This document shows, in pieces, positions 1 through 64,000 of a stretch of 64,000 bases of DNA (positions within the stretch are counted from its first letter, which is position 1; each line of letters opens with the position of its first letter). A program made the translations under genes and the position numbers. The notes under the pieces are model-generated. The model saw only the letters and a list, made by a program, of their open reading frames with translations. It was not told the origin of the DNA and did not search any database. The stretch is from an uncultured Klebsiella sp. (GTDB taxonomy: Bacteria; Pseudomonadota; Gammaproteobacteria; Ga0077536): contig CAZKRY010000016.1 of assembly GCA_964555355.1 (NCBI GenBank), positions 28,542 to 92,541 of the forward strand. Reading direction: 5' to 3'.

Positions 1-17
1 TTCCTCCCAAAATTTTT

Positions 18-1205
18 TTAACCTCGCAGACCTTTAAACAACTCGCCCGCAATGATGAGCTGTCTGATTTCACGCGTGCCCGCGCCAATTTCAACGATCT
101 TCGCGTTGCGATAATGGCGATTGACTTCGGTCTCCCACATGAACCCCATGCCGCCGTGGATCTGCACGGCTTTTTCGGTGCAGTCGACGATGACGCGCCC
201 GGCTTTTAGCAATGCCGCCGCGCATAACTTATGAATATCACCGCGACCGCCGCCGCCCTGCTCTAAATCGTTACAGGCGTAGAGCGCGGAATAGGCCAAT
301 AAACGCAGCGCTTCGATCTCGGTATACATATCCGCGATCTGCGCCTGCACCAATTGGAAATCGCCGATCGGTCGACCGAACTGCTGGCGCTGCGCGGCGT
401 ATTCCAGCGTCAAATCGAGCACGCGCTGCGCGCCGCCAATGACGCCGACGGCGAAAAACGCGCGCTCGAGATCAAGACCGCTCATGACCACCGCGACGCC
501 CAAGTTTTCTTCGCCGACAAGATTCGCGACCGGGACGCGGCAATCGTCGAAGACCAATTCACCGGTAGGACAACCACGCCAGCCCATTTTGTTCAGCGTC
601 TGCGCCACCGAGAATCCCGACATACCTTTTTCGACGAGAAAGGCCGAAATACCTTTCGCGCCGCGCTCGGGCGCCGTCTTGGCATACACCAATACGAGAT
701 CCGCCACCGGTCCATTGGAAATAAACATCTTGCGCCCGTTCAATACATAGTGATCGCCATCGCGCCGCGCCGTGGTGCGCATGCCACCGAGCGCATCCGA
801 GCCGGCGCCGGGCTCGGTTAACGCGAGTGCGCCGATAATCTCACCCTTGCAGAGCCGCGGAATGTATTGCTGCTTCTGCGCCTCCGTGCCATTGCGCAAT
901 AGATTATTCAGACAGAGATTCTCGTGCGGACCCCAAATCGCTTGCGCATTGGTGTTCCAGTAGCAAAAGGCTTCACCCACGACCCCTGAGGCGAAAAGAT
1001 CCATTCCCGCGCCACCCAGTGACGGCGGCGCCGTGATCCCGAGGTAGCCGGCAGCGCCTAAGTCAGCGATGAGATTGGGCGGATACCAATCCTCATCGTC
1101 CATTTTGGCAAACAGCGGATAGAGATGGTCTTTCGCATAACGATAAGCTTGCTCGTAGACTTCCTGGCAGCCACCGCGCGGATTCAACAAGGATGGAACG
1201 GACAT
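18..1205 (-). CDS. acyl-CoA dehydrogenase, isovaleryl-CoA dehydrogenase-like
   Basis: 395-aa ORF with the acyl-CoA dehydrogenase fold signatures (ALTEPGAGSD, GGMGF...E near the C-terminus). Length and motifs are typical of IVD, and MCC genes occur later in the window. Confidence 0.8.
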   Translation of the reverse strand: MSVPSLLNPRGGCQEVYEQAYRYAKDHLYPLFAKMDDEDWYPPNLIADLGAAGYLGITAPPSLGGAGMDLFASGVVGEAFCYWNTNAQAIWGPHENLCLNNLLRNGTEAQKQQYIPRLCKGEIIGALALTEPGAGSDALGGMRTTARRDGDHYVLNGRKMFISNGPVADLVLVYAKTAPERGAKGISAFLVEKGMSGFSVAQTLNKMGWRGCPTGELVFDDCRVPVANLVGEENLGVAVVMSGLDLERAFFAVGVIGGAQRVLDLTLEYAAQRQQFGRPIGDFQLVQAQIADMYTEIEALRLLAYSALYACNDLEQGGGGRGDIHKLCAAALLKAGRVIVDCTEKAVQIHGGMGFMWETEVNRHYRNAKIVEIGAGTREIRQLIIAGELFKGLRG

Positions 1206-1315
1206 GCGGGCTCTCGAGGAAACGGGATTTGCGCACCATAGCGGCGCCAGCCATCAACCGCAAACCGTTACGCCACGGCGCGCGATTCACGCGCTGGTTC
1301 CTGTGCGCGGCTTGC

Positions 1316-1771
1316 CTAATCCGGTCGCGACCGCCCCAGACTATCCAGCCAAATCATGACCGCGCGCTCGATCGGTCGCGCGGCGCGCAACCGTAAAGAG
1401 TAGAACGTTGTGCCGCGCGTTACCTCCGCGCCTTCCAGCACCAAGCCCGGCATGCCCCGGAAAAAGGAATAATCCACCAACGTCAGCGGATACACGCTGC
1501 CGTCGCGGGTGCGGGCTTCCGCGTGCACGGAGGCAAGGGGGAAAACATTCGGCAATTGCCTGACCACGTGCTCGCGGTCCATGCCCACGGATTCCAAGTC
1601 CCGCAAGTACAAGATAAGGCGCGGCCGTCCGGTATTAGCGGTGAGTGCTTCGCGCAATTCGAACGGGCGCCACTCGATGCCAACATCGACCGGCGCGCCG
1701 GTCAGCGTCAGTGAGTCAAGCGACACCCCGCCCATCGCAAATAAGAGCGAGGCGCACAGCAGTTCGGTCAT
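1316..1771 (-). CDS. hypothetical protein
   Basis: 151-aa ORF with coding-like composition and no recognisable motif. Confidence 0.3.
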   Translation of the reverse strand: MTELLCASLLFAMGGVSLDSLTLTGAPVDVGIEWRPFELREALTANTGRPRLILYLRDLESVGMDREHVVRQLPNVFPLASVHAEARTRDGSVYPLTLVDYSFFRGMPGLVLEGAEVTRGTTFYSLRLRAARPIERAVMIWLDSLGRSRPD

Positions 1772-1787
1772 GCGGTGGATGCCGCGC

Positions 1788-2654
1788 TCATTTCAAGGCC
1801 GGTGGCGTTCCTAATTTCTTAATCAAGGCCTCAGCGTCCAGCGCTTCCCAATTGGCCTTCAGCACACTCAACGTCACGTAGCCATGCGCGAAAAGCGCTG
1901 TGTCGGTCTCCGTTTCCGGATCATGTGTGAGGGGGTCCGGCCCAAACGAGAGCTTAATCCGGCCGGGCTCCGCCAACGCCACATACTTCATGGCGTAGCC
2001 GGCGTCCGGCGCGACCGCCGCCCAGCGCGCGCCTCGTGCCACTGGATTGACCGGGTAATTGATATTGATCACCGTGCCAGGTGGTAGGAGACGTGACTTG
2101 GCGTCCGGGGGCATTACCTGCCCGATGAAATCCGCGACGAACTTGCCGGCCGCCGGATACGCGGCCAAGGTACTTGGAAAGCCCTCCTTGGCCTGCGCGA
2201 AGTCGATCCCGACCGAAATCGCCAAGGCCGGGATCCCGCGTGCGGCGGCGACAATTGCCGCCCCGACCGTGCCGGATACATTGGATGTCGAACCAATGTT
2301 CTGACCGCGATTGGCGCCGGACACCACCAGATCGGGCGGCGCATCCTTGAACACGAGGTCGAGCCCGACCAAAGACGCGTCGGCCGGGCTGCCGTCCACC
2401 ACCCACACGTTGGGCGCAGCCTGCGCGAAGGCCATCTCGCCGGTGGAAATCTTGGCGCTGCTTCCGCTCTGATCGAGACGTGGCGCTACCATGGTGACCG
2501 AGTGCCCGGCGGCAGTGAGCGCTTCGTGCACGGCTTTGATCCCCGGCGCCTCAAATCCATCGTCGTTCACCAACAGAATATTGAGCGCCACCGCATTGCT
2601 GAAAAATCCGGCCAGCGCAAAGCTCGCCAACGCTCTGTGAGTCAATCGCCGCAT
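1788..2654 (-). CDS. surE: 5'/3'-nucleotidase SurE family protein with N-terminal signal peptide
   Basis: N-terminal LLVNDDGFEAPGI motif, the SurE hallmark, and length of ~288 aa. A hydrophobic leader suggests export. Confidence 0.75.
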   Translation of the reverse strand: MRRLTHRALASFALAGFFSNAVALNILLVNDDGFEAPGIKAVHEALTAAGHSVTMVAPRLDQSGSSAKISTGEMAFAQAAPNVWVVDGSPADASLVGLDLVFKDAPPDLVVSGANRGQNIGSTSNVSGTVGAAIVAAARGIPALAISVGIDFAQAKEGFPSTLAAYPAAGKFVADFIGQVMPPDAKSRLLPPGTVININYPVNPVARGARWAAVAPDAGYAMKYVALAEPGRIKLSFGPDPLTHDPETETDTALFAHGYVTLSVLKANWEALDAEALIKKLGTPPALK

Positions 2655-2810
2655 GCGTTTGTCCTGCGAAGTGGTTAATAAGGTCGGAGTCTAGCCGATG
2701 CGACGGTGGCGACAAATGCCGTTCCGGCTCGGCGTTGCGATAATCAGCCGAGAAATGGCCCGCGATGCCGAGTATCCTTAGTGTTTTCGAAAACTGAACG
2801 GGACGCGTAG

Positions 2811-5012
2811 ATGAACCCTGGCACAATCGACACGACTTACACCCATACCCGGGTCAACCTTGGCCGCATGGAGGTTGCAAATCCGCTTTACCAATTGGTG
2901 GTCAATGACATTCTGCCGGACTTGGGCCTTGACCCAACTGCTTTTTGGGCGATGCTGGAAGAGGTGCTGACAGAGCTCGCACCTAAGAACAACGTGCTCC
3001 TTTTGAAGCGCTATAAGCTGCAGGCGGAAATCGACACGTGGCATCAAGCCCGCTGCGATGCGCCGCACGATCCCGCGCAATACAAAAAGTTTCTGCAGAA
3101 AATCGGCTATCTGCTGCCCGAAGGGCCGGACTTTGCAATCGCAACTACAAACGTTGACGACGAGATCGCCATTACGGCCGGGCCGCAGTTGGTGGTTCCA
3201 GTCAAGAATGCGCGCTATGCGCTGAATGCGACGAATGCGCGCTGGGGCTCGCTTTACGATGCACTGTATGGCTCGGATGTCATTCCGGAGACCGACGGCG
3301 CTACCAAGGCAGGCGCTTACAATCCCACGCGCGGCGCCAAGGTCATTGCCTATGCCCGTGGATTGCTCGACAAAGCGGCACCTTTGGCACGCGGTTCGCA
3401 CGCTGAGGCAGTTGCTTATCGCGTGGTCAACGCGGAGTTGATTATCGAGCTAAAGGGCGGCGAGCAGACCCGTTTGCAGGAAGCTCCAAAATTTGCCGGC
3501 TACAACGGCGCGCCCGCGCATCCGACGGAAGTGTTATTGCGCAACAACGGCCTGCATATCGTCATCCAGTTTGACGTCAAACATCCGGTAGGCAAGGCGG
3601 ACACGGCCGGCGTTAAAGATCTGATTCTTGAATCCGCGGTGACCACCATCCAAGACTGCGAAGATTCCGTGGCGGCAGCCGATGGCGCGGACAAAGCCGA
3701 GGTTTACCGTAATTTGTTAGGACTGATGCGCGGCACGTTGACGGACACCTTCGATAAAGGCGGCAAAACCATCACGCGCACCTTGACGCCCGATCTCAAT
3801 TTTTTGGATCCGCAAGGAAATCCCATCACACTCCCCGGCCGCGCATTGTTATTGATTCGCAATGTCGGACATTTGATGACGAATGAAGCCGTCCTGCTCA
3901 AAGGCGAAGAGGTGCCGGAAGGAATTCTCGATGCCGTCATCACCGCGACCATCGCACTCTACGATCTGCGTGAGCTAGGCACGCGACGCAACTCGCGCAA
4001 AGGTTCGGTGTACATCGTCAAACCGAAAATGCACGGGCCGGAAGAAGTCGCTTTTGCCTGCGCGTTGTTCGACAAAGTCGAAGACATGCTTAAACTGCCG
4101 CGACACACGCTCAAGATCGGCGTCATGGATGAAGAGCGCCGTACCACGGTCAACCTCAAGGAATGTATCCGCGCGGCAAAAGATCGTTTGATTTTCATTA
4201 ATACCGGCTTTCTCGATCGCACCGGAGACGAGATTCACACCTCGATGGAAGCCGGCGTCATGGTGCGCAAGGAGGCCATGAAGCAAGAGATTTGGATCAA
4301 GGCTTACGAAAATTGGAACGTCGATGTGGGGCTCGCCTGCGGCCTACAAGGCAAAGCCCAGATCGGTAAAGGTATGTGGGCGAAGCCTGATCTGATGCGC
4401 GAGATGGTCGATACCAAAATCGCGCACTTGATGGCGGGCGCGAGTACGGCGTGGGTGCCCTCGCCGACCGCGGCCACCTTGCATGCCATGCACTATCACC
4501 ACGTCAATGTATGGACCGTACAAAACGAAATTCAGAAACGCGCGCGGGCAAGCTTGGACGATATTCTGACCATTCCGCTGCTGGGCGACACTCCGCTGAC
4601 CCGCGAGCAAGTGCAGGCCGAACTCGACAATAACTGCCAAGGTATTTTGGGTTACGTGGTACGCTGGATCGATCTCGGGATCGGCTGTTCCAAGGTACCG
4701 GACATCAATGACGTCGGCTTGATGGAAGACCGCGCGACGCTACGCATCTCCAGCCAACACATCGCGAATTGGCTGCGCCATGATTACGTCCGACGCCGGC
4801 ATGTATTGGAAACGTTCAAACGCATGGCGGTGGTGGTTGATCGCCAAAATGCCAACGAACCCGGCTACAAACCGATGTCGACGAACTTCGATGAATCGGT
4901 GGCGTTTCAAGCGGCCTGCGAATTGGTGTTCGGTGGCGTGCATCAACCGAATGGCTATACCGAGCCGGTGTTGCATCGGCGGCGGCGGGAATTGAAGGCG
5001 GCGAACGGTTGA
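2811..5012 (+). CDS. glcB: malate synthase G
   Basis: 733-aa ORF whose length and conserved blocks (e.g. [31 protein letters not shown]) match malate synthase G. Confidence 0.85.
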
Positions 5013-5015
5013 ACC

Positions 5016-5276
5016 CTATTTACCTCTCCCACCGGGAGAGGTCGGCGCGTAGCGCCGGGTGAGGGGCAGCTTTCCTACCAGCGCTGCGCGAAAACCCTCA
5101 CCCCAGCCCTCTCCCGCACGCGGGAGAGGGAGATTTCTGTACCTCTTCCGCACGCGGGAGAGGGAGATTTCTGTACCTCTCCCGCGCGCGGGAGAGGGGG
5201 ATTTCCTAATCCTCTCGCACCGGGAGAGCGTCATTCGCATTTGACGCGCGTGCTAGACGACAGCGCGTTCGCTACG
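5016..5276. repeat. tandem array of ~33-35-nt palindromic REP-like units (ctctcccgcNcgcgggagagg..gatttc....cct), about 5 copies
   Basis: Direct reading of the sequence. It shows repeated hairpin units and the terminal unit cctctcccaccgggagaggtcggcgcgtagcgccgggtgaggggcag, which is also found at 63936-63965. It sits between convergent genes. Confidence 0.75.
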
Positions 5277-5909
5277 CTACTCGCCTTTCCCGTAATGAAT
5301 GATCGCCAAAAACTGAATTGGCATTTGAATCAATCGCTCCGGGCCATGCGGAATGTCCCCCTGAAAGGTGAACGCATCGCCGGGCTTTAGCAGACAAAGC
5401 TTTTTGCCGTGCCGGTATTCCAAGCGGCCTTTCAACATGTAAATGAATTCGATCCCGGGGTGTTGAAAACGCGGAAAAACTTCACTTTCGTCATCCAGGG
5501 TGATCAGAAACGGCTCAAAAAGTTTTTGCGGTCCCTGATCGTATGACAGCAGTTCATACGTGTGACCGCGTTTGGTGCCGCGACGGACCACTGTCATACC
5601 GCGACCCGCGGGCACGTGTCGCGCCACCCCTTCCGGTAAATCGTAATCCTTGAACAAATTGGCAAGCGACACGCCCATGGCTTGGCAGACGCGCGCGAGC
5701 GTATCCAAACTCGGCATCGCCTGACCGTTTTCGATCCGGCTCAACATGCCGCGGCTGATCCCGGATAACGCGGCGATGTCTTGAATGGTCAGCCGCTGTT
5801 GTTGGCGTTGGTTCTTGAGCGTGGCGCCGACATAGCTACCGAGATTGGCCGTCTCCTCGGGCGCTCGCCGCGCCGAACTTTTCTTTTTGTCGCGCGTGTT
5901 CGTTACCAT
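5277..5909 (-). CDS. XRE-family HTH transcriptional regulator with C-terminal cupin domain (PuuR-like)
   Basis: HTH_XRE motif (LTIQDIAALSGISRGMLSRIENG) plus a C-terminal cupin-like region. The start overlaps the mgsC stop by 7 nt. Confidence 0.7.
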   Translation of the reverse strand: MVTNTRDKKKSSARRAPEETANLGSYVGATLKNQRQQQRLTIQDIAALSGISRGMLSRIENGQAMPSLDTLARVCQAMGVSLANLFKDYDLPEGVARHVPAGRGMTVVRRGTKRGHTYELLSYDQGPQKLFEPFLITLDDESEVFPRFQHPGIEFIYMLKGRLEYRHGKKLCLLKPGDAFTFQGDIPHGPERLIQMPIQFLAIIHYGKGE

Positions 5910-7231
5910 CGGTCACCGGCTTGGCCCGGGATCCAGCGTGTCCCGGCTAACGGGACGCCCGCCATCGCGGCGGCTTCAATCGTCAACGCCACCAAATCTT
6001 CCGGTTCCAGATTGTGCACATGCGACTTCCCACAGGCGCGCGCGATGATCTGACACTCCATATTGAGCGTGCGCAGGTAATTCGCGAGACGGCGTCCACC
6101 CAGCACGGGGTCGAGCCGTTTCGCGAGTTCTTCGTTTTGGGTGGTGATACCGGCGGGATCGTTGCCGGCTTGCCAATCATCGTAATATCCGGCGCGGCTA
6201 CCGACCTTCTGGTATTCCTCATCGAGCGCCGGACTGTTATCGCCGAGCGCGATCAACGCGGCAACCCCCACCGATACCGCATCCGCACCCATCGCCAGTG
6301 CCTTGGCAACATCCGCGCCGGAGCGAATACCGCCGGAGACAATGAGCTGCACTTTGCGATGCATATCGAGTTCGGTCAGCGCTTCCACGGCTTGCCGCAA
6401 CGCGGCCATGGTCGGGATCCCGACGTGTTCGATGAACACATTCTGCGTCGCCGCGGTACCGCCCTGCATGCCATCGAGCACAATCACATCCGCGCCGGCT
6501 TTGATCGCGAGCGCGGTGTCGTAGTAAGCACGGCTGCCGCCGATTTTGATGTAAATGGGTTTCTCCCAATCGGTGATCTCGCGCAATTCGCGGATCTTGA
6601 TTTCGAGATCGTCCGGCCCTGTCCAGTCGGGATGACGACAGGCACTGCGCTGATCGATGTTGGGCGGAAGGTCGCGCATCGCGGCCACGCGCGGACTAAT
6701 TTTCTGACCGAGCAACATGCCGCCCCCGCCGGGCTTCGCACCTTGGCCCAACACCACTTCGATCGCATCGCAACGACGTAGGTCGTCGGGGTTCATGCCG
6801 TAGCGCGATGGAAGTAACTGGTAGACCAGCGTTTTGGAGGACTCGCGCTCCTCCGGCGTCATGCCGCCGTCGCCGGTGGTCGTGCTGGTACCCACTGCGG
6901 TCGCGCCACGCCCGAGTGCTTCTTTGGCCTGTGCGGAAAGCGAGCCAAAACTCATGCCCGCCACTGTGATCGGGATCTTGAGTTCGATCGGCTTCTTCGC
7001 ATAACGCGTGCCGAGCACAACATTCGTATCGCAGCGCTCGCGATAACCTTCCAACGGGTAGCGCGACATCGACGCGCCTAAAAATACCAAATCGTCAAAG
7101 TGTGGAAGATGGCGCTTGGCGCCCCAGCCGCGGATATCGTAGATACCTTCGCGCGCCGCGCGTTGGATCTCGTGAATGACATCGCGATTGAACAACGAAG
7201 ATTCGATGAGTCCGGGATATTGTGTGCTCAT
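5903..7231 (-). CDS. mgsC: N-methylglutamate synthase subunit C (glutamate synthase FMN-binding domain family)
   Basis: 442-aa ORF resembling the GltB central FMN domain (GMSFGSLS...GGTAA...IVSGGIRSGADVAKALAMGADAV). It sits in a conserved mgs/gmaS/mgd arrangement. Confidence 0.75.
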   Translation of the reverse strand: MSTQYPGLIESSLFNRDVIHEIQRAAREGIYDIRGWGAKRHLPHFDDLVFLGASMSRYPLEGYRERCDTNVVLGTRYAKKPIELKIPITVAGMSFGSLSAQAKEALGRGATAVGTSTTTGDGGMTPEERESSKTLVYQLLPSRYGMNPDDLRRCDAIEVVLGQGAKPGGGGMLLGQKISPRVAAMRDLPPNIDQRSACRHPDWTGPDDLEIKIRELREITDWEKPIYIKIGGSRAYYDTALAIKAGADVIVLDGMQGGTAATQNVFIEHVGIPTMAALRQAVEALTELDMHRKVQLIVSGGIRSGADVAKALAMGADAVSVGVAALIALGDNSPALDEEYQKVGSRAGYYDDWQAGNDPAGITTQNEELAKRLDPVLGGRRLANYLRTLNMECQIIARACGKSHVHNLEPEDLVALTIEAAAMAGVPLAGTRWIPGQAGDRW

Positions 7232-7239
7232 GGCCGTCC

Positions 7240-7941
7240 TCAGTACGCGTCGGCGTGATCGATGTTGAAGTTGTAGAGCTTGCGCGCGGAGCCATAGCGC
7301 CGGAACTTCGCCGGAGTCTCATTCAACTTGGCTTGTTCGAGTAACGCGCCGAGCGCGGCGAGGTGTTCGTCGCGCATTTCTTTCTCGATACAGTCGGCGC
7401 CGAGATCGGCCACGCGTCCTTTAACGAAAAGCTGTGCCTCATAGAGAGAATCGCCGAATGCCGGGCCCGCATCGCCACAGACTACCAAGCGCCCGCGCTG
7501 CGCCATGAATGCTGACATATGACCGACCGAACCTTTGACGACGATATCGAGTCCCTTCAGCGAGATCCCACAACGCGCGCCGGCGTCACCTTCAATAACT
7601 AACAAACCGCCGCGGCCCGTGGCGCCGGCCGATTGGCTGGCGTTGCCGCGCAAACGCACCGAGCCCGACATCATGTTCTCCGCGAGCCCCGTCGAAGCGT
7701 TACCGTGGATATCGATGTCGGCAAACTTATTCATACCCGCGCAGTAGTAGCCGACATGGCCCATGATTTCGACTTCGCACGCGGCATTGATACCCACCGC
7801 GACTGCATGGTCGCCGGCGACATTGACCACCTGCCAGTGGGTGCGTGGCCCGTTGGCCGGTAGGTTGTGCAGCGCCTGATTGAGCTCGCGCAAGCTCTGG
7901 TGCTTCAGATCAAAAACGCGCACTTGATTGTTGGCCGTCAT
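7240..7941 (-). CDS. mgsB: N-methylglutamate synthase subunit B (GXGXG-domain protein, glutamate synthase alpha C-terminal domain family)
   Basis: GXGXG-type repeats (GDAGPAFGDSL, GDHAVAVGINAACE). The start was trimmed to the ATG at 7941-7939 (MTANNQVRV), 2 nt after the mgsA TGA. Confidence 0.75.
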   Translation of the reverse strand: MTANNQVRVFDLKHQSLRELNQALHNLPANGPRTHWQVVNVAGDHAVAVGINAACEVEIMGHVGYYCAGMNKFADIDIHGNASTGLAENMMSGSVRLRGNASQSAGATGRGGLLVIEGDAGARCGISLKGLDIVVKGSVGHMSAFMAQRGRLVVCGDAGPAFGDSLYEAQLFVKGRVADLGADCIEKEMRDEHLAALGALLEQAKLNETPAKFRRYGSARKLYNFNIDHADAY

Positions 7942-7943
7942 CG

Positions 7944-8885
7944 TCAACCCGCCTTGCGCAGTGCGGAGGTCGATTGCCGCGCCTGACCGCCCTTTTCCCA
8001 CACATACACGGTCGCCGGTTCAGGCTCCCATACGCGCGCTGTTTCCACGCCAGGTAATTTCGCGAGCGCGCGATATTCAGATGACATCGCGACCCAATCT
8101 TTGGTCTCCGCCATGACCGCCGGCTTACACGCAATTGGATCACGCAGCACGGCGAAACCGTCACTGGTGCCGATTGTGAAGGTGAAAAAGCCGTCTAGGT
8201 CTTTGAGCGCCGCGAACAACGCTTCTTCCAGCGATAAACCGTGCTGCATCTGTACGTCCAAATACTGTGCGGCAACCTCGGAGTCGTTTTCTGTCCGAAA
8301 TATCGCGCCATCCTTGGCAAGCTTGCGCCGCAGGCGATTGTGATTCGAGAGCGAGCCGTTATGCACGAGACACAGATCGCTGCCGGTGGAAAACGGATGC
8401 GAGCCGGCGGTGGTGACCGCGCTTTCGGTGGCCATCCGCGTGTGCCCGATGGCGTGGCTGCCCTGTGCTTCGCGCAACTTAAAAAAGTTCGCGACTTCGC
8501 TCGGCAATCCGACTTCCTTATAGATTTCGATATGGTGACCCACGCTCACCACCGCATAGGGCGCATGCGCGCGCAGCAGGTATCGTCGCACCGAGTGTTC
8601 ATCGGCGCTAAGTGTGAAAAGGCAGTGCGTATGAACGGGCTTAAAATCGATGTCGGTGCCAAAGCGCGTGGTGAGATCCGCCGCGACTTCCGCCCACGCG
8701 AAATCACGATTTGCGTTTTGCAACACCACTTTGACACGGCCCGCGCCGACAGGATCGCGATAGACGGCAAAGCCCGTACTATCCGGCCCGCGCTGCGTCA
8801 TTTCGAGCAGCATCGGCTCGAACAATGCGCCTAGCACGCGATAAAGCGCGGCATTCTTTAGATACAACCCGACGATTCCGCACAT
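7944..8885 (-). CDS. mgsA: N-methylglutamate synthase subunit A (class-II glutamine amidotransferase)
   Basis: N-terminal MCGIVG, the Ntn nucleophile of class-II GATases, in a 313-aa ORF. Confidence 0.75.
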   Translation of the reverse strand: MCGIVGLYLKNAALYRVLGALFEPMLLEMTQRGPDSTGFAVYRDPVGAGRVKVVLQNANRDFAWAEVAADLTTRFGTDIDFKPVHTHCLFTLSADEHSVRRYLLRAHAPYAVVSVGHHIEIYKEVGLPSEVANFFKLREAQGSHAIGHTRMATESAVTTAGSHPFSTGSDLCLVHNGSLSNHNRLRRKLAKDGAIFRTENDSEVAAQYLDVQMQHGLSLEEALFAALKDLDGFFTFTIGTSDGFAVLRDPIACKPAVMAETKDWVAMSSEYRALAKLPGVETARVWEPEPATVYVWEKGGQARQSTSALRKAG

Positions 8886-8915
8886 TTGGTGTCTCCCCTT
8901 TGGTGCCGTGCGCGC

Positions 8916-10250
8916 TCAATAAAATTCCAAATAGCGATTGATTTCCCAGTCCGACACATGGCGCGAATATTCGACCCATTCCATACGTTTCACTTTGATA
9001 AATTCGGCGATCAAATCGCTGCCGAGTTGCTCGGCAAATAATTTGTCCGCTTCGAGTGCGTCCAAGGCCTCGTTGAGATTCTGCGGCAGTAAGCCGATGC
9101 CACGCTTCTTGAGTTCGGCGCGGGAGAGTTCATAAAGGTTCTCGTTCTGCGGCGCGCCGGGATCAATCTTATTGGCGATCCCATCGAGCCCTGCGGCAAT
9201 GACCGCGGCGGCCGCTAGGTAAGGATTACAACTCGGATCCGGCAAGCGGCACTCGAGTCGGCCGTAAGGGATGCGTACCATCGAAGTTCGGTTATTGTCG
9301 CCGAAGGTAATGTAAGCGGGCGCCCACGTGGCGCCAGATAAAGACTCACCAACCACCAGACGTTTGTATGAGTTAACAGACGGTGCGAGCAGTGCGCAGA
9401 GTCCGCGCGCATGCTTTAGCAACCCGCCCATGAATTGATAGCCGAGTTTGGATAGCCCCATCCCGTACTTGTCTTTATCGTCGTGGAACAAATTGCCGGC
9501 ACCCGCGCCGGACAAGGACAAGTGCATGTGCATACCGCTACCGGTGCGATGGCGGAAGGGCTTCGGCATAAAGGTGCAGATGAGATCCATCTCTCGCGCG
9601 ATCTCGCCCGCCGCCATGCGGAACATCACGTAACGATCCGCCGCCGTCAATGCATCCGCATAGGTGTAATTGATCTCGAACTGACCGTTCGCATCTTCGT
9701 GATCGATTTGGTAGATATCGAAATCAACGGCCTGAAGTGAGGACACCAGCCGTTCGAGGAAATCTCGGCCGCGCGACAACCCTTTATAGTCATAACACGG
9801 TTTATCGAGCACATCAGTCTCATCCGCCGGTGCGAGGCTGCCGTCCGCACGTTTCTTCAGCACGATAAATTCGGGCTCGATTCCGATGTTGACCGTCCAA
9901 CCCTTGGCCTTGGCTTTCGCCGCCATTTGTTTCAGCACCAACCGCGTATCGTATGGATAGGGTTTCCCCTTGACCGTGCCGTCACATACGATGCGCGCAT
10001 AACCCGGCTGCCACGGCACCAACGACAAGGTGCTCAAGTCTCCAATCGCCATATAGTCGGCATCATGCGGCCCCATGCCGAGCCCCCACACGGCGAAGCC
10101 GGCGAAACCCGCGCCGGAAGTCAAAATATCTTCAAAGTGGGACACCGGCACCGACTTTGTTTTGGCGACGCCGTGGATATCGATGAATTGCGCCAACACA
10201 AAGCGAACATGATTGTCTTTTAGAAATTTCTGCGCTTGCTTTAGGTTCAT
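8916..10250 (-). CDS. gmaS: gamma-glutamylmethylamide synthetase (type III glutamine-synthetase family)
   Basis: 444-aa ORF of the GS-like family (catalytic region HMHLSL...GxxNLFHD) whose position between mgd and mgs genes matches known NMG clusters. Confidence 0.75.
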
Positions 10251-10334
10251 TTCTCGCTCCCCGATTTTTTGTCAATCAACTTTTGCCAATCGCGATCGCC
10301 GATGATAGGTCCCGCAGTCCCCGCATGGATTCGT

Positions 10335-10934
10335 TTAACGCTTAGTCAAATAATCGTCATAACCGAGCACCGCGGCGCCGCGCTCTTCGGCCGAGGTTCG
10401 CAGCACTTGAAACAACGACACCGCATCCGCCGCGGCGCAGACAATCCGCCATTCACCGCCCTGCGGGTAAAGATACGCCTCATGTTGCGCGAGTAGCACC
10501 GGTGCGAAGGCGTCAGCGGTCAGCTCGGTCCACGGCGACGTGCAGAGTTCGCCAAGCACGTCGGCTGCCGCCGGTCCGCCTAACGCGATCTCCGTGCTGG
10601 CGTGACTAAGTACCAATACCGCTTCGCTCGCGGGACCGCACGCGCCATCGACCCCCATGCACGCGAGGTAACGCGCATCTCCAATCCGTGCCGCCCACTG
10701 CTCGCCTGGACCGCGCGCACGAGTGAACCACGCAGGAACGCTCAAGCCCCGTTGCACCAGCCAATCGCCCGCGCGCCGGCCGAGCACCATGAATTTGCGG
10801 CGCGCACTGAGATCGACCAACCACGAGGTTGCCGCGAGAGGCACGTGCCGGGCCGCCGCGACGGTGAGTTCGCCGCGAACATCGAAGCTGAATTCCCCAG
10901 GTGCGAAACACGGCAATAGCGGACTCGGTTTCAT
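10335..10934 (-). CDS. mgdD: N-methylglutamate dehydrogenase subunit D (sarcosine oxidase gamma-like)
   Basis: 199-aa ORF directly after the SoxA-like gene with an ATGA overlap, consistent with a SoxG-like subunit in size and position. Confidence 0.6.
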   Translation of the reverse strand: MKPSPLLPCFAPGEFSFDVRGELTVAAARHVPLAATSWLVDLSARRKFMVLGRRAGDWLVQRGLSVPAWFTRARGPGEQWAARIGDARYLACMGVDGACGPASEAVLVLSHASTEIALGGPAAADVLGELCTSPWTELTADAFAPVLLAQHEAYLYPQGGEWRIVCAAADAVSLFQVLRTSAEERGAAVLGYDDYLTKR

Positions 10935-13789
10935 GGCGTTTCCTTTTGCCGCGTGTTGCCCGGGTCGTAAAATGGGGTCGATACGACGTTAACCGGCAGG
11001 AGCGTTCCATCCGAGAGACGAATCGTCAATTCGGTGGGCGCCGTCTCGCTAAGGCGATCGATCACGGCAAGACCAATGGTTTGATTGAGCACCGTGCTGT
11101 AGCCGACGCTCGTGACACGCCCGAGAATTGCCCCACCGTCGATCACGAGGTGACACTCTTCCAGGCCTAGGGCTCGCGAATCGGCAGTCGCAAAACCAAC
11201 CAACCGGCGCGCCGGATGTTCGCGCAAATACTCCAGCGCGGCACGTCCTAGAAACTGGGATTTCTTTAAGTTAACGAGTCCACCTAGCGGCGTTTCGAAG
11301 GGATGCATCACCCCGTCGGTATCTTGCGCGACGATAAGATGACCTTTCTCCAGACGCAGCAGACGTTGGGTTTCAACGCCAAATGGCCGAATCTCGTCAT
11401 TTGCGCCGAGTTCGAGGAATGACTGCCACAGTGCCGGGGCATCGCGGTAATCAAGGTGCACCTCATAACCCACCTCCCCGACAAAACCGACGCGCATCAT
11501 GCGTACCGGCAGCCCACATAGCGTAGCTTCACGAATACCGAGAAACGGAAACGCCGCATCTGACAAATCTTGAGATGTGGCATCACGCAATAACGCTCTT
11601 GCACGCGGCCCGGCAATATTGATTGCCGCAACGTTGCGCGTGCGATCGACGACTTCGACATCAAGCTTATAGGCTGCTGCGATCTGTAACAGTTGGCGAT
11701 AGCTTGCGGGCGCGTGACTGGAACCCGCGGTGACATAGAAATGCGTCTCTCCTAGCCGCGCCGCCACGCCGTCATCGACGATCGTTCCTCGGTGATCGCA
11801 CATCAACACATAACGGGTCATGCCAAGCGCGGTTTTATCGACTGCCGAGGTGTAGGTTAAATTCAATAATTGCGCGGCATCGGGGCCGAAAATTTCGAAC
11901 TTCCCTAAAGTTGAGACATCGATCATCCCAATGCGCTCGCGTACCGCTTGATACTCGTTCAAGCGCGAGGTGCTCGCCGAGCCTTCGCGATAATACTTAG
12001 GCCGTCGCCAAACCCCTGCTTCCATCCATTCCGCCTGTGCCGCGTCGTGTTGCGGATTCAACGCACTTTCAACGTGTGGCCGAATACGCCGCCCGGCCAA
12101 TGTGCCCATCGGCACCGGATGGTAGAACGGCCGCGCCGTGGTTGAGCCGATTTCCGCGAGCGTCTGGCCGTGATACTCGGCGAGCCAGCGCGCAGCGTTG
12201 AGATTGGAGTGCTTGCCTTGGCTCGGCCCCATTCCGTTGGTGGTGTAGCGCTTCAATAGTTCGATATTGTCGAAGCCTTCGCGACACGCCACCGATAAAT
12301 CGTCGAGTTGGATGTCTTCGTCAAAGTCGACAAAGTTCTTGCGCTTGGCATGGGTAAACCAGGGATGCGGGTGCGAGCGGGCAAGGGATTCAACCGGCGG
12401 CGCGGGGGCGGCGGCAACCGGATGATTAAGAGAACGAAGAATCGTCGCCGCGGCCGCTTCGCCATCTTCGATACGCGCCACGAAACGGTAACGCCCATTG
12501 ACGCGTCCGGCCGCCGCGATGCCGCTTGGTAAATGCGTAGGCAACATCTGCTCAAGCGCCCGATCGTGATCAAATCGCGCGCCGGCTTGATGCAGCAATT
12601 GCGTAGCGGGCGCCCAACCGACACTCATCAAGCAGCCATCGCAGGCAATTGAATCCGCAACACCGTTGGCCGTGAACGATACATGGGCGAGTTCCCCATT
12701 ATGAGCATACGCCGCGATATCCTTAGCGAACTTGACGACGCGCACGCCGCGCGCCTTCAACTCCGTCACCAAATCCGCGCATTGTGGGGTGTTTTCCAAA
12801 TCAAGCACCGCAACGATCTGAAGCCCGGCATCGAGCAATTCGAGCGTCGCGACATAAGCGTCTTGATTGCCGGCGAGTACCACGGCGCGCTCGCAGGGCG
12901 CGACGGCATAACGTTGAACCAAGCGCTGGGCGCCGCTCATCAGCATGACACCCGGCAGATCGTTGTTGTGAAAAATTGCCGGCTGCTCAATGACGCCGGT
13001 GGCAACGACCACACACCGTGGAGTCACCACCGTGAGGCCGTCCGCCGCGACCAGCGGCACCTCAAAATCGCTATAGAGTCCGGCGGCGCAGGCGCCCTGC
13101 CGGAGCTCAACGTTCAGTGTGGATAAGTCACGCAAGGTCTCCGCAAGCCACGCGCGCTCTGCCGAGTTTCCGCTGTAAGTCAGACTTCCGCCGGGCTGCG
13201 CATTCTCGTCAGCGACGATGACATTATGGCCGTGTCGCGCGACCTGACGCGCGGCAGCCAATCCGGCCGCACCGCTACCGATCACCAAACAATCACAGCT
13301 CGTCCGTGCGTGAGGATAACGCGTGCGCGGGAAGTGTGGTGCTACCCGGCCAAGTCCACTGACCTGCCGAATCACACGCTCCCACCACTTGAAACTCCAG
13401 CGAGGTCGATAAAAGGCCTTGTAATAGAAGCCTACCGGCAGTAGCGGCGCGAGCCATTCCAAGTACTGCGCCCAATCGCGCTTAACGCCCCCGAAGGTAT
13501 TCACCGCCGTATAAGATTCGCCCGCTATCACCGGCTCCACATCGCCGCGAAGGTTAAGACGCGTCGACGATTGCAATAGAAGATTGCTGTCGTGGTTAGC
13601 GGCCGATAAGACTCCTCGCGGACGGTGGTATTTGAAGCTCCGACCGAGAATGCGATGGCCATTGGCGAGTAAGGCGCTCGCGATCGTATCGCCGCTAAAC
13701 GCGTGGCACACCTCGCCTTCAAATGCAAACGACAACGGCTTATCGCGCGCGATCCATTCATTGGCGCGCGGTGGCAACCTATGCGCCAT
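10931..13789 (-). CDS. mgdC: N-methylglutamate dehydrogenase subunit C (sarcosine oxidase alpha-like)
   Basis: ~950-aa ORF with an N-terminal SoxA 2Fe-2S/T-protein-like region (GDTIASALLANG), an FAD/NAD Rossmann motif (VIGSGAAGLAAA) and a C-terminal GcvT-like folate-binding region. The start was trimmed to MAHRL. Confidence 0.75.
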   Translation of the reverse strand: MAHRLPPRANEWIARDKPLSFAFEGEVCHAFSGDTIASALLANGHRILGRSFKYHRPRGVLSAANHDSNLLLQSSTRLNLRGDVEPVIAGESYTAVNTFGGVKRDWAQYLEWLAPLLPVGFYYKAFYRPRWSFKWWERVIRQVSGLGRVAPHFPRTRYPHARTSCDCLVIGSGAAGLAAARQVARHGHNVIVADENAQPGGSLTYSGNSAERAWLAETLRDLSTLNVELRQGACAAGLYSDFEVPLVAADGLTVVTPRCVVVATGVIEQPAIFHNNDLPGVMLMSGAQRLVQRYAVAPCERAVVLAGNQDAYVATLELLDAGLQIVAVLDLENTPQCADLVTELKARGVRVVKFAKDIAAYAHNGELAHVSFTANGVADSIACDGCLMSVGWAPATQLLHQAGARFDHDRALEQMLPTHLPSGIAAAGRVNGRYRFVARIEDGEAAAATILRSLNHPVAAAPAPPVESLARSHPHPWFTHAKRKNFVDFDEDIQLDDLSVACREGFDNIELLKRYTTNGMGPSQGKHSNLNAARWLAEYHGQTLAEIGSTTARPFYHPVPMGTLAGRRIRPHVESALNPQHDAAQAEWMEAGVWRRPKYYREGSASTSRLNEYQAVRERIGMIDVSTLGKFEIFGPDAAQLLNLTYTSAVDKTALGMTRYVLMCDHRGTIVDDGVAARLGETHFYVTAGSSHAPASYRQLLQIAAAYKLDVEVVDRTRNVAAINIAGPRARALLRDATSQDLSDAAFPFLGIREATLCGLPVRMMRVGFVGEVGYEVHLDYRDAPALWQSFLELGANDEIRPFGVETQRLLRLEKGHLIVAQDTDGVMHPFETPLGGLVNLKKSQFLGRAALEYLREHPARRLVGFATADSRALGLEECHLVIDGGAILGRVTSVGYSTVLNQTIGLAVIDRLSETAPTELTIRLSDGTLLPVNVVSTPFYDPGNTRQKETP

Positions 13790-14045
13790 GGGCGTCCTCG
13801 GTGCGCGTCGCGAGCTTGATCTCAAGCACAGTGTCGGTCGCGGTGTGTCGCGTGATCAGAAACCACAACTGCGACGGACGGTGATACCACCATTCGCGTT
13901 TCTCGCGCGCGGTCGCGTCCCCAAAGTACACACCGTGACGCGCCTGCGCCGTATCGTCCGTCTGCATGGCGCCGATGGCAGCGCCCGCGCAAGTAAATTC
14001 ACTCGCGGGACGCCGGCCAAGCAATGGACAGTCAAATTGTTTCAT
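13779..14045 (-). CDS. mgdB: N-methylglutamate dehydrogenase subunit B (sarcosine oxidase delta-like)
   Basis: 88-aa ORF (MKQFDCPLLGRRPASEFTCAG) with the Cys-rich N-terminus typical of SoxD. Confidence 0.65.
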   Translation of the reverse strand: MKQFDCPLLGRRPASEFTCAGAAIGAMQTDDTAQARHGVYFGDATAREKREWWYHRPSQLWFLITRHTATDTVLEIKLATRTEDAHGA

Positions 14046-14059
14046 CGTGCATGTTCGTG

Positions 14060-15301
14060 TTAATGCCCAACGGCGGCAGCGCCCTTTTCGCCCAGCATCG
14101 TCATGCGCGCAAAGCGTTCCATGCCGAAATTTGCGATCAATTCATGGTTGGTATCGTGGGCAACGGTATACGCCATCGTCTCCCCGCACACGGGGGTCGC
14201 CTTGAAGCCCCACGTGCCCCAACCGGCATCTAGGTAAAACCCTCGCACTGCGGTCACGCCCATCACCGGCGCGAAATCCGGCGTCATATCGGCCATGCCG
14301 GCCCATTGGCGATTGATTTTGACGCCGGCCAAAAACGGGAATAAATCAAGCATCTGATCGGCGAGCGAGGTGACAAATTCCAGCGACGATCGCGTCGAAT
14401 GGAGCTCGGCCGGATCGACTGCGGCGCCCATGACCAGTTCGCCCCGTGCCGACTGACTGACGTACACATGTAAACTGCCGGAGACGATGATCGTATCGAG
14501 CCAGGGCTTCATTGGCTCGGTGACACAGGCCTGCAGCGGCACGATGTCGACCGGACTCGGCAACCCAGCCATCTTTAACGTGCTGGGCGTACTGCCGGCC
14601 ACTGCCGATAACACCTTTTCCGTCGCGATGCGTCCGCGATTGGTCATGACCGCTTGCACTTGATCGTTCGCGATTTCGATTCCGGTGACTTCGGTGTGCT
14701 GAAAGATTTCAACACCAAGCCGCGAGGCGCCGCGTGCATAACCCCAGGCGACGGCATCGTGGCGGACAATGGAACCCGGCGCGTGGTATAGCGCGCCCAC
14801 CACCGCATGCTGTCCGCCGCAGCTTAGATCGAGTTCGGGGCAGGCTTGCTTGACTTCATCCGGCCCAACCAGTCGGCTGTCGATGCCGTAATGGCGATTG
14901 ACTTCCGCCCGCCACCGCGCGGTGCGCAGCGTGGATTCGTTATGCGCGAGCGTAAAGTGCCCGCGCGTACTATAAAAAAGGTTGATATCGAGCGCCTCGG
15001 CAAGACCTTCGAACAAGCGCACGCTGCGATCGTAGAACTTGACGCCTTCCGGTGTCAGATAGTTGGAACGGACGATGGTGGTGTTACGCCCGGTATTGCC
15101 GCCGCCGAGATAGCCCTTATCGAGGACGGCGATACGGCGGATCCCATGTTGGTGCGCTAGATAATAGGCCGCCGCGAGGCCGTGGCCGCCAGCGCCGATA
15201 ATGACCACATCGTAACTTGGCTTGAGCGCGATTGGGGTGTTAAACCAGCGTGGCTCAGCGTAATCGCGTTTGAGCGCATAGCGCAGTAACCGCCGCGACA
15301 T
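14060..15301 (-). CDS. mgdA: N-methylglutamate dehydrogenase subunit A (sarcosine oxidase beta-like FAD oxidoreductase)
   Basis: FAD-binding GxGxxG motif (VVIIGAGGHGLAAAYYLA) in a 413-aa ORF, typical of SoxB/DAO-family flavoproteins. Confidence 0.75.
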   Translation of the reverse strand: MSRRLLRYALKRDYAEPRWFNTPIALKPSYDVVIIGAGGHGLAAAYYLAHQHGIRRIAVLDKGYLGGGNTGRNTTIVRSNYLTPEGVKFYDRSVRLFEGLAEALDINLFYSTRGHFTLAHNESTLRTARWRAEVNRHYGIDSRLVGPDEVKQACPELDLSCGGQHAVVGALYHAPGSIVRHDAVAWGYARGASRLGVEIFQHTEVTGIEIANDQVQAVMTNRGRIATEKVLSAVAGSTPSTLKMAGLPSPVDIVPLQACVTEPMKPWLDTIIVSGSLHVYVSQSARGELVMGAAVDPAELHSTRSSLEFVTSLADQMLDLFPFLAGVKINRQWAGMADMTPDFAPVMGVTAVRGFYLDAGWGTWGFKATPVCGETMAYTVAHDTNHELIANFGMERFARMTMLGEKGAAAVGH

Positions 15302-15376
15302 CGCCGCTTAGAACAAGATCACTCTCATGCAACTATTATTACTTCTGTGCAACTCGCCGACAAGCACTGTTAGTCT

Positions 15377-15404
15377 AAGGAAGCTCTGCATCAGTGCAGA
15401 GCTT
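15377..15404. promoter_or_regulatory. perfect 12-bp-arm palindrome (ggaagctctgca tcag tgcagagcttcc) in the 425-nt leader upstream of mgdA
   Basis: Seen directly in the sequence. It lies ~75 nt upstream of the mgdA start in a relatively AT-rich intergenic region, making it a candidate operator or RNA hairpin. Confidence 0.35.
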
Positions 15405-15726
15405 CCTGCGGCACATGGACGTGCGGCCAAAAGCGTTTCCCTAACATAGTCGTCAGGCGCCTGCCGCGCGCGGGATCCCTCGCTGCACCGAAGATCCGAA
15501 CCGATACGCGGCAGGCACCTCACGTGGGTGAGCGACGATTGAACCTGCAACGCCGCGTTTGACTTCAAACATTGCAACCTCGATGCCAAGGTTGACGCGC
15601 CCGCGCTAACTCACTGTTACTTTGGCATAAATCACGCAACCAAGAGATTTCAACGGGATTAAACGAGGGCACGGCGCGCACAAATTGCGCGCCAAGTGCG
15701 CCGCTTGCACACTTATGCGGCGCGAT

Positions 15727-16461
15727 TCATGTGCCGAACCCGCTCAGTCGTTTCCAGTTATCGTAGATACGCCGCGCGTGCGCGTTAAAGGTGGGCATTT
15801 CACGTTGCGCGCGGTTCATCAACGCTTGCGCGCCGTCAGGACCTAAGATGCGCCGCAGACTATCGGCATATTCGGGGATCGCCGCCCAATCCGTCACCGT
15901 GCTCGAAGTTATCTCCACATGAAACTGCATCGAAAACGCATGCGTCCCAACCGCCATCGCCTGAATCGCGCAGGCTGCGGAGTGCGCGAGTACCGTGGCT
16001 TGCGCCGGCGCGCGCTTGACCTCGGCGCCATGCCATTGCAGTACATCGATTGCTGACGGAACGCCTGCCAAAAACGAATGGCGCGTGCCGGCTTCGTTCA
16101 ATTCGACTGGGAGAATACCTACCTCGCTCTGTGCCGCCAAGCCGCATTCACCGCCGAGCGCATCACCGAGTAATTGATGGCCAAGACAGAATCCCAGATA
16201 CGGGAGTTTGCGGTCCATGACCGCCTCGCGGATCGCCGCTTTCTCGCCCCTGAGCCATGGGTGCAAATCTTCCTCCCAGACATCCATCGGTCCGCCCATC
16301 ACCCATAACGCAGCGTAGTTATCCAGTGCGGGAATAGATTCACCAACGTCCAATTCAATCGCGTCAAAGTGATACCCATCGGCCTGCAGAAAATCCCTGA
16401 ACACGCCCGGATGCTCCACATCCACGTGTTGAAAAACTAAAACTCGCTTCGTCTGACTCAT
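15727..16461 (-). CDS. class-I glutamine amidotransferase-like protein
   Basis: 244-aa ORF with a GATase1 catalytic Cys context (LGFCLGHQLL) and a downstream His region. Confidence 0.65.
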   Translation of the reverse strand: MSQTKRVLVFQHVDVEHPGVFRDFLQADGYHFDAIELDVGESIPALDNYAALWVMGGPMDVWEEDLHPWLRGEKAAIREAVMDRKLPYLGFCLGHQLLGDALGGECGLAAQSEVGILPVELNEAGTRHSFLAGVPSAIDVLQWHGAEVKRAPAQATVLAHSAACAIQAMAVGTHAFSMQFHVEITSSTVTDWAAIPEYADSLRRILGPDGAQALMNRAQREMPTFNAHARRIYDNWKRLSGFGT

Positions 16462-16598
16462 TTGTCATGCCTCCGCGCTTTCGCACTAGCGCACAGTGAA
16501 TTGTGATTTCAATCGACGCCAATTGCCATCTCGAGCCGGCTGGCGGATGCGGTGATACATCCGGTACGCTTGCAAAATATCATTGGCGAGTATTCCGC

Positions 16599-17537
16599 AT
16601 GAAGCTATCGCGCCACGGCGTTTTTATGTTCACCGAAGGCATCCATGCCAGTGATCTTGCGCGCATCGTGCAAGATATTGAACGCATGGGGTACGGCGCC
16701 GTGTGGTTTCCGGAAGCGATTGGCCGTGAAGCCTTGACCACCGCGGCGTTTATTTTGAATCACACTACCTCGCTGATTGCGGCGACCGGCATTGTCAGCG
16801 TCTATGGACGCGATCCGATGGTAGCCGCAATGGCGCAACAAACCTTGACGGAGATGTCGGGCGGCCGATTTTTGTTGGGGCTTGGGGTGTCGCACAGCAT
16901 GTTCGTCGAACCGCGCGGCTACACCTACGGTAAGCCGCTCGTGACCATGCGCAATTACGTCGCAACGTTACGGCAATGTCACACCACGATTTCGGTGACA
17001 AAAAATTTAGCGCTCGAAGGCTTATCACCTCAGGCGGTTGGCAAAGGAGAATTTGGCGCCATCACCAATGACCTAGGCGAAATGCCGCTTGTGCTGGCCG
17101 CGCTTGGACCGAAAATGAACGCGCTTGCCGCGGAAATCGCACAAGGTTCACACCCGTATAACACAACGCCGGAGCACACGCGTCGCACACGTGAACAAAT
17201 CGGCCCGCATGCCTGGCTCTGCCCGATGCAGCGTGTGTGTCTCATGACCGATGCGCGCCGGGCGCGGCAACTCGGGCGGCATATTCTCGCGCTGTATCTG
17301 GCGTTGCCTAACTACCGCAATATGCTGCTGACCTGCGGTTTCACCGAAAAAGACTTTGACAACGGGGGAAGTGATCGCTTGATCGACCCATTACTCGGTT
17401 GGGGTGACGCGGCGCGCATCAGAGCTTATGTCGAGGCGCATCTACTCGCCGGCGCGACTCAGGTCTGTGTGCAAGCGATCGATCCCGACGATCCGACGCG
17501 CCCCTGCATGAAGGCACTGCAAGTACTGATGGAATAG
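16599..17537 (+). CDS. LLM-class (luciferase-like monooxygenase) flavin/F420-dependent oxidoreductase
   Basis: The TIM-barrel LLM family pattern is present (GYGAVWFPEA...LGLGVSHS). The start was chosen at the ATG at 16599 (MKLSRHGVFMF). Confidence 0.6.
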   Translation: MKLSRHGVFMFTEGIHASDLARIVQDIERMGYGAVWFPEAIGREALTTAAFILNHTTSLIAATGIVSVYGRDPMVAAMAQQTLTEMSGGRFLLGLGVSHSMFVEPRGYTYGKPLVTMRNYVATLRQCHTTISVTKNLALEGLSPQAVGKGEFGAITNDLGEMPLVLAALGPKMNALAAEIAQGSHPYNTTPEHTRRTREQIGPHAWLCPMQRVCLMTDARRARQLGRHILALYLALPNYRNMLLTCGFTEKDFDNGGSDRLIDPLLGWGDAARIRAYVEAHLLAGATQVCVQAIDPDDPTRPCMKALQVLME

Positions 17538-17559
17538 CAGGCAGAGTAAGGATGTTGGC

Positions 17560-17720
17560 GCAATGCGCGTGGATACGCCGCCCCTCACCCTGCGCTTCGC
17601 GCCGGCCTCTCCCGGTGGGAGAGGCGAATAGCGTGCTTTCCTTCATGCGTGGTAGGCGCGAATAGCTCACACCCTCTCCCACTTGCGGGAGAGGGCAGGG
17701 TGAGGGTCTTCACGACTGCG
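17560..17720. repeat. REP-like palindromic repeat pair (cctctcccggtgggagagg / ccctctcccacttgcgggagagggcagggtgaggg)
   Basis: Same ctctccc...gggagag core and gggtgaggg flank as the other two repeat loci. It sits between convergent genes. Confidence 0.6.
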
Positions 17721-18702
17721 AGAACCCCTCTCCAAACGTCCCCACCGCGCGTTCGCGTCGTCCACCCGAATCTCCGCCGGCAGTCGTCACATCCTTCAAT
17801 ACCTGCCAATAGCCGAACGACGTCGCCATCTTGGGTCCATGGCCATTCAACAACAGATATTCGCGTAATCGCGCTAGGCGAAAACACGGCACCCACATCA
17901 GTAGATGATGCTCGGTGTGATAGTTCACCCAATAGGGTGCGAATAGTGCGCGTTCGATCCCACTGACGATGGTGGTGCGCGCGTTTTGAAACGGATCGTC
18001 GCGATCCGCGACCACCGCATGCTCGGCGATATTCCGGATGCGCAACACAAATTGTTGCCACGTTAACGCGGGCACCAGCCATAACGTGAAATAAAAATGC
18101 CAATACCCAACGAGCGTGAGTAGCAACAACAGACCGGCGTTCACCGCGATTTGACGGCCGAGCTTTTCGCGGACGCGCGCAAGGCGCACCGGCCATGGAA
18201 GGTCCGCGGGGCCGAGTGCCGCGCGAAGTTGATCGCGCCGTTGGGCAAATCCCGTGCGGCCGACCAAATCGCGAACCAGCTTGCGGCGCAGGCTCGCGCG
18301 CGAGATCGGATAGTGACCGGTCAACACCAGATCCGGATCGTCGGCTTGCATTGTGCGCGCGTGGTGTTGCAAGTGGTAGCGCCGGTATTGGCCGGTCTCG
18401 GCGAGCATCGGGAAGGCGCAAAAATATTGACTTAATAGATCATTCAGCCAACGCGTGCGGGCCAGCATCCCGTGTGCGCCATCGTGCATCAGGATCAACA
18501 AACCTAGTTGGCGCGAGCCTATTAACATGACCGCTACCAGATACGTGAGTGGATTAGGCAGGAACGCGACCAGCATCATACTGCCGGCGATCACAAGCCA
18601 CGCGTGCGCGACAAGTCCCATCCCCCACGCATCGGCGCGCCGACGCACCTCCGCCAGCTGGAAGGTGGTTAGCAGGGCCGTCGCCGCGGGCGCGGATTTC
18701 AT
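17710..18702 (-). CDS. membrane fatty-acid desaturase family protein
   Basis: The histidine boxes HDGAH, HLQHH and HTEHH are present, together with hydrophobic segments. Confidence 0.7.
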   Translation of the reverse strand: MKSAPAATALLTTFQLAEVRRRADAWGMGLVAHAWLVIAGSMMLVAFLPNPLTYLVAVMLIGSRQLGLLILMHDGAHGMLARTRWLNDLLSQYFCAFPMLAETGQYRRYHLQHHARTMQADDPDLVLTGHYPISRASLRRKLVRDLVGRTGFAQRRDQLRAALGPADLPWPVRLARVREKLGRQIAVNAGLLLLLTLVGYWHFYFTLWLVPALTWQQFVLRIRNIAEHAVVADRDDPFQNARTTIVSGIERALFAPYWVNYHTEHHLLMWVPCFRLARLREYLLLNGHGPKMATSFGYWQVLKDVTTAGGDSGGRRERAVGTFGEGFSQS

Positions 18703-18744
18703 CGTTGCGTGAACCTCATCTTGTCGCTATAGCGCAGCATCAAT

Positions 18745-19224
18745 TCATGCGAAGTCAGCCAGCCAACGCTCGATCCCCGCAAGTCCGTCGGCCGCCCACC
18801 AACCAACGCCGCCCCAGGAGAACCGCAGCATCGTCGGTTCGTCTTTGAACATCGGAATCGTTCGATATTGTGGATACTTATGCGCGAGCGCGGCTTCCGC
18901 CGGCAGCCAATCCGGGTGTTTCCCGGTAATGATCTCGGCTGTCGCTTTCAGCCGCACCCACCACAGGTCACGCCAGTCATCCGCGTAATAGTCGAGTACC
19001 AACATCACGCGCGGCGCGCGTTCGAGTCTTGCGAGGCGTCCAAGCTGGCCGGCAGGGCCCTTCGGCTTACCGTCGATCGGAGACCATAGACTTGCCGCCA
19101 CGCGTGCGAACACAATCGGCAACGCCTCCGGCTCATCATCGAGATCACGCAACGCCAGCCGTGCGATCGGCATGCAATCGAGCACCGCTTCAAAGACGTC
19201 GGCCGGTAGGGCTTTCATCGTCAA
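18745..19224 (-). CDS. pyridoxamine 5'-phosphate oxidase-like FMN/F420-binding protein
   Basis: 159-aa ORF whose size and pattern fit the PNPOx-like split-barrel family. Assignment is weak. Confidence 0.45.
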   Translation of the reverse strand: MTMKALPADVFEAVLDCMPIARLALRDLDDEPEALPIVFARVAASLWSPIDGKPKGPAGQLGRLARLERAPRVMLVLDYYADDWRDLWWVRLKATAEIITGKHPDWLPAEAALAHKYPQYRTIPMFKDEPTMLRFSWGGVGWWAADGLAGIERWLADFA

Positions 19225-19893
19225 TTACGCAACGATCACGCGTTCGCGGGTGATGACAAAATCGAGCGGCTCAACCACGAAGTTGTGCTCATCCGCGCGC
19301 GTGCGTGCGTATTCCCCCGTGAGCGCGGATTGTCGCATCGCCTGCGTATCCGTGAACCAAGTCAACGCCACGCCATCGAGAACCGGTTGAAGCCCGTCGC
19401 GATACGCGCCGAGCCGCGTGTGGCTTTGCACATACCGTAGTACCTGTGGGATCGCGCCGCCGAGTGGCCCGTGGGTCTCTATCCAATACTGATGGAACGC
19501 ATGCGGTGCGAGATCGGGTCGTTTGCGCACCAATTCGACGTTTTTGACGCCGTCACCGGGCTGCGGGCCATCCTTGATCACGACATCCTCCGTAATGATT
19601 TCGCGACGCGTGGATACGTCGATGAAATTGGGTTCGTCCGCCAACACCGCGCGCAGTTCAGGCGAGCGCTGTAAGTCGCGCAGCGCTTGCGTATCGTCGA
19701 ACCACAGCTCGGCCAATCCGTCGCAGACAGGCTCGCCTTTGCGATAGGCGCCAGGAAGTGTCTGCGACTGCACGTATCGCCGCAATCCCGGTAAGCGCAC
19801 GACAATCGCGGCGTGACGATCAATCCAATGGCGCTCGAAATCGGCGAGCGCCATGCCGGCGCGCCGCTTGATAATCGTGACGATTTTCAGCAT
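19225..19893 (-). CDS. tandem EthD-domain protein
   Basis: Two internally repeated ~100-aa halves, each matching the EthD pattern (RHWIDRHAAIV...LRRYVQS / HQYWIETHGPLG...LRYVQSH). Confidence 0.55.
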   Translation of the reverse strand: MLKIVTIIKRRAGMALADFERHWIDRHAAIVVRLPGLRRYVQSQTLPGAYRKGEPVCDGLAELWFDDTQALRDLQRSPELRAVLADEPNFIDVSTRREIITEDVVIKDGPQPGDGVKNVELVRKRPDLAPHAFHQYWIETHGPLGGAIPQVLRYVQSHTRLGAYRDGLQPVLDGVALTWFTDTQAMRQSALTGEYARTRADEHNFVVEPLDFVITRERVIVA

Positions 19894-19902
19894 GACCTTC
19901 CT

Positions 19903-21147
19903 TTATCTCAGGCTATTGGCAAGTTCGTCTCTGAAGTCAGGATGGGCGATCGCAATTAGCGCTTCCGCGCGCGCCCAAAGGTCCCGACCTTTCAAGCGCG
20001 CCACGCCGTACTCCGTTACCACGCAGTCGACTGCAAAGCGCGGCGTTGTCACCGGCGCGCCCGCGGCAAGTCGCGCTACAATTTTAGAGTGCTTACCATC
20101 CTCGGTTGTCGAAGGCATGGCGATGACCGAAACGCCACCGTCGCTCTGTGCCGCCGCCTCGACGTAATCCATGCTGCCGCCAACGCCGCTGATCGGTACC
20201 GCGCCTAACGTCTCGCCATTACTCTGTCCTTGCAGATCGATCTCGATCGCGGAGTTGATTGAAATAAAGCGCGGCAAGGCGGCCAGCCGCGCCACATTAT
20301 GCGTATCGCGTAGCGGCGCCATCTTGAGGCGCGGTTCTTCGCCGCAAAATTGATAAAACTCCGTCACCCCCGCCAACTCGCCGGCGATAACCGTTGGATC
20401 GTGCCTGACGGACGCAAAAAATTGCTGTAACCCGCTCGTTAGCAGTCCCGAAAATAAATTGATCCCGGGCATCTCGCCAAGCCGCGCGAGCACGCGGTCT
20501 GGCACCGCACCGACTCCGAGTTGCACCCAACTATTGGCTGGCACCAGGCTCAGTACATGCTCGACGATCGCCTGATCCCGCTCCTTGGCAGGTGGCGTGC
20601 GATAGGTACTGAGCGGCGTTGCGCCCTCCACCGCCCAGGTAATCTGCGCGAGCGGCACGCGGCTTTGCCCACCGGTCACCGGCATGTTGGGATTGAACTC
20701 GGCAATGACGGTCTGTGCGTTCGCAATGAAATCCAAATTGGCACCGACCGAGATCCCAAGGCTGACCGTGCCATCGGGCAATGGGTTTGACGTTTGCACG
20801 ATGACAACATCGGGCTTAATCGGGCCCTGCCGACAAACCACCCGATTCAGATCACCAAGCCGAATCGGCACGAAGCCTACTTTTTTAGGGTCATTCTCCT
20901 TAAAAAGCGCACGTAAGGCAGCGGACGCCTGCCAGGTCACCAAACGATAATTCGTCCCCAGCCCGCGTTGCAAATACCCGTAACGCCCAAAGCTGAATCC
21001 GGCGTACAGCGTGAGGCCCGTGAAGCGATCGACATTCGCGACAAAGGCCTCATACAACCCGTGTGGCTCGATACAGCCGCCCGGCATAATGACGTTGGCA
21101 TGATTAGGAATGGTTTCGATTGCTTGCGTCGCGCTGACCAGTTTCAT
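19903..21147 (-). CDS. acetyl-CoA hydrolase/transferase family protein (4-hydroxybutyrate CoA-transferase-like)
   Basis: 414-aa ORF with family signatures (GGSMDYV region, NxxxEIDLQGQ). Confidence 0.7.
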   Translation of the reverse strand: MKLVSATQAIETIPNHANVIMPGGCIEPHGLYEAFVANVDRFTGLTLYAGFSFGRYGYLQRGLGTNYRLVTWQASAALRALFKENDPKKVGFVPIRLGDLNRVVCRQGPIKPDVVIVQTSNPLPDGTVSLGISVGANLDFIANAQTVIAEFNPNMPVTGGQSRVPLAQITWAVEGATPLSTYRTPPAKERDQAIVEHVLSLVPANSWVQLGVGAVPDRVLARLGEMPGINLFSGLLTSGLQQFFASVRHDPTVIAGELAGVTEFYQFCGEEPRLKMAPLRDTHNVARLAALPRFISINSAIEIDLQGQSNGETLGAVPISGVGGSMDYVEAAAQSDGGVSVIAMPSTTEDGKHSKIVARLAAGAPVTTPRFAVDCVVTEYGVARLKGRDLWARAEALIAIAHPDFRDELANSLR

Positions 21148-21299
21148 TGGACATCCGTTAGTAGTGGCGAATAAGTCCGGGAAGGACTCATTGAGAATTC
21201 CTTCTAATTGTACTCAAGGACCTCGCCCAAACCACGATGCGCAATTTCGGCGACATTTGTTGGTAGACTTGCCGACGGATTCACTTAGTTATTTGCGCG

Positions 21300-21923
21300 A
21301 TGTTACAAGTTTTTTGCATCTTGGCATTGATTGCCGGCATGCTGGTGCGGCCGGCATCGGCCGCACCGCCGGATATTTCGGGGCATTGGGCGATCGACGA
21401 AGACGCGAGCGACGATCCCGGCGAACGCCTCAAAGGTCTCACGCTGTTGCATAACGCGCCCAACTCGCGCATCAAGGAAGAACTCAAGCGACAAGGCCAA
21501 GTGCGCCGGCAATGGGTGCAACAGGAACTAAACGCCGCACACGCGCGGCGGACTGCCGACACCGAAGCGGACGTCGGCAAATTGTCAGATATCCTGCGCG
21601 CGAACGCGTTAGCGATCGCGCCGATCGAGGGCGGCTTCGAAGTGACCTACGACTCGGGTTATGTTCGCCAACTGCGCCCGCGCCCGGGTGGCCCGCGTTA
21701 CTCCGCAAAAGGCGATGAATTCGTGCTCAACGACATCGGACGTACGATGGTGTATTGGCGAGGCAACCTGTTGATCTCCGAAACGCTGCTTGCGCCGCGT
21801 GGCCTGTTGACCGAGGAGTTCAGTTTAGACGCGGGCAAGCGGCGTCTAAAAGTGCATTCGGTCATCAAAAATCCCGATTGGCTGCTGAGCGCGGATATCC
21901 TGCGCTTTTTCGATCCGCAATAG
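21300..21923 (+). CDS. secreted hypothetical protein
   Basis: Signal-peptide-like N-terminus (LQVFCILALIAGMLVRPASAA). No recognised domain. Confidence 0.4.
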   Translation: MLQVFCILALIAGMLVRPASAAPPDISGHWAIDEDASDDPGERLKGLTLLHNAPNSRIKEELKRQGQVRRQWVQQELNAAHARRTADTEADVGKLSDILRANALAIAPIEGGFEVTYDSGYVRQLRPRPGGPRYSAKGDEFVLNDIGRTMVYWRGNLLISETLLAPRGLLTEEFSLDAGKRRLKVHSVIKNPDWLLSADILRFFDPQ

Positions 21924-21976
21924 GCGGGTCCCTCACGGCCTTGCCAGGCTCATTGCTTATTCAAAATTGGTGGTGG

Positions 21977-22756
21977 TTAGCGCGCGCGCTTCAGGGTGTT
22001 CTGATCGAAGTCCCGATCGCTCAACCCCAAACCAAATTGGTATTCAGTCCACGTCAGCTCGGTACTTTTACCGAGCTGGTGATTGGTCATCAGCATGCGC
22101 CCGGGACGCCAGTATTTTGCCGCATATTGCCGATAATCGCTCACTAGGAGTGTCTTTAGCAGGGAGTTCTTGCGGTCATAGAATTCCACTTTGAGCGGCT
22201 GGTGCATTGTTTTATCGAGCCACACAATCCGTCGGGTATAGCCCGAATGCGTATACGAGGGCGACTCCTCGATCACATAAGCGTCACGCCCGTCGAGAAC
22301 CTCATCGCGCAACCACTGATAGCGGTAGCGCGCAAGTTCGCGCGAGGTCAGATCTTCGTAAGCAAACTCACTGCCGACGAACGGCCCTGATTTATTGGCC
22401 GAAGCAATTCGCTTAATACGCTTCAAGGCGGGTAAATATAGCCACTGATCGTCCGGCGTAAGGGCGTGTGTGTAGCTCAAAAATGCCGTACCGGCGACAT
22501 CCCGCGGAGAATCGAAGATCGTGAGACTTTTGTCGCCGTCGCCGACGACCTCAAGCGTGCGGATACGCAGCTCACGCCGGCTTTCTTGACCTTGGCGATT
22601 ACGCAGCGTCATGGTGAGTTTAGCCGCCAAATCGCCCCAACCCCGATCGGCACGATCGGCTTCCTCGGCGATGGCTAACCCGCGCCCCGCGTCATCGGCC
22701 GTTACCTCGCCTGCGCATAGCAATGCTAACAATAACCACCCAACGCTACGCCACAT
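21977..22756 (-). CDS. LolA-like outer-membrane lipoprotein-sorting family protein
   Basis: Signal peptide. Size and sequence pattern match the LolA-like proteins typically encoded after HAE3 RND exporters. Its start overlaps the RND gene stop. Confidence 0.55.
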   Translation of the reverse strand: MWRSVGWLLLALLCAGEVTADDAGRGLAIAEEADRADRGWGDLAAKLTMTLRNRQGQESRRELRIRTLEVVGDGDKSLTIFDSPRDVAGTAFLSYTHALTPDDQWLYLPALKRIKRIASANKSGPFVGSEFAYEDLTSRELARYRYQWLRDEVLDGRDAYVIEESPSYTHSGYTRRIVWLDKTMHQPLKVEFYDRKNSLLKTLLVSDYRQYAAKYWRPGRMLMTNHQLGKSTELTWTEYQFGLGLSDRDFDQNTLKRAR

Positions 22757-25049
22757 GACGGCGCCCATCGATGAGCAACAATAATGGTGCGAGTAGGAAG
22801 AAATCAGCGAGCAGCGCGAGTCCGATAACCACCGCCGTCAACAAGCCCATGCTCGAGTTCAACTCAAAATTAGAAAGCGTCAACACCAGGAACCCCGCAA
22901 CTAACGAAATCGTGGTGACAATCATCGCACGCCCATTAACGCGAAACGCGTAGCGCACGGCGTCTTCGACGGAATAGCCTTGTACCGTACGCCCGCGCTG
23001 GTATTTGACCAAAAAATGCACGGTGTCATCGATGATGATCCCAAGCGCCATGCTCGCGACCACGGAGAGCGACAATCCTACCTCGCCGACGAATAATCCC
23101 CACAGACCAAAACCCATCGCGAGCGGCACTAAATTGGGGATCAGACTCAAGATACCTAACTTCACCGAGCGCAACATAAACAACAGGACTCCCGAGATCA
23201 GCAATAGTGCAACCACCGTGCCGACCAACATCGAATGGATATTGCGCATCCCGAGTCGCGAGAACATCAAGGCGCTACCGGAGCCTTCCACTCGGGTAAC
23301 GCTGCGCGCATTGGCGCGGACCCAAGCTTCCGCCTTATCGTTAAATTCGATGGATGCCTTGCTCGATAGCGTGCGCATGGCCACCGATACTTTGACCGCG
23401 GATTTGTCGACATTGATTTGGTTATTCAGATCGAGTCCGTACGGCAACGACATTTCATAAAGCAATAGGTACTGCGCCGCCAACTCACGTTCTTCCGGTA
23501 GGCGATACATCGCGGGATCGTCGTCGTGCATGTTCATGTTCAAACGCTGCACGATATCGGTATAGCTAGCGACGTGTTTGACTTCCGGCTGCGCGCGCAA
23601 CCAAGTGACGAACGCCGCCGTCTCACGCAAGAATTCGGGTTCGTTGATGCCGCCCTCGAGCCCCGCTTCCAGGGTGTAGTAGAAGTGATAAACGCCGGTA
23701 AGATTCTCCACCATGAAATCGGTCGCACGCCGAAAATCGACGGAAGGATCGAAATAATCGACGAATACGTCGTTCAACGTATTGCGTGGGATACACAGGA
23801 TTAATCCAAAGACGAGGAGACCAAGCCCCAGCGCGAGCGCGCGATGACGCGCGATGACCCATTCCACCAACGCCGCGAGCGAAGTGAGCTTAACGAGGGG
23901 ACGTGGCGCGGGGCCCACGGGGAGCAGCATGAGAACCGCCGGCAACAGCGATATTGCAAGCAGATAAGACGCTATATCCCCGAACGCGACCAAATTCCCC
24001 AGCTGACGAAACGGCGGCACTTCAGAGAAATTAAAAGTCAGAAATCCGATCACCGTGGTCACACTCGCGAGAAAGATCGGCTTTAGATTGTGACTGACGG
24101 ATTCGATCAGCGCTTCCTGGCGCGCGGCGCCACCGTGCAGCGCCTGCAAGTACGCTTCCAGAACATGCACACAATTGGCAATCGCCACCGTCAAAATAAC
24201 GACCGGCGCGGCTGACGTCGCGGCCGAGATGGGATATCCGAGGTGGCTGCCGAGCCCCATTGCAACAATGATCGCAAGCCCAATTACCAAGGTGGTGCTC
24301 AGCGCGCCTATCAGGTGGCCGAACAAAACGCCAACCAGCGCCACCATCAGCGCGAAGCTTATTGGGATGAGGGACTTGATCCCTTTGCGCGATTCTTCGG
24401 CGAAGGCATTGTCCATCATGACCGCGCCGGTCAAATAAATTTTTAAACCCGGATTCGCACTCTCAAACTCCTTGGCAAGCGCCCGAGCGGCCGACACCAC
24501 TTGCGGGACTTCGAGGTGCTCATCGAGCCGTGGTAGTTGCACAACTACGTTGATCGCCGTGACTTGTGCGCGTTCGTTGACGAGCACACCGTGCAGCAAC
24601 GGCTCGGCGAGCGCGATAGCTTTGACGCGCGCGAGCGCCGCGTCATCCAGATCCGAGGCATCCGCTACCAAATCGCGAACGCTGAGTTCATCGCCTTGCG
24701 CCTCGGTGTGCTGGAAGTTGGTTAGCGAATCGACGCGCGACACGTAGGGGATTTGCCATGCGCGCGCGGTGAGGTCGGCGACCAAAGTTAATGTCTCGCG
24801 ACTGAACACCCGCGCGTTCTCCGGCGCAACGACGAAATTCAGCGTATCGTTTTTAACGAACGTATTTTCGAGCGCGTTGAACTCCAGGAGTTCCGGATTA
24901 TCCGCACTGAAGAACTGGCGATAGTTATTGTTGATCGTCAGCGTGCGCAGGCCGCTCGCCGCGGCCGCGATCACACATAACCAAAGGATGACCACGCGCC
25001 AGGGGTGGCTGACCACCCACAGCGCATAGCGGAGCGCCAGGGATTGCAT
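22746..25049 (-). CDS. RND superfamily exporter, HAE3/MMPL-type
   Basis: 767-aa ORF with two blocks of ~6 TM helices separated by periplasmic loops, the classic MMPL/RND topology. Confidence 0.75.
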   Translation of the reverse strand: MQSLALRYALWVVSHPWRVVILWLCVIAAAASGLRTLTINNNYRQFFSADNPELLEFNALENTFVKNDTLNFVVAPENARVFSRETLTLVADLTARAWQIPYVSRVDSLTNFQHTEAQGDELSVRDLVADASDLDDAALARVKAIALAEPLLHGVLVNERAQVTAINVVVQLPRLDEHLEVPQVVSAARALAKEFESANPGLKIYLTGAVMMDNAFAEESRKGIKSLIPISFALMVALVGVLFGHLIGALSTTLVIGLAIIVAMGLGSHLGYPISAATSAAPVVILTVAIANCVHVLEAYLQALHGGAARQEALIESVSHNLKPIFLASVTTVIGFLTFNFSEVPPFRQLGNLVAFGDIASYLLAISLLPAVLMLLPVGPAPRPLVKLTSLAALVEWVIARHRALALGLGLLVFGLILCIPRNTLNDVFVDYFDPSVDFRRATDFMVENLTGVYHFYYTLEAGLEGGINEPEFLRETAAFVTWLRAQPEVKHVASYTDIVQRLNMNMHDDDPAMYRLPEERELAAQYLLLYEMSLPYGLDLNNQINVDKSAVKVSVAMRTLSSKASIEFNDKAEAWVRANARSVTRVEGSGSALMFSRLGMRNIHSMLVGTVVALLLISGVLLFMLRSVKLGILSLIPNLVPLAMGFGLWGLFVGEVGLSLSVVASMALGIIIDDTVHFLVKYQRGRTVQGYSVEDAVRYAFRVNGRAMIVTTISLVAGFLVLTLSNFELNSSMGLLTAVVIGLALLADFFLLAPLLLLIDGRRHVA

Positions 25050-25052
25050 CCG

Positions 25053-25817
25053 CTATTGCGCGGTGTATCCCCCATCCACAGGAAGCGCCACCCCGGTGAG
25101 AAACGATGCCTCGTCGGAGAGCAACCAGGATACGGCATCCGCGATTTCGCGGGGCTCGCCGAGTCGATCCATCGGTTCTTGCGCAATTAATGATTGCTCC
25201 GCGACACCCGAGCTATTCAAGAGACGCTCGACCATGGGCGTACGAATGACGCCCGGACAAACTGCATTGACGCGAATGCGTTTCCGCGCAAATTCGAGCG
25301 CCACGCTCTTGGTCAAGCCGACGACGCCGTGCTTGGACGCGCAATAGGCGCTCGCGCCGCGCGCGCCAAGCAAACCCGCCACCGACGCGGTACTAACGAT
25401 TGCACCGCCGGTACCCTGGCTAATGAATTGTTCGACCTGATGTTTGATGCAGAGCCAAACTCCCTTCAGATTGACCGCAATGGTGCGATCGAAACTCTCT
25501 TCGGTCATCTTGAGAATATTGGTGAAATCGCCTTCGATGCCGGCATTGTTAAACGCGCCATCGAGTTTGCCGTAAGCCTTCACGGTCGCCGCAATCAACG
25601 CCTGTACTTCGCTCGCCACCGCGACATTCGTCTTCACGAAAAGCGCGGAGCCCCCTGCTTTGTTGATGAGGTCGACCGTCGCTTGCGCGTCGGTTACGTT
25701 GACGTCGGCCACCACCACCTTGGCGCCATCCGCCGCAACGCGCTGCGCGCTGGCGCGGCCGATGCCGGTGCTGCCGCCCGTTACGATGATTACTTTATTG
25801 GCTAGTTTCCCTGTCAC
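25053..25817 (-). CDS. SDR-family oxidoreductase
   Basis: TGGSTGIGRA Rossmann motif and YCASK catalytic motif. The stop lies 3 nt before the RND start. Confidence 0.85.
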   Translation of the reverse strand: MTGKLANKVIIVTGGSTGIGRASAQRVAADGAKVVVADVNVTDAQATVDLINKAGGSALFVKTNVAVASEVQALIAATVKAYGKLDGAFNNAGIEGDFTNILKMTEESFDRTIAVNLKGVWLCIKHQVEQFISQGTGGAIVSTASVAGLLGARGASAYCASKHGVVGLTKSVALEFARKRIRVNAVCPGVIRTPMVERLLNSSGVAEQSLIAQEPMDRLGEPREIADAVSWLLSDEASFLTGVALPVDGGYTAQ

Positions 25818-25909
25818 GTTGCACTCCCCTAAACGAGATTCATCAATCTTGCGCGCATGGTATCAGAAGCACGCGGTTGGTCATTCGGCGCACGATGTCG
25901 CACGTTACT

Positions 25910-27841
25910 TCAAGCGGCTTCGCGAGGTTTGGTCAAAGCAAGATTGCGCCATTCCTTGGGATTCGCGCAGCGCAATTGCGCGGCCTCCAGTACCATGCGT
26001 ATGAAATCGGCATAGCGGTAGCCCGCGAAGCCCGCCATTAAATTCATCTTGCCGTCCCAACACCAACCGGGATTGGGGTTGACTTCGAGCAGCTTGAGTT
26101 GACCGTTCGCATCCGCGCGAAAGTCAATCCGAGCGTAATCGCGGCAGCCTAAGCGTTCAAACAGGGTGATCGACCAGTCCACCATTTGACGCCGTGATTC
26201 GTCGTCGATGACGGCTTGACGATATTCGAGGTCGTCCCAATACGGCGAATCCGGGCACCACTTCGATTCGTAACTGAGGATTTTCGGAAGCTCGGCGGGT
26301 AGCCCACTATAGTCCACTTCAAGCAGTGGCAACACGGTATAGCCAAACCCCGGATTGCCGATTAATCCCACCGTGAACTCACGGCCGGGCAAAAACTCTT
26401 GGACTAACAGCGGACGCCCCGGCAAGGTCGTACGAAGCTCCGTCAAGTACGCCATCGCTTCTTCCGTGTTATTCACGACCGAGCGGCGCGTAATGCCAAG
26501 GCTGCTGTCGCCCAAACAAGGTTTGATTAGCGCCGGGAAAATGGACGGGAGCGTCGCCCCCTGATCGTCCGGATCGAAAAGTGACTCGAGCGGCACGGGA
26601 ATGTCGAATGACTCGGCCGCCGCACGGACCAAGGCCTTGTTATAACAAAGACCAAGCGCGGCCGGGCCGGCCCCGCTGTAGGGGACGCCGAATAACTCCA
26701 GCAAGGCGGGGACGTGTAGCTCTTTCAATGCGTCGTTGTTGAACCCTTCATCGCAGAGGTTCAGCACGAACGTCGATTGCAAGTTGCGCAACTCGTTGAT
26801 AAGCGCGCTATGGTTATCAAGATATTGGAACGTATAGCCCGGCAGTTCTTGTAATGCCGTCTTCAAGCGACTGACGATTTCAAAGTCTTCCTGATTGAAC
26901 ACGCCATTGCGTTTGATTTCATCCGGGAGGCGCGGGTCGCCGAGTAACACCGAGACATGCGGGTAGAGCACATCGCCACGCTTTTTAGTAGATATTTTGA
27001 CCGGTGCCACCGCGGAGATGAAATTACGGTGCGCCATCATGCCCAAATCGGAATTTCGTGTGGAACGCGCTTCGAGCGCGCCATGGAAGCGAATCTCGGA
27101 AAACCCGGTGGATTCCAGTAATTTTGAGATCCGCTCGCGCGAATAGAGTCGCTCGGCGTAGAACTGGTCGGCGATGACGCCTTTTTCCGCGTGCACCACG
27201 ACCTCACGCGATATCACCCGCCCCTGATCGGCGGATAACGAACGTTCACGACACACGAATTGGTTTTCGTCGATCCACTCCCACGAACGTCGTTCGAAGT
27301 TCTGCCGCATCCATTCGCCGTCCATCAGATCGAGCAGTATTTTGCCGTTGGAGCGTAGCGCGCGTTTGATCGACGCAAGCACCACGAGATCGTCTTCCTC
27401 GCGGTCAAAATAACCGAACGAGTTGCCCATCAAAATGACGCAATCGAAGCTCGACTCAGGTACCGCGACTTTGCGCGCGTCGCCCTCGCGAAATCGCACA
27501 TCGAGCCCGGCCACGCGCGCGCGCCGGCGCGCCAGGCTCACTAAATATCGCGAGCGATCGAGACCGGTGACTTTCTTAAAGCCACGTCGTGCCAGCTCCA
27601 ACGAATGTCGTCCCTGCCCACAGCAAAGATCGAGTACCCGATCGTTCGGATCGAGGCCGGCGGCGGCCAAAATCGCCTCGACCTCGCGCACCGTGTTGTC
27701 GTCGTTCTCGACGACATCGCCATCGGTTTTTAGATACAGCGAGTTAAAAAGGCTACGCCACCATTCGGGCGGCAAGTGATGTTCGAGGTCCGGGACTGGG
27801 CCAAGTGTGCGCGCGGTGTTTTGTTTTTGTTTGGCGTCCAT
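25910..27841 (-). CDS. fusion protein: N-terminal class-I SAM-dependent methyltransferase, C-terminal D-Ala-D-Ala-ligase-like ATP-grasp
   Basis: N-terminal half carries a SAM-binding motif (VLDLCCGQGRHS...DARKV...FDCVILMGNSFGYF). C-terminal half carries Ddl-like motifs (LIKPCLGDSSLGI, ARIDFRADANGQLKLLEVNPNPGW). Confidence 0.65.
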   Translation of the reverse strand: MDAKQKQNTARTLGPVPDLEHHLPPEWWRSLFNSLYLKTDGDVVENDDNTVREVEAILAAAGLDPNDRVLDLCCGQGRHSLELARRGFKKVTGLDRSRYLVSLARRRARVAGLDVRFREGDARKVAVPESSFDCVILMGNSFGYFDREEDDLVVLASIKRALRSNGKILLDLMDGEWMRQNFERRSWEWIDENQFVCRERSLSADQGRVISREVVVHAEKGVIADQFYAERLYSRERISKLLESTGFSEIRFHGALEARSTRNSDLGMMAHRNFISAVAPVKISTKKRGDVLYPHVSVLLGDPRLPDEIKRNGVFNQEDFEIVSRLKTALQELPGYTFQYLDNHSALINELRNLQSTFVLNLCDEGFNNDALKELHVPALLELFGVPYSGAGPAALGLCYNKALVRAAAESFDIPVPLESLFDPDDQGATLPSIFPALIKPCLGDSSLGITRRSVVNNTEEAMAYLTELRTTLPGRPLLVQEFLPGREFTVGLIGNPGFGYTVLPLLEVDYSGLPAELPKILSYESKWCPDSPYWDDLEYRQAVIDDESRRQMVDWSITLFERLGCRDYARIDFRADANGQLKLLEVNPNPGWCWDGKMNLMAGFAGYRYADFIRMVLEAAQLRCANPKEWRNLALTKPREAA

Positions 27842-27980
27842 CGATTCCCGTGCTGCCCCCGAATAAGGTGTGGTGATGACCGGCGTTGAATACCGGGTCC
27901 ACCGTTAATGTGGTTGGTAAAGACCGGCGCACGCTAGCGCATGAATTCATCCCGTTCAAGACGTTTCGCGCACGACCTAA

Positions 27981-28634
27981 TCATCTGCGGGTATAGCATC
28001 GCACGTAGTCCGGAAGCGGATAGTCCACGGTCTGCTTGGGATCGGTGATCGGTGCTTGCGGCACCATGGGCAACGGCAACACCCCCGCCCAAGTAGGATG
28101 CAGCAATTCGTCGTCGGCATCGCCCGGCGGCCCTTGACGGATTTTGGCCGCGGCGTCTTCGATGTCGAGCGCGACGATCGTCGTCGCCTGCAATTCTTTG
28201 TCGGTTGGGTATCGCGCATCGGCCCAACGTCCGGGGCACACGTGTTCGGTCAGGCAGTGCAACGCTGCAAGCTTTTGCGCCGGATCATCGATCGCACGCC
28301 CGCGACCATAGAGCACCACCGAACGATAATTCATTGAATGGTTGAACACCGTGCGCGCGAGTACCAAGCCATCGAGCAACGTGACGGCGACGGCCAGCGG
28401 ATTGCCGGCATTGATATGTTCGAGCATCCGCCCGCCCTTCAAGCCATGCAACAGAACCTGTTCACCCATGCGCGCGTGAATCGTCGGAATCAGAAACGGC
28501 TGTCCATCCATCACAAAACTGACGTGGCAAACCAACCCTTCGTCCAGAATGCGAAATACCGTCTCCCGGTCATAGGCCGCCCGCTTGGGGTAACGCATGA
28601 CGCGATTGCGTCCATTGATTGCGAAATCAGACAT
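27981..28634 (-). CDS. pyridoxamine 5'-phosphate oxidase family FMN-binding protein
   Basis: Start trimmed to the ATG at 28634 (MSDFAINGRNR), which has a GAGAGGTG Shine-Dalgarno upstream. Assignment to the PNPOx-like family is by size and pattern only. Confidence 0.5.
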   Translation of the reverse strand: MSDFAINGRNRVMRYPKRAAYDRETVFRILDEGLVCHVSFVMDGQPFLIPTIHARMGEQVLLHGLKGGRMLEHINAGNPLAVAVTLLDGLVLARTVFNHSMNYRSVVLYGRGRAIDDPAQKLAALHCLTEHVCPGRWADARYPTDKELQATTIVALDIEDAAAKIRQGPPGDADDELLHPTWAGVLPLPMVPQAPITDPKQTVDYPLPDYVRCYTRR

Positions 28635-28748
28635 AGGCACCTCTCGTTTAGGTTGCTGGATCCCGGCCCTTCTACACCGCTTCGACCGCGTTGACCACCC
28701 CACGCGCCATCCACTACAGTCCGGACGTCATCCGTCGGCGCCCTAACT

Positions 28749-30224
28749 ATGCCCATCAAGAAAATCCTCATCGCCAATCGCGGCGAGATCGCCTGCCGCA
28801 TTCAGCGCACGGCACATGCGCGTGGCCTTGCGACGACCGCCGTGTATCACTTCGCCGATCGCGAAGCACCGCATGTCGCCGCCGCGGCCTCCGCCGTCGA
28901 GTTGCTGGCCGAAGTGCCGACCGCCGCTTATTTGGATGTCGAGCAGCTTATCGCGGCGGCGATGCGAACCGGCGCGGACGCGATCCATCCGGGATATGGA
29001 TTTCTCGCGGAGAACGCACGCTTCGCGGCCGCAGTCGAAGCGGCCGGGCTCACGTTCATTGGCCCGCAACCCGAGGTCATTCAGCTCATGGGTGACAAAC
29101 TCCGCGCGCGAGAGTTTGCCGCCGCGCAGGGCGTCCCGGTGGCGCCCAGCTGTACGCAGGAGAGCTCCGTCGGGCGTTTTATCGCCGCGGCGCGCGAGGT
29201 CGGCTTTCCATTGCTCATCAAAGCCGCCGCGGGTGGCGGCGGTAAGGGCATGAGTATCGTACGGCGCGCGGAAGACTTGGCGCCTAGTATCGAGCGCGCG
29301 GCCGGCGAAGCCGCACGGTATTTCGCGGATGGCCGGGTCTATGCCGAACGTTATGTGGAGCAGCCGCGGCATATCGAGGTGCAGGTCTTGGGCGATGGGT
29401 TCGGCAACGTAGTCCATTTATTCGAACGCGAGTGCTCGATCCAGCGCCGCTTTCAAAAAATAATCGAAGAAAGCCCCGCGCCCAATTTAGACCCCGCGCT
29501 ATGCGCGGAAATCTGCGCCGCCGCCGTGCGGCTCGCAAGCGCCGCCCGGTACCGCAATGCCGGCACTGTCGAATTCATCCTAGCGCCGAGCGGCGAGTTC
29601 TTTTTTTTGGAAATGAATACTCGGCTGCAAGTCGAACATCCCGTCACGGAGTTTGTGACGGGCATCGACTTGGTCGCGGCACAGATCGATATTGCCAACG
29701 GCGAGACTTGGCGTTGGCAACAAACTTCGATTACACGCCAGGGTCACGCGCTCGAGTGCCGCATCTGCGCCGAGCAGCCCGCGCACGATTTTCGGCCGGC
29801 GACCGGCACGTTGTGCGTGGTGCGCCCGCCACAGGGGGCCGATATCCGTTTTGAGAGCGGTATTCGGGAGGGCATGCAAATTACCGCGGCGTTCGATTCG
29901 ATGCTCGCGAAATTGGTCTGCTACGGCGCCGATCGCGCGGCGGCAACCGCACGCACCTTAGCCGCACTCGAAGCGCTAGTGTTGCTCGGCGTCGATACCA
30001 ACATCGAGTATCTCGCCAATATCTTTAATCACCCGGAATTCAAAGCCGGCCGCCTTCACACGGGATTCGTCGTCGAGCATGCCGCGAGTTTGCGCTCAGC
30101 GGATCTCACCCCGGCGGCGCAAGCCGCGGTGCTACTGGCAGCGGCGTTGGCCGAGCCGGCCTTTCGTCGACTCGTGTACGACGTGCCGGAACCTTATGCA
30201 TCGATCGGCGCCTGGCGCAATTAA
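28749..30224 (+). CDS. biotin carboxylase subunit/domain of an acyl-CoA carboxylase (methylcrotonyl-CoA carboxylase alpha, BC part)
   Basis: Strong biotin carboxylase signatures: N-terminal KILIANRGEIACRI, the ATP-grasp region and EMNTRLQVEHPVTE. The ORF ends before any biotinyl domain. Confidence 0.85.
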   Translation: MPIKKILIANRGEIACRIQRTAHARGLATTAVYHFADREAPHVAAAASAVELLAEVPTAAYLDVEQLIAAAMRTGADAIHPGYGFLAENARFAAAVEAAGLTFIGPQPEVIQLMGDKLRAREFAAAQGVPVAPSCTQESSVGRFIAAAREVGFPLLIKAAAGGGGKGMSIVRRAEDLAPSIERAAGEAARYFADGRVYAERYVEQPRHIEVQVLGDGFGNVVHLFERECSIQRRFQKIIEESPAPNLDPALCAEICAAAVRLASAARYRNAGTVEFILAPSGEFFFLEMNTRLQVEHPVTEFVTGIDLVAAQIDIANGETWRWQQTSITRQGHALECRICAEQPAHDFRPATGTLCVVRPPQGADIRFESGIREGMQITAAFDSMLAKLVCYGADRAAATARTLAALEALVLLGVDTNIEYLANIFNHPEFKAGRLHTGFVVEHAASLRSADLTPAAQAAVLLAAALAEPAFRRLVYDVPEPYASIGAWRN

Positions 30225-30258
30225 CTCACCGCCACGTCAACACTAAAATTGTTTACGC

Positions 30259-30753
30259 ATGAAACTACATCTTGACCAACGCCAATTTGATCTCGTGTTG
30301 ACGGCGCGCAACCCACGCCCGCGGGTTTGTATCGACACGATCCCCTTTGAGTTTACGGAATCAACCCCGCCCGGGAGATCTCCCGCCGAACTCACGGTGA
30401 ATGGGCAAACCTTTAGTCTCTGGCGGGCGGCGGAGAGCGATCGCGTGCATGTCAAACTTGGGTTGCGCGTATTTTCGGTGACTCTCGAAGACTTGTTGCA
30501 AGCGGCGACGACCAGCGATAGCGCGAACGAAATTCGCGCGGATATGCCGGGCGTCGCGGTGGCCGTACGCTGCGAGGTTGGGGCGACCGTCGAAGCAGGC
30601 GCCCCACTACTGGTCATCGAATCGATGAAAATGCAATTGACCTTGGTCGCCCCGCGCGCCGGTGTGGTCGCGGCCGTGCACGTCGCGGAGAACCAATCGT
30701 TTCAAAAGGGCACCGTGCTGGTCGCCTTGCAGCCCGGAGATTTCCCGCGATGA
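30259..30753 (+). CDS. biotin carboxyl carrier (biotinyl-domain) protein, separate ORF
   Basis: The C-terminal biotinyl-domain motif ...PLLVIESMKMQLTLVAPRAGVV (E-S-M-K-M) is present. The stop overlaps the ATG of the carboxyltransferase gene (ATGA). Confidence 0.7.
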   Translation: MKLHLDQRQFDLVLTARNPRPRVCIDTIPFEFTESTPPGRSPAELTVNGQTFSLWRAAESDRVHVKLGLRVFSVTLEDLLQAATTSDSANEIRADMPGVAVAVRCEVGATVEAGAPLLVIESMKMQLTLVAPRAGVVAAVHVAENQSFQKGTVLVALQPGDFPR

Positions 30754-32357
30754 GCCGTATTCGCTCTCACTTAAACACCTCGAGTGCCGAGTACCGCGCA
30801 AACTACTTGGCGAGTCAACAACGAATCCAAGAATTTCGCGCGCGCCAAGAAGCCGCCCGCACCGCGCGCCCGGCGCGCGATGTCGAGCGGCTACGCAAGC
30901 AAGGCAAGCTGATGCCGCGCGAGCGGTTGGATTTACTGCTCGATCCCGGCACCCCGTTCCTGGAGCTCTCGTCGCTCGCCGCCAACATGGAATACGACGG
31001 CGAGTCGCCGAGTGCGAGTTGCATTACCGGTATCGGCGCCGTCAGCGGCCGCGAAGTCATCGTGCACGCCGACGATTCGAGCATCAAAGGCGGCGCTTGG
31101 TACCCATTGACGATCAAAAAAATTGTACGCTGTCTCGATATCGCGCTCGAAAACCGATTGCCCGTGATCCACCTCTGCGACAGTGCCGGTGGATTCCTGC
31201 CTTTGCAGTCGGAACTTTTTCCGGATAAACACATGGCCGGTCGCATCTTCCGCAACCAGGCGATGCTGAGCAAATTGAATGTCAAGCAGCTCGCCTTGGT
31301 GTTCGGACACTGTACCGCGGGCGGGGCCTACATCCCGGCGCTTTCCGATTACGCGGTCATCGTGCGTGGAACCGGCGCGGTGTTTTTAGGCGGACCGCCG
31401 CTCGTGAAGGCGGCGACGGGCGAAATCGTGACGGTGGACGAGCTTGGTGGCTGTGATCTGCACACCCAGATCAGCGGTACCTGCGACTATCCGGCCGACA
31501 GCGAGCGCCACGCGATCGCGATCGGCCGCGATATCGTCGCGCAATGGGATCGCGGGACTAAATGGTCTGCGCAGCGGGACGCCGTGGAAGCGCCGTACTA
31601 TCCGGCGGAAGAGTTATACGGCATCGTGCCGGATGACATTAAACGCGGTTTCGACATGCGTGAAGTCATCGCCCGTTTGGTCGACGGCAGCCGCTTCCAC
31701 GAATACCAACCCGCGTACGGCACCACGCTGGTCTGCGGTTATGCCAACCTGTGGGGCTACAAGGTAGGCATTCTTGCCAACAACGGCGTGTTGTTCAACG
31801 ACAGCGCGCTGAAGGGCGCGCATTTCATCGAACTCTGCAATCAAAATGCGACACCGCTAGTGTTTCTGCAAAACATCACAGGCTACATGGTCGGCAAAGA
31901 GTACGAGGCGCGCGGAATTACCAAAGACGGTGCCAAAATGATCATGGCGCAATCTTGCAGCCGCGTGCCGAAGTTCACCGTCATGTGTCACGGCTCGTTC
32001 GGCGCCGGCAATTACGGCATGTGCGGGCGGGCGTACGATGCGCGCTTTTTGTTTGCATGGCCCAACCATCAAATCGGCGTCATGGGCGGCGAACAAGCCG
32101 CGCGCACGCTTGCCGAAGTCAAAACACGTCAATTGGAGCGCAATGGGCAAGCGTTGGACGCGGCGGTGATCGACGGCGTCTATCAAGACACGCTGAAAGC
32201 GTATCAGGAGCAACTCTCGGCGTATTATTCAACGTCTAACCTGTGGGACGACGGTCTGCTCGATCCGGTTGATACCCGCAACGCGCTGGGGATTGCGCTC
32301 AGCGTGTCGCTCAACGCGCCACTCGATCCGGTGGGTTATGGGGTCTTTCGTTTCTAA
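30750..32357 (+). CDS. methylcrotonyl-CoA carboxylase beta subunit-like carboxyltransferase
   Basis: 535-aa ORF whose carboxyltransferase blocks and size are typical of MCC beta or PCC beta. Confidence 0.8.
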   Translation: MSRIRSHLNTSSAEYRANYLASQQRIQEFRARQEAARTARPARDVERLRKQGKLMPRERLDLLLDPGTPFLELSSLAANMEYDGESPSASCITGIGAVSGREVIVHADDSSIKGGAWYPLTIKKIVRCLDIALENRLPVIHLCDSAGGFLPLQSELFPDKHMAGRIFRNQAMLSKLNVKQLALVFGHCTAGGAYIPALSDYAVIVRGTGAVFLGGPPLVKAATGEIVTVDELGGCDLHTQISGTCDYPADSERHAIAIGRDIVAQWDRGTKWSAQRDAVEAPYYPAEELYGIVPDDIKRGFDMREVIARLVDGSRFHEYQPAYGTTLVCGYANLWGYKVGILANNGVLFNDSALKGAHFIELCNQNATPLVFLQNITGYMVGKEYEARGITKDGAKMIMAQSCSRVPKFTVMCHGSFGAGNYGMCGRAYDARFLFAWPNHQIGVMGGEQAARTLAEVKTRQLERNGQALDAAVIDGVYQDTLKAYQEQLSAYYSTSNLWDDGLLDPVDTRNALGIALSVSLNAPLDPVGYGVFRF

Positions 32358-33219
32358 GCGCACGAAAAATTGGTGGCCTCTTTGCGCCACTACCCTATTC
32401 GTATTCACCATGTGTGCCCGTGCGCTCGCTATCGATCCCGGTACGGCCGAAGGTCTGCTGGAACGCGATGGGGATTCCTTCGCGTTGAGTGACGCGAGTG
32501 TATTTCGCTTCGACGATCGCGTGCACCTTGCCCAGCACACTGATTCCCGACCGGCGTTGCGTATCTTTCTCGCGAGCGGCAACGTGAATGAAGCCTTGTT
32601 ACGCGAAGTTGACACCCGCGCGCTCGCGCGCGACGTGCAACGTACGCGCGTCCCGGGCGTCTTGTTAGAGTTACCGCCGGACGCCACGGGCGCGGAGTTA
32701 TCGGCAACGCTGCGGGTGTTCCCGGCGCCTCCCGGCATCCCGCTGTACACCGTTTACGCGGATGCCAAAGTAACGTTGCAGCAGTCGAGTAATCGCGTTA
32801 CCGGGACCGTGCAGTTTCAAGCGCGCAACGAAGACTTAAGCGTTAGCGCGCGCTTCTCCGCCCCACTCTTTCATGAGGAGCCGCCGCTTGAAGATTTGCG
32901 CGGCGAAAACGCGCGAGAGAGTGCGCCGGCCACCGCCTTGCTTGATTTCGAGGAACGGCTTAGGGCGCGCGATTTTAGCGGCGCACGCACGGTGGTCACA
33001 CCGGAGATGTTGCCGCAGATTATTGATTTAGAGCAGCGGGCAAACGAACCTGAGTTCGCCGCCCTTTTTAGCGCGCGTTTACCGGAACGAGCCATCCGGC
33101 GCGGACAAATCTCGCAAGCGGCAATCTATCGTGAGGTGGCTTACGTGGTGGTCAACGAGCGAAGCAGCTCGTTGACCACGTTGCGTAAACTCAAAGGACA
33201 GTGGCGCATCGACGAGTAA
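32338..33219 (+). CDS. secreted hypothetical protein
   Basis: ATG at 32338 gives MGSFVSKRTKNWWPLCATTLFVFTMCARALA, a signal-peptide-like leader. No recognised domain. The start is uncertain. Confidence 0.4.
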   Translation: MGSFVSKRTKNWWPLCATTLFVFTMCARALAIDPGTAEGLLERDGDSFALSDASVFRFDDRVHLAQHTDSRPALRIFLASGNVNEALLREVDTRALARDVQRTRVPGVLLELPPDATGAELSATLRVFPAPPGIPLYTVYADAKVTLQQSSNRVTGTVQFQARNEDLSVSARFSAPLFHEEPPLEDLRGENARESAPATALLDFEERLRARDFSGARTVVTPEMLPQIIDLEQRANEPEFAALFSARLPERAIRRGQISQAAIYREVAYVVVNERSSSLTTLRKLKGQWRIDE

Positions 33220-33226
33220 TTTTAAC

Positions 33227-35269
33227 CTACCGAAAAACGCTGATATCGAGCGCCGCGGTCGCGGTACCGCCGCGTCCATCGCTGATGGTGTAATAGACGA
33301 TGCTACGCGCCGTTGCATTACCCGTACTTTCAAAGCGAATTTGATTATTCACGATGGTGAGCTTGCCGAGTGGCGTTGTCCCAATTTTGGTAATCGTCAA
33401 CGCGTCGCCATCCGGATCCGAATCGTTGGCAAGCACATTCAACATCGTCGTCGTTTTCGTCCGCAATCCGTACACATCCGTCTTTGCAATTGGTGCGCGG
33501 TTTGCGCTGACGACTGATGCGCGCGTGGTGACGGAGAAGGTGGTCGACGGCGAAGTCTCATTGCCGAAAGCGTCACGCGCTTTTACTCGATACTGATAAA
33601 GCGTGCTCGCGGCGAGGCCGGTCGGCGCGTAATCGCGCCCGTTCAGCCAACCACTCGACACGCAGCCGGCCCCGCCGGCCACGCACTCAAAGAGGTACTG
33701 CACGGCGCTGCCCGCATCATCGATGGCGGTGACCGCGCGCATCGTCACGGAACTCGCGGACAAGGCGCTCGGCACCACTTCGAAGGTCATCGGATTTGGC
33801 GCAGGCGGAACGAGGTTGGCAACGCCAACCGGGATCTGCCCACTCAAACTGTAATGACCAATACTCGCGTAATCGCTATAAGGGATAGAGGGATCGCCGA
33901 CGCCTGAGACTTGTAGAAAATAACGCCCGGCAGCCGGTAACGCGACCGAGAGTGTTGCGCCAGTCGCGCCGTTGGGGCTGGCCGTGCCGATTAGCGCGCC
34001 ACCTTGATTAAAAAGTTGGAGCTGCACATCTAGATTGCCGCCAGCGGTATTGACCGGCATACGATGCGGGGTGGCGGTAATCGTGGCACTTCCCACCGCG
34101 GCATCGAAATAAAAAACGTCGACATCGGCTGCTGTTCCGATCACACCCTTATTTTGCGTAGTTGTGCTCGTGGGATCGGTCAGTATGTTGAGCGACGAAA
34201 TAACACCGCCACTCGCCGTCACCAACGGTGAGGCGGAAGCATTGGTGTTCCCGTGTTCGTCAGCGCGCTGGCCCAACTTGGCGGTCACGATCGCGATGTC
34301 GTCTTGCGGGTTGTTCGCGCCGGGATACTCGCCTTTACTCCATTGGCTAACGTTGTCGGAGTAGCCGGTCCCCATGATCGGGCCCCAAGACGCGGCGCCC
34401 GCGCCGTGACCGCCGTAGTACTGGACCGTGCTCGTACCATCGTGGCTCAAGCCCATGTTGTGGCCGACTTCGTGCGAGATCGCTTCCGCGACGTAGTCTT
34501 CACGGCCACCTCCCAAATTGTTGAAGTACACGAGCGCCGGCTGATAGGTCGTAAAGTAACTCTGGCCGAACACATCGATGTAAGCCACACCACCCGCGCC
34601 GCGGTACGGCATCGAGACGCCCGTTGAGGTGACATCGCGGGTGATGACCACACGCGCGGTGCGCGCGCCGAATACCGCCGGCGATTGCGTCGTCACGTCC
34701 ACGTTGAATGGCGCGTAGTCTTCGGCGACCCGGCGCCAAATGTTGATGACGTTATTGCTTTCGGCGGTTGAAAACGACGCCGGTGCGGCATCCAAGTCGT
34801 AGGGCACGGCGTTCAACGTACTTGTGCCTGTGCTGGAGTTCCACGCAGTGCCGGAAATCGCGTGGCCATCGAAATCAAGATAAATGACATTCGGCGCGCC
34901 AGGTTTGCTATGCAAAGTAAAGGCATCGGCTGGAGCAATGGTGCTTCCCACCACAGGCAACGTGGCGGCGACGGCCGTCCCGCTCGCCGTCGGCGCAGGA
35001 TCGACATATATCGCGCCGCCTTCTTTATCGACATCGATGAACGGCACGTCCGCCGAAGGGAAATTCATACGATGCAGCCATCGCATCGCGCGCGCGCGCC
35101 GTTCTGGCGACATCTTTTCCAATTTGGCGCGCAGATTACTCTGCGGTAAGTCAGCGATTGCGAATGGTCGGTCTTTGCCGAACATTCGCGCTGCTTGTGA
35201 AGCCGGACTCAAGCTGAGGATTAACAACGCGGAAAAACAACTCACCACCACACGTCCCGTGCATTTCAT
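33227..35269 (-). CDS. secreted metzincin-like zinc metalloprotease with C-terminal beta-sandwich (pre-peptidase/FN3/cadherin-like) domains
   Basis: Signal peptide (MKCTGRVVVSCFSALLILSLSPASQA), the zinc motif HEVGHNMGLSHD (HExxHxxGxxH) and Gly/Thr-rich beta-sandwich repeats with a C-terminal cadherin-like region (VLANDSDPDGDALT). Confidence 0.65.
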   Translation of the reverse strand: MKCTGRVVVSCFSALLILSLSPASQAARMFGKDRPFAIADLPQSNLRAKLEKMSPERRARAMRWLHRMNFPSADVPFIDVDKEGGAIYVDPAPTASGTAVAATLPVVGSTIAPADAFTLHSKPGAPNVIYLDFDGHAISGTAWNSSTGTSTLNAVPYDLDAAPASFSTAESNNVINIWRRVAEDYAPFNVDVTTQSPAVFGARTARVVITRDVTSTGVSMPYRGAGGVAYIDVFGQSYFTTYQPALVYFNNLGGGREDYVAEAISHEVGHNMGLSHDGTSTVQYYGGHGAGAASWGPIMGTGYSDNVSQWSKGEYPGANNPQDDIAIVTAKLGQRADEHGNTNASASPLVTASGGVISSLNILTDPTSTTTQNKGVIGTAADVDVFYFDAAVGSATITATPHRMPVNTAGGNLDVQLQLFNQGGALIGTASPNGATGATLSVALPAAGRYFLQVSGVGDPSIPYSDYASIGHYSLSGQIPVGVANLVPPAPNPMTFEVVPSALSASSVTMRAVTAIDDAGSAVQYLFECVAGGAGCVSSGWLNGRDYAPTGLAASTLYQYRVKARDAFGNETSPSTTFSVTTRASVVSANRAPIAKTDVYGLRTKTTTMLNVLANDSDPDGDALTITKIGTTPLGKLTIVNNQIRFESTGNATARSIVYYTISDGRGGTATAALDISVFR

Positions 35270-35532
35270 CTCTAGTACTCCCTGATGTTCTTTTTTCAAC
35301 CAGCGAGTCACGCGGATATCGCGCGACCGAAGTTAGTTATAGAAGATGAATATTGATGGACGCGTGACAGAAGTCTTGTTTAAGGGCTTCGAATTGGCGG
35401 GTTCATCACAGATAAAGCGTTGGGTTTAAGGGCGACGGCGGCTCGGACCGACGGTGTTGGGAAAGATTCTTTTTACTTGCGCCAGACTCGCGGTGCGAGG
35501 TATAAGGCGCGCAACGGAACTTCGGGCATCTC

Positions 35533-37005
35533 ATGGTCACGACGGCCACACGTAATCATTCGGCACTAGCACTTCCACTCGGTTTCAAGCTTTTTTGGTA
35601 CGAAATCGACGCCGTACTCGGCCAGGGTGGTTTCGGCATCACCTACCTCGCGCGCGATACCAATCTCGCGCAGCCGGTTGCAATCAAAGAATATTTACCG
35701 GTGCTGTGCGCGACGCGAGACGCGACGAGTCAAGTCGTGCCTGTCTCGGCGACGGCGGCGTTGGACTATCGCTGGGGACTCGATCGTTTTATCGATGAGG
35801 GGCGGGTCCTCGCCAAATTTGATCATCCGGCGGTCGCGCGTGTGCATTCCGTATTCGAGGCGCAAGGAACGGCGTACCTAGTGATGCGCTACGAAGAAGG
35901 CGAGTCGCTTGAATCTCTGCTGAAACGCGAGCGACAAATCCCCGAATCTCGTTTGCGCGCAATCCTGCACGATGTCATGTCGGGGCTCGAGCGCATGCAC
36001 ACGGATGGCTACTTACATCGCGATGTCAAACCTGCCAATGTTTATTTACGCGCCAACGGACAAGCGCTGCTCATCGATTTTGGCGCCGCGCGGCAAGCCC
36101 TGAGCAGTCATTCGCATTCCTTGACGACGCTGGTATCACCCGGATACGCGCCGTTTGAACAGTACCGCAGCGATGCCGCGTCACAAGGACCGTGGACGGA
36201 TATCTACGGCTTGGCCGCGACCGCGTACCGCGCAGTGGCCGGTGTTGCACCCGTCCCGGCACTCGATCGCAGCCATCAAATACTGGAGGGGTCTGGCGAT
36301 CCGCTACCTCAGCTCACGCAGTCCGGTCTTGCACATTATTCGTTTGGTTTGCTCGCGGCGCTCGATCGTGCGCTGGCGTTCAATGCGGCCGCGCGACCGC
36401 AAACCGTGGCCGAATTTCGCGCGCTATTACAAAATGACGAGGCAGCCACCGGACGCCCACTCCTCGTGGAATTTGCACCGTCGCCCCTCGACGAATTCGT
36501 ACCAACCATACGCGAAGCGGTCTCGCCCGCGACGTTGTTGCTCAACGCACAGCGGCGCCCGCGAAAGTCCGCGCTCGCCGGGATCGCCCTTGGCGTGGCC
36601 GTCGGCGTGCTGGCTTTGTCATTGTGGCGTACGCCCGCTACGCAAGAAGCTCCCGTTCGCATACCGGCGGCGCCCACGTCTCTCGAGCCGCCTTCGATAA
36701 CCGAACTGCTCGCGGCCGCGGACGCTGACTTGCACGCGATGCGATTAACCGTGCCAACCGACAACAACGCGTTGCTTAAGTACCGAGAAGTCCTCGCGCG
36801 CGATCCCACTAACGCGACCGCGCATGCCGGACTCGCGCGTATCGTCGGGCGCTATCTCGATTTGGCGACGGCGGCCGCGCATTCACGGCGAATTGATGAA
36901 GCTCGTGAATATTTGACAAAAGCGCGCCACGTCGACGCCTCGGATAAGCGTATTGAGGCGGCGGAAGCGGCGCTCACGCGTTCGTTTGCCGCGGCAGGCC
37001 CATAG
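35533..37005 (+). CDS. Ser/Thr protein kinase with TM segment and C-terminal TPR-like region
   Basis: Hanks-type kinase motifs: GQGGFGITY, AIKEY, HRDVKPANV, DFG and SPGYAPFEQ. A hydrophobic segment LAGIALGVAVGVLALSLW follows. Confidence 0.8.
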   Translation: MVTTATRNHSALALPLGFKLFWYEIDAVLGQGGFGITYLARDTNLAQPVAIKEYLPVLCATRDATSQVVPVSATAALDYRWGLDRFIDEGRVLAKFDHPAVARVHSVFEAQGTAYLVMRYEEGESLESLLKRERQIPESRLRAILHDVMSGLERMHTDGYLHRDVKPANVYLRANGQALLIDFGAARQALSSHSHSLTTLVSPGYAPFEQYRSDAASQGPWTDIYGLAATAYRAVAGVAPVPALDRSHQILEGSGDPLPQLTQSGLAHYSFGLLAALDRALAFNAAARPQTVAEFRALLQNDEAATGRPLLVEFAPSPLDEFVPTIREAVSPATLLLNAQRRPRKSALAGIALGVAVGVLALSLWRTPATQEAPVRIPAAPTSLEPPSITELLAAADADLHAMRLTVPTDNNALLKYREVLARDPTNATAHAGLARIVGRYLDLATAAAHSRRIDEAREYLTKARHVDASDKRIEAAEAALTRSFAAAGP

Positions 37006-37019
37006 TTCACAAAAGCTAT

Positions 37020-38114
37020 CTAGGCCACCGCATCCAGTGGGCGCGTGTTCAGCGTTCGATAAAACGAATCGCGTTGTGCTGGTACAAACCCCATTGCCCG
37101 AATGACTTCCTCGGTGCGCTCGAGATTCGTCTTCGGCGCATGCCCCGCCTTCCCCAACACACTCTCCTCAAAGAGTAATCCGCCGAAATCATCCGCGCCC
37201 GCGAGCAAGCCGAGTTGTCCGGTACGCAGATCTTCGCTAAACCACGACGATTGCACGTGCGGCACGTTATCGAGAAAGAGTCGCGCGACCGCGATCAAGC
37301 GCAGATAAAAAAGCGGATGCGCCGCGATTTTCAAGCGCTTACCCAACGTCGAGTTGCCGGGCTTGAACGACCACGGGATAAAAGAACTAAACCCCCCGGT
37401 ACGATCTTGCAATGCGCGCACCGCACTCAAGTGGGCGACGATTTCACGCGGTGTTTCGACATGGCCGTACATCATGGTCGCGGTGGTTTTAAAACCAATC
37501 TCGTGAGCTTCTTCCATGATCCGCAACCAACGGTGGGCCGAACATTTGGTCGGCGCAATCAGTTGGCGTACGCGTTCGGCGAGCACTTCCGCGCCACCGC
37601 CCGGCATCGTCCGAATACCGACGGCGTAGAGTTCGGCGAGGATATCGCGCGACGCGAGACCGCTCTCATCGCTCAAAAAAGCGATTTCAGGCGGCGAAAA
37701 CGGATGAATATGGATGCTGGGACAACGTGTCTTGATCGCGTCAATGTATGCTAACCAATCCGCCAATCGGACTTCGGCGTTATGGCCACCCTGCAGTAGT
37801 ACAGTGGTGGCGCCAGCGTTCGCGGCGAGCTGCACCCGATCGGCCAGCGCGGCGGGCGTCAACGTATAGGCATCTTTCGCGCGATCGCTCCGCCAGAATG
37901 CGCAGAACTCGCATTTGGTGACACACACATTGGTGTAATTTGGATTTGTGTCATACACGTAAGTCACCGCGAGCTGCGGATGCATGCGCATTCGTACGCG
38001 GTGCGCGCGGGTCATGAGATCTCCCAACGGTTGCGCACCGGTCAGCAGTGCCAAGGCCTCGGCGTCGGTTAATCGCGTGCCTTCAGCCACGCGTGACAGT
38101 ATCAAGCTTTCCAA
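37020..38114 (-). CDS. radical-SAM enzyme of the MqnC/MqnE (CofH-like) family, futalosine pathway
   Basis: CxxxCxFC radical-SAM cluster motif (CVTKCEFCAF). The ~360-aa length is typical of the MqnC/MqnE family, and it is the last gene of the mqn operon. Confidence 0.7.
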   Translation of the reverse strand: MESLILSRVAEGTRLTDAEALALLTGAQPLGDLMTRAHRVRMRMHPQLAVTYVYDTNPNYTNVCVTKCEFCAFWRSDRAKDAYTLTPAALADRVQLAANAGATTVLLQGGHNAEVRLADWLAYIDAIKTRCPSIHIHPFSPPEIAFLSDESGLASRDILAELYAVGIRTMPGGGAEVLAERVRQLIAPTKCSAHRWLRIMEEAHEIGFKTTATMMYGHVETPREIVAHLSAVRALQDRTGGFSSFIPWSFKPGNSTLGKRLKIAAHPLFYLRLIAVARLFLDNVPHVQSSWFSEDLRTGQLGLLAGADDFGGLLFEESVLGKAGHAPKTNLERTEEVIRAMGFVPAQRDSFYRTLNTRPLDAVA

Positions 38115-38117
38115 TAT

Positions 38118-38927
38118 CTATCTCCTCAACTCATACGTAGCGGTGGGTTGGGTCAACACGGAATCCAGCCAGGGCCGCGCGTCGAGTTCCGCGGTGTAAC
38201 GTTGCTGGCCACGTAGCTCGGCTGCTCCAAGTTGGGTACGCATCCCGCGCAAATAAGCGACGGCCGCGCCGGGCGTAAGCGCGCCTTGCGCGCAGTCGCG
38301 GGCGGCGGTCAATTCGATAAGCGATAACTCGTTTGCACAATACGCGGCTAGCCACCACAGTAAGCGCGTGCGTACTGCGCGGGCCGCGCCGCGCCGGATA
38401 ACCCAACGCGCAAATACCATTGGCAAGCCGGTGTGTGCCGCCCACGCTTCAGCCAAATCCGTGACATGGGGGAACGGCCGAGCGTGGCGTGCGCGTAGCG
38501 CCGCGTCGCCGATCACGACTTCCGCCGTGACGCGTTCGCCCGCGCGCGCGACGCGCGGCAGACCAATCTGTGGTTTGCGCTCGGCCAGCAGTAGAAAAAG
38601 CAGGCGGACCGAACTCATCGACTCCTGCGATAGCTTGATCGTGCAACGCTCGTCGAGTTCGGCGAAGGGTCGCGCGGAAAAGCACAGCACACTCTGCACG
38701 GGACCAAACGCGGCAATTCCATAGGAACCGAGCATTTCCACGCGCTCGCCAAGGGCGGCGAGCCCCCCCACCGGCACCACGCCCGCCAGCGCGTCGCCGC
38801 GCGCCAGCGCCTCACACGCATCACGCGGCGGCATCGCTTGCAGCACAAATCCCGACGGTGCCCCGAGCGTCACGAATGCGCGATTATTGAGATACGGCGT
38901 GATAATCACCCGCGCCGGCGTCGTCAT
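38118..38927 (-). CDS. mqnA: MqnA-like chorismate dehydratase (PF02621 family)
   Basis: Start trimmed to the ATG at 38927 (MTTPARVIITPYLNNRAF), which forms an ATGA overlap with the upstream radical-SAM gene stop. N-terminal I..YLN motif and ~270-aa length fit MqnA. Confidence 0.6.
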   Translation of the reverse strand: MTTPARVIITPYLNNRAFVTLGAPSGFVLQAMPPRDACEALARGDALAGVVPVGGLAALGERVEMLGSYGIAAFGPVQSVLCFSARPFAELDERCTIKLSQESMSSVRLLFLLLAERKPQIGLPRVARAGERVTAEVVIGDAALRARHARPFPHVTDLAEAWAAHTGLPMVFARWVIRRGAARAVRTRLLWWLAAYCANELSLIELTAARDCAQGALTPGAAVAYLRGMRTQLGAAELRGQQRYTAELDARPWLDSVLTQPTATYELRR

Positions 38928-40012
38928 ATCGTGTTTCCGATCGCGAGGGGCCGGTAGTCGCCACCGCGTTCCACCGGCACATACCCTGCCTGCTCGATAA
39001 GGCGCCACATTTCTTGCCGGGCGAGCAGTTTGGGCGTCGTCGCGCCAGAGCCATGTGCGACTTTTTCCATGCCGATAGTACCGTCGAGATCGTCCGCTCC
39101 CCATGACAAACCCACCGCCGCCGTCTGCATGCCAATCATCGGCCAGTAGGCTTTGATATGCGGGATGTTGTCGAGAACCAAGCGCGCCATGGCGATCGTC
39201 GTAAGATTTTCCAGCGGCGCGATCGCACGCGAATTGCCTTCTCCGTATTGCATTGCCAAAGGAATGAACGATACGAAACCACCTGTTTTATCTTGGAGAT
39301 CCCGTAACCGGAACAAGTGCTGTAATCGTTCGACGAGCGTTTCGCCGAAGCCATACAACATCGTGGCGTTGGATGGGATCCCGATCCGATGAGCCCGTTC
39401 GTGCACCTCCAGCCATTCATCGGCACCGAGCTTGTAGCGAAAATGCGCTTGTCGGATCCTTTCCGAAAACATTTCGGCGCCACCGCCCGGCATGCTGCGC
39501 ATGCCGGCGGCCCGTAACGCGGTCAAAACCGTCTCGAGCGGCAGTTTCGCGGTGCGCGCGAACCAGTGCATTTCGACCGCGGTAAACGCTTTGATGTAGA
39601 GATCCGGGTAACGATCATGCAAGGCGGCCACCAGGTTCAACGAACGACGATAGTCCCACACATGATTCAAGCCGCCGACGATATGCACTTCGCGCGGCCC
39701 GTGCTTATCGACGGCGGCGAATATTTCCTCTTCGCTTTGCACATAGGCATGGTCTTCGCCCGGCTTGGCGGCGAAACCGCAGAATTTGCAGTCGCGCACG
39801 CAAATATTGGATGGATTGATTTGCAAGTTATCGACAAACGACGCGCGCAAACCATGTCGCGCCACGCGTGCCGCATTCGCCTGCTCGCGGATCCGCCAGA
39901 GGCTTTCATGGCGATCGTCGCTAAATAAATCGTACGCTTCGTCATACGTCAGCCGGGTGACGCCGGATCCGCTGCTTGGTCGCACGCCAAGTGGGGTTTG
40001 CACTGAATTCAT
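38924..40012 (-). CDS. radical-SAM enzyme of the MqnE/MqnC family (aminofutalosine synthase or cyclic DHFL synthase)
   Basis: CxxxCxFC motif (CVRDCKFCGF). It is paralogous to the ORF at 37020-38114 and has an ATGA overlap with the mqnB stop. Confidence 0.7.
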   Translation of the reverse strand: MNSVQTPLGVRPSSGSGVTRLTYDEAYDLFSDDRHESLWRIREQANAARVARHGLRASFVDNLQINPSNICVRDCKFCGFAAKPGEDHAYVQSEEEIFAAVDKHGPREVHIVGGLNHVWDYRRSLNLVAALHDRYPDLYIKAFTAVEMHWFARTAKLPLETVLTALRAAGMRSMPGGGAEMFSERIRQAHFRYKLGADEWLEVHERAHRIGIPSNATMLYGFGETLVERLQHLFRLRDLQDKTGGFVSFIPLAMQYGEGNSRAIAPLENLTTIAMARLVLDNIPHIKAYWPMIGMQTAAVGLSWGADDLDGTIGMEKVAHGSGATTPKLLARQEMWRLIEQAGYVPVERGGDYRPLAIGNTI

Positions 40013-40650
40013 GCGGGGAGCCTCCGAGGTTGGTATTCACCGATACAGAACGCGATAACCTCGGCCAGCCGTTCGCTCGCGCAGGCGAGGTTGCGATGCA
40101 ATTCAGCGCGATCGGTCGCGTGATCGCTCATCGATTTGAGCAGCACGCAAGGGACACGCGCGGCTTCGCACAGGGCAGCGACGGCAGCCCCTTCCATGTC
40201 AACCGCATCGCAGGTGCCGGCGAGCCTTGCTCGCACGGCGGCATCGAACAACGGGGTTGCGCGGGTCACGAGCGTCGCGCGAGGTAAGTCGCGTTGCAGC
40301 CACGGGACCACGTTCGTGTCCATCCGCTGCCATTGCGAAGACGTCGGTGGTTCGACGTCGACCGCGGCAACCGCGCTGATGCGCACCACCTTGCCGACAG
40401 TCAGCGCCGGCGAGAGCGCGCCGGCGATCCCGGCATTGATGACGCAGTCCGGGCGCGCGGCGGCGAGGCTCACCGCGAGCGACTGCGACGCGCGAGTCGG
40501 ACCCATCCCGGTGAGCAACACACTAATGCGCATTGTGCCATGGTGGCTGGTCTCGATTTCTTGATCGCAGCCGACTTCAAGTCCCAGTCGCGCGCACAAT
40601 GGCGCGGCTTCGGGCGCTGTGGCGAACGCAAAAAGCGCGTGGAACACCAT
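40009..40650 (-). CDS. mqnB: futalosine hydrolase-like nucleosidase (PNP/MTAN family)
   Basis: Start trimmed to the ATG at 40650 (MVFHALFAF). The ~213-aa ORF has the MTA/SAH-nucleosidase-like pattern (GIAGAL...DMEGAA). Confidence 0.6.
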   Translation of the reverse strand: MVFHALFAFATAPEAAPLCARLGLEVGCDQEIETSHHGTMRISVLLTGMGPTRASQSLAVSLAAARPDCVINAGIAGALSPALTVGKVVRISAVAAVDVEPPTSSQWQRMDTNVVPWLQRDLPRATLVTRATPLFDAAVRARLAGTCDAVDMEGAAVAALCEAARVPCVLLKSMSDHATDRAELHRNLACASERLAEVIAFCIGEYQPRRLPA

Positions 40651-41456
40651 CAGCTTGCAGTCCCGCGCGCGAGCTCCGCGTTGAGCGCGCTGATCGCGAC
40701 GCGGCCCTGCGTGCCAAGCTCGTGGGTACTCGCATTGACGTACAGAGCAATGTATTCGTCGATCAACGGTGCGCTCATTTCTTGCGCGTGCGCCATGACA
40801 AATGCCGCGACGGCGGGCTCGCCCCGCGCGCCGATCGCAAGCGACTCCCGCATGACCTGCTCTGCGCGCGCGCCCCACTCGGGATACAGCGCCTGACGCA
40901 TGACGTAACACCCCAGCGCGACCGGTAACCCGGTATGCCAAGTCCACCACGCGCCCAAATCAGCCACGCACAGCAGGCCGAGTTGCGCGTAAGCGAGACG
41001 CGACTCATTGATTACCACGCCCGCGTCGACTTCCCCCGCCGTGATCGCCGGAATGATGTCGTTGAAACGGTAATGCACGAGTTGCGCGGCGTTTGGCGCA
41101 TAGTGTTTTAGCAGCGCGGTGCCGGTAGTGTGCTCACCGGGTACGGCGATGCGACAGTGCGCGAATTGCGCGCGGGCCAGCGCCTCACGCGCGACGAGCA
41201 AAGGGCCAAAGCCACGCACGATCGCCGCACCGGTTTCCAATAGGATATAACGCTTCGCAAGCGCCGGTAGCAGCGCGCAAGAGACCTTGGCAATATCGAG
41301 CGTGCCGGCCAATGCCGCCTGGTTTAGGGTCTCGATGTCGGTTAATTCGAATTCCGGTTGGACACCCGGCAGCGCGCAAAGCCCGAGTGACCACGCTCCC
41401 ATCACGTGCGTATCGTTTGGACAAGGCGAGATGCCGATGCGAAGCACGCGTGTCAT
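40650..41456 (-). CDS. mqnD: 1,4-dihydroxy-6-naphthoate synthase
   Basis: N-terminal LRIGISPCPNDTH, the hallmark SPCPNDT motif of MqnD, in a 268-aa ORF. Confidence 0.75.
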   Translation of the reverse strand: MTRVLRIGISPCPNDTHVMGAWSLGLCALPGVQPEFELTDIETLNQAALAGTLDIAKVSCALLPALAKRYILLETGAAIVRGFGPLLVAREALARAQFAHCRIAVPGEHTTGTALLKHYAPNAAQLVHYRFNDIIPAITAGEVDAGVVINESRLAYAQLGLLCVADLGAWWTWHTGLPVALGCYVMRQALYPEWGARAEQVMRESLAIGARGEPAVAAFVMAHAQEMSAPLIDEYIALYVNASTHELGTQGRVAISALNAELARGTAS

Positions 41457-42133
41457 TGGCGGCCGATACCTTCAATCACGGCGGCCGCAAGCGCCGGCTC
41501 GTGACCAATGAAAAAATGTTCGGCTTGTGGAAAGCATTGCAAGGTACAAGCGCCACGCGCGCTTCTTGCCAGAGACTCGATGCGCTCCGTCGGACACGCG
41601 AAATCGTCCGGCGCGTAATACAGGGCGCATGGACACGCCAAGTCGAGCGCACGCGAGTCAATTTGCCACTTCGCGAGCGGCGGCGAGATCAAGCCCAGAA
41701 AGGACAGCGGCGCGCGCGCCGCGAGTTCCAGCGCAGGCAAACAGCCGAATGAATAACCGATCACGATCGGGGGTATGGCGACGTGAACGTTCGCCTGCAA
41801 AGCCGCCAATGCACGCGCGCAGTCGAGATGGATTTCCGCTTCATAACGCGGGCAGGTTGAGCGCTCCCAAAACTCGCGCTGATCGGCGCTCAAATCACGC
41901 TCGCTCGCGCTGCCGCCGATCCCTCGATAATTAAAACGCAACGTTGGAATGCCCGCGGCGACCAACGCGTGCGCCAAAGTGCGCACCACGTTGTTGTCCA
42001 TATCCCCACCGAGAAACGGATGCGGCGGGCAAATCAACGCATTGACCGCCGGCGCGTCTAACGTGTCCTCGTAAGCTAAACAGGCCTCAAGCAGCGGGCC
42101 ACCGGCACTAATCGATAAACGCTCCTCGATCAT
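41453..42133 (-). CDS. alpha/beta-hydrolase fold protein
   Basis: GYSFG nucleophile elbow. The ORF has an ATGA overlap with the mqnD start. Confidence 0.55.
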   Translation of the reverse strand: MIEERLSISAGGPLLEACLAYEDTLDAPAVNALICPPHPFLGGDMDNNVVRTLAHALVAAGIPTLRFNYRGIGGSASERDLSADQREFWERSTCPRYEAEIHLDCARALAALQANVHVAIPPIVIGYSFGCLPALELAARAPLSFLGLISPPLAKWQIDSRALDLACPCALYYAPDDFACPTERIESLARSARGACTLQCFPQAEHFFIGHEPALAAAVIEGIGRQ

Positions 42134-43698
42134 GAGCGCGTGCCGAATGCCTGCGATGGGAGCCGCAGATATTCTTCGAGTAAACGAGGTGAATCGAAAT
42201 CGGCTTCGTCAAAATAAATCATCTGCGTTTCGCGTTGACGCGGATGGCCTGCGTGATAAACCCCAGATGGACTTAGCAACGTGCATTCCGGACGGTGCGC
42301 CGACCGCACCAAGCCATCGCTGCCAAACAGGCCCACCGCGTGCCCGTCAAGCGGCAGCGTTTCGAGTTCTTCGTAGGCGCGTAGTTGGTAGGGTTCGGCG
42401 GTTGCCGCGACGGTGGAATTGGCGGCTGCGCGCACGGTGATCAATTGATGATGTCCTGCCGAAAAATAAACGATCAAGCGCGTGTCCGGCGTGAGGTTGG
42501 TTATCGTCTCCGGCACCACGGCATCAAAACGCGTTACCTGATGCTGCTCCAAGTGAAAATGCTTGTCGGGCAACATCAACGGGAATTCGGCCGCTGCGCG
42601 TTGTTCAAGCTGATCGTTCGGGAAAATCTTGTAGTAGCAACCGCAGTTCGACACCGATTCCACCAACTGCGGGACACCTTGCGCGTCGAGCGTCAAACGT
42701 ACCGTCCACCCGTCGAGCGGTCCGGCTTCCGGATCGAACCGACTCAGCTTTGGATGTCGCGGATACCACAACGTATAACTCAGTTGGCGAACTTCCGAAC
42801 CTTGCATCCGCACGCGTCGTACAAATGCGTAAAGCGCCGGCTGCGCGCTGTCGACCTGCGGTAGAGGTGCACGGTCCTCACCGCGGGTCAGGCGCACAGT
42901 CCCAATTCGATCATCCGCCGCGGAATAGGCCGCGCCTTCGGTGATTTCTTGGCTGACGAGCGGCGCGTAGCGCTGCAGTAATCGCCAGTCTTGCGCGTTT
43001 ACGCCGGACGGACGCGGCGCCGCGCCGACCCGCAACAAGTTGCTGTGTCGGAAATCAAGCTTGCGAGGTCCGCGATCGTCATGCCAATTGTGATAGGCAA
43101 TCCAACCCGCGATGAAAGGCACCGCGGGCGCCGTCATCAAACGCCGGGCCATCCGCCCGCGGGTCATGATCGATTCGTCGATATGGACGATGAATTCGTG
43201 CCAGTAACGATCGAGCGCGGCGCCCCGTAAGTCGGCGCTCCGCGCTAATTCTTCGCGCTGGCGTTGATGTTGAGCGTCGATGACGCGCGCGGCGACCGCG
43301 GCACGAGATTCCGACACCTCGCGAGTTATTTCTTTGAGCGCCGCGTCGCTCAGCTTGGCGATGGACAGCGCGACGGATTTGTCCGCGATCTCGCCGGCAG
43401 CACGCAGGATCTCCGCGACGAACGCGCGCCGAGTCGCCTCATCCGCCTGTCGCGGGTAATCTTCAAACCGGTATCGCAACGCCAGATCGACCTGAAGAAA
43501 CGGCCGATCGAGTAGCGGTTGGTAACGTGCGTCTTGCGCATCCTGCGTACGAATGACTTGATAAACATCGTGTGCATCGAGCGCACTCGACAACGGCGCT
43601 TGGCGCACGGTGGTCGCGCATCCTGCGCATGACAGCAGCACATTTAACAGGGCGAACACGTGGGCGGGCAGTGGCGCTGCCATGCGCATTGCGGTCAT
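42130..43698 (-). CDS. hypothetical lipoprotein
   Basis: Lipobox-like LLSCAGC after a hydrophobic leader. It is the ORF immediately upstream of the hydrolase gene in the same operon. The start is uncertain (M14/M17/M19). Confidence 0.45.
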   Translation of the reverse strand: MTAMRMAAPLPAHVFALLNVLLSCAGCATTVRQAPLSSALDAHDVYQVIRTQDAQDARYQPLLDRPFLQVDLALRYRFEDYPRQADEATRRAFVAEILRAAGEIADKSVALSIAKLSDAALKEITREVSESRAAVAARVIDAQHQRQREELARSADLRGAALDRYWHEFIVHIDESIMTRGRMARRLMTAPAVPFIAGWIAYHNWHDDRGPRKLDFRHSNLLRVGAAPRPSGVNAQDWRLLQRYAPLVSQEITEGAAYSAADDRIGTVRLTRGEDRAPLPQVDSAQPALYAFVRRVRMQGSEVRQLSYTLWYPRHPKLSRFDPEAGPLDGWTVRLTLDAQGVPQLVESVSNCGCYYKIFPNDQLEQRAAAEFPLMLPDKHFHLEQHQVTRFDAVVPETITNLTPDTRLIVYFSAGHHQLITVRAAANSTVAATAEPYQLRAYEELETLPLDGHAVGLFGSDGLVRSAHRPECTLLSPSGVYHAGHPRQRETQMIYFDEADFDSPRLLEEYLRLPSQAFGTRS

Positions 43699-43714
43699 TG
43701 GTCGGCGCAATGGA

Positions 43715-44188
43715 TTAAGGCTGGCCGTCAACCGCATTGGTGAGCGCCGTCGCCGAATTCACATACTCGATGCTCTCAACTTTGAGCTGCTTGAGTTTGA
43801 TCACCGTGACTAGCGATTTCTGCGTCGGCAAATCCGTAATAATCGTGCCTTCGCGATCCAGAAATATGGGATAGCCATACTTTTGCATTTTGGGGATCGC
43901 GAAGTGGCGCGTGACAAAACCCGGCATGCCACTGACGTCGATCGCGTACATGGCGTGCGCGGCGGGTAGGTAGTCCGCGGATTTCGGCAGAAACGCTTGC
44001 TTGGCGAGCTTGTTGGCCGTCATATCGCGACTCACCAAAAGGACCCGCACCGTAGCGTCGAGCTTGCCTGGATGATCGTGCTGGTCGCTAATCGAGAACG
44101 GCTGCAAGGTATCGCCCACCGCGAGCGGCGCCGCCGAGGCGGTCCCAGTCACGAAGGCAACGAGAAAAACGAGAATTACGCGCGCCAT
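43715..44188 (-). CDS. periplasmic hypothetical protein
   Basis: Signal peptide MARVILVFLVAFVTGTASA. No recognised domain. Confidence 0.45.
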   Translation of the reverse strand: MARVILVFLVAFVTGTASAAPLAVGDTLQPFSISDQHDHPGKLDATVRVLLVSRDMTANKLAKQAFLPKSADYLPAAHAMYAIDVSGMPGFVTRHFAIPKMQKYGYPIFLDREGTIITDLPTQKSLVTVIKLKQLKVESIEYVNSATALTNAVDGQP

Positions 44189-44222
44189 AAAAAATTGCTC
44201 GGTGGATTCGACCTAATGGCTT

Positions 44223-44238
44223 TGCAATTCCAGGGCCA
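44223..44238 (-). promoter_or_regulatory. candidate sigma-54 promoter (TGGCCC-N5-TTGCA) upstream of the 43715-44188 gene and mqn operon
   Basis: Minus-strand reading tggccctggaattgca has exact GG-N10-GC spacing and lies ~35 nt upstream of the ATG at 44188. Confidence 0.4.
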
Positions 44239-44468
44239 GTCTCGCCGGCGTCGCGATCGACGCGTGCCGACTCACCGCAAATTCTCGCGCTATCCGACTA
44301 AGCATCGGAAAGCCTTGAGATATTTTTCAATCCCGGGTTATCGCAAGTCACCGCTCCAGACACCGTTCAAAAGCACTTTGCGCGAACATCCGCAAGAATG
44401 GTCTGCAAAATTGGTAGGAAGCCGCGCTTTGCTAGCGCATGGGTGTGAGTCTCGCGGTCACTCGCGTG

Positions 44469-45005
44469 TCAGCGAGCGCAGCGTGCGGCCAGCCGAGTCG
44501 ATTCGCGCGGTACCGGCAAGTAGGCGATGGCATGTACGCGCGAATCGAGTTCGCAGTCCAATACGTAACCGATGGCGCCCCGCGTCCGCTGTACAAATCG
44601 CAGCATCGCTTCGGTCGATTGCACGACGATCGGCGGCGATATCCCGTGAAAGTATTGTTCATTCCAATAGAGTTCCATCTCGCTTGGTTCGAGGCCGAAC
44701 AGCGCAACGGACCAGGCGCGGCGCAGTGGATCGCTCACCGCCAAATTGACGGGGATCAGCGTAATGCCGGCAGTGTTTATCAAGAGCTTGCGCCGAAACA
44801 CTTTGGAGAGATCGCGGGCGCTCAAATTTTCGGTAATGGCCGGCGCCGCCGTAATTATCGCGATGCGCGGGGGCGCGCCGACCGACGACGCGGCCCATAA
44901 GAGCCCACAGAGCGTCAATACGCAGCCACGTCGAGTCAACCCTGTCACTACGCGCCCTCCTTGCGCCAAACTAGAACAGCACGCTGAGCGAGAGTTCGAT
45001 GCCAT
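44469..45005 (-). CDS. periplasmic PBP-like (phosphate-binding-protein-like) domain protein
   Basis: Signal-peptide-like segment. Weak resemblance to small PBP-like domains. The start is uncertain because it overlaps the upstream porin gene. Confidence 0.35.
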   Translation of the reverse strand: MASNSRSACCSSLAQGGRVVTGLTRRGCVLTLCGLLWAASSVGAPPRIAIITAAPAITENLSARDLSKVFRRKLLINTAGITLIPVNLAVSDPLRRAWSVALFGLEPSEMELYWNEQYFHGISPPIVVQSTEAMLRFVQRTRGAIGYVLDCELDSRVHAIAYLPVPRESTRLAARCAR

Positions 45006-46053
45006 CCGGTGCCAGCTGCCGATCCGTGCCCGCGTGATACTCGAGCTTTACGTTGACCGGCGCCAGCGGGCGCCATGCCAGCCCGCAGGTTGCGCGAGCC
45101 GCTTCGCGTGCAAGCCGGTCGCTGCGGTAATATTCAATGCGCGTGATCGCAAACACCATTTCGCGCAGCGGAAACGCGCCTTGAGCGAATGCCCCCCAAT
45201 CGTCACTGGCGTTGCCCGCGTTATGCCGATAGCCAGCCTCGAATGACAGTTCCATCCGCCGCCAGCGAAGAAGACCATCAATCCCCAATGCGTGGGCTTG
45301 CCCTTCAACGTTGGCGAATTCATAGGTCGCATAAGAAAGCGCTACTTCGGCTCTGTGCTCGAGTAGGTGATACCGTACCTGCCCTCCGCCGGCATACTCG
45401 AAATCGTTGACTAGGCCCGCGCCGTCGAAGTCTTCAAAATCGGCTTTACCGTTAACCGGATCAAAATCATCACTATCGTCGACGAACAGCTGCAAATCGA
45501 TGGAATCATCGCCTGCATCGAATGATTGCAGTAAGGCGAGTCCCGTCCCGTGATCCGGGATGAGCAGTGACGTCACCAGTGGTCGGCTCACGGTCCACAC
45601 CAACGGATCGGCATGCACCTGATTCCAGCGCCCAAACGGCGTCAAGAAGCGCCCAGTTCGCAAGGTCGCGGCGCGGCTCGCCGCGAAATCGACATACAAT
45701 CGTTCGGCTTCGACCTCGATGTCGCCCGTCGAGAGTCCTCGCTCATCGAGCACCAAGGCGTTCGCCATTTCAATTTCCGAAAACAACGTCCACCGCGTCG
45801 CCGGCTGCCAGCGCAAAAACAGACTGAGGTCGCGCCAGTCCGCGCGGGCGTCGGCATTTTCCAAGTTGCGCGCGCGAACGCTGCTATAACCGCTAAGCGT
45901 CAGATTAATATCTGGCAACGTAAGGCCATGGCCGAATTCGTACTGCGCGTCCGCGAAAGGGTTCGCGGTGCACGGATTGACGATACTCGCGAGCAACAAC
46001 CCAACCCACAAGCGCTCGACTACCGAACGCGACAAAGCGCGACTTAGCATCAT
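44971..46053 (-). CDS. outer-membrane beta-barrel (porin-like) protein
   Basis: Signal peptide (MMLSRALSRSVVERLWVGLLLASIVNPCTA), alternating amphipathic beta-strand pattern and a C-terminal Phe. Confidence 0.5.
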   Translation of the reverse strand: MMLSRALSRSVVERLWVGLLLASIVNPCTANPFADAQYEFGHGLTLPDINLTLSGYSSVRARNLENADARADWRDLSLFLRWQPATRWTLFSEIEMANALVLDERGLSTGDIEVEAERLYVDFAASRAATLRTGRFLTPFGRWNQVHADPLVWTVSRPLVTSLLIPDHGTGLALLQSFDAGDDSIDLQLFVDDSDDFDPVNGKADFEDFDGAGLVNDFEYAGGGQVRYHLLEHRAEVALSYATYEFANVEGQAHALGIDGLLRWRRMELSFEAGYRHNAGNASDDWGAFAQGAFPLREMVFAITRIEYYRSDRLAREAARATCGLAWRPLAPVNVKLEYHAGTDRQLAPDGIELSLSVLF

Positions 46054-46242
46054 TTTTTGTATCTCGACTAAACGAACCCATGCATCGCGGTCGGCAGCGT
46101 TGAATGCCACAATAGGATCAGCGGCGCCGCGCCGCCGTCAGGCGGCGAAGAGTGGCGGAGTTCCCGGCGGATCGAACGACATTGCAGACGACTCAGTATA
46201 GCGACAACGCATAACCCTCATGCCACGCCGACCTTAAAGCCT

Positions 46243-48000
46243 ATGACGATCCGTGGTTTGTTGTTGTTATCATTCTTGTCGTTCAGCGCGCTATTCGCGG
46301 GTTTGACAACCTACGTGACTTATACGCATTCGCGCGCCGCCCTTGCCGGCGATATCCAATTGCAATTGGAAACCCAAGCGCGTGTTCTAAATCAACAATT
46401 TACTACCGCGCTGATCGAACGGCTCGTTGACATTCAAGGCTGGCGCGAGCTCGAAGTCATGCAAGATGTGAGAGTCGGCGATATCGATAAAAGGCTCGCC
46501 AAGTTCCTCGCAAGCGTCAAAGCGAATTACGGCGATTCTTACCTCGATATTCAGTGCGAGACCGGCGGCAGGATTATCGCGGCCGCCAACGCATCGTCCA
46601 TCGGGCAACCCGCGCCACCACTCACTGCGGGCCAGTCGTTTGCGGCGCCACACGCGTTTGAATTGGAACTCGCCGCGCCGGCACCGGGACCCATGCGACT
46701 GACGATCCGCATGCCGCTGCCCGATCCGTTCAACGATGGCGCACCGGGTGCTCTGCGCGCCCTTTTAAACTGGCGAAGTTTCGTTCAGCTGCTGGATGAG
46801 GCGGCGCACGGCGGGCGGACCGCGCTGTTACTTGATCGTGACGGTCGGGTTCTCGCGCAGGCGAGTACCTCGCCGCTGGGAGGCCTTCCGACGCGGTATC
46901 CGGCGCTAAGCACCGATGCCATTAACGGCGTCGGCGTCATCCGTATCGCCGATCCGACCGTATCGCCGACGGCATTGCTCGCCGGCTACGCGACTATCGC
47001 GGGCGACGTGAACTTGCCGGATTTGGGTTGGCGAATTGCCGTCGTCATCCCCGAGACGCAAGCGCTATCCCCAGTGCGTGATCTTTTACGCTCGCTGTTA
47101 GCGCCGTTCGCGGCGCTTATCCTGCTGGCGTTACTACTCGCCGTTTGGCTGTCGGGGCGTATCGCACAGCCCATCCGCGCGCTGGCGGTATTTGCGCGTG
47201 CGTTGGGACAAGATCTAGAGACGCCGCGCGTGGCCCCGAGTGGCACCCGCGAAGTCGGCGAACTTCGCACTGCCTTGCAACGGATGATCGACGATCTAAA
47301 GCGTTCTCGAATGGAACTCGTCCGCGCCGGGAAACTTGCCGTGGTGGGGGAGCTCGCGGCTAAACTTGCGCATGAAGTGCGCACGCCACTTGGCATTATG
47401 CGTTCGTCCGCCCAACTCGTCGCTCGGCAACCCGGCTTGAGCGAGACGGGACACGAAATGCTCGGCTACTTGATCAATGAATGTGATCGCCTCAATCAGC
47501 TCGTCACCGCCCTCTTGGATGGCGCGCGGCCGCGCGAACCGGTCCCGCGCCTCGTCGATCTGCACGCTATCGTGCGCGACGTCGCGGCCATGTTGCGAGA
47601 CAAGCTTGAAACCAAGCGCCTGACGTTGGACTTCGAAGGCACGGACATCGACTCGCAACTAGAGTGTGATCGCGATCAGCTGCTGCAAGTCCTGCTGAAT
47701 TTGCTACAGAATGCCATCCAAGCCACGCCGTACGAGGGCACGATCGTCATTACGATTGTCGGCACACCAGAAACGCTGAGCGTGATCGTCGACGACAGCG
47801 GCGAGGGTATTCCCGCGGCGCGGCGCGAAGCGATTCTCGAACCCTTCGTGAGTGATCGCGTCGGTGGGATTGGACTTGGGCTTTCCATCGTGCGTGAAAT
47901 CGTGACGCTACATCGCGGACGACTGGGCATCGATACTTCGCCGCGCGGCGGCGCCCGCATTGTCGTGACCCTGCCACGGCGCTTTTCGGGAGTTCAGTAA
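46243..48000 (+). CDS. sensor histidine kinase
   Basis: Two TM segments flanking a periplasmic domain, an HisKA H-box (LAAKLAHEVRTPLG) and an HATPase_c domain (N, G1 and G2 boxes). Confidence 0.8.
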   Translation: MTIRGLLLLSFLSFSALFAGLTTYVTYTHSRAALAGDIQLQLETQARVLNQQFTTALIERLVDIQGWRELEVMQDVRVGDIDKRLAKFLASVKANYGDSYLDIQCETGGRIIAAANASSIGQPAPPLTAGQSFAAPHAFELELAAPAPGPMRLTIRMPLPDPFNDGAPGALRALLNWRSFVQLLDEAAHGGRTALLLDRDGRVLAQASTSPLGGLPTRYPALSTDAINGVGVIRIADPTVSPTALLAGYATIAGDVNLPDLGWRIAVVIPETQALSPVRDLLRSLLAPFAALILLALLLAVWLSGRIAQPIRALAVFARALGQDLETPRVAPSGTREVGELRTALQRMIDDLKRSRMELVRAGKLAVVGELAAKLAHEVRTPLGIMRSSAQLVARQPGLSETGHEMLGYLINECDRLNQLVTALLDGARPREPVPRLVDLHAIVRDVAAMLRDKLETKRLTLDFEGTDIDSQLECDRDQLLQVLLNLLQNAIQATPYEGTIVITIVGTPETLSVIVDDSGEGIPAARREAILEPFVSDRVGGIGLGLSIVREIVTLHRGRLGIDTSPRGGARIVVTLPRRFSGVQ

Positions 48001-49358
48001 TGGCGCGCCACACCGTGCTGGTCGTCGACGACGAAATTAAGATGCAGCGCATCCTAGAGATCATGTTGCGCGAGATGGGGCTCGAGGTAGTGCGCGCGAA
48101 CCACGGGCAAGAAGCGCTCGAGATCATGGCGCGCGAGCCGGTCGATCTCATCCTGACCGACATGCGCATGCCGGTGATGGACGGTATCGCGTTGGTCAAG
48201 GCCTTGCATGACTCAGGCTCGCCCGTCCCCGTGATCGTCATCACCGCGCACGGCACGATCGAAAGCGCGGTGAGCGCCATGAAGCTCGGCGCCATCGACT
48301 ATCTGCTGCGACCGTTCGAGGTCCAAGCGATGGAACTCGCGGTACAGCGCGCATTGGCGCTTGTCAAAGTCAAACGCGAGAATCGTTACTTGCGCGATGT
48401 GGTCGCGGCCGACTGGCACGATTTGGTGGGCGACAGTCCGCCTATGCGCGAACTTATCGCATCTATTGCCCAGGTTGGGCCGACGAACTTATCCGTGTTA
48501 ATCGCCGGCGAAACCGGCACCGGTAAGGAACTGGTCGCGCATGCCATTCATCGCGCATCGCAACGCGAAGGGTTGTTTGTCGCGATCAACTGCGCGGGCA
48601 TCCCGGAAACATTGTTGGAAAGTGAATTGTTCGGCCACGTGCGCGGCGCGTTCACAGGCGCGCAAGGTGAACGGATCGGAAAATTCGAACTTGCGCAAAG
48701 CGGCACGCTGTTTCTCGATGAGATCACCGAAATGCCGATCGAACTCCAGACACGCTTGCTGCGCGCGCTACAAGAACGCGCCATCGAGCGCGTGGGAAGT
48801 AACCGCAGAGTCGATCTCGACTTGCGCGTGATCGCCGCCACCAATCGCGAACCGAAACTGGCGGTCGCCGAACGCCGGCTCCGCGAAGACGTTTTTTATC
48901 GTTTAAACGGATTCCGGATCGACGTACCGCCGCTACGCGTGCGCGGACCGGATATCGCGATATTGGCGCGCCATTTTCTCGCCCAGCACGCACAGCGGCA
49001 TGGCAAGCCGGTGCTTGCGCTTGACGCGGCGGCGATCAAACTCATCGAAGCCTATCGCTGGCCGGGCAACGTTCGCGAACTCGACAATTTAATGGGGCGG
49101 ATCGCGTTGCTCGCCGACACCGTCCCCGCCGCGCGGATTCTCGGTCGAGAGCTGGAAATTCCAGAAGGAGCGGTGAGCCCGCCCATCAATCTCAGTGACA
49201 CCGATCTTCGACTGGAAGCACAAATCGAAAACCTTGAGCGCCGCCTGATCCACCAAGCGCTCGAACGCGCGGAAGGCAACAAGGCCAAAGCCGCCCGACT
49301 GCTTGAAATCAGCGAACGCACGCTGTGGTACAAACTGAAGAAACTTGACCTCAATTAG
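48000..49358 (+). CDS. sigma-54-dependent response regulator (NtrC family)
   Basis: REC domain (VVDDE...D...K), AAA+ sigma-54 interaction domain (GETGTGKE, GAFTGA, ESELFGH) and a C-terminal Fis-type HTH. The start overlaps the HK stop (TAATG). Confidence 0.9.
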   Translation: MARHTVLVVDDEIKMQRILEIMLREMGLEVVRANHGQEALEIMAREPVDLILTDMRMPVMDGIALVKALHDSGSPVPVIVITAHGTIESAVSAMKLGAIDYLLRPFEVQAMELAVQRALALVKVKRENRYLRDVVAADWHDLVGDSPPMRELIASIAQVGPTNLSVLIAGETGTGKELVAHAIHRASQREGLFVAINCAGIPETLLESELFGHVRGAFTGAQGERIGKFELAQSGTLFLDEITEMPIELQTRLLRALQERAIERVGSNRRVDLDLRVIAATNREPKLAVAERRLREDVFYRLNGFRIDVPPLRVRGPDIAILARHFLAQHAQRHGKPVLALDAAAIKLIEAYRWPGNVRELDNLMGRIALLADTVPAARILGRELEIPEGAVSPPINLSDTDLRLEAQIENLERRLIHQALERAEGNKAKAARLLEISERTLWYKLKKLDLN

Positions 49359-50109
49359 CGGCGGCGTTTACTTCCCACCGGTACGGCAGCGACGCATCGA
49401 TTTCGCGCGCCACCGGCAGTTCGCGGTAATGTTGAATAAACCCACGCACCCCACCACGGGCGGCAAAGTCTTCCTCGAACCAGTCGAATATTTTGGATAC
49501 CCGCACCCGTTCGCCTTCGATCACTAGCCCTTTGGCGTCGTTACTCAAAAAGTTGGTGACCTGCTCGTCCAACTGGCGCGCGACGATGGACGCTTGATAG
49601 GGTTCGGCGCGGAGATCGGGGCAGCTCACCGACGCGCAAACAATCGCGAAATGAATTCGCGGATCGCCCATCTTGCGCAGGATTTCGTGTTCGATCGTGG
49701 CGAGCGTCATGGGTTGTCCGGCGACGGTGCCGGCCGGTCGCTTCCACACCGGCCGCAGAAAATTGCCGATGTCTCGGATACTCTCAAGCGGCCAATGGTC
49801 CGCAACCAACTTCAACGCCAGTAGGTTATACGCGTTGAGGTAGAACGCGAGGCGTGTGGCAGGCGTGCGGATGTCTGCGGGCGCCATCTCCGCAACTTGC
49901 CGCAACGCGAGCGTGAACTGCGGGTCGCGCCGTAATGCCGCATAGTCAACTACGTTTAAACGTACGCCTTGCAATTCGCCCGCGCGAACATGCGCATGCA
50001 AGACCGCCGCATAAGCGCTCCAATCAGGTTCCGCCGCTGCCACCTGCTGCGCAAAAATCAGCAGCAACGCCAACTGCGTGAGTCTGGACATTCCGCGCAC
50101 GGGTTTCAT
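49351..50109 (-). CDS. DUF547-like conserved protein with signal peptide
   Basis: The pattern YLNAYNLLALKLV...FAIVCASVSCP matches the DUF547 family. It is the last gene of the six-gene operon. Confidence 0.5.
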   Translation of the reverse strand: MKPVRGMSRLTQLALLLIFAQQVAAAEPDWSAYAAVLHAHVRAGELQGVRLNVVDYAALRRDPQFTLALRQVAEMAPADIRTPATRLAFYLNAYNLLALKLVADHWPLESIRDIGNFLRPVWKRPAGTVAGQPMTLATIEHEILRKMGDPRIHFAIVCASVSCPDLRAEPYQASIVARQLDEQVTNFLSNDAKGLVIEGERVRVSKIFDWFEEDFAARGGVRGFIQHYRELPVAREIDASLPYRWEVNAAAN

Positions 50110-51449
50110 GACGAGGCGTGTACCGCGGCAATTTGAGTACGCAAAACTTCGCGCAAGGTATGAACTAGGAATTCGATCTCATCATCGTCAATGACGAGGG
50201 GCGGCATCAACGTCAGAACATTACGACCAGGTCCCGTCTTGCCGACCAAAACGCCGTGGTCTTTCAAGTCTTCGAGCACCGCATCCGTTAAGGTGCCATG
50301 AGGTGCGCCGTCACGATCAGTCAATTCCATGCCAAGCATCAAGCCCAAGCCACGTACCTCCTTAATACAGTCAAACTCGGCGGCAATGCCATTTAAGCCG
50401 GCGCGCAGCCGCGCCCCTTGCCGTGCCGCACGCGCTTCCAATTGCTGCTCGCGCATGAAATCGAGCGTCGCCAACGCCGAGCTTGCGCAAACCAAGTTGC
50501 CACCGAAGGTCGAGGCCCCGGGTTTGGTGTAATGCGCCGCGACTTCGGGCGTCGCGACCATCGCCGCGATCGGCAAGCCGTTACCGAGCGCCTTGCAAAC
50601 GGTCACGATGTCCGGCTCGATATCCCAGTGTTGATGTCCAAAGCGTCGCCCGGTGCGGCAAAAGCCGGTCTGCGCCTCGTCCATGATGAACAACACACCG
50701 TGACGTTTGAGGATCGCTTGGACCCGCTCAAAGTAGCCCGGCGGAGGCACGACGATACCGCCATTGCCGTGAATGGGCTCGGCGACGAACGCCGCGATCT
50801 CACCTGGCCGCGACTGAAGAATATCGTCAATCGCATCAGCGCATTTAATCCCACATTGTGGAAACGTTAATTTCAGCGGACAGTCGCTGCACACCGGACT
50901 AGGCGCGAAATGAACATTGTCCGGCGGCGCGGGATCGGCACGCCAAAACGTCATTCCGGTAAGCCCGCTGGTCAGATAGGTACGGCCATGCAGCGAGCGA
51001 CTTAACGCAATAAAGCTATTGCGACCGGTCGCCAGCTTTGCAAGCAACAACGCGGTTTCGTTCGCCTCTGAACCGCTGGTACAAAAGAAGCTCTGACGCA
51101 GCCCGCCGCCGATAAAATCGGCGAGCGAAGCCGCCAATCGCAGCATGGGCTCGGTAAGGTAAATCGTCGTGGTATGCACCAATTGCTTGAGCTGTGCGAT
51201 CGTGCGCGCGACGATACTCGGCTCGCTGTGCCCGCAGTTCGTGACACCGACCCCGGCGTAGCAATCGAGATACGCCTTGCCGTCGCTATCGAAAAGTTGC
51301 GACGCCTCACCGCGCACCAGCACCATCGGTTTACGGAAAAAATGAAACACGCAAGGCACGAGAAATTCGCGCTTCAGCGCCAATAATTGCGCAACGGTTG
51401 AAGTCTCGGCGGAGCTTTTTTCAGTCATATCAATAAATCCCATGGTCAA
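50106..51449 (-). CDS. class-III (PLP-dependent) aminotransferase
   Basis: 447-aa ORF with class-III AT blocks (TSGSEANETAL, DEAQTGFCRTG, PLP-lysine context VTVCKALGNG). Confidence 0.85.
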   Translation of the reverse strand: MTMGFIDMTEKSSAETSTVAQLLALKREFLVPCVFHFFRKPMVLVRGEASQLFDSDGKAYLDCYAGVGVTNCGHSEPSIVARTIAQLKQLVHTTTIYLTEPMLRLAASLADFIGGGLRQSFFCTSGSEANETALLLAKLATGRNSFIALSRSLHGRTYLTSGLTGMTFWRADPAPPDNVHFAPSPVCSDCPLKLTFPQCGIKCADAIDDILQSRPGEIAAFVAEPIHGNGGIVVPPPGYFERVQAILKRHGVLFIMDEAQTGFCRTGRRFGHQHWDIEPDIVTVCKALGNGLPIAAMVATPEVAAHYTKPGASTFGGNLVCASSALATLDFMREQQLEARAARQGARLRAGLNGIAAEFDCIKEVRGLGLMLGMELTDRDGAPHGTLTDAVLEDLKDHGVLVGKTGPGRNVLTLMPPLVIDDDEIEFLVHTLREVLRTQIAAVHASS

Positions 51450-52476
51450 TCTTCAGGTTTGAGTTCGCCAGCGGTTGCGGCTCCCCGAGTCCATCTTGGC
51501 TCGCGGAGTCCGCCAGTCGCACGGCGGAATCGCGCTCGAGCACGCAGGGAAGAAAGCCGCTCGGATCGAGGCGATGCATCATGAGTTGGCCGCGCGTGCC
51601 AAGCGGTGCGCGCGTATTAACACGTTCCGCCGGTGGCCTATCGGTCAGTTCCACCACGCGCACGATGAGGCGCGGGCTTTGTGCGTAATAAGACGGCGTA
51701 TTACTTAAGAGTCGGCTCGGCGCGCGTTCATGGCAAACGCCAAACAGCGTATTACCGTAACCAGCCAAAAAGAGCGCGTGCGGGAATGCCCTGCGTAAGG
51801 CCTTGGCAACTTCCGCGCTAACCGGCATTCCACCTAAATAGAGAAGTTTCACGCACAGCCGCCGGGATTGGCTGAGCCGCGTGGCGAGTTCTTGCAATAC
51901 CACCGGCGTGCCGAATAGGTAACGGACATCTTGTAGCTCGGCGATCCGCAGCGCGTGTTCGAGCACATGATCGAGATAGCGCATCCGCGCGAGCGAGCCC
52001 GGCATCAGGCGCCGATACCAGCGCGGATCGAAATCGACGCTGAAGGCATCCGCGCCGGTGGTGAGCGCGGCGATCCGTTGCGCGGCTTTACCGATGATGT
52101 GCGGCCCGCCCGGACCTAGCCACAGCCAGTACCCGCCATCGAAAATCGCCAGCTTGCCCAACGTATCAAGAAATGGCTCGATGAAAGCCGACTCGAAGTC
52201 CCGTTGGGTATAGGCGGTGGTGGCCGGTGTGCCGGTGGTGCCGCCACTTTCGGCCATAACCAAGTGTTGTTCGCCTAGCAGCGAGCGCGGCACGAAGTCA
52301 GTTACCGGATAGCGCGCGAGATCGCCCAAATCGAACGGCCCCAAGCGCCCGAGATCGTCGATGGACTGAATTTCCGCACGTACTGACCAGCCGAGCGCGC
52401 GCTCACGGAGTAGCCAGTATGGCGAACCTCCGCTTGGATCGAAGTGCAAAGCGAGAATTTCACGCAACCGATTCAT
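51430..52476 (-). CDS. PaaK/coenzyme-F390-synthetase-like adenylate-forming enzyme
   Basis: SGGTTGTP adenylation P-loop-like motif in the ~340-aa ORF. Start trimmed to the ATG at 52476, giving an ATGA overlap with the MMPL gene stop. Confidence 0.55.
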   Translation of the reverse strand: MNRLREILALHFDPSGGSPYWLLRERALGWSVRAEIQSIDDLGRLGPFDLGDLARYPVTDFVPRSLLGEQHLVMAESGGTTGTPATTAYTQRDFESAFIEPFLDTLGKLAIFDGGYWLWLGPGGPHIIGKAAQRIAALTTGADAFSVDFDPRWYRRLMPGSLARMRYLDHVLEHALRIAELQDVRYLFGTPVVLQELATRLSQSRRLCVKLLYLGGMPVSAEVAKALRRAFPHALFLAGYGNTLFGVCHERAPSRLLSNTPSYYAQSPRLIVRVVELTDRPPAERVNTRAPLGTRGQLMMHRLDPSGFLPCVLERDSAVRLADSASQDGLGEPQPLANSNLKIDHGIY

Positions 52477-54527
52477 CGCCGCCGCTCGCCGAGTTCGATG
52501 AGTGTCGGCACGACGCACAGGTCGCACACCCACGCGGTCGTCACCGCCACCACCGACAACAGTCCAAATTGCCGAATCGGAATCAATCGCGTGAAGGCCA
52601 GCGTGGCAAACGCGCCACCAATGCATAGCGTCGTTAGCGAAAGCGCGCCACCCACTTCCATCAACGCGCGCTCAATATTGCCGCTCACGCGATACGCATG
52701 CAGTAAATAGATGGCGTCGTCGACCACCAACCCTAAAATCACGCTGCCGACGAACAAGTTAATGCTGTTGATGGCGATATCCGCCATCGCCATTACCCCT
52801 AAGGTCACCAGTAACGGACTAAAGATCGTCAGCGCCGCTAGGGTGAGGAGTTTCGCGCTGCGAAAAAACGGGATGAGCAGGATACAGATAAGGGCGAGCC
52901 CGGCGAGTAACGTCGTGCCCTGACTGGCGAGCAGTCGATCTTGCGCGCTCAGAATGAGCGGAATGATACCGGTGACGCGCATGGCAAGCTCGGCGCGCGG
53001 CGCCGCCATCCAAGCCGCGCCGATGGCCTGCGAGATTTCGCGAAAAGGGCGCGAATCGACATTTCGAAAGCGTAGCGACAACCTTGCGTGCCGGTGATCG
53101 GGCGTGAAAAAGGCCGCACCGAGCGCGTCCGGAAGCATTGCGATGTCGAAGCCCGATACCACTGCGGTGAGCTCCGGGATCGTGCGCAGTGCGCGCAGGA
53201 ATTCCTGCACCGAGCCAAGATGCGGCGCGCGGTCGAGCGGCGCGCCGTCGGTTGACGATATCATCACGTCAACCACCAGCAAGCCGGTAAAGCGCGATTC
53301 GATTGCGCGATAGTCCCGCACAAGTTGGGAATCGGCGGCAAAAAAATGCAAGGCATCGGGTTCAAGGCGCAGCGCCGGCAACTGCCAAGCACTAATCCCC
53401 ATTAACGCCAATAAAACGATACTCAAGATTCGCCTGGTGGTACGCCCCGGGGTCCACCCAACTCGACGTGGCACCAAAACTTGCGCGTTGCTCACGGACC
53501 ATAGCGCCGGCACCAACAACATCGAACAAAGAAAGGTGAAGATGACCGACGCGGCGATCACGGCGCCCATTCGCATGACGATTTCTTGCGGTGCCCGGGT
53601 AAACGCCAAACAACTCACGGCACTGGTCAATGTCGAGATGACCAACGGCGCCCATACCTGTCGATAGCCTTCACGCAAATCGCGTGGTGTCGCCGCAAAT
53701 CTCGCCATCAAATGGATGCCGGTGGTAAGGCTCATACAAAACACCAGCGGTACCAACAGCAAAGTCAGAAGATTGACCGACAAGCCCCAGGCGCCGACGA
53801 GCGCGAAGGCACAGAGGGTCGCGATGGCGACGCCAAGAGCGATGCTGAGGAGCGCGGCGACGCTGCGCTGGAAGTACCACAGCAAGCCCGCGGAGGTTGC
53901 GGTCAACAACACGACGACGAGTGCAAGATCGGCCGCGATGGCCTCTTTTAGCGTCGCCGAGAATACCGCGGTTCCGGCGAGCATCGGGGCGAAACCCAGC
54001 GACGTTAGACCCTGGCGCAACTCTTCGATGACCGCAGGATGGATTTGCGATTGCGCAGGGTCCAAGAGGATTAACGGGGCGAGCGCATCGACCGGTTTCG
54101 ATATCAACACATTGCGATAGTCGGCGGGCTGCGTGGCCAGGCGCTCGCGTAATGTCGCGATCGCGTCGGCCTCCGGTGGTTGCTCGGCGTCCGCGCCCAA
54201 CAATAACTCGGCCGGTTCAAAAACCTCGAGCACACCCGGCGCGGCGCGCAGGCGTTCGATTAAGGCGTAGTACGCACCCCGTGTTGCAGCTGTGAGCCGG
54301 TCCAATGCAAATGCCGCTTGCACGGTATCCGCGTCGCGAAAATTTGCGCGCAGCGCGAGATAGTCGAGATATGCGGGATCTTCCCGATCGATCCAATCCT
54401 GGTAGGAATGTCCGATTTTGAAGTGACCGGTCGTCAAGGCGAACCCCGCGACCAACGCGAAACTTGCGATGACCCACCACGGCCGCTTGGAAATCAGCGA
54501 CCAGCACCAACTGGCCGAGTTGGTCAT
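52473..54527 (-). CDS. MMPL/HAE3-type RND exporter
   Basis: 684-aa ORF with two TM bundles separated by soluble loops, as in the HAE3/MMPL family. Confidence 0.7.
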   Translation of the reverse strand: MTNSASWCWSLISKRPWWVIASFALVAGFALTTGHFKIGHSYQDWIDREDPAYLDYLALRANFRDADTVQAAFALDRLTAATRGAYYALIERLRAAPGVLEVFEPAELLLGADAEQPPEADAIATLRERLATQPADYRNVLISKPVDALAPLILLDPAQSQIHPAVIEELRQGLTSLGFAPMLAGTAVFSATLKEAIAADLALVVVLLTATSAGLLWYFQRSVAALLSIALGVAIATLCAFALVGAWGLSVNLLTLLLVPLVFCMSLTTGIHLMARFAATPRDLREGYRQVWAPLVISTLTSAVSCLAFTRAPQEIVMRMGAVIAASVIFTFLCSMLLVPALWSVSNAQVLVPRRVGWTPGRTTRRILSIVLLALMGISAWQLPALRLEPDALHFFAADSQLVRDYRAIESRFTGLLVVDVMISSTDGAPLDRAPHLGSVQEFLRALRTIPELTAVVSGFDIAMLPDALGAAFFTPDHRHARLSLRFRNVDSRPFREISQAIGAAWMAAPRAELAMRVTGIIPLILSAQDRLLASQGTTLLAGLALICILLIPFFRSAKLLTLAALTIFSPLLVTLGVMAMADIAINSINLFVGSVILGLVVDDAIYLLHAYRVSGNIERALMEVGGALSLTTLCIGGAFATLAFTRLIPIRQFGLLSVVAVTTAWVCDLCVVPTLIELGERRR

Positions 54528-56065
54528 GCGGTGAGTTCCGCCACGACATGGCGTTCCAGATGTTGGTAGTAATACCCGAGGAGTGCGCCGAATTTAAGCG
54601 CGGTTTCAAGATCGCCTGAGATCTTGACGCGTCCCGCCAAAAACGCCGCGCGCAGATCCGTCGCGCCTTCGATGATTTTCATAAACAGATCGGAATCAAG
54701 TTGATAGCGGCAAGTCGCGGGTTCGCGCGCATCCGACGTCGCCAAGCGCGCCGCGCCATGCGCGATGCACACACGTACCGCACACGCCTGCGCACCGGTT
54801 AGCGTGAAATCGATCTCGGCCGTCACGTAAGAATGCTGCTTGAGAAAATGCCGGCCGATCAATTTCTCGGCCAACGCGTTGAAATAATCGCGCGGATGCT
54901 GGATGGCGTTCGCGCCGAGCGCGAGATTGCCGACCGATGCCCCCTCGCCCGCTAAACGCGCGCGAAAGTCGCTGGCGAGCGAGCCAATCGCGACCTTACG
55001 TGGCGGACGACCGTGCGCCTGGACAAAGCAAGGCGCATGAAAGAGATACGGTGCGTATACCTTGGTCATGCGCCAGAACTGCTGCTCGAGCGGATTGCGG
55101 GGCGCGGCCTCGAATGCCGCCGTTGGCACAAGTTGTACGCCAGTGACGTCAAACGCCGCGGTAATCGCATCGGCCACCGCGTCGAGCGAGTACTCGTAGC
55201 CAACCAGCATGTGCGTAGTGCCATGGACGTCATCGGCTGCTAGTGAGGCGGCGATTCCTTCAACTACGTCCGCGATATCGACCAAATTAAGGGTCCCCGT
55301 CGCGGCGGCCGCCACGCGCAACGGAATATTGAGCGTGGCCGCGACGAACGTCGCGCCGAGCTGCGCGAACGCGCCACGACCGCGCGCGCGATCCCGCTCG
55401 CAGCACCTGCGCAGAAAATGCACGGCTTTCATAAACGTGTAAATCGTGCTGACTTCGTTGCGCTCACCGCACGGGTTGCCGCCGACGACGATACTCGGGC
55501 GGTGCACCACCACTTTCGGCTGTGCGCCGCGTCCTTGCGCATGCAGCCACTGCTCGGCCTCGAACTTGCTGCGTTCATACGGATTACGAAACGCTTGGCC
55601 GCGGGCGAGATCCTGGGCCTCAAAGGGCTGTGGACTATCCCCGGCGACGTAGGCAGTGCTGACCTGATGAAACCGCGGCACACCGAGAGCGCTCGCCAAT
55701 CGATACGCATGGCGGGTGCCAAACAGATTCTGCGTTAACAACTCATCCGCAAGATGCGATTCGAAACGCGTGAGTCCGGCACAGTGCACGAATGCATCGA
55801 CGCGGGATGACCGCAGTTGACGCGCGTCGCGTTCGGTGAGGGCGCATCCGTCCTCGGCGACATTTGCATCGACGACGAATAGGTTATCCAGGGGATTATC
55901 CAGCGACGCATCGCGATTGACCGCGGCGAGCGCAAGCGCGACCCGTTGTCGCGCAGACTTCGTCCCCGAGCGGGTAAGGCAATGCACCGTATGGCCGGCG
56001 CACAATAAATGGGCGAGCAAATGCTTACCAAGATAGCCGGTTGCACCGGTAAGCACGATATTCAT
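54524..56065 (-). CDS. fusion: N-terminal NAD(P)-dependent thioester/fatty-acyl reductase domain, C-terminal SCP2 lipid-binding domain
   Basis: N-terminal extended-SDR motif IVLTGATGYLGKHLL...YxxSK-like. C-terminal SCP2 motif (GRVKISGDLETALKFGALLGYY). Start trimmed to MNIVLTG. Confidence 0.6.
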   Translation of the reverse strand: MNIVLTGATGYLGKHLLAHLLCAGHTVHCLTRSGTKSARQRVALALAAVNRDASLDNPLDNLFVVDANVAEDGCALTERDARQLRSSRVDAFVHCAGLTRFESHLADELLTQNLFGTRHAYRLASALGVPRFHQVSTAYVAGDSPQPFEAQDLARGQAFRNPYERSKFEAEQWLHAQGRGAQPKVVVHRPSIVVGGNPCGERNEVSTIYTFMKAVHFLRRCCERDRARGRGAFAQLGATFVAATLNIPLRVAAAATGTLNLVDIADVVEGIAASLAADDVHGTTHMLVGYEYSLDAVADAITAAFDVTGVQLVPTAAFEAAPRNPLEQQFWRMTKVYAPYLFHAPCFVQAHGRPPRKVAIGSLASDFRARLAGEGASVGNLALGANAIQHPRDYFNALAEKLIGRHFLKQHSYVTAEIDFTLTGAQACAVRVCIAHGAARLATSDAREPATCRYQLDSDLFMKIIEGATDLRAAFLAGRVKISGDLETALKFGALLGYYYQHLERHVVAELTA

Positions 56066-56102
56066 GCGGTCCGCCGTGCCCCCCGTGGGTTGAGCAGCCG
56101 CG

Positions 56103-56975
56103 TCATGCCACCGCGCCCGCGCTCGGCGGGGGATACGCATCGATCAAATCAAGCGCCGGTTGATGCGAAATGAAGCCGTGTTTATGCGCTTTTGCATACA
56201 GCGCGCCTAATCCTAAGCGGACGTCGGCAGGCATCGATAACGTGTCTTCATTCGCGAATTTCGCGACAAAATCTTCGCGGATCGCGCTCATGGGGCCACG
56301 TCCAAAGGTGCTCGCAAAATGCATCGCTTGCACGCGATGGTCGAGTGCCCATGCCATGCTGTCGTACAAAAGCCGCGCGATTTGTTGAAGCCGCACTGCG
56401 CCCAGAGCGCGCTTCGCGACGAGCAGTCCAACCGGCAGCGGTAGCCCACTGTGTTCGAACCAGCGTTGTCCGAGACAGCAGATTTTGCGGAGCGGTTGCT
56501 GTCGATAGTTCAGCAATTCTTCGTGGATCAGGACGCCGGCGGCGACGTCTCTCGCGATAATCGCGTCGGCGACTTGGTCGAAGGGCATCGAGACGGATTC
56601 GAAATCCGTATAGAAGTAATTCAACAGGAAAGCGCCGGTAGTCGTCGCGCCCGGCACGGCGACTCGACAGCCGGCCAGGGTATCGCGCGAGTCGGTGGCG
56701 TGACACGCGAGCACCGGTCCATAACCTCGCCCAACGCTGGTACCGGAGCCCATAATGACGTAGGAGTCTTCAATTTGCGGATAGTAGATGGACGAGATGG
56801 CACACACATCAAAGTCACCGCGGCGACAACTTTCGTTGAGGTTCTTGATGTGATCGTGCGTGAAGGTCGGCATGAACCCTGCAGGTAATGCCAACTGGCC
56901 GGTTTGCAACGCGCAAAAATGAAACGCGTCATCCGGATCGGGGGTATAAGCAAAGCGGATAGGCCGGCTCATCAT
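56103..56975 (-). CDS. MqnA/MqnD-family (PF02621) paralogue, substrate unknown
   Basis: N-terminal IRFAYTPDPDDAFHFCAL mirrors the MqnD SPCPNDTF motif. ~290-aa ORF at the head of the six-gene operon. Confidence 0.55.
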   Translation of the reverse strand: MMSRPIRFAYTPDPDDAFHFCALQTGQLALPAGFMPTFTHDHIKNLNESCRRGDFDVCAISSIYYPQIEDSYVIMGSGTSVGRGYGPVLACHATDSRDTLAGCRVAVPGATTTGAFLLNYFYTDFESVSMPFDQVADAIIARDVAAGVLIHEELLNYRQQPLRKICCLGQRWFEHSGLPLPVGLLVAKRALGAVRLQQIARLLYDSMAWALDHRVQAMHFASTFGRGPMSAIREDFVAKFANEDTLSMPADVRLGLGALYAKAHKHGFISHQPALDLIDAYPPPSAGAVA

Positions 56976-57029
56976 GCTCCTTTATTCACCGGCCTGGGCC
57001 GGTCGGTGATCATCATGAGCGTAATAAGG

Positions 57030-57045
57030 TGCAGGGGACGTGCCA
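57030..57045 (-). promoter_or_regulatory. candidate sigma-54 promoter (cTGGCACG-N4-CTGCA) for the 56975-49351 operon
   Basis: Minus-strand reading tggcacgtcccctgca has a perfect -24 TGGCAC and a -12 CTGCA with correct spacing, ~55 nt upstream of the start. Coordinates are approximate to within 1 nt. Confidence 0.4.
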
Positions 57046-57192
57046 GACATCCCATCCGGACGCAGGCAATTGAATCAATTACTTGGAGCGTAACATCTTG
57101 ATGAGTCCTACCAAATTTGCAGACCTTCCTTGCGCGTCGACGCCGTGTGGCAAGCTGCTTGCCGTGGTTGGATGCGCTCCCCGCGTCGCGTT

Positions 57193-59340
57193 ATGAACAA
57201 GCAACGATTCATTCTGGTCATGGTGGCACTGGCCATCGGCGCGTTCTTCGCGCTCGATCTTGGGCGGTTTCTAACGCTCGACTACCTAAAAGCGCAACAC
57301 GCAAACTTGGAGGTCTTGTATCGCCTACACCCGCTGCAACTCCTGGCTGCGTACTTTGCGGTCTACGTGGCGGTAACCGCTTTGTCTTTACCGGGGGCGG
57401 CGATCATGACGCTCGCTGGGGGAGCCATTTTCGGTTTCTGGACCGGCCTGCTGGTGGTGTCATTCGCTTCGTCACTCGGCGCGACTTTGGCGTTCCTCGC
57501 CGCACGGTATGTGCTGAAGGATGGGGTGCAAGCCCGCTTTGGAACACGCCTCGCGGAAATCAATCGCGGTGTCGAGCGCGACGGCGCGTTCTATTTATTC
57601 ACGCTAAGGCTCGTGCCACTCGTCCCATTTTTTGTCATCAATCTGCTGTTCGGATTGACCACGATGAAAGCGGGTGTGTTCTATGGCGTCAGCCAACTTG
57701 GCATGCTGGCCGGCACTGCGGTGTACGTGAATGCCGGCACGCAGTTGGCGCAGCTCGATTCATTGCGCGGCATCTTGTCGCCGACGTTGCTCGGTTCTTT
57801 TGTTTTGCTCGGTGTTTTCCCGTTGCTCGCGAAGGCGCTCGTCGCGCGCATTGCCGCGCGGCGTGTTTATGCGCCGTGGCGCGCGCACCAGCCCACGCGC
57901 TTCGACCGCAATCTCATCGTCATCGGTGCGGGCTCCGCCGGGTTGGTGGCGAGCTACATCGCAGCCGCCGTCAAAGCCAGGGTCACGCTCGTTGAAGCCC
58001 ACAAAATGGGGGGTGACTGCTTGAACTATGGCTGCGTGCCGAGCAAATCCTTGATCAAGACGGCGAGTGTCTTACATGCCATCCGGCATGCGCGTGAGTA
58101 CGGACTCGACACCGCCGAAGCCTCATTCGATTTCGCGCGCGTCATGCAGCGCGTGGCCGACAAAATTGCCGCGATCGAACCGCATGACTCGATCGCGCGA
58201 TACACGAGCTTGGGCGTCGATTGCGTGCAAGGGTACGCCCGTATCATCAATCCCTGGACGGTGGAGATAACGCAAGGAAACGGCGAAGTTCGCCGACTCA
58301 CCACCCGCGCCATGGTGCTCGCAACCGGCGCGGCCCCGATCGTGCCACCACTCCCGGGCTTAGCAGACGCGGGATGTTTGACGAGCGACACCGTGTGGGA
58401 GTTGCGCGAGTTGCCCCGCCGGTTAGTGGTGTTAGGCGGTGGCCCCATCGGTTGCGAACTCGCCCAGTGTTTCGCCCGTTTGGGCGCGCAGGTCACCCTC
58501 GTGCAACAAGCCGCGCAGCTACTACCGCGCGAGGATGCGGATGCCGCGACTTACGCGCTAAACGCGCTACGCGATGATGGCATTCGTGTTTTATTGAATC
58601 ATCGCGCGTTACGCTGCGAACAACGAGACGGTACCTGGCACCTCATCGCGGATCACGAGGGACGCGAAGTCGGCGTTCCTTTTGACCGGATACTGTGTGC
58701 GGTGGGCCGCGCCGCCCGCTTGACGGGTTATGGATTGGAAACCCTAGGGATCGCGACGAATCGCGTCATCGTCACCAACGAATTTTTGGAAACCACCTTC
58801 CCCAATATTTTGGTGGCGGGCGATGTCGCGGGCCCGTATCAATTCACGCACGTGTCATCGCATCAAGCGTGGTACGCCACCGTCAACGCGCTGTTCGGTA
58901 CTTTCAAAAAATTCAAAGTGGACTACTCCGTCGTTCCGTGGACCACTTTCACGGATCCCGAGATCGCGCGTGTCGGTTTGAACGAACTCGAAGCGCGTGA
59001 TCGCGGCGTGGCCTTCGAAGTTACGCATTACGATCTAGCGGATCTAGACCGCGCAATCGCGGATAGTAGCGCGCGCGGGTTTGTCAAAGTCCTCACCGTG
59101 CCGGGTAAAGATCGCATTTTGGGGGTCACAATCGTTGGCACTCACGCCGGGGACTTACTCGCCGAATTTGTGCTCGCGATGCGCCATGATCTTGGTCTCA
59201 ACAAAATTCTCGGTACCATCCATACGTATCCGACGCTATCGGAGGCGAACAAATATGTGGCAGGTCAATGGCGTCGCGCGCATCAGCCCGAGCGTTTATT
59301 GGGTTGGGTCGAGAAATTTCACACTTGGCGGCGCGGCTAG
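57193..59340 (+). CDS. fusion: DedA/TVP38 membrane domain with FAD-dependent pyridine-nucleotide-disulfide oxidoreductase (class I, CxxxxC)
   Basis: N-terminal ~5 TM helices in DedA-like pattern. C-terminal dinucleotide-binding motif GAGSAGL, redox-active GGDCLNYGCVPSK, a second Rossmann motif (VLGGGPIGCE) and a C-terminal dimerisation region with HAHPT-like TYPTLSE. Confidence 0.75.
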   Translation: MNKQRFILVMVALAIGAFFALDLGRFLTLDYLKAQHANLEVLYRLHPLQLLAAYFAVYVAVTALSLPGAAIMTLAGGAIFGFWTGLLVVSFASSLGATLAFLAARYVLKDGVQARFGTRLAEINRGVERDGAFYLFTLRLVPLVPFFVINLLFGLTTMKAGVFYGVSQLGMLAGTAVYVNAGTQLAQLDSLRGILSPTLLGSFVLLGVFPLLAKALVARIAARRVYAPWRAHQPTRFDRNLIVIGAGSAGLVASYIAAAVKARVTLVEAHKMGGDCLNYGCVPSKSLIKTASVLHAIRHAREYGLDTAEASFDFARVMQRVADKIAAIEPHDSIARYTSLGVDCVQGYARIINPWTVEITQGNGEVRRLTTRAMVLATGAAPIVPPLPGLADAGCLTSDTVWELRELPRRLVVLGGGPIGCELAQCFARLGAQVTLVQQAAQLLPREDADAATYALNALRDDGIRVLLNHRALRCEQRDGTWHLIADHEGREVGVPFDRILCAVGRAARLTGYGLETLGIATNRVIVTNEFLETTFPNILVAGDVAGPYQFTHVSSHQAWYATVNALFGTFKKFKVDYSVVPWTTFTDPEIARVGLNELEARDRGVAFEVTHYDLADLDRAIADSSARGFVKVLTVPGKDRILGVTIVGTHAGDLLAEFVLAMRHDLGLNKILGTIHTYPTLSEANKYVAGQWRRAHQPERLLGWVEKFHTWRRG

Positions 59341-59357
59341 CGCCGCGCCGAGCGTCG

Positions 59358-60038
59358 CTATTCGACAAGAAGTGTATTCACCGGCATGGCGCTATCGCGA
59401 ATCGCACAATGCCGTACGGCGAAGCGGATCACCCCGGCATCGGTTTTCACCCCGAGTTTGACGCGTAACGCCGCGTTGTATCCCACCACGGTCTTGTAAG
59501 TTAACGCGAGTTGCGCGGCGATCTCGGCAAGCGTTAACCCCTGCGCGAGGCCCGTCAGTATTTCCCATTCGCGTGGAGTCAAATTAGCGAGCGGCGCCGC
59601 GCCGCGCAGCACTTTGTAGGCCGCGAGTCGCGTCGCGCTTCGTGGATCTAAGTATTCCCTGCCGGCTTGTAGCTGCTTGACGCCGGTTACCAAGTATTCG
59701 GATGCGCAGGACTTCGACACGAAACCCATGGCGCCGGCGAGAATGGCGCGTTCGATAAATACGGCATCGTCGAACATACTGCACGCGAGCAGACGGCAAC
59801 TTGGATCGCGCGCACGCAGTTGCGCGAGCGTCTCAAGCCCACTCAACCCCGGCAACTTCAAATCGACAATCACGACATCCGCCACGCCGGCAACATACTC
59901 GGCGAGTGCCGCCTCACCGGTCGCGGCTTCCGTGATCACTTTGATGCCCGCGGTTTCCAGCAGCGCACGATAACCAATCCGCACGATTGCATGATCGTCG
60001 ATCAACATGACCGAGCGCGCGACGGGTTCCAAGCGCAT
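59358..60038 (-). CDS. LuxR/NarL-family two-component response regulator
   Basis: REC domain (LIDDH...D...K) plus a C-terminal LuxR HTH (LTPREWEILTGLAQGLTLAEIAAQLALTYKTV). The start was chosen at MRLEP. Confidence 0.75.
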   Translation of the reverse strand: MRLEPVARSVMLIDDHAIVRIGYRALLETAGIKVITEAATGEAALAEYVAGVADVVIVDLKLPGLSGLETLAQLRARDPSCRLLACSMFDDAVFIERAILAGAMGFVSKSCASEYLVTGVKQLQAGREYLDPRSATRLAAYKVLRGAAPLANLTPREWEILTGLAQGLTLAEIAAQLALTYKTVVGYNAALRVKLGVKTDAGVIRFAVRHCAIRDSAMPVNTLLVE

Positions 60039-60138
60039 GACGCGCGCGGAATTCGACTTGGAACGGGCGTAGGGGCCATTCGCCCCGGTGGCTTGTTGAA
60101 TTGAATGCGCAGCGACTTGCATGGTCCCGGATAGTCCT

Positions 60139-60747
60139 TTAACCGTTAGGTTGGAATGACTCCGCGTGTGTGAGTTCTTCGACCGTGTCGATATCTTGTA
60201 ATACCCCGCGCGTGTCGACGGGTAATACACGGGCACGATCGCCCGCCGCCTGCACGATGGCGCGCGCACCTTCATCACCGCGGAGCGCGACGAGTTGTGG
60301 CAACAATCGTCCGGCAAAGAGCACCGGGTGTCCCCGTTGTCCTTGATAGGCCGGCTGTAAAACGTCGATTGACTCGTCGGCTTCAAATGTCCCCTTTAGC
60401 GTCAAGAAAACCTGCGCTGAAACATCCGGCATGTCGCCAAGACAGACAAAGATCGCGTCCAGATCTTGGCGCATGGCGCGCGCACCGGCCGCTATCGAAC
60501 TGCCCATGCCGTGACTGGGATCGGGATTGACCGCGACGGTGAAACCGGCGCGCGCGAGCAGCTTGCGTTTGACATCATCCGCCGGACCGATGACGGCCAC
60601 GCGCTGCACCAACGAGACTGTGCTAATGACATCCGCCGCCCATTGCACCAGCGGCTTGCCGCGTAATTCATGTAACAACTTGTCACCTTGAACAAAGCGG
60701 CGCGCGAGGCCGGCGGCGAGCAAGATCGCGCCATACGCGCTAGCCAT
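60139..60747 (-). CDS. MocA-like molybdenum-cofactor cytidylyltransferase / nucleotidyltransferase family protein
   Basis: N-terminal GAILLAAGLARRF, the typical NTP-transferase P-loop-like start, and ~200 aa length. It is adjacent to xdhC. Confidence 0.55.
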   Translation of the reverse strand: MASAYGAILLAAGLARRFVQGDKLLHELRGKPLVQWAADVISTVSLVQRVAVIGPADDVKRKLLARAGFTVAVNPDPSHGMGSSIAAGARAMRQDLDAIFVCLGDMPDVSAQVFLTLKGTFEADESIDVLQPAYQGQRGHPVLFAGRLLPQLVALRGDEGARAIVQAAGDRARVLPVDTRGVLQDIDTVEELTHAESFQPNG

Positions 60748-61672
60748 GTTTTGCGTATTGCGTTTGCACGATTTGCGCGAGGATCGCGAGCGCGATTTCC
60801 GGCGGATTCTTGCCGCCGAGTTTAAGTCCGACCGGCGCATGCAGCCGCTTGATCTCAACATCGGTTAAGCCTATCTCGTGCAGTTGCACGAGACGCGCTT
60901 CGTGGGTGCGTTGGCTGCCCAAGGCGCCGATATAAAAACAACGCGACCGCAACGCCTGCACGAGAATTGGCGGCTCCCATTCGTGCTCATGAAACAACGA
61001 CACAAAAGCCGTCCACGGATCGAATTCGTCGTATTTGAACGATACCGGCGAAGCTAAATATTCCGCGCGCAGCGCGTGAGGCGCGGTGGCTTCGAGTGTT
61101 TCCGGCTCGGATGAAAACGCGATCACCTCGAAATCCGCGGCGCGCGCGAGCTGCGCCAAAATTGGCACCATTGGGCCTTTACCGGCTAATACCAACCGCG
61201 GCGCCGGTAGGAACGGGCGCGCACGCCAAGGTGTCGGCAACGCCTCCTGGGTAAGCGATACGTTCGACTTCAGGTCCGCGGGATTAAGCCAGAGGGTCGC
61301 GGGCGTGCGCGAGGCCTGCGCCTCCAACAAGGTGTTCAACGCCGCGTCGTTAAACGACACATCAAAGTACACATCGATTCCTGAGCCGCAGGGCAGACGA
61401 ATATCCATATACGGCGAACCCGCGCCGTAACGCACGCTACCGCAGGCGCCCTTGGCGATGCGCGTTTGCGCTTCGGCAACGATGGCGGCTTCCGCGCAGC
61501 CTCCGGTGATGTTTCCGACCGCTTTGCCGTTCTCGGCGATCGCCATTTGGCTGCCAATGGGACGCGGCGCGGAACCGTCGCTGGCGTAGAGCGTCACCAG
61601 CGCGGTGCGCAGCCCCTGCGCGCGCCATTCGCGCAGACTCGGAAGTACGCTTCGCACATAGATTGCCGGCAT
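60740..61672 (-). CDS. xdhC: XdhC/CoxI-family molybdoenzyme maturation factor
   Basis: 310-aa ORF with N- and C-terminal XdhC domain patterns, including the conserved Cys region (GNITGGCAEAAI). Confidence 0.7.
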   Translation of the reverse strand: MPAIYVRSVLPSLREWRAQGLRTALVTLYASDGSAPRPIGSQMAIAENGKAVGNITGGCAEAAIVAEAQTRIAKGACGSVRYGAGSPYMDIRLPCGSGIDVYFDVSFNDAALNTLLEAQASRTPATLWLNPADLKSNVSLTQEALPTPWRARPFLPAPRLVLAGKGPMVPILAQLARAADFEVIAFSSEPETLEATAPHALRAEYLASPVSFKYDEFDPWTAFVSLFHEHEWEPPILVQALRSRCFYIGALGSQRTHEARLVQLHEIGLTDVEIKRLHAPVGLKLGGKNPPEIALAILAQIVQTQYAKHG

Positions 61673-61705
61673 CGGAAAGTTTCGATCGTTAATTTGGTTG
61701 TTGCA

Positions 61706-62011
61706 TCATGGATCGCGGGTTTCGATGGTCTCGCGATCTATCCGGATGAAATCGCCCTCGATGACATCGCCGCGTGTCGCGGTGGACCGGTGCGCCATCG
61801 AGTCGCGCATCTGCCGTCGCAAATCACGCGTGCGCCACCACACGTAACCCCATGCGCCGAGCGCGAGGGTGATGATGACTGCAAACACGGCGAGCGAAAA
61901 CATAAATAGAACCACGCCGACGCCAACCGCGACGAGGGCGGACGCCACGCGACCGAGCCACCCCCATGATTGAGAGAGCTGAGAAGCGCGGTACGGCGGC
62001 AGCGATTGCAT
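61706..62011 (-). CDS. small membrane protein, hypothetical
   Basis: 101-aa ORF with one long hydrophobic stretch. It may not be a real gene. Confidence 0.3.
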   Translation of the reverse strand: MQSLPPYRASQLSQSWGWLGRVASALVAVGVGVVLFMFSLAVFAVIITLALGAWGYVWWRTRDLRRQMRDSMAHRSTATRGDVIEGDFIRIDRETIETRDP

Positions 62012-62124
62012 GCGCGCATTTTGAAGGATTACGCCGACGAATGCACCGCGCGCGACATCGCTGATTGAACTTCAGTCGCAAGCCGGCATATTCTCCGCGC
62101 GACGCCATCAGACTGGGGATACGC

Positions 62125-63678
62125 ATGCGCCTGCACGATTATTTGAACTATTGGTCACGGGTCGAGCCCAAGATGGATTTTGGCCAGTTCAAAGATCAAT
62201 CGATTAGCTATACCCAAGCGGAAGCGCGGGCTAATCGTTTTGCCAATGCGCTGATTGCGGCGGGGCTTGCGACGGGTGAGCGGGTCGCGATCCTCGCTAA
62301 AAACAGTTTGGATTACGTGCTGTTCTATTACGGCGCGTCTAAAGCAGGCATCGTACCGGTGCCGCTCAATTACCGCTTGGCGCCACCGGAATGGTCGTAC
62401 ATCGCCGCCGACGCCGGCGCCACCACACTGTTTGCCGGTAAAGAATTTTTAGCCCCGCTCGACTCAGTGCGCTCGGAGGTTCCCGCGCTTACGCGATGCA
62501 TTGCGTTAGAGGGCGCCCATCCCGGTTGGCAAACGTTGGAAGCGTTTCTAGGGGATGCATCCGAAGCCGCGCCGACACGATATGTCGCGGATGATGCGGA
62601 TCTCTATCAAATGTATACCAGCGGCACGACCGGTCGCCCCAAGGGTGCAATCCTGACGCAGCGCTCGCTGAGTTCCAATATTCATCAATCGACCCTGAAC
62701 GTCGCCGCAACGCGCGGCGAACGCGTATTGATCGTGGCGCCGATGTTTCACGCGGCCGCGGCCATCGTGCAATTCAACGCGGTTAAGGGCGGTGCATCGC
62801 TCGTCATTCACGAAGAATTCAACCCCGCGGAAGTGGTGCGCGCACTGGCCGAAGATAACATTGCGATGGCGCTGCTAGTGCCGGCGATGATTCAGTTCTG
62901 CCTAGCCATGCCGGATGTTGCCAAACGCCGCTACGACAATTTGCGGATCATTGGCTACGGTGCGTCCCCGATCGCCGAGCCGGTGCTGCGTCGGGCACTG
63001 GACGTCTTCGGCTGCGATTTCATGCAGGGCTACGGCATGACGGAAACGACCGCCGTGGTCACCAACCTGTTACCGGACGATCATCGACGCGCGCTGCAAG
63101 GCCAACCTCATCTATTACTGTCTTGCGGCAAGCCCATCCTCGGCACCGAGGTACGAATTGTCGATCCTGCCGGCAAAATACTACCGACGGGGCAGATGGG
63201 CGAAATTTGCGTGCGCGGGCCGCAACTCATGCGCGGCTACTGGAATCTACCCGAGGCCACGCGCGAAACCTTGCGCGACGGCTGGTTGCACACGGGTGAT
63301 GCCGGTTTCATGGACGAGGAGGGATACGTTTATATCCAAGATCGCGTCAAGGACATGATCGTCTCGGGAGGTGAGAATGTTTATCCACGCGAGATTGAAG
63401 AAGTGCTGATGACGCACGCGAGCGTCGCCGATGTCGCGGTGATCGGCGTGCCCGACGATCAATGGGGCGAAGTCGTCAAAGCCGTGGTGGTACTGAAGCC
63501 GGGCGCTGCCGAAGACGCGGAGAGTTTGCTCGCGCTCTGCCGTGGTAGGCTCGCCGGCTACAAATGTCCGCGTTCGGTGGACTTCATCGCGGCGCTGCCG
63601 AGAAACCCAACCGGCAAAGTGTTGAAAAAGGATTTGCGCGCGCCGTATTGGGTGGGGCGCAAGCGTGGCGTCAATTGA
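62125..63678 (+). CDS. AMP-dependent acyl-CoA synthetase (fatty-acid-CoA ligase)
   Basis: AMP-binding signature YTSGTTGRPKG, the downstream GYGMTE motif and the C-terminal PRNPTGKVLKKDLR motif. Start at the ATG at 62125. Confidence 0.85.
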   Translation: MRLHDYLNYWSRVEPKMDFGQFKDQSISYTQAEARANRFANALIAAGLATGERVAILAKNSLDYVLFYYGASKAGIVPVPLNYRLAPPEWSYIAADAGATTLFAGKEFLAPLDSVRSEVPALTRCIALEGAHPGWQTLEAFLGDASEAAPTRYVADDADLYQMYTSGTTGRPKGAILTQRSLSSNIHQSTLNVAATRGERVLIVAPMFHAAAAIVQFNAVKGGASLVIHEEFNPAEVVRALAEDNIAMALLVPAMIQFCLAMPDVAKRRYDNLRIIGYGASPIAEPVLRRALDVFGCDFMQGYGMTETTAVVTNLLPDDHRRALQGQPHLLLSCGKPILGTEVRIVDPAGKILPTGQMGEICVRGPQLMRGYWNLPEATRETLRDGWLHTGDAGFMDEEGYVYIQDRVKDMIVSGGENVYPREIEEVLMTHASVADVAVIGVPDDQWGEVVKAVVVLKPGAAEDAESLLALCRGRLAGYKCPRSVDFIAALPRNPTGKVLKKDLRAPYWVGRKRGVN

Positions 63679-63689
63679 TTAAGTAGGTA

Positions 63690-64000
63690 ACTTCATTCGG
63701 GCGAAGACCCTCACCCTACCCTCTCCCGCAAGCGGGAGAGGGGGACTCTTAAACGCTCTCCCGCTGGGAGAGAGGGAGCTCTTAAAAGCTCTCCTACTGG
63801 GAGAGGGGGGCTCTCAAAAGCTCTTCCACTGGGAGAGGGGGGGACTCTCAAAAGCTCTTCCACTGGGAGAGGGGGATTTGTAAAACCTCTTCCGCTAGGA
63901 GAAGGCGATTTGTAAAACCTCTCCCACCGGGAGAGGTCGGCGCGCAGCGCCGGGTGAGGGGCAGCGGGTCTACCCGCGTTGCATCGAGACAGTCTCCTTC
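63690..64000. repeat. tandem array of ~7 REP-like ~33-nt palindromic units (ctcttccactgggagaggggg....aaaag) ending in the conserved terminal unit
   Basis: Direct reading of the sequence. The period is ~33 nt and the units are hairpins. The terminal unit is identical to 5026-5070 except for one base. Confidence 0.75.

What the first reader, a model, noticed from the sequence alone, without database searches (positions are those of the whole stretch)
21977..27841. Methyltransferase::Ddl-like ATP-grasp fusion heading an SDR, RND exporter and LolA-like operon
A 643-aa protein fuses a class-I SAM methyltransferase domain (N-terminal half) to a D-alanine-D-alanine-ligase-type ATP-grasp domain (C-terminal half). 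I do not recognise this architecture as characterised.

It is followed on the same strand by an SDR oxidoreductase (92-nt gap), an HAE3/MMPL RND exporter (3-nt gap) and a LolA-like periplasmic carrier (overlapping). The ensemble of ligase, methylase, reductase, inner-membrane lipid exporter and periplasmic lipid chaperone looks like a biosynthesis-and-export line for an amino-acid-modified, possibly N-methylated, lipid or other hydrophobic small molecule.
Basis: partly seen in the sequence, partly recalled or inferred. Interest (0 to 1): 0.6.

Follow-up and report, generated by a model that had tools for sequence, protein, structure and literature searches.

The report
Orphan methyltransferase–amide-ligase fusion enzyme
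The 643-residue protein is a real and very widely conserved two-in-one enzyme, an amine-type methyltransferase joined to an ATP-dependent amide-bond ligase, whose product is unknown; the reductase, exporter and carrier genes after it are chance neighbours in this genome, not partners.

Summary
Four minus-strand ORFs sit at the stated coordinates with the stated domains and gaps. The 643-aa methyltransferase::Ddl-like ATP-grasp fusion is not an artefact: full-length relatives (62-85% identity) occur in at least 486 species genomes across many phyla. Same-architecture proteins occur in zoosporic fungi and a choanoflagellate. Split two-gene forms occur in a Nitrososphaerota archaeon and a metagenome contig.

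The operon reading does not hold. SDR, RND and LolA-like genes lie near the fusion only in the five closest gammaproteobacterial loci. There the block is inverted, so it converges on the fusion gene. The other 75 loci lack it. Across 55 non-redundant contexts, no Pfam family recurs in more than 3 of 100 nearest neighbours on either side.

The methyltransferase half is closest to NmbA, the bacillithiol cysteine-N-methyltransferase (35% identity over the whole fold). The ligase half is a complete Ddl fold with intact catalytic residues but a changed substrate pocket (Y216 to W, S281-L282 to G-K).

Most likely it is a self-contained bifunctional enzyme making an N-methylated amide-linked small molecule. 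The substrates are unknown. There are weak, lineage-level links to diamine and polyamine genes and to AstE/AspA deacylases. I found no published characterisation.

The parts
25910..27841 (-). Gene for the 643-aa bifunctional protein (methyltransferase::ATP-grasp ligase)
   Evidence: ORF, translation. Pfam and NCBIfam. Full-length relatives.
27002..27766 (-). N-terminal half (aa ~26-280): class I SAM methyltransferase with a four-strand cap, NmbA/CypM-like
   Evidence: Best solved relative is 9RI2 (NmbA): E 1.6e-27, aa 26-258 against 15-244 of 266, 35% identity. Motif I is LDLCCGQGRH. AF2 strands 185-231 form the cap.
25964..26959 (-). C-terminal half (aa ~295-626): complete three-domain Ddl-type ATP-grasp ligase
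   Evidence: Foldseek against DdlB and other Ddl structures gives target-normalised TM 0.7-0.82. Alignment to E. coli DdlB keeps K402, K440, S446, E482, K527, R571, D573, E586 and N588, and changes Y216 to W528 and S281-L282 to G597-K598. The linker (aa 283-289) has low pLDDT.
25818..25909 (-). 92-nt spacer between the fusion gene and the SDR gene; one edge of the inverted block
   Evidence: Sequence, with a GGGGAG Shine-Dalgarno before the GTG start. No terminator-like or promoter-like site in the spacer, and site counts in the region are at shuffle level. The homology breakpoint lies between window 25811 and 25938.
21977..25817 (-). SDR (25817..25053), HAE3/MMPL RND (25049..22746) and LolA-like (22768..21977): a separate three-gene unit, inverted here relative to the closest relatives
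   Evidence: Pfam. In L002, L003, L016 and L022 the same three genes keep their order but lie on the strand opposite the fusion.
27981..28703 (-). Upstream same-strand gene for a Pyridox_ox_2 flavoprotein (139-nt gap to the fusion); a variable neighbour
   Evidence: Pfam E 1.7e-39. The same position is occupied in L001. The gene is absent between the biotin carboxylase gene and the fusion in L002, L003, L016 and L022.

Best explanation
The 643-aa protein belongs to a widespread, strongly conserved family of free-standing bifunctional enzymes.

The C-terminal half is a Ddl-type ATP-grasp ligase. It would activate a carboxylate as an acyl phosphate and join it to an amine, forming an amide bond.

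The N-terminal half is a SAM-dependent methyltransferase of the NmbA/CypM/daptide type. It would methylate a free amine of that substrate or product, most simply the alpha-amine of the acyl-side residue.

The product would be a small N-methylated, dipeptide-like or amino-acid-amine conjugate built from common metabolites, so no dedicated operon partners are needed.

The SDR-RND-LolA genes downstream are an independent unit that a local inversion placed on the same strand in this genome.

Shown: the architecture, its conservation, intact catalytic residues, the altered pocket, split forms, and the lack of conserved partners.

Inferred: amide ligation followed by N-methylation, the order of the two steps, and the class of substrates.
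For: 1. The architecture is real and under strong selection. Relatives are 62-85% identical over the full length across Gamma- and Alphaproteobacteria, Planctomycetota, Nitrospirales, Omnitrophota, Hydrogenedentota, Myxococcota and Anaerolineales. Mean column identity is 69% in 46 sequences. 659 representatives at 50% clustering score E<=1e-30.

2. The two halves are functionally coupled.
- Adjacent separate genes occur in L087 (Nitrososphaerota): the MT is 51% and the ATP-grasp 42% identical to the window halves, and the genes overlap by 14 nt.
- L088 has the same pair with a 6-nt gap.
- The same two-domain order occurs in chytrid, blastocladian, monoblepharid and Olpidium fungi and in Monosiga.

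3. The ligase half looks active. All ATP, Mg and acyl-phosphate residues of DdlB are kept, and the full Ddl fold is predicted.

4. It is not a true Ddl. Y216 becomes an invariant W528 and S281-L282 becomes an invariant G597-K598. NCBIfam Ddl scores are 93-101 bits against cut-offs of 243-246.

5. The MT half is closest to enzymes that methylate a free alpha-amine next to an amide: NmbA (99.7 bits, 35% identity including the cap; PMC12719100), the daptide methyltransferase (67.9 bits) and CypM.

6. There is no conserved partner. In 55 non-redundant contexts, no Pfam family occurs in more than 3 of 100 nearest neighbours on either side.

7. The SDR-RND-LolA unit is independent.
Against: - No member has been assayed, so substrates, methyl acceptor atom and reaction order are all inferred.
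- 35% identity to NmbA does not fix the acceptor. Related class I enzymes methylate O, C or S.
- The AF2 model has pTM 0.56, so the relative placement of the two active sites is unknown.
- No terminator was found in the 92-nt spacer, so read-through into the SDR gene in this one genome cannot be excluded.
- Fusions of relatives to LRR and S9 peptidase domains, and operons with SET-domain proteins, would also fit a peptide or protein substrate.
Confidence: 0.55

Rival explanations
1. Variant of the main reading. The amine partner or the methyl acceptor is a diamine, polyamine or basic amino acid (putrescine, agmatine, homospermidine, Orn/Lys/DAB). The enzyme would then make an N-methylated aminoacyl-polyamine-type conjugate, which AstE/AspA-type deacylases recycle.
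For: Polyamine genes sit close to the family in several separate contexts.
- L085: pyruvoyl arginine decarboxylase, then a standalone Ddl-like gene, then the fusion, all co-directional, with a deoxyhypusine/homospermidine-synthase-like gene divergent from them.
- L048: a PvlArgDC-agmatinase-DS-like operon diverges from a TetR gene followed by the fusion.
- 13 loci of one alphaproteobacterial (Stellaceae-like) lineage: a LysA/ODC-like PLP decarboxylase lies downstream on the same strand.
- Planctomycete loci L026, L066, L068 and L086: a DoeB-like AstE/AspA deacylase lies 27-190 bp downstream.

The ligase also has many invariant acidic and Trp residues (D302, D307, D319, D364, E365, W528, W535, W593), which could bind cationic groups.
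Against: - These are three or four lineage-level associations among about 55 contexts, a modest excess over chance by my rough estimate.
- Most loci, including this window, have no such neighbour.
- The role proposed for the acidic and aromatic residues was not tested on coordinates.
Confidence: 0.2
2. The enzyme modifies a peptide or protein. It would add an amino acid RimK- or TTL-style and methylate a terminal amine, rather than make a free metabolite.
For: - The closest characterised MT relatives include the peptide N-terminal methyltransferases CypM and the daptide MT.
- Standalone MT relatives sit directly after SET-domain (protein-lysine-methyltransferase fold) genes in L082, L083 and L084. 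L082 has an ATP-grasp::MYND::SET fusion, and L082 and L083 have a cNMP-gated ABC exporter.
- ATP-grasp relatives are fused to LRR repeats in a Lokiarchaeia MAG and to a prolyl oligopeptidase in Monosiga.
Against: - No conserved small ORF or target gene lies next to the fusion.
- The ligase is nearest to the small-molecule Ddl fold with a closed pocket.
- The SET-linked MTs are paralogues: 47% identical to P0201, the standalone MT used as query, which is itself 49% identical to the window MT half. The ATP-grasp in L082 is only 32% identical over 164 aa.
Confidence: 0.12
3. One reading: the fusion, SDR, RND exporter and LolA-like carrier form one operon that makes and exports an amino-acid-modified, N-methylated lipid or hydrophobic molecule.
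For: - In this window the four genes share a strand with short gaps.
- No terminator was detected in the 92-nt spacer.
- The three downstream genes stay next to the fusion gene in the four closest relatives that have all three.
Against: - In those relatives the block is inverted and convergent, so it cannot be co-transcribed with the fusion.
- 75 of 80 loci lack the block.
- The fusion family reaches archaea and eukaryotes that have no such partners.
- No acyl- or lipid-handling domain is present in the fusion.
Confidence: 0.06
4. The enzyme makes a low-molecular-weight thiol: the ligase couples cysteine to a partner and the NmbA-like domain N-methylates the cysteine amine, by analogy with N-methyl-bacillithiol.
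For: - NmbA is the closest characterised relative of the MT half (PMC12719100).
- From my own knowledge, a Ddl-like ATP-grasp domain performs the second step in the bifunctional glutathione synthetase GshF.
Against: - 35% identity sits at the lower bound (35-95% identity) that the NmbA authors set for homologues in their similarity network (PMC12719100). [quoted passage not shown]
- No bshA, bshB or bshC gene was seen in any locus.
- Proteobacterial carriers would already make glutathione (my own knowledge).
Confidence: 0.05

Closest known systems
NmbA (bacillithiol N-methyltransferase, Chlorobaculum tepidum CT1040; PDB 9RI2)
   Same: Class I SAM fold plus a four-strand cap, aligned end to end (aa 26-258 against 15-244 of 266; 35% identity; E 1.6e-27). 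Shared motif I, xLDxxCGxGRH.
   Different: NmbA is a single-domain 266-aa protein that works with BshA, BshB and BshC. Here the domain is fused to a ligase and no bsh genes are in view. Identity is at the lower bound of the range the NmbA authors set for homologues in their network (PMC12719100).
D-alanine--D-alanine ligase (Ddl; e.g. E. coli DdlB, PDB 2DLN/1IOV)
   Same: Complete three-domain ATP-grasp fold (target-normalised TM about 0.8). All ATP, Mg and acyl-phosphate residues are conserved.
   Different: About 20% identity. NCBIfam scores are far below the cut-offs. The D-Ala2 site is changed (Y216 to W, S281-L282 to G-K, H63 to C). There is no cell-wall gene context. The family is present in archaea and fungi.
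Bifunctional enzymes carrying a Ddl- or RimK-like ATP-grasp domain: GshF (gamma-glutamylcysteine ligase::ATP-grasp) and Ngg (GNAT::ATP-grasp, N-acetylglutaminylglutamine synthetase). Cited from my own knowledge, not tested here.
   Same: Same design principle: an ATP-grasp amide ligase fused to the enzyme for the neighbouring step, giving a self-contained route to a small modified peptide.
   Different: The partner domain is a methyltransferase rather than a ligase or acetyltransferase. No sequence-level membership was tested.
Carnosine synthase (ATP-grasp, ATPGD1) plus carnosine N-methyltransferase, which together give anserine
   Same: Works alike in outline: ATP-grasp dipeptide ligation followed by SAM-dependent N-methylation (papers listed).
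   Different: In animals these are two separate, unrelated proteins, and methylation is on the imidazole ring. No homology was shown here.
DsyGD (bifunctional DMSP synthesis enzyme, Gynuella sunshinyii)
   Same: An N-terminal class I methyltransferase fused to a second catalytic domain.
   Different: DsyD is a ureidoglycolate-lyase-like decarboxylase (PF04115), not an ATP-grasp (PMC11306096). Rejected.
HAE3/MMPL RND transporter with a LolA-like periplasmic partner (HpnN-like systems)
   Same: The downstream pair matches MMPL, HAE3 and LolA_like. SDR, RND and LolA keep their order in the relatives.
   Different: Scores are below the HAE3 and HpnN cut-offs. The cargo is unknown. The pair is not linked to the fusion gene.

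Membership tests
D-alanine--D-alanine ligase (EC 6.3.2.4) | Score at or above the curated family cut-off (TIGR01205 / PRK01372) | tested here: not met
   93.3 bits against 245.65, and 101.4 bits against 243.
D-alanine--D-alanine ligase (EC 6.3.2.4) | ATP-grasp catalytic residues (DdlB K97, K144, S150, E180, K215, R255, D257, E270, N272) | tested here: met
   K402, K440, S446, E482, K527, R571, D573, E586 and N588 align with them and are invariant in 46 relatives.
D-alanine--D-alanine ligase (EC 6.3.2.4) | D-Ala2 site: Tyr216 (or Phe) plus Ser281-Leu282 | tested here: not met
   W528 and G597-K598 occupy these positions, and all three are invariant.
D-alanine--D-alanine ligase (EC 6.3.2.4) | Three-domain Ddl fold | tested here: met
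   Foldseek E 1e-19, target-normalised TM 0.7-0.82 against many Ddl structures.
NmbA (bacillithiol N-methyltransferase) | Full-length homology including the cap domain | tested here: met
   aa 26-258 against 15-244 of 266, E 1.6e-27, 35% identity.
NmbA (bacillithiol N-methyltransferase) | Co-occurrence with BshA, BshB and BshC in the genome | not testable with these tools
   Only 64 kb of this genome is available. No bsh-like genes were seen in the window ORFs that were scanned. No whole-genome access.
NmbA (bacillithiol N-methyltransferase) | Methylates the cysteine N of bacillithiol | not testable with these tools
   Needs an enzyme assay.
HAE3 RND exporter | TIGR00921 score at or above the cut-off; MMPL Pfam domain | tested here: inconclusive
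   MMPL is met (91 bits against 20.5). TIGR00921 gives 157 bits against 351.9.
Conserved four-gene operon (fusion-SDR-RND-LolA) | Same-strand linkage conserved in homologous loci | tested here: not met
   0 of 80 related loci have it. 4 have all three genes on the opposite strand, 1 has only the SDR on the opposite strand, and 75 have none.
DsyGD | C-terminal DsyD (PF04115) decarboxylase domain | tested here: not met
   The C-terminal half is Dala_Dala_lig_C. DsyD is defined in PMC11306096.

The most novel reading that the evidence does not exclude
The family is the sole dedicated enzyme for a not-yet-described N-methylated amide metabolite. This could be an N-methyl dipeptide or an N-methyl-aminoacyl-diamine/polyamine, or conceivably a thiol. 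It would be made by bacteria of about ten or more phyla, by ammonia-oxidising-type archaea, and by zoosporic fungi and choanoflagellates. If so, a whole small-molecule class has been missed because its carriers are mostly uncultured.
Probability: 0.3. Interest if true: 0.7.

Novelty: new variant of a known kind. Interest (0 to 1): 0.45.

Why it matters
This is a two-step pathway packed into one polypeptide. It is 62-85% identical across phyla, split into two genes in archaea and kept in early-diverging opisthokonts, so it very likely makes one specific, physiologically important compound. Public annotation calls it either a generic methyltransferase or, wrongly, D-Ala-D-Ala ligase. Identifying the product would correct thousands of annotations and could reveal a new N-methylated metabolite. 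It would also extend the newly defined NmbA class of N-directed methyltransferases. For genome readers the case is a caution: same-strand adjacency in a single genome, here produced by a 3.85-kb inversion, is not an operon.

Tried and rejected
- **DsyGD (DMSP synthesis).** Recalled as an MT fusion. Rejected because DsyD is ureidoglycolate-lyase-like.
- **Mycosporine MysB/MysD-type cluster.** Considered from memory. No DDGS/EEVS-like gene was found among the window ORFs scanned, and the MT is NmbA-like. Not pursued.
- **Conserved neighbour search.** BLAST clustering of ORFs in 80 loci was confounded by antisense ORFs in GC-rich DNA. I redid it with a GC3-weighted gene caller and Pfam counts. 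No partner is general.
- **Standalone ATP-grasp relatives.** Their contexts (L081 and the P0334 locus) were uninformative.
- **Promoter and terminator scan of the 92-nt spacer.** Site counts in the region are at chance level and none lies in the spacer.
- **Inverted repeats at the inversion edges.** None convincing.
- **afdb50 fold search.** Library unavailable.
- **Iyer et al. 2009 amidoligase survey (PMC3268129).** Not held.
- **Exact look-up of the window protein to name the source contig.** Not on record.
- **Literature searches for an MT::ATP-grasp enzyme.** No characterised example found.
Full report
**Observation**

The four ORFs exist as described, all on the minus strand (translations):

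| Coordinates | Length | Pfam match |
|---|---|---|
| 27841..25910 | 643 aa | Methyltransf_25 (aa 69-166, E 1.5e-20) plus Dala_Dala_lig_C (aa 434-618, E 1e-19) |
| 25817..25053 | 254 aa, GTG start | adh_short_C2 (E 7e-65) |
| 25049..22746 | 767 aa | MMPL (E 8e-26) |
| 22768..21977 | 263 aa | LolA_like (E 2e-63) |

NCBIfam aligns aa 329-622 of the 643-aa protein to nearly the whole Ddl model, but at 93-101 bits against cut-offs of about 245. The RND protein is HAE3-like but below its cut-off.

**Is the fusion real?**

Yes.
- An identical 643-aa protein is on record.
- The best 120 relatives are all 631-719 aa with both domain sets, at 65-85% identity. They come from Gamma- and Alphaproteobacteria, Planctomycetota, Dehalococcoidia and other MAGs.
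- A scan of one genome per species found 486 encoding stretches. The 80 loci kept span Stellaceae, Rhodospirillales, Pirellulales, Sedimentisphaerales, Nitrospirales, Omnitrophota, Hydrogenedentota, Myxococcota and Anaerolineales.
- A 46-sequence alignment has 69% mean column identity.
- An exhaustive HMMER search of 50%-identity representatives gave 659 proteins at E<=1e-30.
- These include same-architecture proteins from Monosiga brevicollis and from zoosporic fungi: Blastocladiella, Paraphysoderma, Coelomomyces, Gonapodya, Synchytrium, Polyrhizophydium, Quaeritorhiza and Olpidium.

**Is it an operon with SDR, RND and LolA?**

No.
- tblastn of the three downstream proteins against the 80 loci finds the SDR in 5 loci, and the RND and LolA in 4. 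These are only the closest gammaproteobacterial loci, and the hits are always on the opposite strand.
- DNA alignment shows both flanks are colinear with the window: biotin carboxylase, BCCP and carboxyltransferase on one side, and the acetyl-CoA hydrolase/transferase gene on the other. Window 25811..21978 maps in reverse.
- In the relatives the layout is therefore fusion gene, then LolA, RND and SDR pointing back at it. The window carries a ~3.85-kb inversion of an autonomous SDR-RND-LolA unit.
- No inverted repeats mark the edges.
- The 92-nt spacer has a good Shine-Dalgarno for the SDR and no detectable terminator. Read-through in this one genome cannot be excluded, but it is not a conserved feature.

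**Are there other partners?**

- After GC3-aware gene calling, the 80 loci collapse to 55 non-redundant contexts.
- Pfam scans of the two nearest genes on each side show no family in more than 3 of 100 neighbours.
- Lineage-level recurrences do exist:
  - A LysA/ODC-like PLP decarboxylase lies downstream in 13 loci of one alphaproteobacterial lineage.
  - A DoeB-like AstE/AspA deacylase lies 27-190 bp downstream in planctomycete loci.
  - A pyruvoyl arginine decarboxylase and a deoxyhypusine/homospermidine-synthase-like gene lie beside the family in L085 and L048. L048 also has an agmatinase.
  - A fused hydantoinase/oxoprolinase lies upstream in three contexts.
- These hint at diamine, polyamine or basic-amino-acid chemistry but are too few to be decisive.

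**The two halves**

*Ligase half.*
- AlphaFold2 on the family alignment (pLDDT 81) gives two well-folded halves joined by a disordered linker at aa 283-289.
- Foldseek places aa ~295-626 on complete Ddl structures (E about 1e-19, target-normalised TM 0.7-0.82).
- Alignment to E. coli DdlB keeps K97, K144, S150, E180, K215, R255, D257, E270 and N272 (here K402, K440, S446, E482, K527, R571, D573, E586 and N588).
- The alignment replaces Y216 by W528, S281-L282 by G597-K598, and H63 by C363. W528, G597, K598 and C363 are invariant in the family.
- Many standalone ATP-grasp relatives of 340-370 aa carry the same NLCDEG..N and NPNPGW signature.
- The ligase therefore looks catalytically competent, but it is not a D-Ala-D-Ala ligase.

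*Methyltransferase half.*
- It matches one solved structure far better than any other: 9RI2, at 99.7 bits against 57 for the next hit.
- 9RI2 is NmbA, shown in 2025 to methylate the cysteine nitrogen of bacillithiol and described as founding a class of N-directed natural-product methyltransferases (PMC12719100).
- Identity is 35% over 225 aligned columns, cap included.
- The next relatives include the daptide methyltransferase and CypM.
- All three methylate a free amine adjacent to an amide. This is the basis for proposing N-methylation of the ligase's substrate or product.

**Coupling of the halves**

Relatives of the MT half also exist as standalone genes.
- In L087 (Nitrososphaerota) the MT gene overlaps a standalone ATP-grasp gene by 14 nt. 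They are 51% and 42% identical to the window halves, and the ATP-grasp carries the same signature motifs.
- L088 has the same pair 6 nt apart.
- L085 combines a standalone MT, a standalone Ddl-like gene, a full fusion and polyamine genes.
- A paralogous branch of standalone MTs sits directly after SET-domain genes. L082 and L083 add a cNMP-gated ABC exporter, and L082 has an ATP-grasp::MYND::SET fusion. That ATP-grasp is only distantly related, at 32% identity over 164 aa.
- These data support a functional MT-ligase partnership. They leave open whether some branches act on peptides.

**Mechanism and confidence**

| Claim | Confidence |
|---|---|
| The gene is a genuine, free-standing bifunctional enzyme unrelated to the SDR-RND-LolA unit | ~0.9 |
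| It forms an amide bond and N-methylates an amine of the same molecule, giving a small N-methylated conjugate | ~0.55 |

The rivals, with their confidences:
- A polyamine or diamine substrate variant (0.2).
- Peptide or protein modification (0.12).
- A thiol pathway (0.05).

The polyamine/diamine variant is a sub-case of the main reading, so its 0.2 lies within the 0.55 and is not added to it.

**Comparison, novelty and score**

The parts are known kinds: a class I MT of the NmbA class and a Ddl-type ATP-grasp. The design resembles GshF, Ngg, or the two-enzyme carnosine-to-anserine route. The fused family itself appears uncharacterised and is mis-annotated. DsyGD, the only MT fusion I recalled as similar, has a different second domain.

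I rate the finding a new variant of a known kind, with interest 0.45. The operon idea fails. What remains is a widely conserved orphan enzyme with archaeal and eukaryotic members and a plausible, testable chemistry, which is a worthwhile target.

Noticed in passing
window 5277-15301 (minus strand): This gene set looks like the N-methylglutamate pathway for methylamine use. It has a type III glutamine-synthetase-like gene (TIGR03105, 660 bits, above cut-off; the GmaS position). It has a class II amidotransferase-like gene, an FwdC-like GXGXG protein and a GltB-like protein (MgsABC-like). It also has sarcosine-oxidase alpha and beta family subunits (MgdABCD-like). The pathway assignment is from my own knowledge of this gene set.
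   Followed up: partly
window 21978-25811, compared with L002, L003, L016 and L022: A ~3.85-kb block holding exactly SDR-RND-LolA is inverted relative to four related genomes while both flanks stay colinear. No flanking inverted repeats were found. The relatives also carry an acyl-CoA-synthetase-like gene next to the SDR that this window lacks.
   Followed up: yes
L082 1149-6843; L083 2995-6849; L084 5230-6921: Standalone relatives of the MT half lie directly after SET-domain genes. L082 and L083 also have an ABC exporter carrying a cyclic-nucleotide-binding domain. L082 has an 863-aa ATP-grasp::MYND::SET fusion, and L084 has a JmjC/Cupin_8 gene nearby. This looks like a separate amine-methylating peptide or metabolite system.
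   Followed up: partly
L085 268-7149 (28% GC metagenome contig): A dense cluster: an NmbA-like MT, a second UbiE-like MT, a deoxyhypusine-synthase-like gene, pyruvoyl arginine decarboxylase, a standalone Ddl-like gene and then a full MT::Ddl fusion.
   Followed up: partly
Proteins P0130 and P0247 (Monosiga brevicollis XP_001745518 and XP_001745658; gene tags MONBRDRAFT_25176 and 25175): The choanoflagellate MT::ATP-grasp protein has a consecutive gene-tag number with a protein that fuses a related ATP-grasp domain to a prolyl oligopeptidase (S9). Among eukaryotes, the family was seen only in zoosporic fungi and this choanoflagellate.
   Followed up: partly
window 37020-38114 and 38924-40012 (minus strand): Two paralogous radical-SAM genes carry the CofH/MqnC C-terminal region. 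They could belong to F420 (FO synthase) or futalosine-type cofactor synthesis. Not examined further.
   Followed up: no
window 16503-19893: A luciferase-like monooxygenase, a fatty-acid desaturase, an unassigned 159-aa ORF and a double EthD-domain protein lie together. This may be a small oxidative lipid or hydrocarbon module. It is colinear with L004.
   Followed up: no
L002, L009 and L036 record titles: Several MAG records carrying the family have implausible species labels (Klebsiella pneumoniae, Asaia bogorensis, Bathyarchaeia). The neighbouring genes look like environmental Gamma- or Alphaproteobacteria, so the taxonomic labels in these bins should not be trusted.
   Followed up: no
Proteins P0400, P0410, P0461, P0141 and P0277: Many 420-500-aa 'half-plus' versions of the family sit on long ENA contigs. 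They are an MT plus ~200 unassigned residues, or an ATP-grasp with an N-terminal extension. They look like frameshift-broken fusions in long-read assemblies rather than true variants. L086 is one such case.
   Followed up: partly

Follow-up and report, generated by a model that had tools for sequence, protein, structure and literature searches.

A conserved sigma-54-controlled gene set predicted to make an amine-bearing membrane compound from a naphthoate-type acid

What a closely coupled set of six uncharacterised genes makes is the question raised by a locus in DNA of an uncultured Klebsiella sp. The six open reading frames share one direction on the minus strand, from 56975 to 49351 of the window, i.e., the whole stretch of 64,000 nt. 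The initial annotation held that the combination matches no described pathway, and this is upheld: comparison with NCBIfam and a literature search found no described pathway and no published description of it. The genes form part of a conserved sigma-54-controlled set, repeatedly linked with the futalosine (vitamin K2) pathway, that probably makes an amine-bearing membrane compound from a naphthoate-type acid and then exports it. The product could be a new quinone-like molecule. The main thrust of the annotation, a conserved functional unit, stands, and its interpretation as a whole is partly supported; the type of adenylase, the placement of the PF02621 protein, the self-containment of the operon and the count of gene overlaps are revised below.

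The six genes, g1 to g6 (operon B), do form the co-directional operon proposed, and Pfam profile search bears out the domains assigned to each. The two motifs quoted for them, YTPDPDDAFHFCAL and SGGTTGTP, are both found in the sequence. Where four 4-nt overlaps had been counted, true ATGA start/stop overlaps number three (g2/g3, g3/g4 and g5/g6). At g4/g5 the sequence TGAtATG leaves a single nucleotide between the genes, or, if other starts are used, they overlap by 14-20 nt. An ATGA also occurs at g1/g2 but not in frame, and the g2 start is most likely MNIVLTGATG, 37 nt downstream. For both g2 and g4 the longest-ORF start lies too far upstream.

The first gene, g1 (56103..56975), encodes a PF02621 protein (Pfam 172 bits) paralogous to MqnD, the 1,4-dihydroxy-6-naphthoate synthase. 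Its PDB matches are AF1704 (3e-46), MqnD TTHA1568 (5e-36) and, at just 9e-5, MqnA. A neighbour-joining tree sets g1 apart, outside the true-MqnD clade, and on these sequence comparisons g1 is assigned to an AF1704-like clade of its own, sister to MqnD and termed MqnD'. The protein had been described as an MqnA/D paralogue; it is MqnD-like, of the AF1704 clade, and neither MqnA nor an MqnA/D intermediate. Homologues with 45-47% identity likewise lie within clusters encoding EhpF-like proteins, and the MqnD' clade is found exclusively within these clusters.

The adenylase g4 (51430..52476) is a 348-aa EhpF-like ANL protein without the usual C-terminal domain and has a weak Pfam AMP-binding match. 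Its alignment with EhpF (PDB 3L2K/3HGU; E = 5e-33), its sole solved homologue, covers the whole protein, and no PaaK chain occurs among its PDB sequence matches, even at E <= 10. A PaaK/F390-like identity, as first suggested, is ruled out by these two results. The motifs GGTTG, YGNT and ERD are all conserved. The EhpF-like superfamily is small, with 1032 representatives among 1.84 billion. Elsewhere, fused proteins join the EhpF-like domain to SCP2, to a class-III aminotransferase (AT3; P0390) or to an alpha/beta hydrolase (abH; P0336). Such fusions place the joined activities in a single pathway and indicate that the substrate is hydrophobic.

The protein encoded by g2 (54524..56065; longest ORF to 56140) is an aldehyde-forming, thioester-reductase-type extended SDR with a C-terminal SCP2 lipid-binding domain (Pfam NAD_binding_4 127 bits, SCP2 42 bits). 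Its score against TIGR01746, 90 bits, is under the cut-off. The motifs TGATGYLG and YERSK are both there, and among PDB chains the MxaA R domain is matched best (1e-11), the nearest relatives being terminal R domains of NRPS/PKS. Next is g3 (52473..54527), an MMPL/HAE3-type RND exporter (Pfam MMPL 65.9 bits) whose C-terminal half matches the HAE3 and HpnN models below their cut-offs; planctomycete variants have a MacB-type ABC transporter in its place. The class-III (omega-type) aminotransferase g5 (50106..51428; Aminotran_3 312 bits) has acetylornithine, GABA and putrescine aminotransferases as top PDB matches, and its nearest relatives interconvert terminal aldehydes and amines. The last gene, g6 (49351..50109), encodes a DUF547 protein (81 bits) that is probably periplasmic, as its signal-like N-terminus, MKPVRGMSRLTQLALLLIFAQQVAAAEP, suggests.

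Operon B is not self-contained. It is one half of a two-operon regulon, the other half being operon A, u179-u392-abH-mqnD-mqnB-mqnE-mqnA-mqnC (37020-44188, also on the minus strand). The first gene, u179 (43715..44188), encodes a secreted protein with a signal-like N-terminus and no Pfam or NCBIfam match. A lipoprotein-like protein of unassigned family, u392 (42130..43689), combines an N-terminal helical domain with a C-terminal NLP/NEP1-like beta-sandwich, a fold of lipid-headgroup-binding type. The abH gene (41453..42133) encodes a cytoplasmic alpha/beta-fold serine hydrolase (GYSFG; Hydrolase_4). MqnD (40650..41456; PF02621 190 bits) is a bona fide 1,4-dihydroxy-6-naphthoate synthase, matching TTHA1568 in the PDB at 1e-51 and falling inside the true-MqnD clade. 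An MqnB-like futalosine hydrolase/nucleosidase (PNP_UDP_1; longest ORF 40009..40950) scores 8e-21, under the cut-off, against TIGR03664 fut_nucase. The chorismate dehydratase MqnA (PF02621; longest ORF 38118..39104) matches chorismate dehydratase 7AHR/2NXO at 1.5e-13. In both of these genes the true start is probably downstream of the longest-ORF start. Two radical SAM enzymes complete the operon: an MqnE-like aminofutalosine synthase (38924..40012; TIGR03700 370 bits, cut-off 435) and an MqnC-like cyclic dehypoxanthinyl futalosine synthase (37020..38114; TIGR03699 413 bits, cut-off 428).

A sigma-54 promoter had been proposed for operon B. The -24/-12 element TGGCACgtcccCTGCA (57030..57045, minus strand) lies 70 nt upstream of the g1 ATG and is one of just five sites, counted over the two strands of the whole window, that match at least 10 of the 11 positions; no sigma-70-like site was found in the region upstream of g1. 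A -24/-12 element also stands 58-104 nt before the g1 orthologue in other loci, with 11/11 positions in L007, L009, L011 and L019, 10/11 in L010, L012 and L013, and 9/11 in L001. Because orthologous loci have such an element at a like distance, four of them a perfect one, TGGCACgtcccCTGCA is beyond chance, and the proposal is strengthened by a cognate activator encoded nearby. An enhancer-like motif, TTGCAGACCttccTTGCG (57117..57134, plus strand), upstream of the g1 promoter, is a putative binding site of the sigma-54 activator, and a second copy, TTGCAGACCattcTTGCG (44391..44408, minus strand), is found upstream of operon A. The pattern TTGCAGACC-N4-TTGCG has exactly two matches in the window against 0.02 expected, and also occurs upstream of orthologous promoters in L001, L009, L010, L012 and L013. 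Operon A has its own sigma-54-like -24/-12 element, TGGCCCtggaaTTGCA (44223..44238, minus strand), 50 nt upstream of u179, and TGGCCC-N5-TTGCW is kept upstream of u179 orthologues in L009, L010, L012, L013 and L019.

Between the two operons sit genes for a HAMP-HisKA-HATPase sensor histidine kinase, identified by domain search (46243..48000, plus strand), and its partner, a sigma-54-dependent response regulator with receiver, AAA+ and HTH_8 domains (48000..49358, plus strand), which is convergent with g6 and adjacent to operon B. With the window's pair as tblastn query, such pairs are detected within 10 kb of the cluster in several phyla (regulator in 19 of 86 loci, kinase in 15). A common sigma-54 architecture probably drives both operons through this kinase and activator.

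The core module of SDR::SCP2, MMPL, EhpF-like protein and class-III aminotransferase recurs in 86 non-redundant loci of several phyla. By tblastn the EhpF-like gene is present in all 86, SDR in 73, AT3 in 68, MMPL in 67 and SCP2 in 59. The accessory set consists of the alpha/beta hydrolase (54 loci), the u392 lipoprotein (22), DUF547 (17) and either a double U32 protein (51) or the MqnD-like protein MqnD' (24), these last two being mutually exclusive across loci (p = 3e-11); u179 is detected in 10. Carriers, nearly all of them uncultured MAGs, belong to Gammaproteobacteria, Magnetococcales, Planctomycetota (all sampled anammox genera), Omnitrophota, Hydrogenedentales and Syntrophales. The genes stay linked in orthologous loci across phyla, and in one (L087) all eight genes of the set form a single operon.

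The link with menaquinone synthesis, first seen as a paralogous offshoot, is real and goes beyond paralogy to synteny across phyla. In 18 of the 86 loci, classical mqn genes are found no more than 10 kb from the cluster, in differing arrangements and phyla. In gammaproteobacteria the five early mqn genes accompany the cluster, and mqnA together with a fused double radical SAM gene heads the cluster's own operon in Phycisphaerae and Pirellulales; anammox loci have none within 10 kb. Cytochrome b and multihaem cytochrome c genes are found downstream of the cluster in anammox bacteria and Phycisphaerae. A published survey reported the futalosine pathway as absent from Pseudomonadota, with just five genes in one Magnetococcia MAG (PMC11707229).

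From the observed gene content, homologies, synteny, fusions and motifs we infer, with moderate confidence, that the two operons form a regulon in which an aromatic acid made by operon A is adenylated, reduced, transaminated and exported by operon B. The acid would be a product of the futalosine pathway, likeliest 1,4-dihydroxy-6-naphthoate or a lipidated form. Its carboxylate would be adenylated by g4, and it is proposed that proteins of the EhpF family hand the acyl-adenylate to a reductase. The R-domain-type SDR g2 would then form the aldehyde, its SCP2 domain holding the hydrophobic substrate, and g5 would convert the aldehyde into a primary amine. The pump g3 may carry the product, which would be amphiphilic, to the periplasmic face or to the outer membrane, and the secreted DUF547 protein, the NLP-fold lipoprotein u392 and u179 may bind or process it. 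One further tailoring step would be performed by MqnD' in the window or by the double U32 protein, which is UbiU/UbiV-like, in anaerobic relatives. The route of activation, reduction, transamination and export in the initial annotation agrees with the enzyme families found (EhpF, R-type SDR, omega-aminotransferase, exporter), its chemistry and product being predictions.

Several observations count against this two-operon scheme. R-domain SDRs usually need an acyl thioester and no carrier protein is encoded, an ACP being present among the loci only in L090; moreover, EhpF and GriC are known to work with reductases of the aldehyde-dehydrogenase type rather than with SDRs. No prenyltransferase is found in the window or any locus, which leaves the lipid tail implied by SCP2, MMPL and the SCP2::adenylase fusions without an explained source. 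The AT3::EhpF-like fusion suits ligation of an amine with an acyl-adenylate at least as well as it does the reduction route. Just 18 of 86 loci have the nearby mqn genes, anammox loci none, and the scheme explains neither what MqnD' does nor why it alternates strictly with U32.

An unlikely, though not negligible, alternative is that SDR::SCP2 acts on a fatty acyl-CoA or acyl-ACP and yields a fatty aldehyde, which the aminotransferase turns into a fatty amine. The EhpF-like protein, unable to make thioesters, would adenylate the futalosine-derived naphthoate and ligate it to the amine, or the amine would add to the quinone ring, and an N-alkyl, non-isoprenoid lipoquinone would be exported. Adenylase, thioester reductase and class-III transaminase yield fatty amines in the biosynthesis of tambjamine (TamA/TamH) and prodigiosin (PigE). 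PigE is among the NCBIfam matches of g5, NAD_binding_4 is the fatty-acyl reductase family, here joined to a lipid-binding SCP2, and g4 lacks the thioester-forming C-terminal domain. The clusters encode neither a prenyltransferase nor, as a rule, a carrier protein, and the AT3:: and SCP2::EhpF-like fusions would bring amine and lipid to the adenylase. However, amide-ligase activity is unreported for the EhpF/GriC family, whose described role is in reduction, the ligation step has no support from any analysis, and MqnD', U32 and abH are explained no better than by the two-operon scheme.

It is less probable still that the pathway is one of lipids apart from quinones, with the EhpF-like protein activating a fatty acid in the manner of LuxE, the SDR and aminotransferase reducing and aminating it, and MMPL exporting a long-chain amine or aminolipid; proximity of mqn genes would then reflect only shared regulation or membrane physiology. 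SCP2, MMPL, the R-type SDR, abH and the SCP2::adenylase fusions all suggest lipid, as does the lipid-headgroup-binding fold of u392, and 68 of 86 loci lack classical mqn genes in the surrounding 10 kb. On the other side, the adenylase's only solved homologue acts on aromatic acids, as does the GriC system. The mqnA and radical SAM genes of Phycisphaerae are within the same operon, the five early mqn genes of gammaproteobacteria have the common promoter and enhancer architecture, MqnD' is exclusive to the cluster, and UbiU/V-like U32 and cytochrome b/c genes are neighbours. That the cluster replaces the MqnP/L/M steps and makes ordinary menaquinone from 1,4-dihydroxy-6-naphthoate is improbable. 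It occurs in futalosine-using lineages next to early mqn genes, and SCP2 and U32 recall the UbiT/U/V quinone-maturation machinery, but menaquinone synthesis calls for neither an aminotransferase nor an exporter, prenyltransferase and methyltransferase genes are missing from the cluster, inducible sigma-54 two-component control is unusual for a housekeeping quinone, and gammaproteobacterial carriers would be expected to use ubiquinone (PMC11707229). A known hopanoid (HpnA/HpnN/HpnO) or ornithine-lipid locus, a case raised in the initial annotation, is scarcely credible: the NCBIfam matches of g2 to HpnA (52 bits) and g3 to HpnN (42 bits) are far under the cut-offs of 368 and 752 bits, and neither the window nor the loci hold a squalene-hopene cyclase, HpnH or OlsB/OlsA-type gene. 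As far as sequence membership goes, such a locus is already refuted.

The two-operon scheme shares parts with several known systems. As with HpnN/MMPL (HAE3) exporters, g3 is above the Pfam MMPL threshold, but it is far under the family cut-offs and no hopanoid genes lie nearby. PigE (prodigiosin), TamH (tambjamine) and the R + TA pairs of polyketide alkaloids are thioester-reductase plus omega-transaminase modules, in which, as predicted here, an aldehyde-forming R-type SDR and a class-III aminotransferase lead to a primary amine. Those systems reduce thioesters bound to carrier proteins, whereas operon B clusters, L090 excepted, encode none, and g5 scores 252 bits against the PigE model, well under the cut-off of 850. 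UbiT/UbiU/UbiV is the O2-independent ubiquinone hydroxylation system. In relatives of the cluster, SCP2, as a protein or a domain, is likewise combined with a double U32 protein of 680 aa. The halves of the U32 protein resemble UbiU/TrhP and UbiV (compare PMC6747719), but they score far under cut-offs (UbiU 170 vs 440 bits, UbiV 78 vs 275), are fused in one protein and have no adjacent ubi genes; the window has MqnD' instead of a U32 gene.

In the gon cluster (PM100117/PM100118), dedicated mqn copies supply 1,4-dihydroxy-6-naphthoate, a known branch point, and the carboxylate is activated by an AMP ligase toward a non-menaquinone product (PMC4763440). The window likewise encodes MqnA, MqnE, MqnB, MqnC and MqnD. 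It differs in having no PKS, in EhpF-type activation followed by a reductase and an aminotransferase, and in the extra AF1704-like MqnD clade; it is also chromosomal, widespread and sigma-54-controlled.

EhpF/EhpG (the phenazine D-alanylgriseoluteic acid, Pantoea) and GriC/GriD (grixazone, Streptomyces) are two-protein, carrier-independent aryl carboxylic acid reductases. GriC is homologous to EhpF and related to the g4 family; g4, like EhpF, is without the ANL C-terminal domain. In these systems an aromatic acid of chorismate or amino-shikimate origin is adenylated and yields an aldehyde. GriC/GriD adenylate and then reduce 3-amino-4-hydroxybenzoate in this way (PMC10179220), and EhpG, the neighbour of EhpF, is an aldehyde-dehydrogenase-type reductase (PMC11278526). 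The partner reductases EhpG and GriD belong to the aldehyde-dehydrogenase family, whereas here the partner is an R-domain SDR fused to SCP2. Moreover, EhpF/GriC genes lie in secondary-metabolite clusters of single genera, whereas the g4 module is found in many phyla, where aminotransferase, RND exporter and futalosine genes accompany it.

Relatives of g4, the adenylase gene of the six-gene operon B, are accompanied by a recurring set of partner genes, and this module is itself the conserved unit, because the flanking genes vary among loci. With one genome scanned per species, 292 loci proved to encode a g4 relative, and 86 non-redundant ones (handles from the series L001 to L090) were analysed by tblastn. 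Many of these loci are broken off by contig ends and the component counts are thus lower bounds: 86/86 for the EhpF-like adenylase, 73/86 for the SDR, 68/86 for the class-III aminotransferase, 67/86 for MMPL, 59/86 for SCP2, 54/86 for an alpha/beta hydrolase (abH), 51/86 for a double U32 protein, 24/86 for the AF1704-like protein MqnD′, 22/86 for the lipoprotein-like u392, 19/86 for a sigma-54 regulator and 17/86 for DUF547. Neighbourhood conservation had been set as a test by the initial annotation, and the genes do stay linked across the 86 loci in several phyla. Carriers include gammaproteobacterial MAGs, among them Sedimenticolaceae, as well as Magnetococcales. On the Planctomycetota side are Pirellulales, Gemmataceae, Phycisphaerae, Sedimentisphaerales and every anammox genus sampled (Scalindua, Brocadia, Anammoxibacter and others); further carriers belong to Omnitrophota, Hydrogenedentales and Syntrophales. 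One related locus, L087, displays SDR::SCP2-MMPL-EhpF-abH-AT3-U32-u392 as a single operon, AT3 being the aminotransferase.

In the window, ORF calling and Pfam bear out the six minus-strand genes with named domains that had been described from 56975 down to 49351. These are g1 (56103-56975; PF02621), g2 (54524-56065; thioester-reductase-type SDR with a C-terminal SCP2), g3 (52473-54527; MMPL), g4 (51430-52476; weak AMP-binding match), g5 (50106-51428; class-III aminotransferase) and g6 (49351-50109; DUF547), all on the minus strand. For g2 and g4, the longest-ORF start lies too far upstream. Of four 4-nt junction overlaps originally proposed, three are present, each ATGA, at g2/g3, g3/g4 and g5/g6. 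The g4/g5 junction reads TGAtATG, and the ATGA that closes g1 is out of frame with g2, whose start most likely lies 37 nt beyond it, at MNIVLTGATG. A 14-codon out-of-frame mini-ORF runs from the g1-stop ATGA (56064-56106, minus strand), and its TGA overlaps the proposed g2 start (gcATGAat). It may serve in coupling or may have arisen by chance.

The g4 product is predicted to be an EhpF-type ANL adenylase. Its residues 4-348 align to EhpF residues 24-366 with both C-termini reached (E = 5e-33; PDB 3L2K/3HGU). EhpF belongs to the ANL adenylases but lacks their C-terminal domain, as does g4 with its 348 amino acids. The initial label "PaaK-like" does not hold: as a two-domain ligase of the PaaK or coenzyme F390 synthetase type g4 scores 23.7 bits for AMP-binding, below the cut-off of 29.9, and no PaaK chain is found among its PDB sequence matches up to E <= 10. 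The adenylation residues, on the other hand, are in place. The nucleotide-binding core motifs GGTTG (P-loop-like), YGNT and ERD are invariant or nearly so in 23 family members, and all three are in g4. The family is small, with 1032 representatives among 1.84 billion proteins in an exhaustive HMMER search. Natural fusions of the EhpF-like adenylase occur with four partners: SCP2, the aminotransferase, abH and a Zn-dependent dehydrogenase.

The adjoining g2 product appears to be a divergent thioester-reductase (R-domain) SDR. It matches NAD_binding_4 with 127 bits against a cut-off of 20 and carries the TGxxGxxG and YxxxK motifs as TGATGYLG at residue 6 and YERSK at residue 163. It is placed as divergent because it reaches only 90 bits against TIGR01746, whose cut-off is 213. 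The nearest matches are terminal reductase domains of NRPS/PKS enzymes, such as MxaA and AusA. As to identity with a carboxylic acid reductase of the A-PCP-R type (CAR), the window encodes the R-type SDR but neither a carrier domain nor a carrier gene, and the score against NF041592 is 32 bits versus a cut-off of 1300. The g5 product matches PF00202 with 312 bits and has its PLP-lysine region, CKALG, at residue 278. It reaches no NCBIfam equivalog cut-off; its likeness is to aminotransferases acting on acetylornithine, GABA and putrescine, enzymes that turn terminal aldehydes into amines and back. Planctomycete variants have a MacB-type ABC transporter in place of the MMPL protein, and this displacement supports a putative role of g3 in export. 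Elsewhere in the window (21977-27841, minus strand) another MMPL transporter, unrelated to g3, is encoded together with a LolA-like protein; next to them lie genes for a short-chain dehydrogenase and for a fusion of methyltransferase and ATP-grasp domains. A further set at 5903-15301 on the minus strand resembles the genes for methylamine use by way of N-methylglutamate. It encodes one glutamine-synthetase-like protein, three subunits like those of glutamate synthase (GATase, GXGXG, Glu_synthase) and sarcosine-oxidase-like subunits, with a GCV_T domain among the latter.

The g1 protein belongs to the PF02621 fold family (172 bits, cut-off 26). It had been described as an MqnA/D paralogue; family membership and kinship to MqnD stand, and close kinship to MqnA does not. 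The PDB ranking places the uncharacterised AF1704 first (3e-46), followed by MqnD (5e-36) and MqnA (7AN8, 9e-5). A neighbour-joining tree of MqnD-like proteins has two clean clades, one with TTHA1568, a true MqnD, and one AF1704-like. Copies adjacent to abH and mqnB group with TTHA1568, and g1 groups with AF1704 together with all cluster-embedded copies. Among members of the tree, true MqnD always adjoins abH and mqnB and the AF1704-like clade is always inside an EhpF cluster; three more AF1704-like homologues of 45-47% identity agree. Identity between g1 and the true MqnD of the window is 30%, and g1 has TPDPDDAF where MqnD has SPCPNDTF. Thus g1 is neither MqnD sensu stricto, given its place with AF1704 and not with the characterised TTHA1568, nor the chorismate dehydratase MqnA, as the scores and the tree agree; the window's true MqnA is at 38118-39104.

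The distribution of MqnD′ was compared with that of the U32 protein, a 680-amino-acid double-domain protein of relatives whose halves resemble UbiU/TrhP and UbiV. Both are found in one of the 86 loci, U32 alone in 50, MqnD′ alone in 23 and neither in 12 (Fisher p = 3e-11). This near-perfect mutual exclusion suggests that they are two alternative solutions for one step. The U32 variants are in anaerobic lineages; the MqnD′ variants are in Gemmataceae-type planctomycetes and the window's group of gammaproteobacteria. A small cupin protein is added in some MqnD′-type clusters, and a stand-alone PP-binding carrier occurs in L090 (L090:15739-16472; L089:11275-11772).

Operon A (37020-44188, minus strand) encodes, in order, the putatively secreted protein u179 (43715-44188, minus strand), u392, abH, MqnD, an MqnB-like nucleosidase, an MqnE-like protein, MqnA and, as its last gene, an MqnC-like enzyme (37020-38114, minus strand). 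The same arrangement adjoins the six-gene operon in related gammaproteobacterial loci. In Phycisphaerae and Pirellulales the operon opens with mqnA and a gene for a 748-amino-acid double radical SAM protein, and continues with SDR::SCP2-MMPL-EhpF-abH-U32-AT3, so that the 748-amino-acid gene is directly upstream of SDR::SCP2. This protein has two complete radical SAM plus CofH_C units (L063:2353-4599; also L030, L037, L046, L055, L061 and L077) and is apparently an MqnE::MqnC-type fusion. Classical mqn genes are within 10 kb in 18 of the 86 loci, and some Mqn-family gene is present in 35. In a published survey, the futalosine pathway was absent from Pseudomonadota, and one Magnetococcia MAG had only five of its genes (PMC11707229). 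This fits with five early mqn genes travelling with the cluster in lineages otherwise without them.

The genes behind the cluster in anammox loci encode a split cytochrome b (b6/ExtP-like) and several multihaem cytochromes of the c type. At L086:14604-18745 and in other anammox loci (Brocadia, Scalindua, Anammoxibacter), downstream of the aminotransferase gene, a small membrane protein is encoded between the split cytochrome b and three such multihaem cytochromes. It is possible that this set is a quinol-oxidising module attached to the cluster. Two multihaem cytochromes also end the Phycisphaerae loci. A paper on anammox extracellular electron transfer makes no mention of the cluster.

The sigma-54 promoter proposed ahead of operon B is supported as a putative one. 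The sequence TGGCACgtcccCTGCA, 70 nt upstream of the g1 start, matches 10 of the 11 positions of TGGCAC-N5-TTGCW, with the GG and GC dinucleotides at the consensus spacing, and in eight orthologous loci a -24/-12 element is found 58-104 nt upstream of the first gene, the g1 orthologue, with perfect consensus in four. No sigma-70 promoter was found upstream of g1, and a terminator scan gave background level only. A second element, TGGCCC-N5-TTGCW, is ahead of u179 at 44238 and is also present in five orthologous loci. Upstream of both promoters is the motif TTGCAGACC-N4-TTGCG, with exactly two occurrences in the 64-kb window (44391-44408 and 57117-57134; 0.02 expected). The spacing N4 is the correct one, N5 having given no matches. 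The motif precedes both promoters in the related loci L009, L010, L012 and L013; L001 and L019 have it at a single promoter. Between the two promoters, Pfam identifies a two-component pair (46243-49358), made up of a histidine kinase and a response regulator of the sigma-54-dependent type, the activator itself at 48000-49358. Comparable pairs occur with the cluster in other phyla. From these sequence features we infer that operons A and B form one regulon under the adjacent two-component system, with TTGCAGACC-N4-TTGCG as the putative binding site of the activator. The conserved promoter and enhancer pair offers a ready genetic handle to induce the system. Divergent from g1, on the plus strand at 57130-59340, is a DedA/VTT membrane domain fused to a pyridine-nucleotide disulfide oxidoreductase (mercuric-reductase/lipoamide-dehydrogenase-like), and the start region of this gene overlaps the enhancer-like motif at 57117-57134. 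No Rfam match to riboswitches or other RNAs and no tRNA were found in the window.

The u392 protein has a lipobox-like N-terminus, and u179, f41 and the DUF547 protein have signal-like N-termini. Together with a putative outer-membrane barrel at 44971-46110, these predicted features suggest a product acting outside the cytoplasmic membrane. The region 44469-46110 (minus strand), upstream of the second sigma-54 promoter, has two ORFs without a Pfam match: f41, a signal-peptide protein with a binding-protein-like C-terminus kept in 6 loci, and beside it a 379-amino-acid ORF that ends ...LSVLF and is outer-membrane beta-barrel-like.

A route can be proposed in which operon A would provide a futalosine-derived aryl acid, g4 would adenylate it, g2 would reduce the adenylated acid to an aldehyde with SCP2 holding the hydrophobic substrate, g5 would convert the aldehyde to an amine and g3 would export the product. 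We give this route about an even chance. The EhpF/EhpG precedent for it is reportedly a proposal of the EhpF structure paper. In GriC/GriD, the other precedent, an aromatic acid is adenylated and then reduced (PMC10179220). As for the acid, 1,4-dihydroxy-6-naphthoate is a branch point already known from PM100117/8 biosynthesis, where an AMP ligase activates its carboxylate (PMC4763440). The route has four weak points. An R-type SDR usually needs a thioester, and a carrier is encoded only in L090; tblastn with this sole ACP found none in the other loci. The partners of EhpF and GriC are of the ALDH type (EhpG is annotated as ALDH family; PMC11278526), whereas the neighbouring reductase here is an SDR, and no ALDH-family gene of the EhpG/GriD type is present in the window cluster or the loci examined. 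Third, a nearby prenyltransferase is absent: there is none in the window and none among gene families found in at least 6 loci by ORF clustering of the first 82 loci.

In a variant of this scheme, g2 and g5 would make a fatty amine that is ligated to the adenylated naphthoate, giving an amide; the variant also covers an alkylamino-quinone. The fourth weak point of the main route is that the fusion of aminotransferase and adenylase fits this amide-forming alternative as well as it fits the reduction and amination of the aryl acid. We regard the variant as unlikely. It appears improbable that the product is a lipid unrelated to quinones, and highly improbable that the genes form an alternative late menaquinone route.

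There is a realistic, though less than even, chance that the product of the regulon is a new quinone-type cofactor, a hitherto undescribed nitrogen-containing naphthoquinone that would be a lipoquinone or a periplasmic or outer-membrane electron carrier. The carboxyl carbon at C6, which menaquinone biosynthesis removes from the futalosine intermediate, would be retained and turned into an aminomethyl group or an amide-linked one. Among anaerobes, with all anammox genera included, the carrier would act together with the cytochrome b and the multihaem cytochromes c encoded behind the cluster; Gammaproteobacteria and Magnetococcales, thought to be without futalosine-derived quinones, would have acquired the system with five early mqn genes. 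If so, there would be a futalosine branch to a non-menaquinone product in anammox bacteria, other Planctomycetota, sulfur-cycling gammaproteobacteria and Magnetococcales, and the short list of bacterial quinone-type cofactors would gain a member. The "orphan" five-gene futalosine sets of Pseudomonadota would be explained, and a carrier-independent aryl-acid reductase with an SDR partner would be defined. Functions would also follow for four families: DUF547, u392, u179 and the AF1704-like PF02621 clade, whose structure was solved many years ago.

With respect to known systems, the original statement that the cluster matches no described pathway is sustained, and identity with the two known kinds of lipid locus considered, hopanoid and ornithine-lipid, is rejected. 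Hopanoid models score far below their cut-offs (HpnA 52.6 bits versus 367.65, HpnN 41.8 versus 751.85) and the hopanoid genes, of the HpnA/HpnN/HpnO locus, are absent from the window; ornithine-lipid models are likewise far under their cut-offs, with signature genes absent. The components also fall outside PaaK, CAR, MqnD sensu stricto and MqnA. The enzyme families are all known, and the searchable literature holds no description of their combination, the futalosine tie, the phyletic breadth or the regulon structure. There is a parallel to UbiT/UbiU/UbiV, the machinery for lipid-bound aromatic quinone precursors, in the U32 and SCP2 of relatives: the double U32 of 51 of the 86 loci resembles UbiU plus UbiV, with scores well below cut-offs, and the window has the SCP2 domain but not the U32 gene. 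The closest working likeness is an aryl-acid reductase of the EhpF/GriC type followed by an R-plus-transaminase step, with the difference that the EhpF/GriC systems have an ALDH-type reductase partner and the window has an SDR fused to SCP2.
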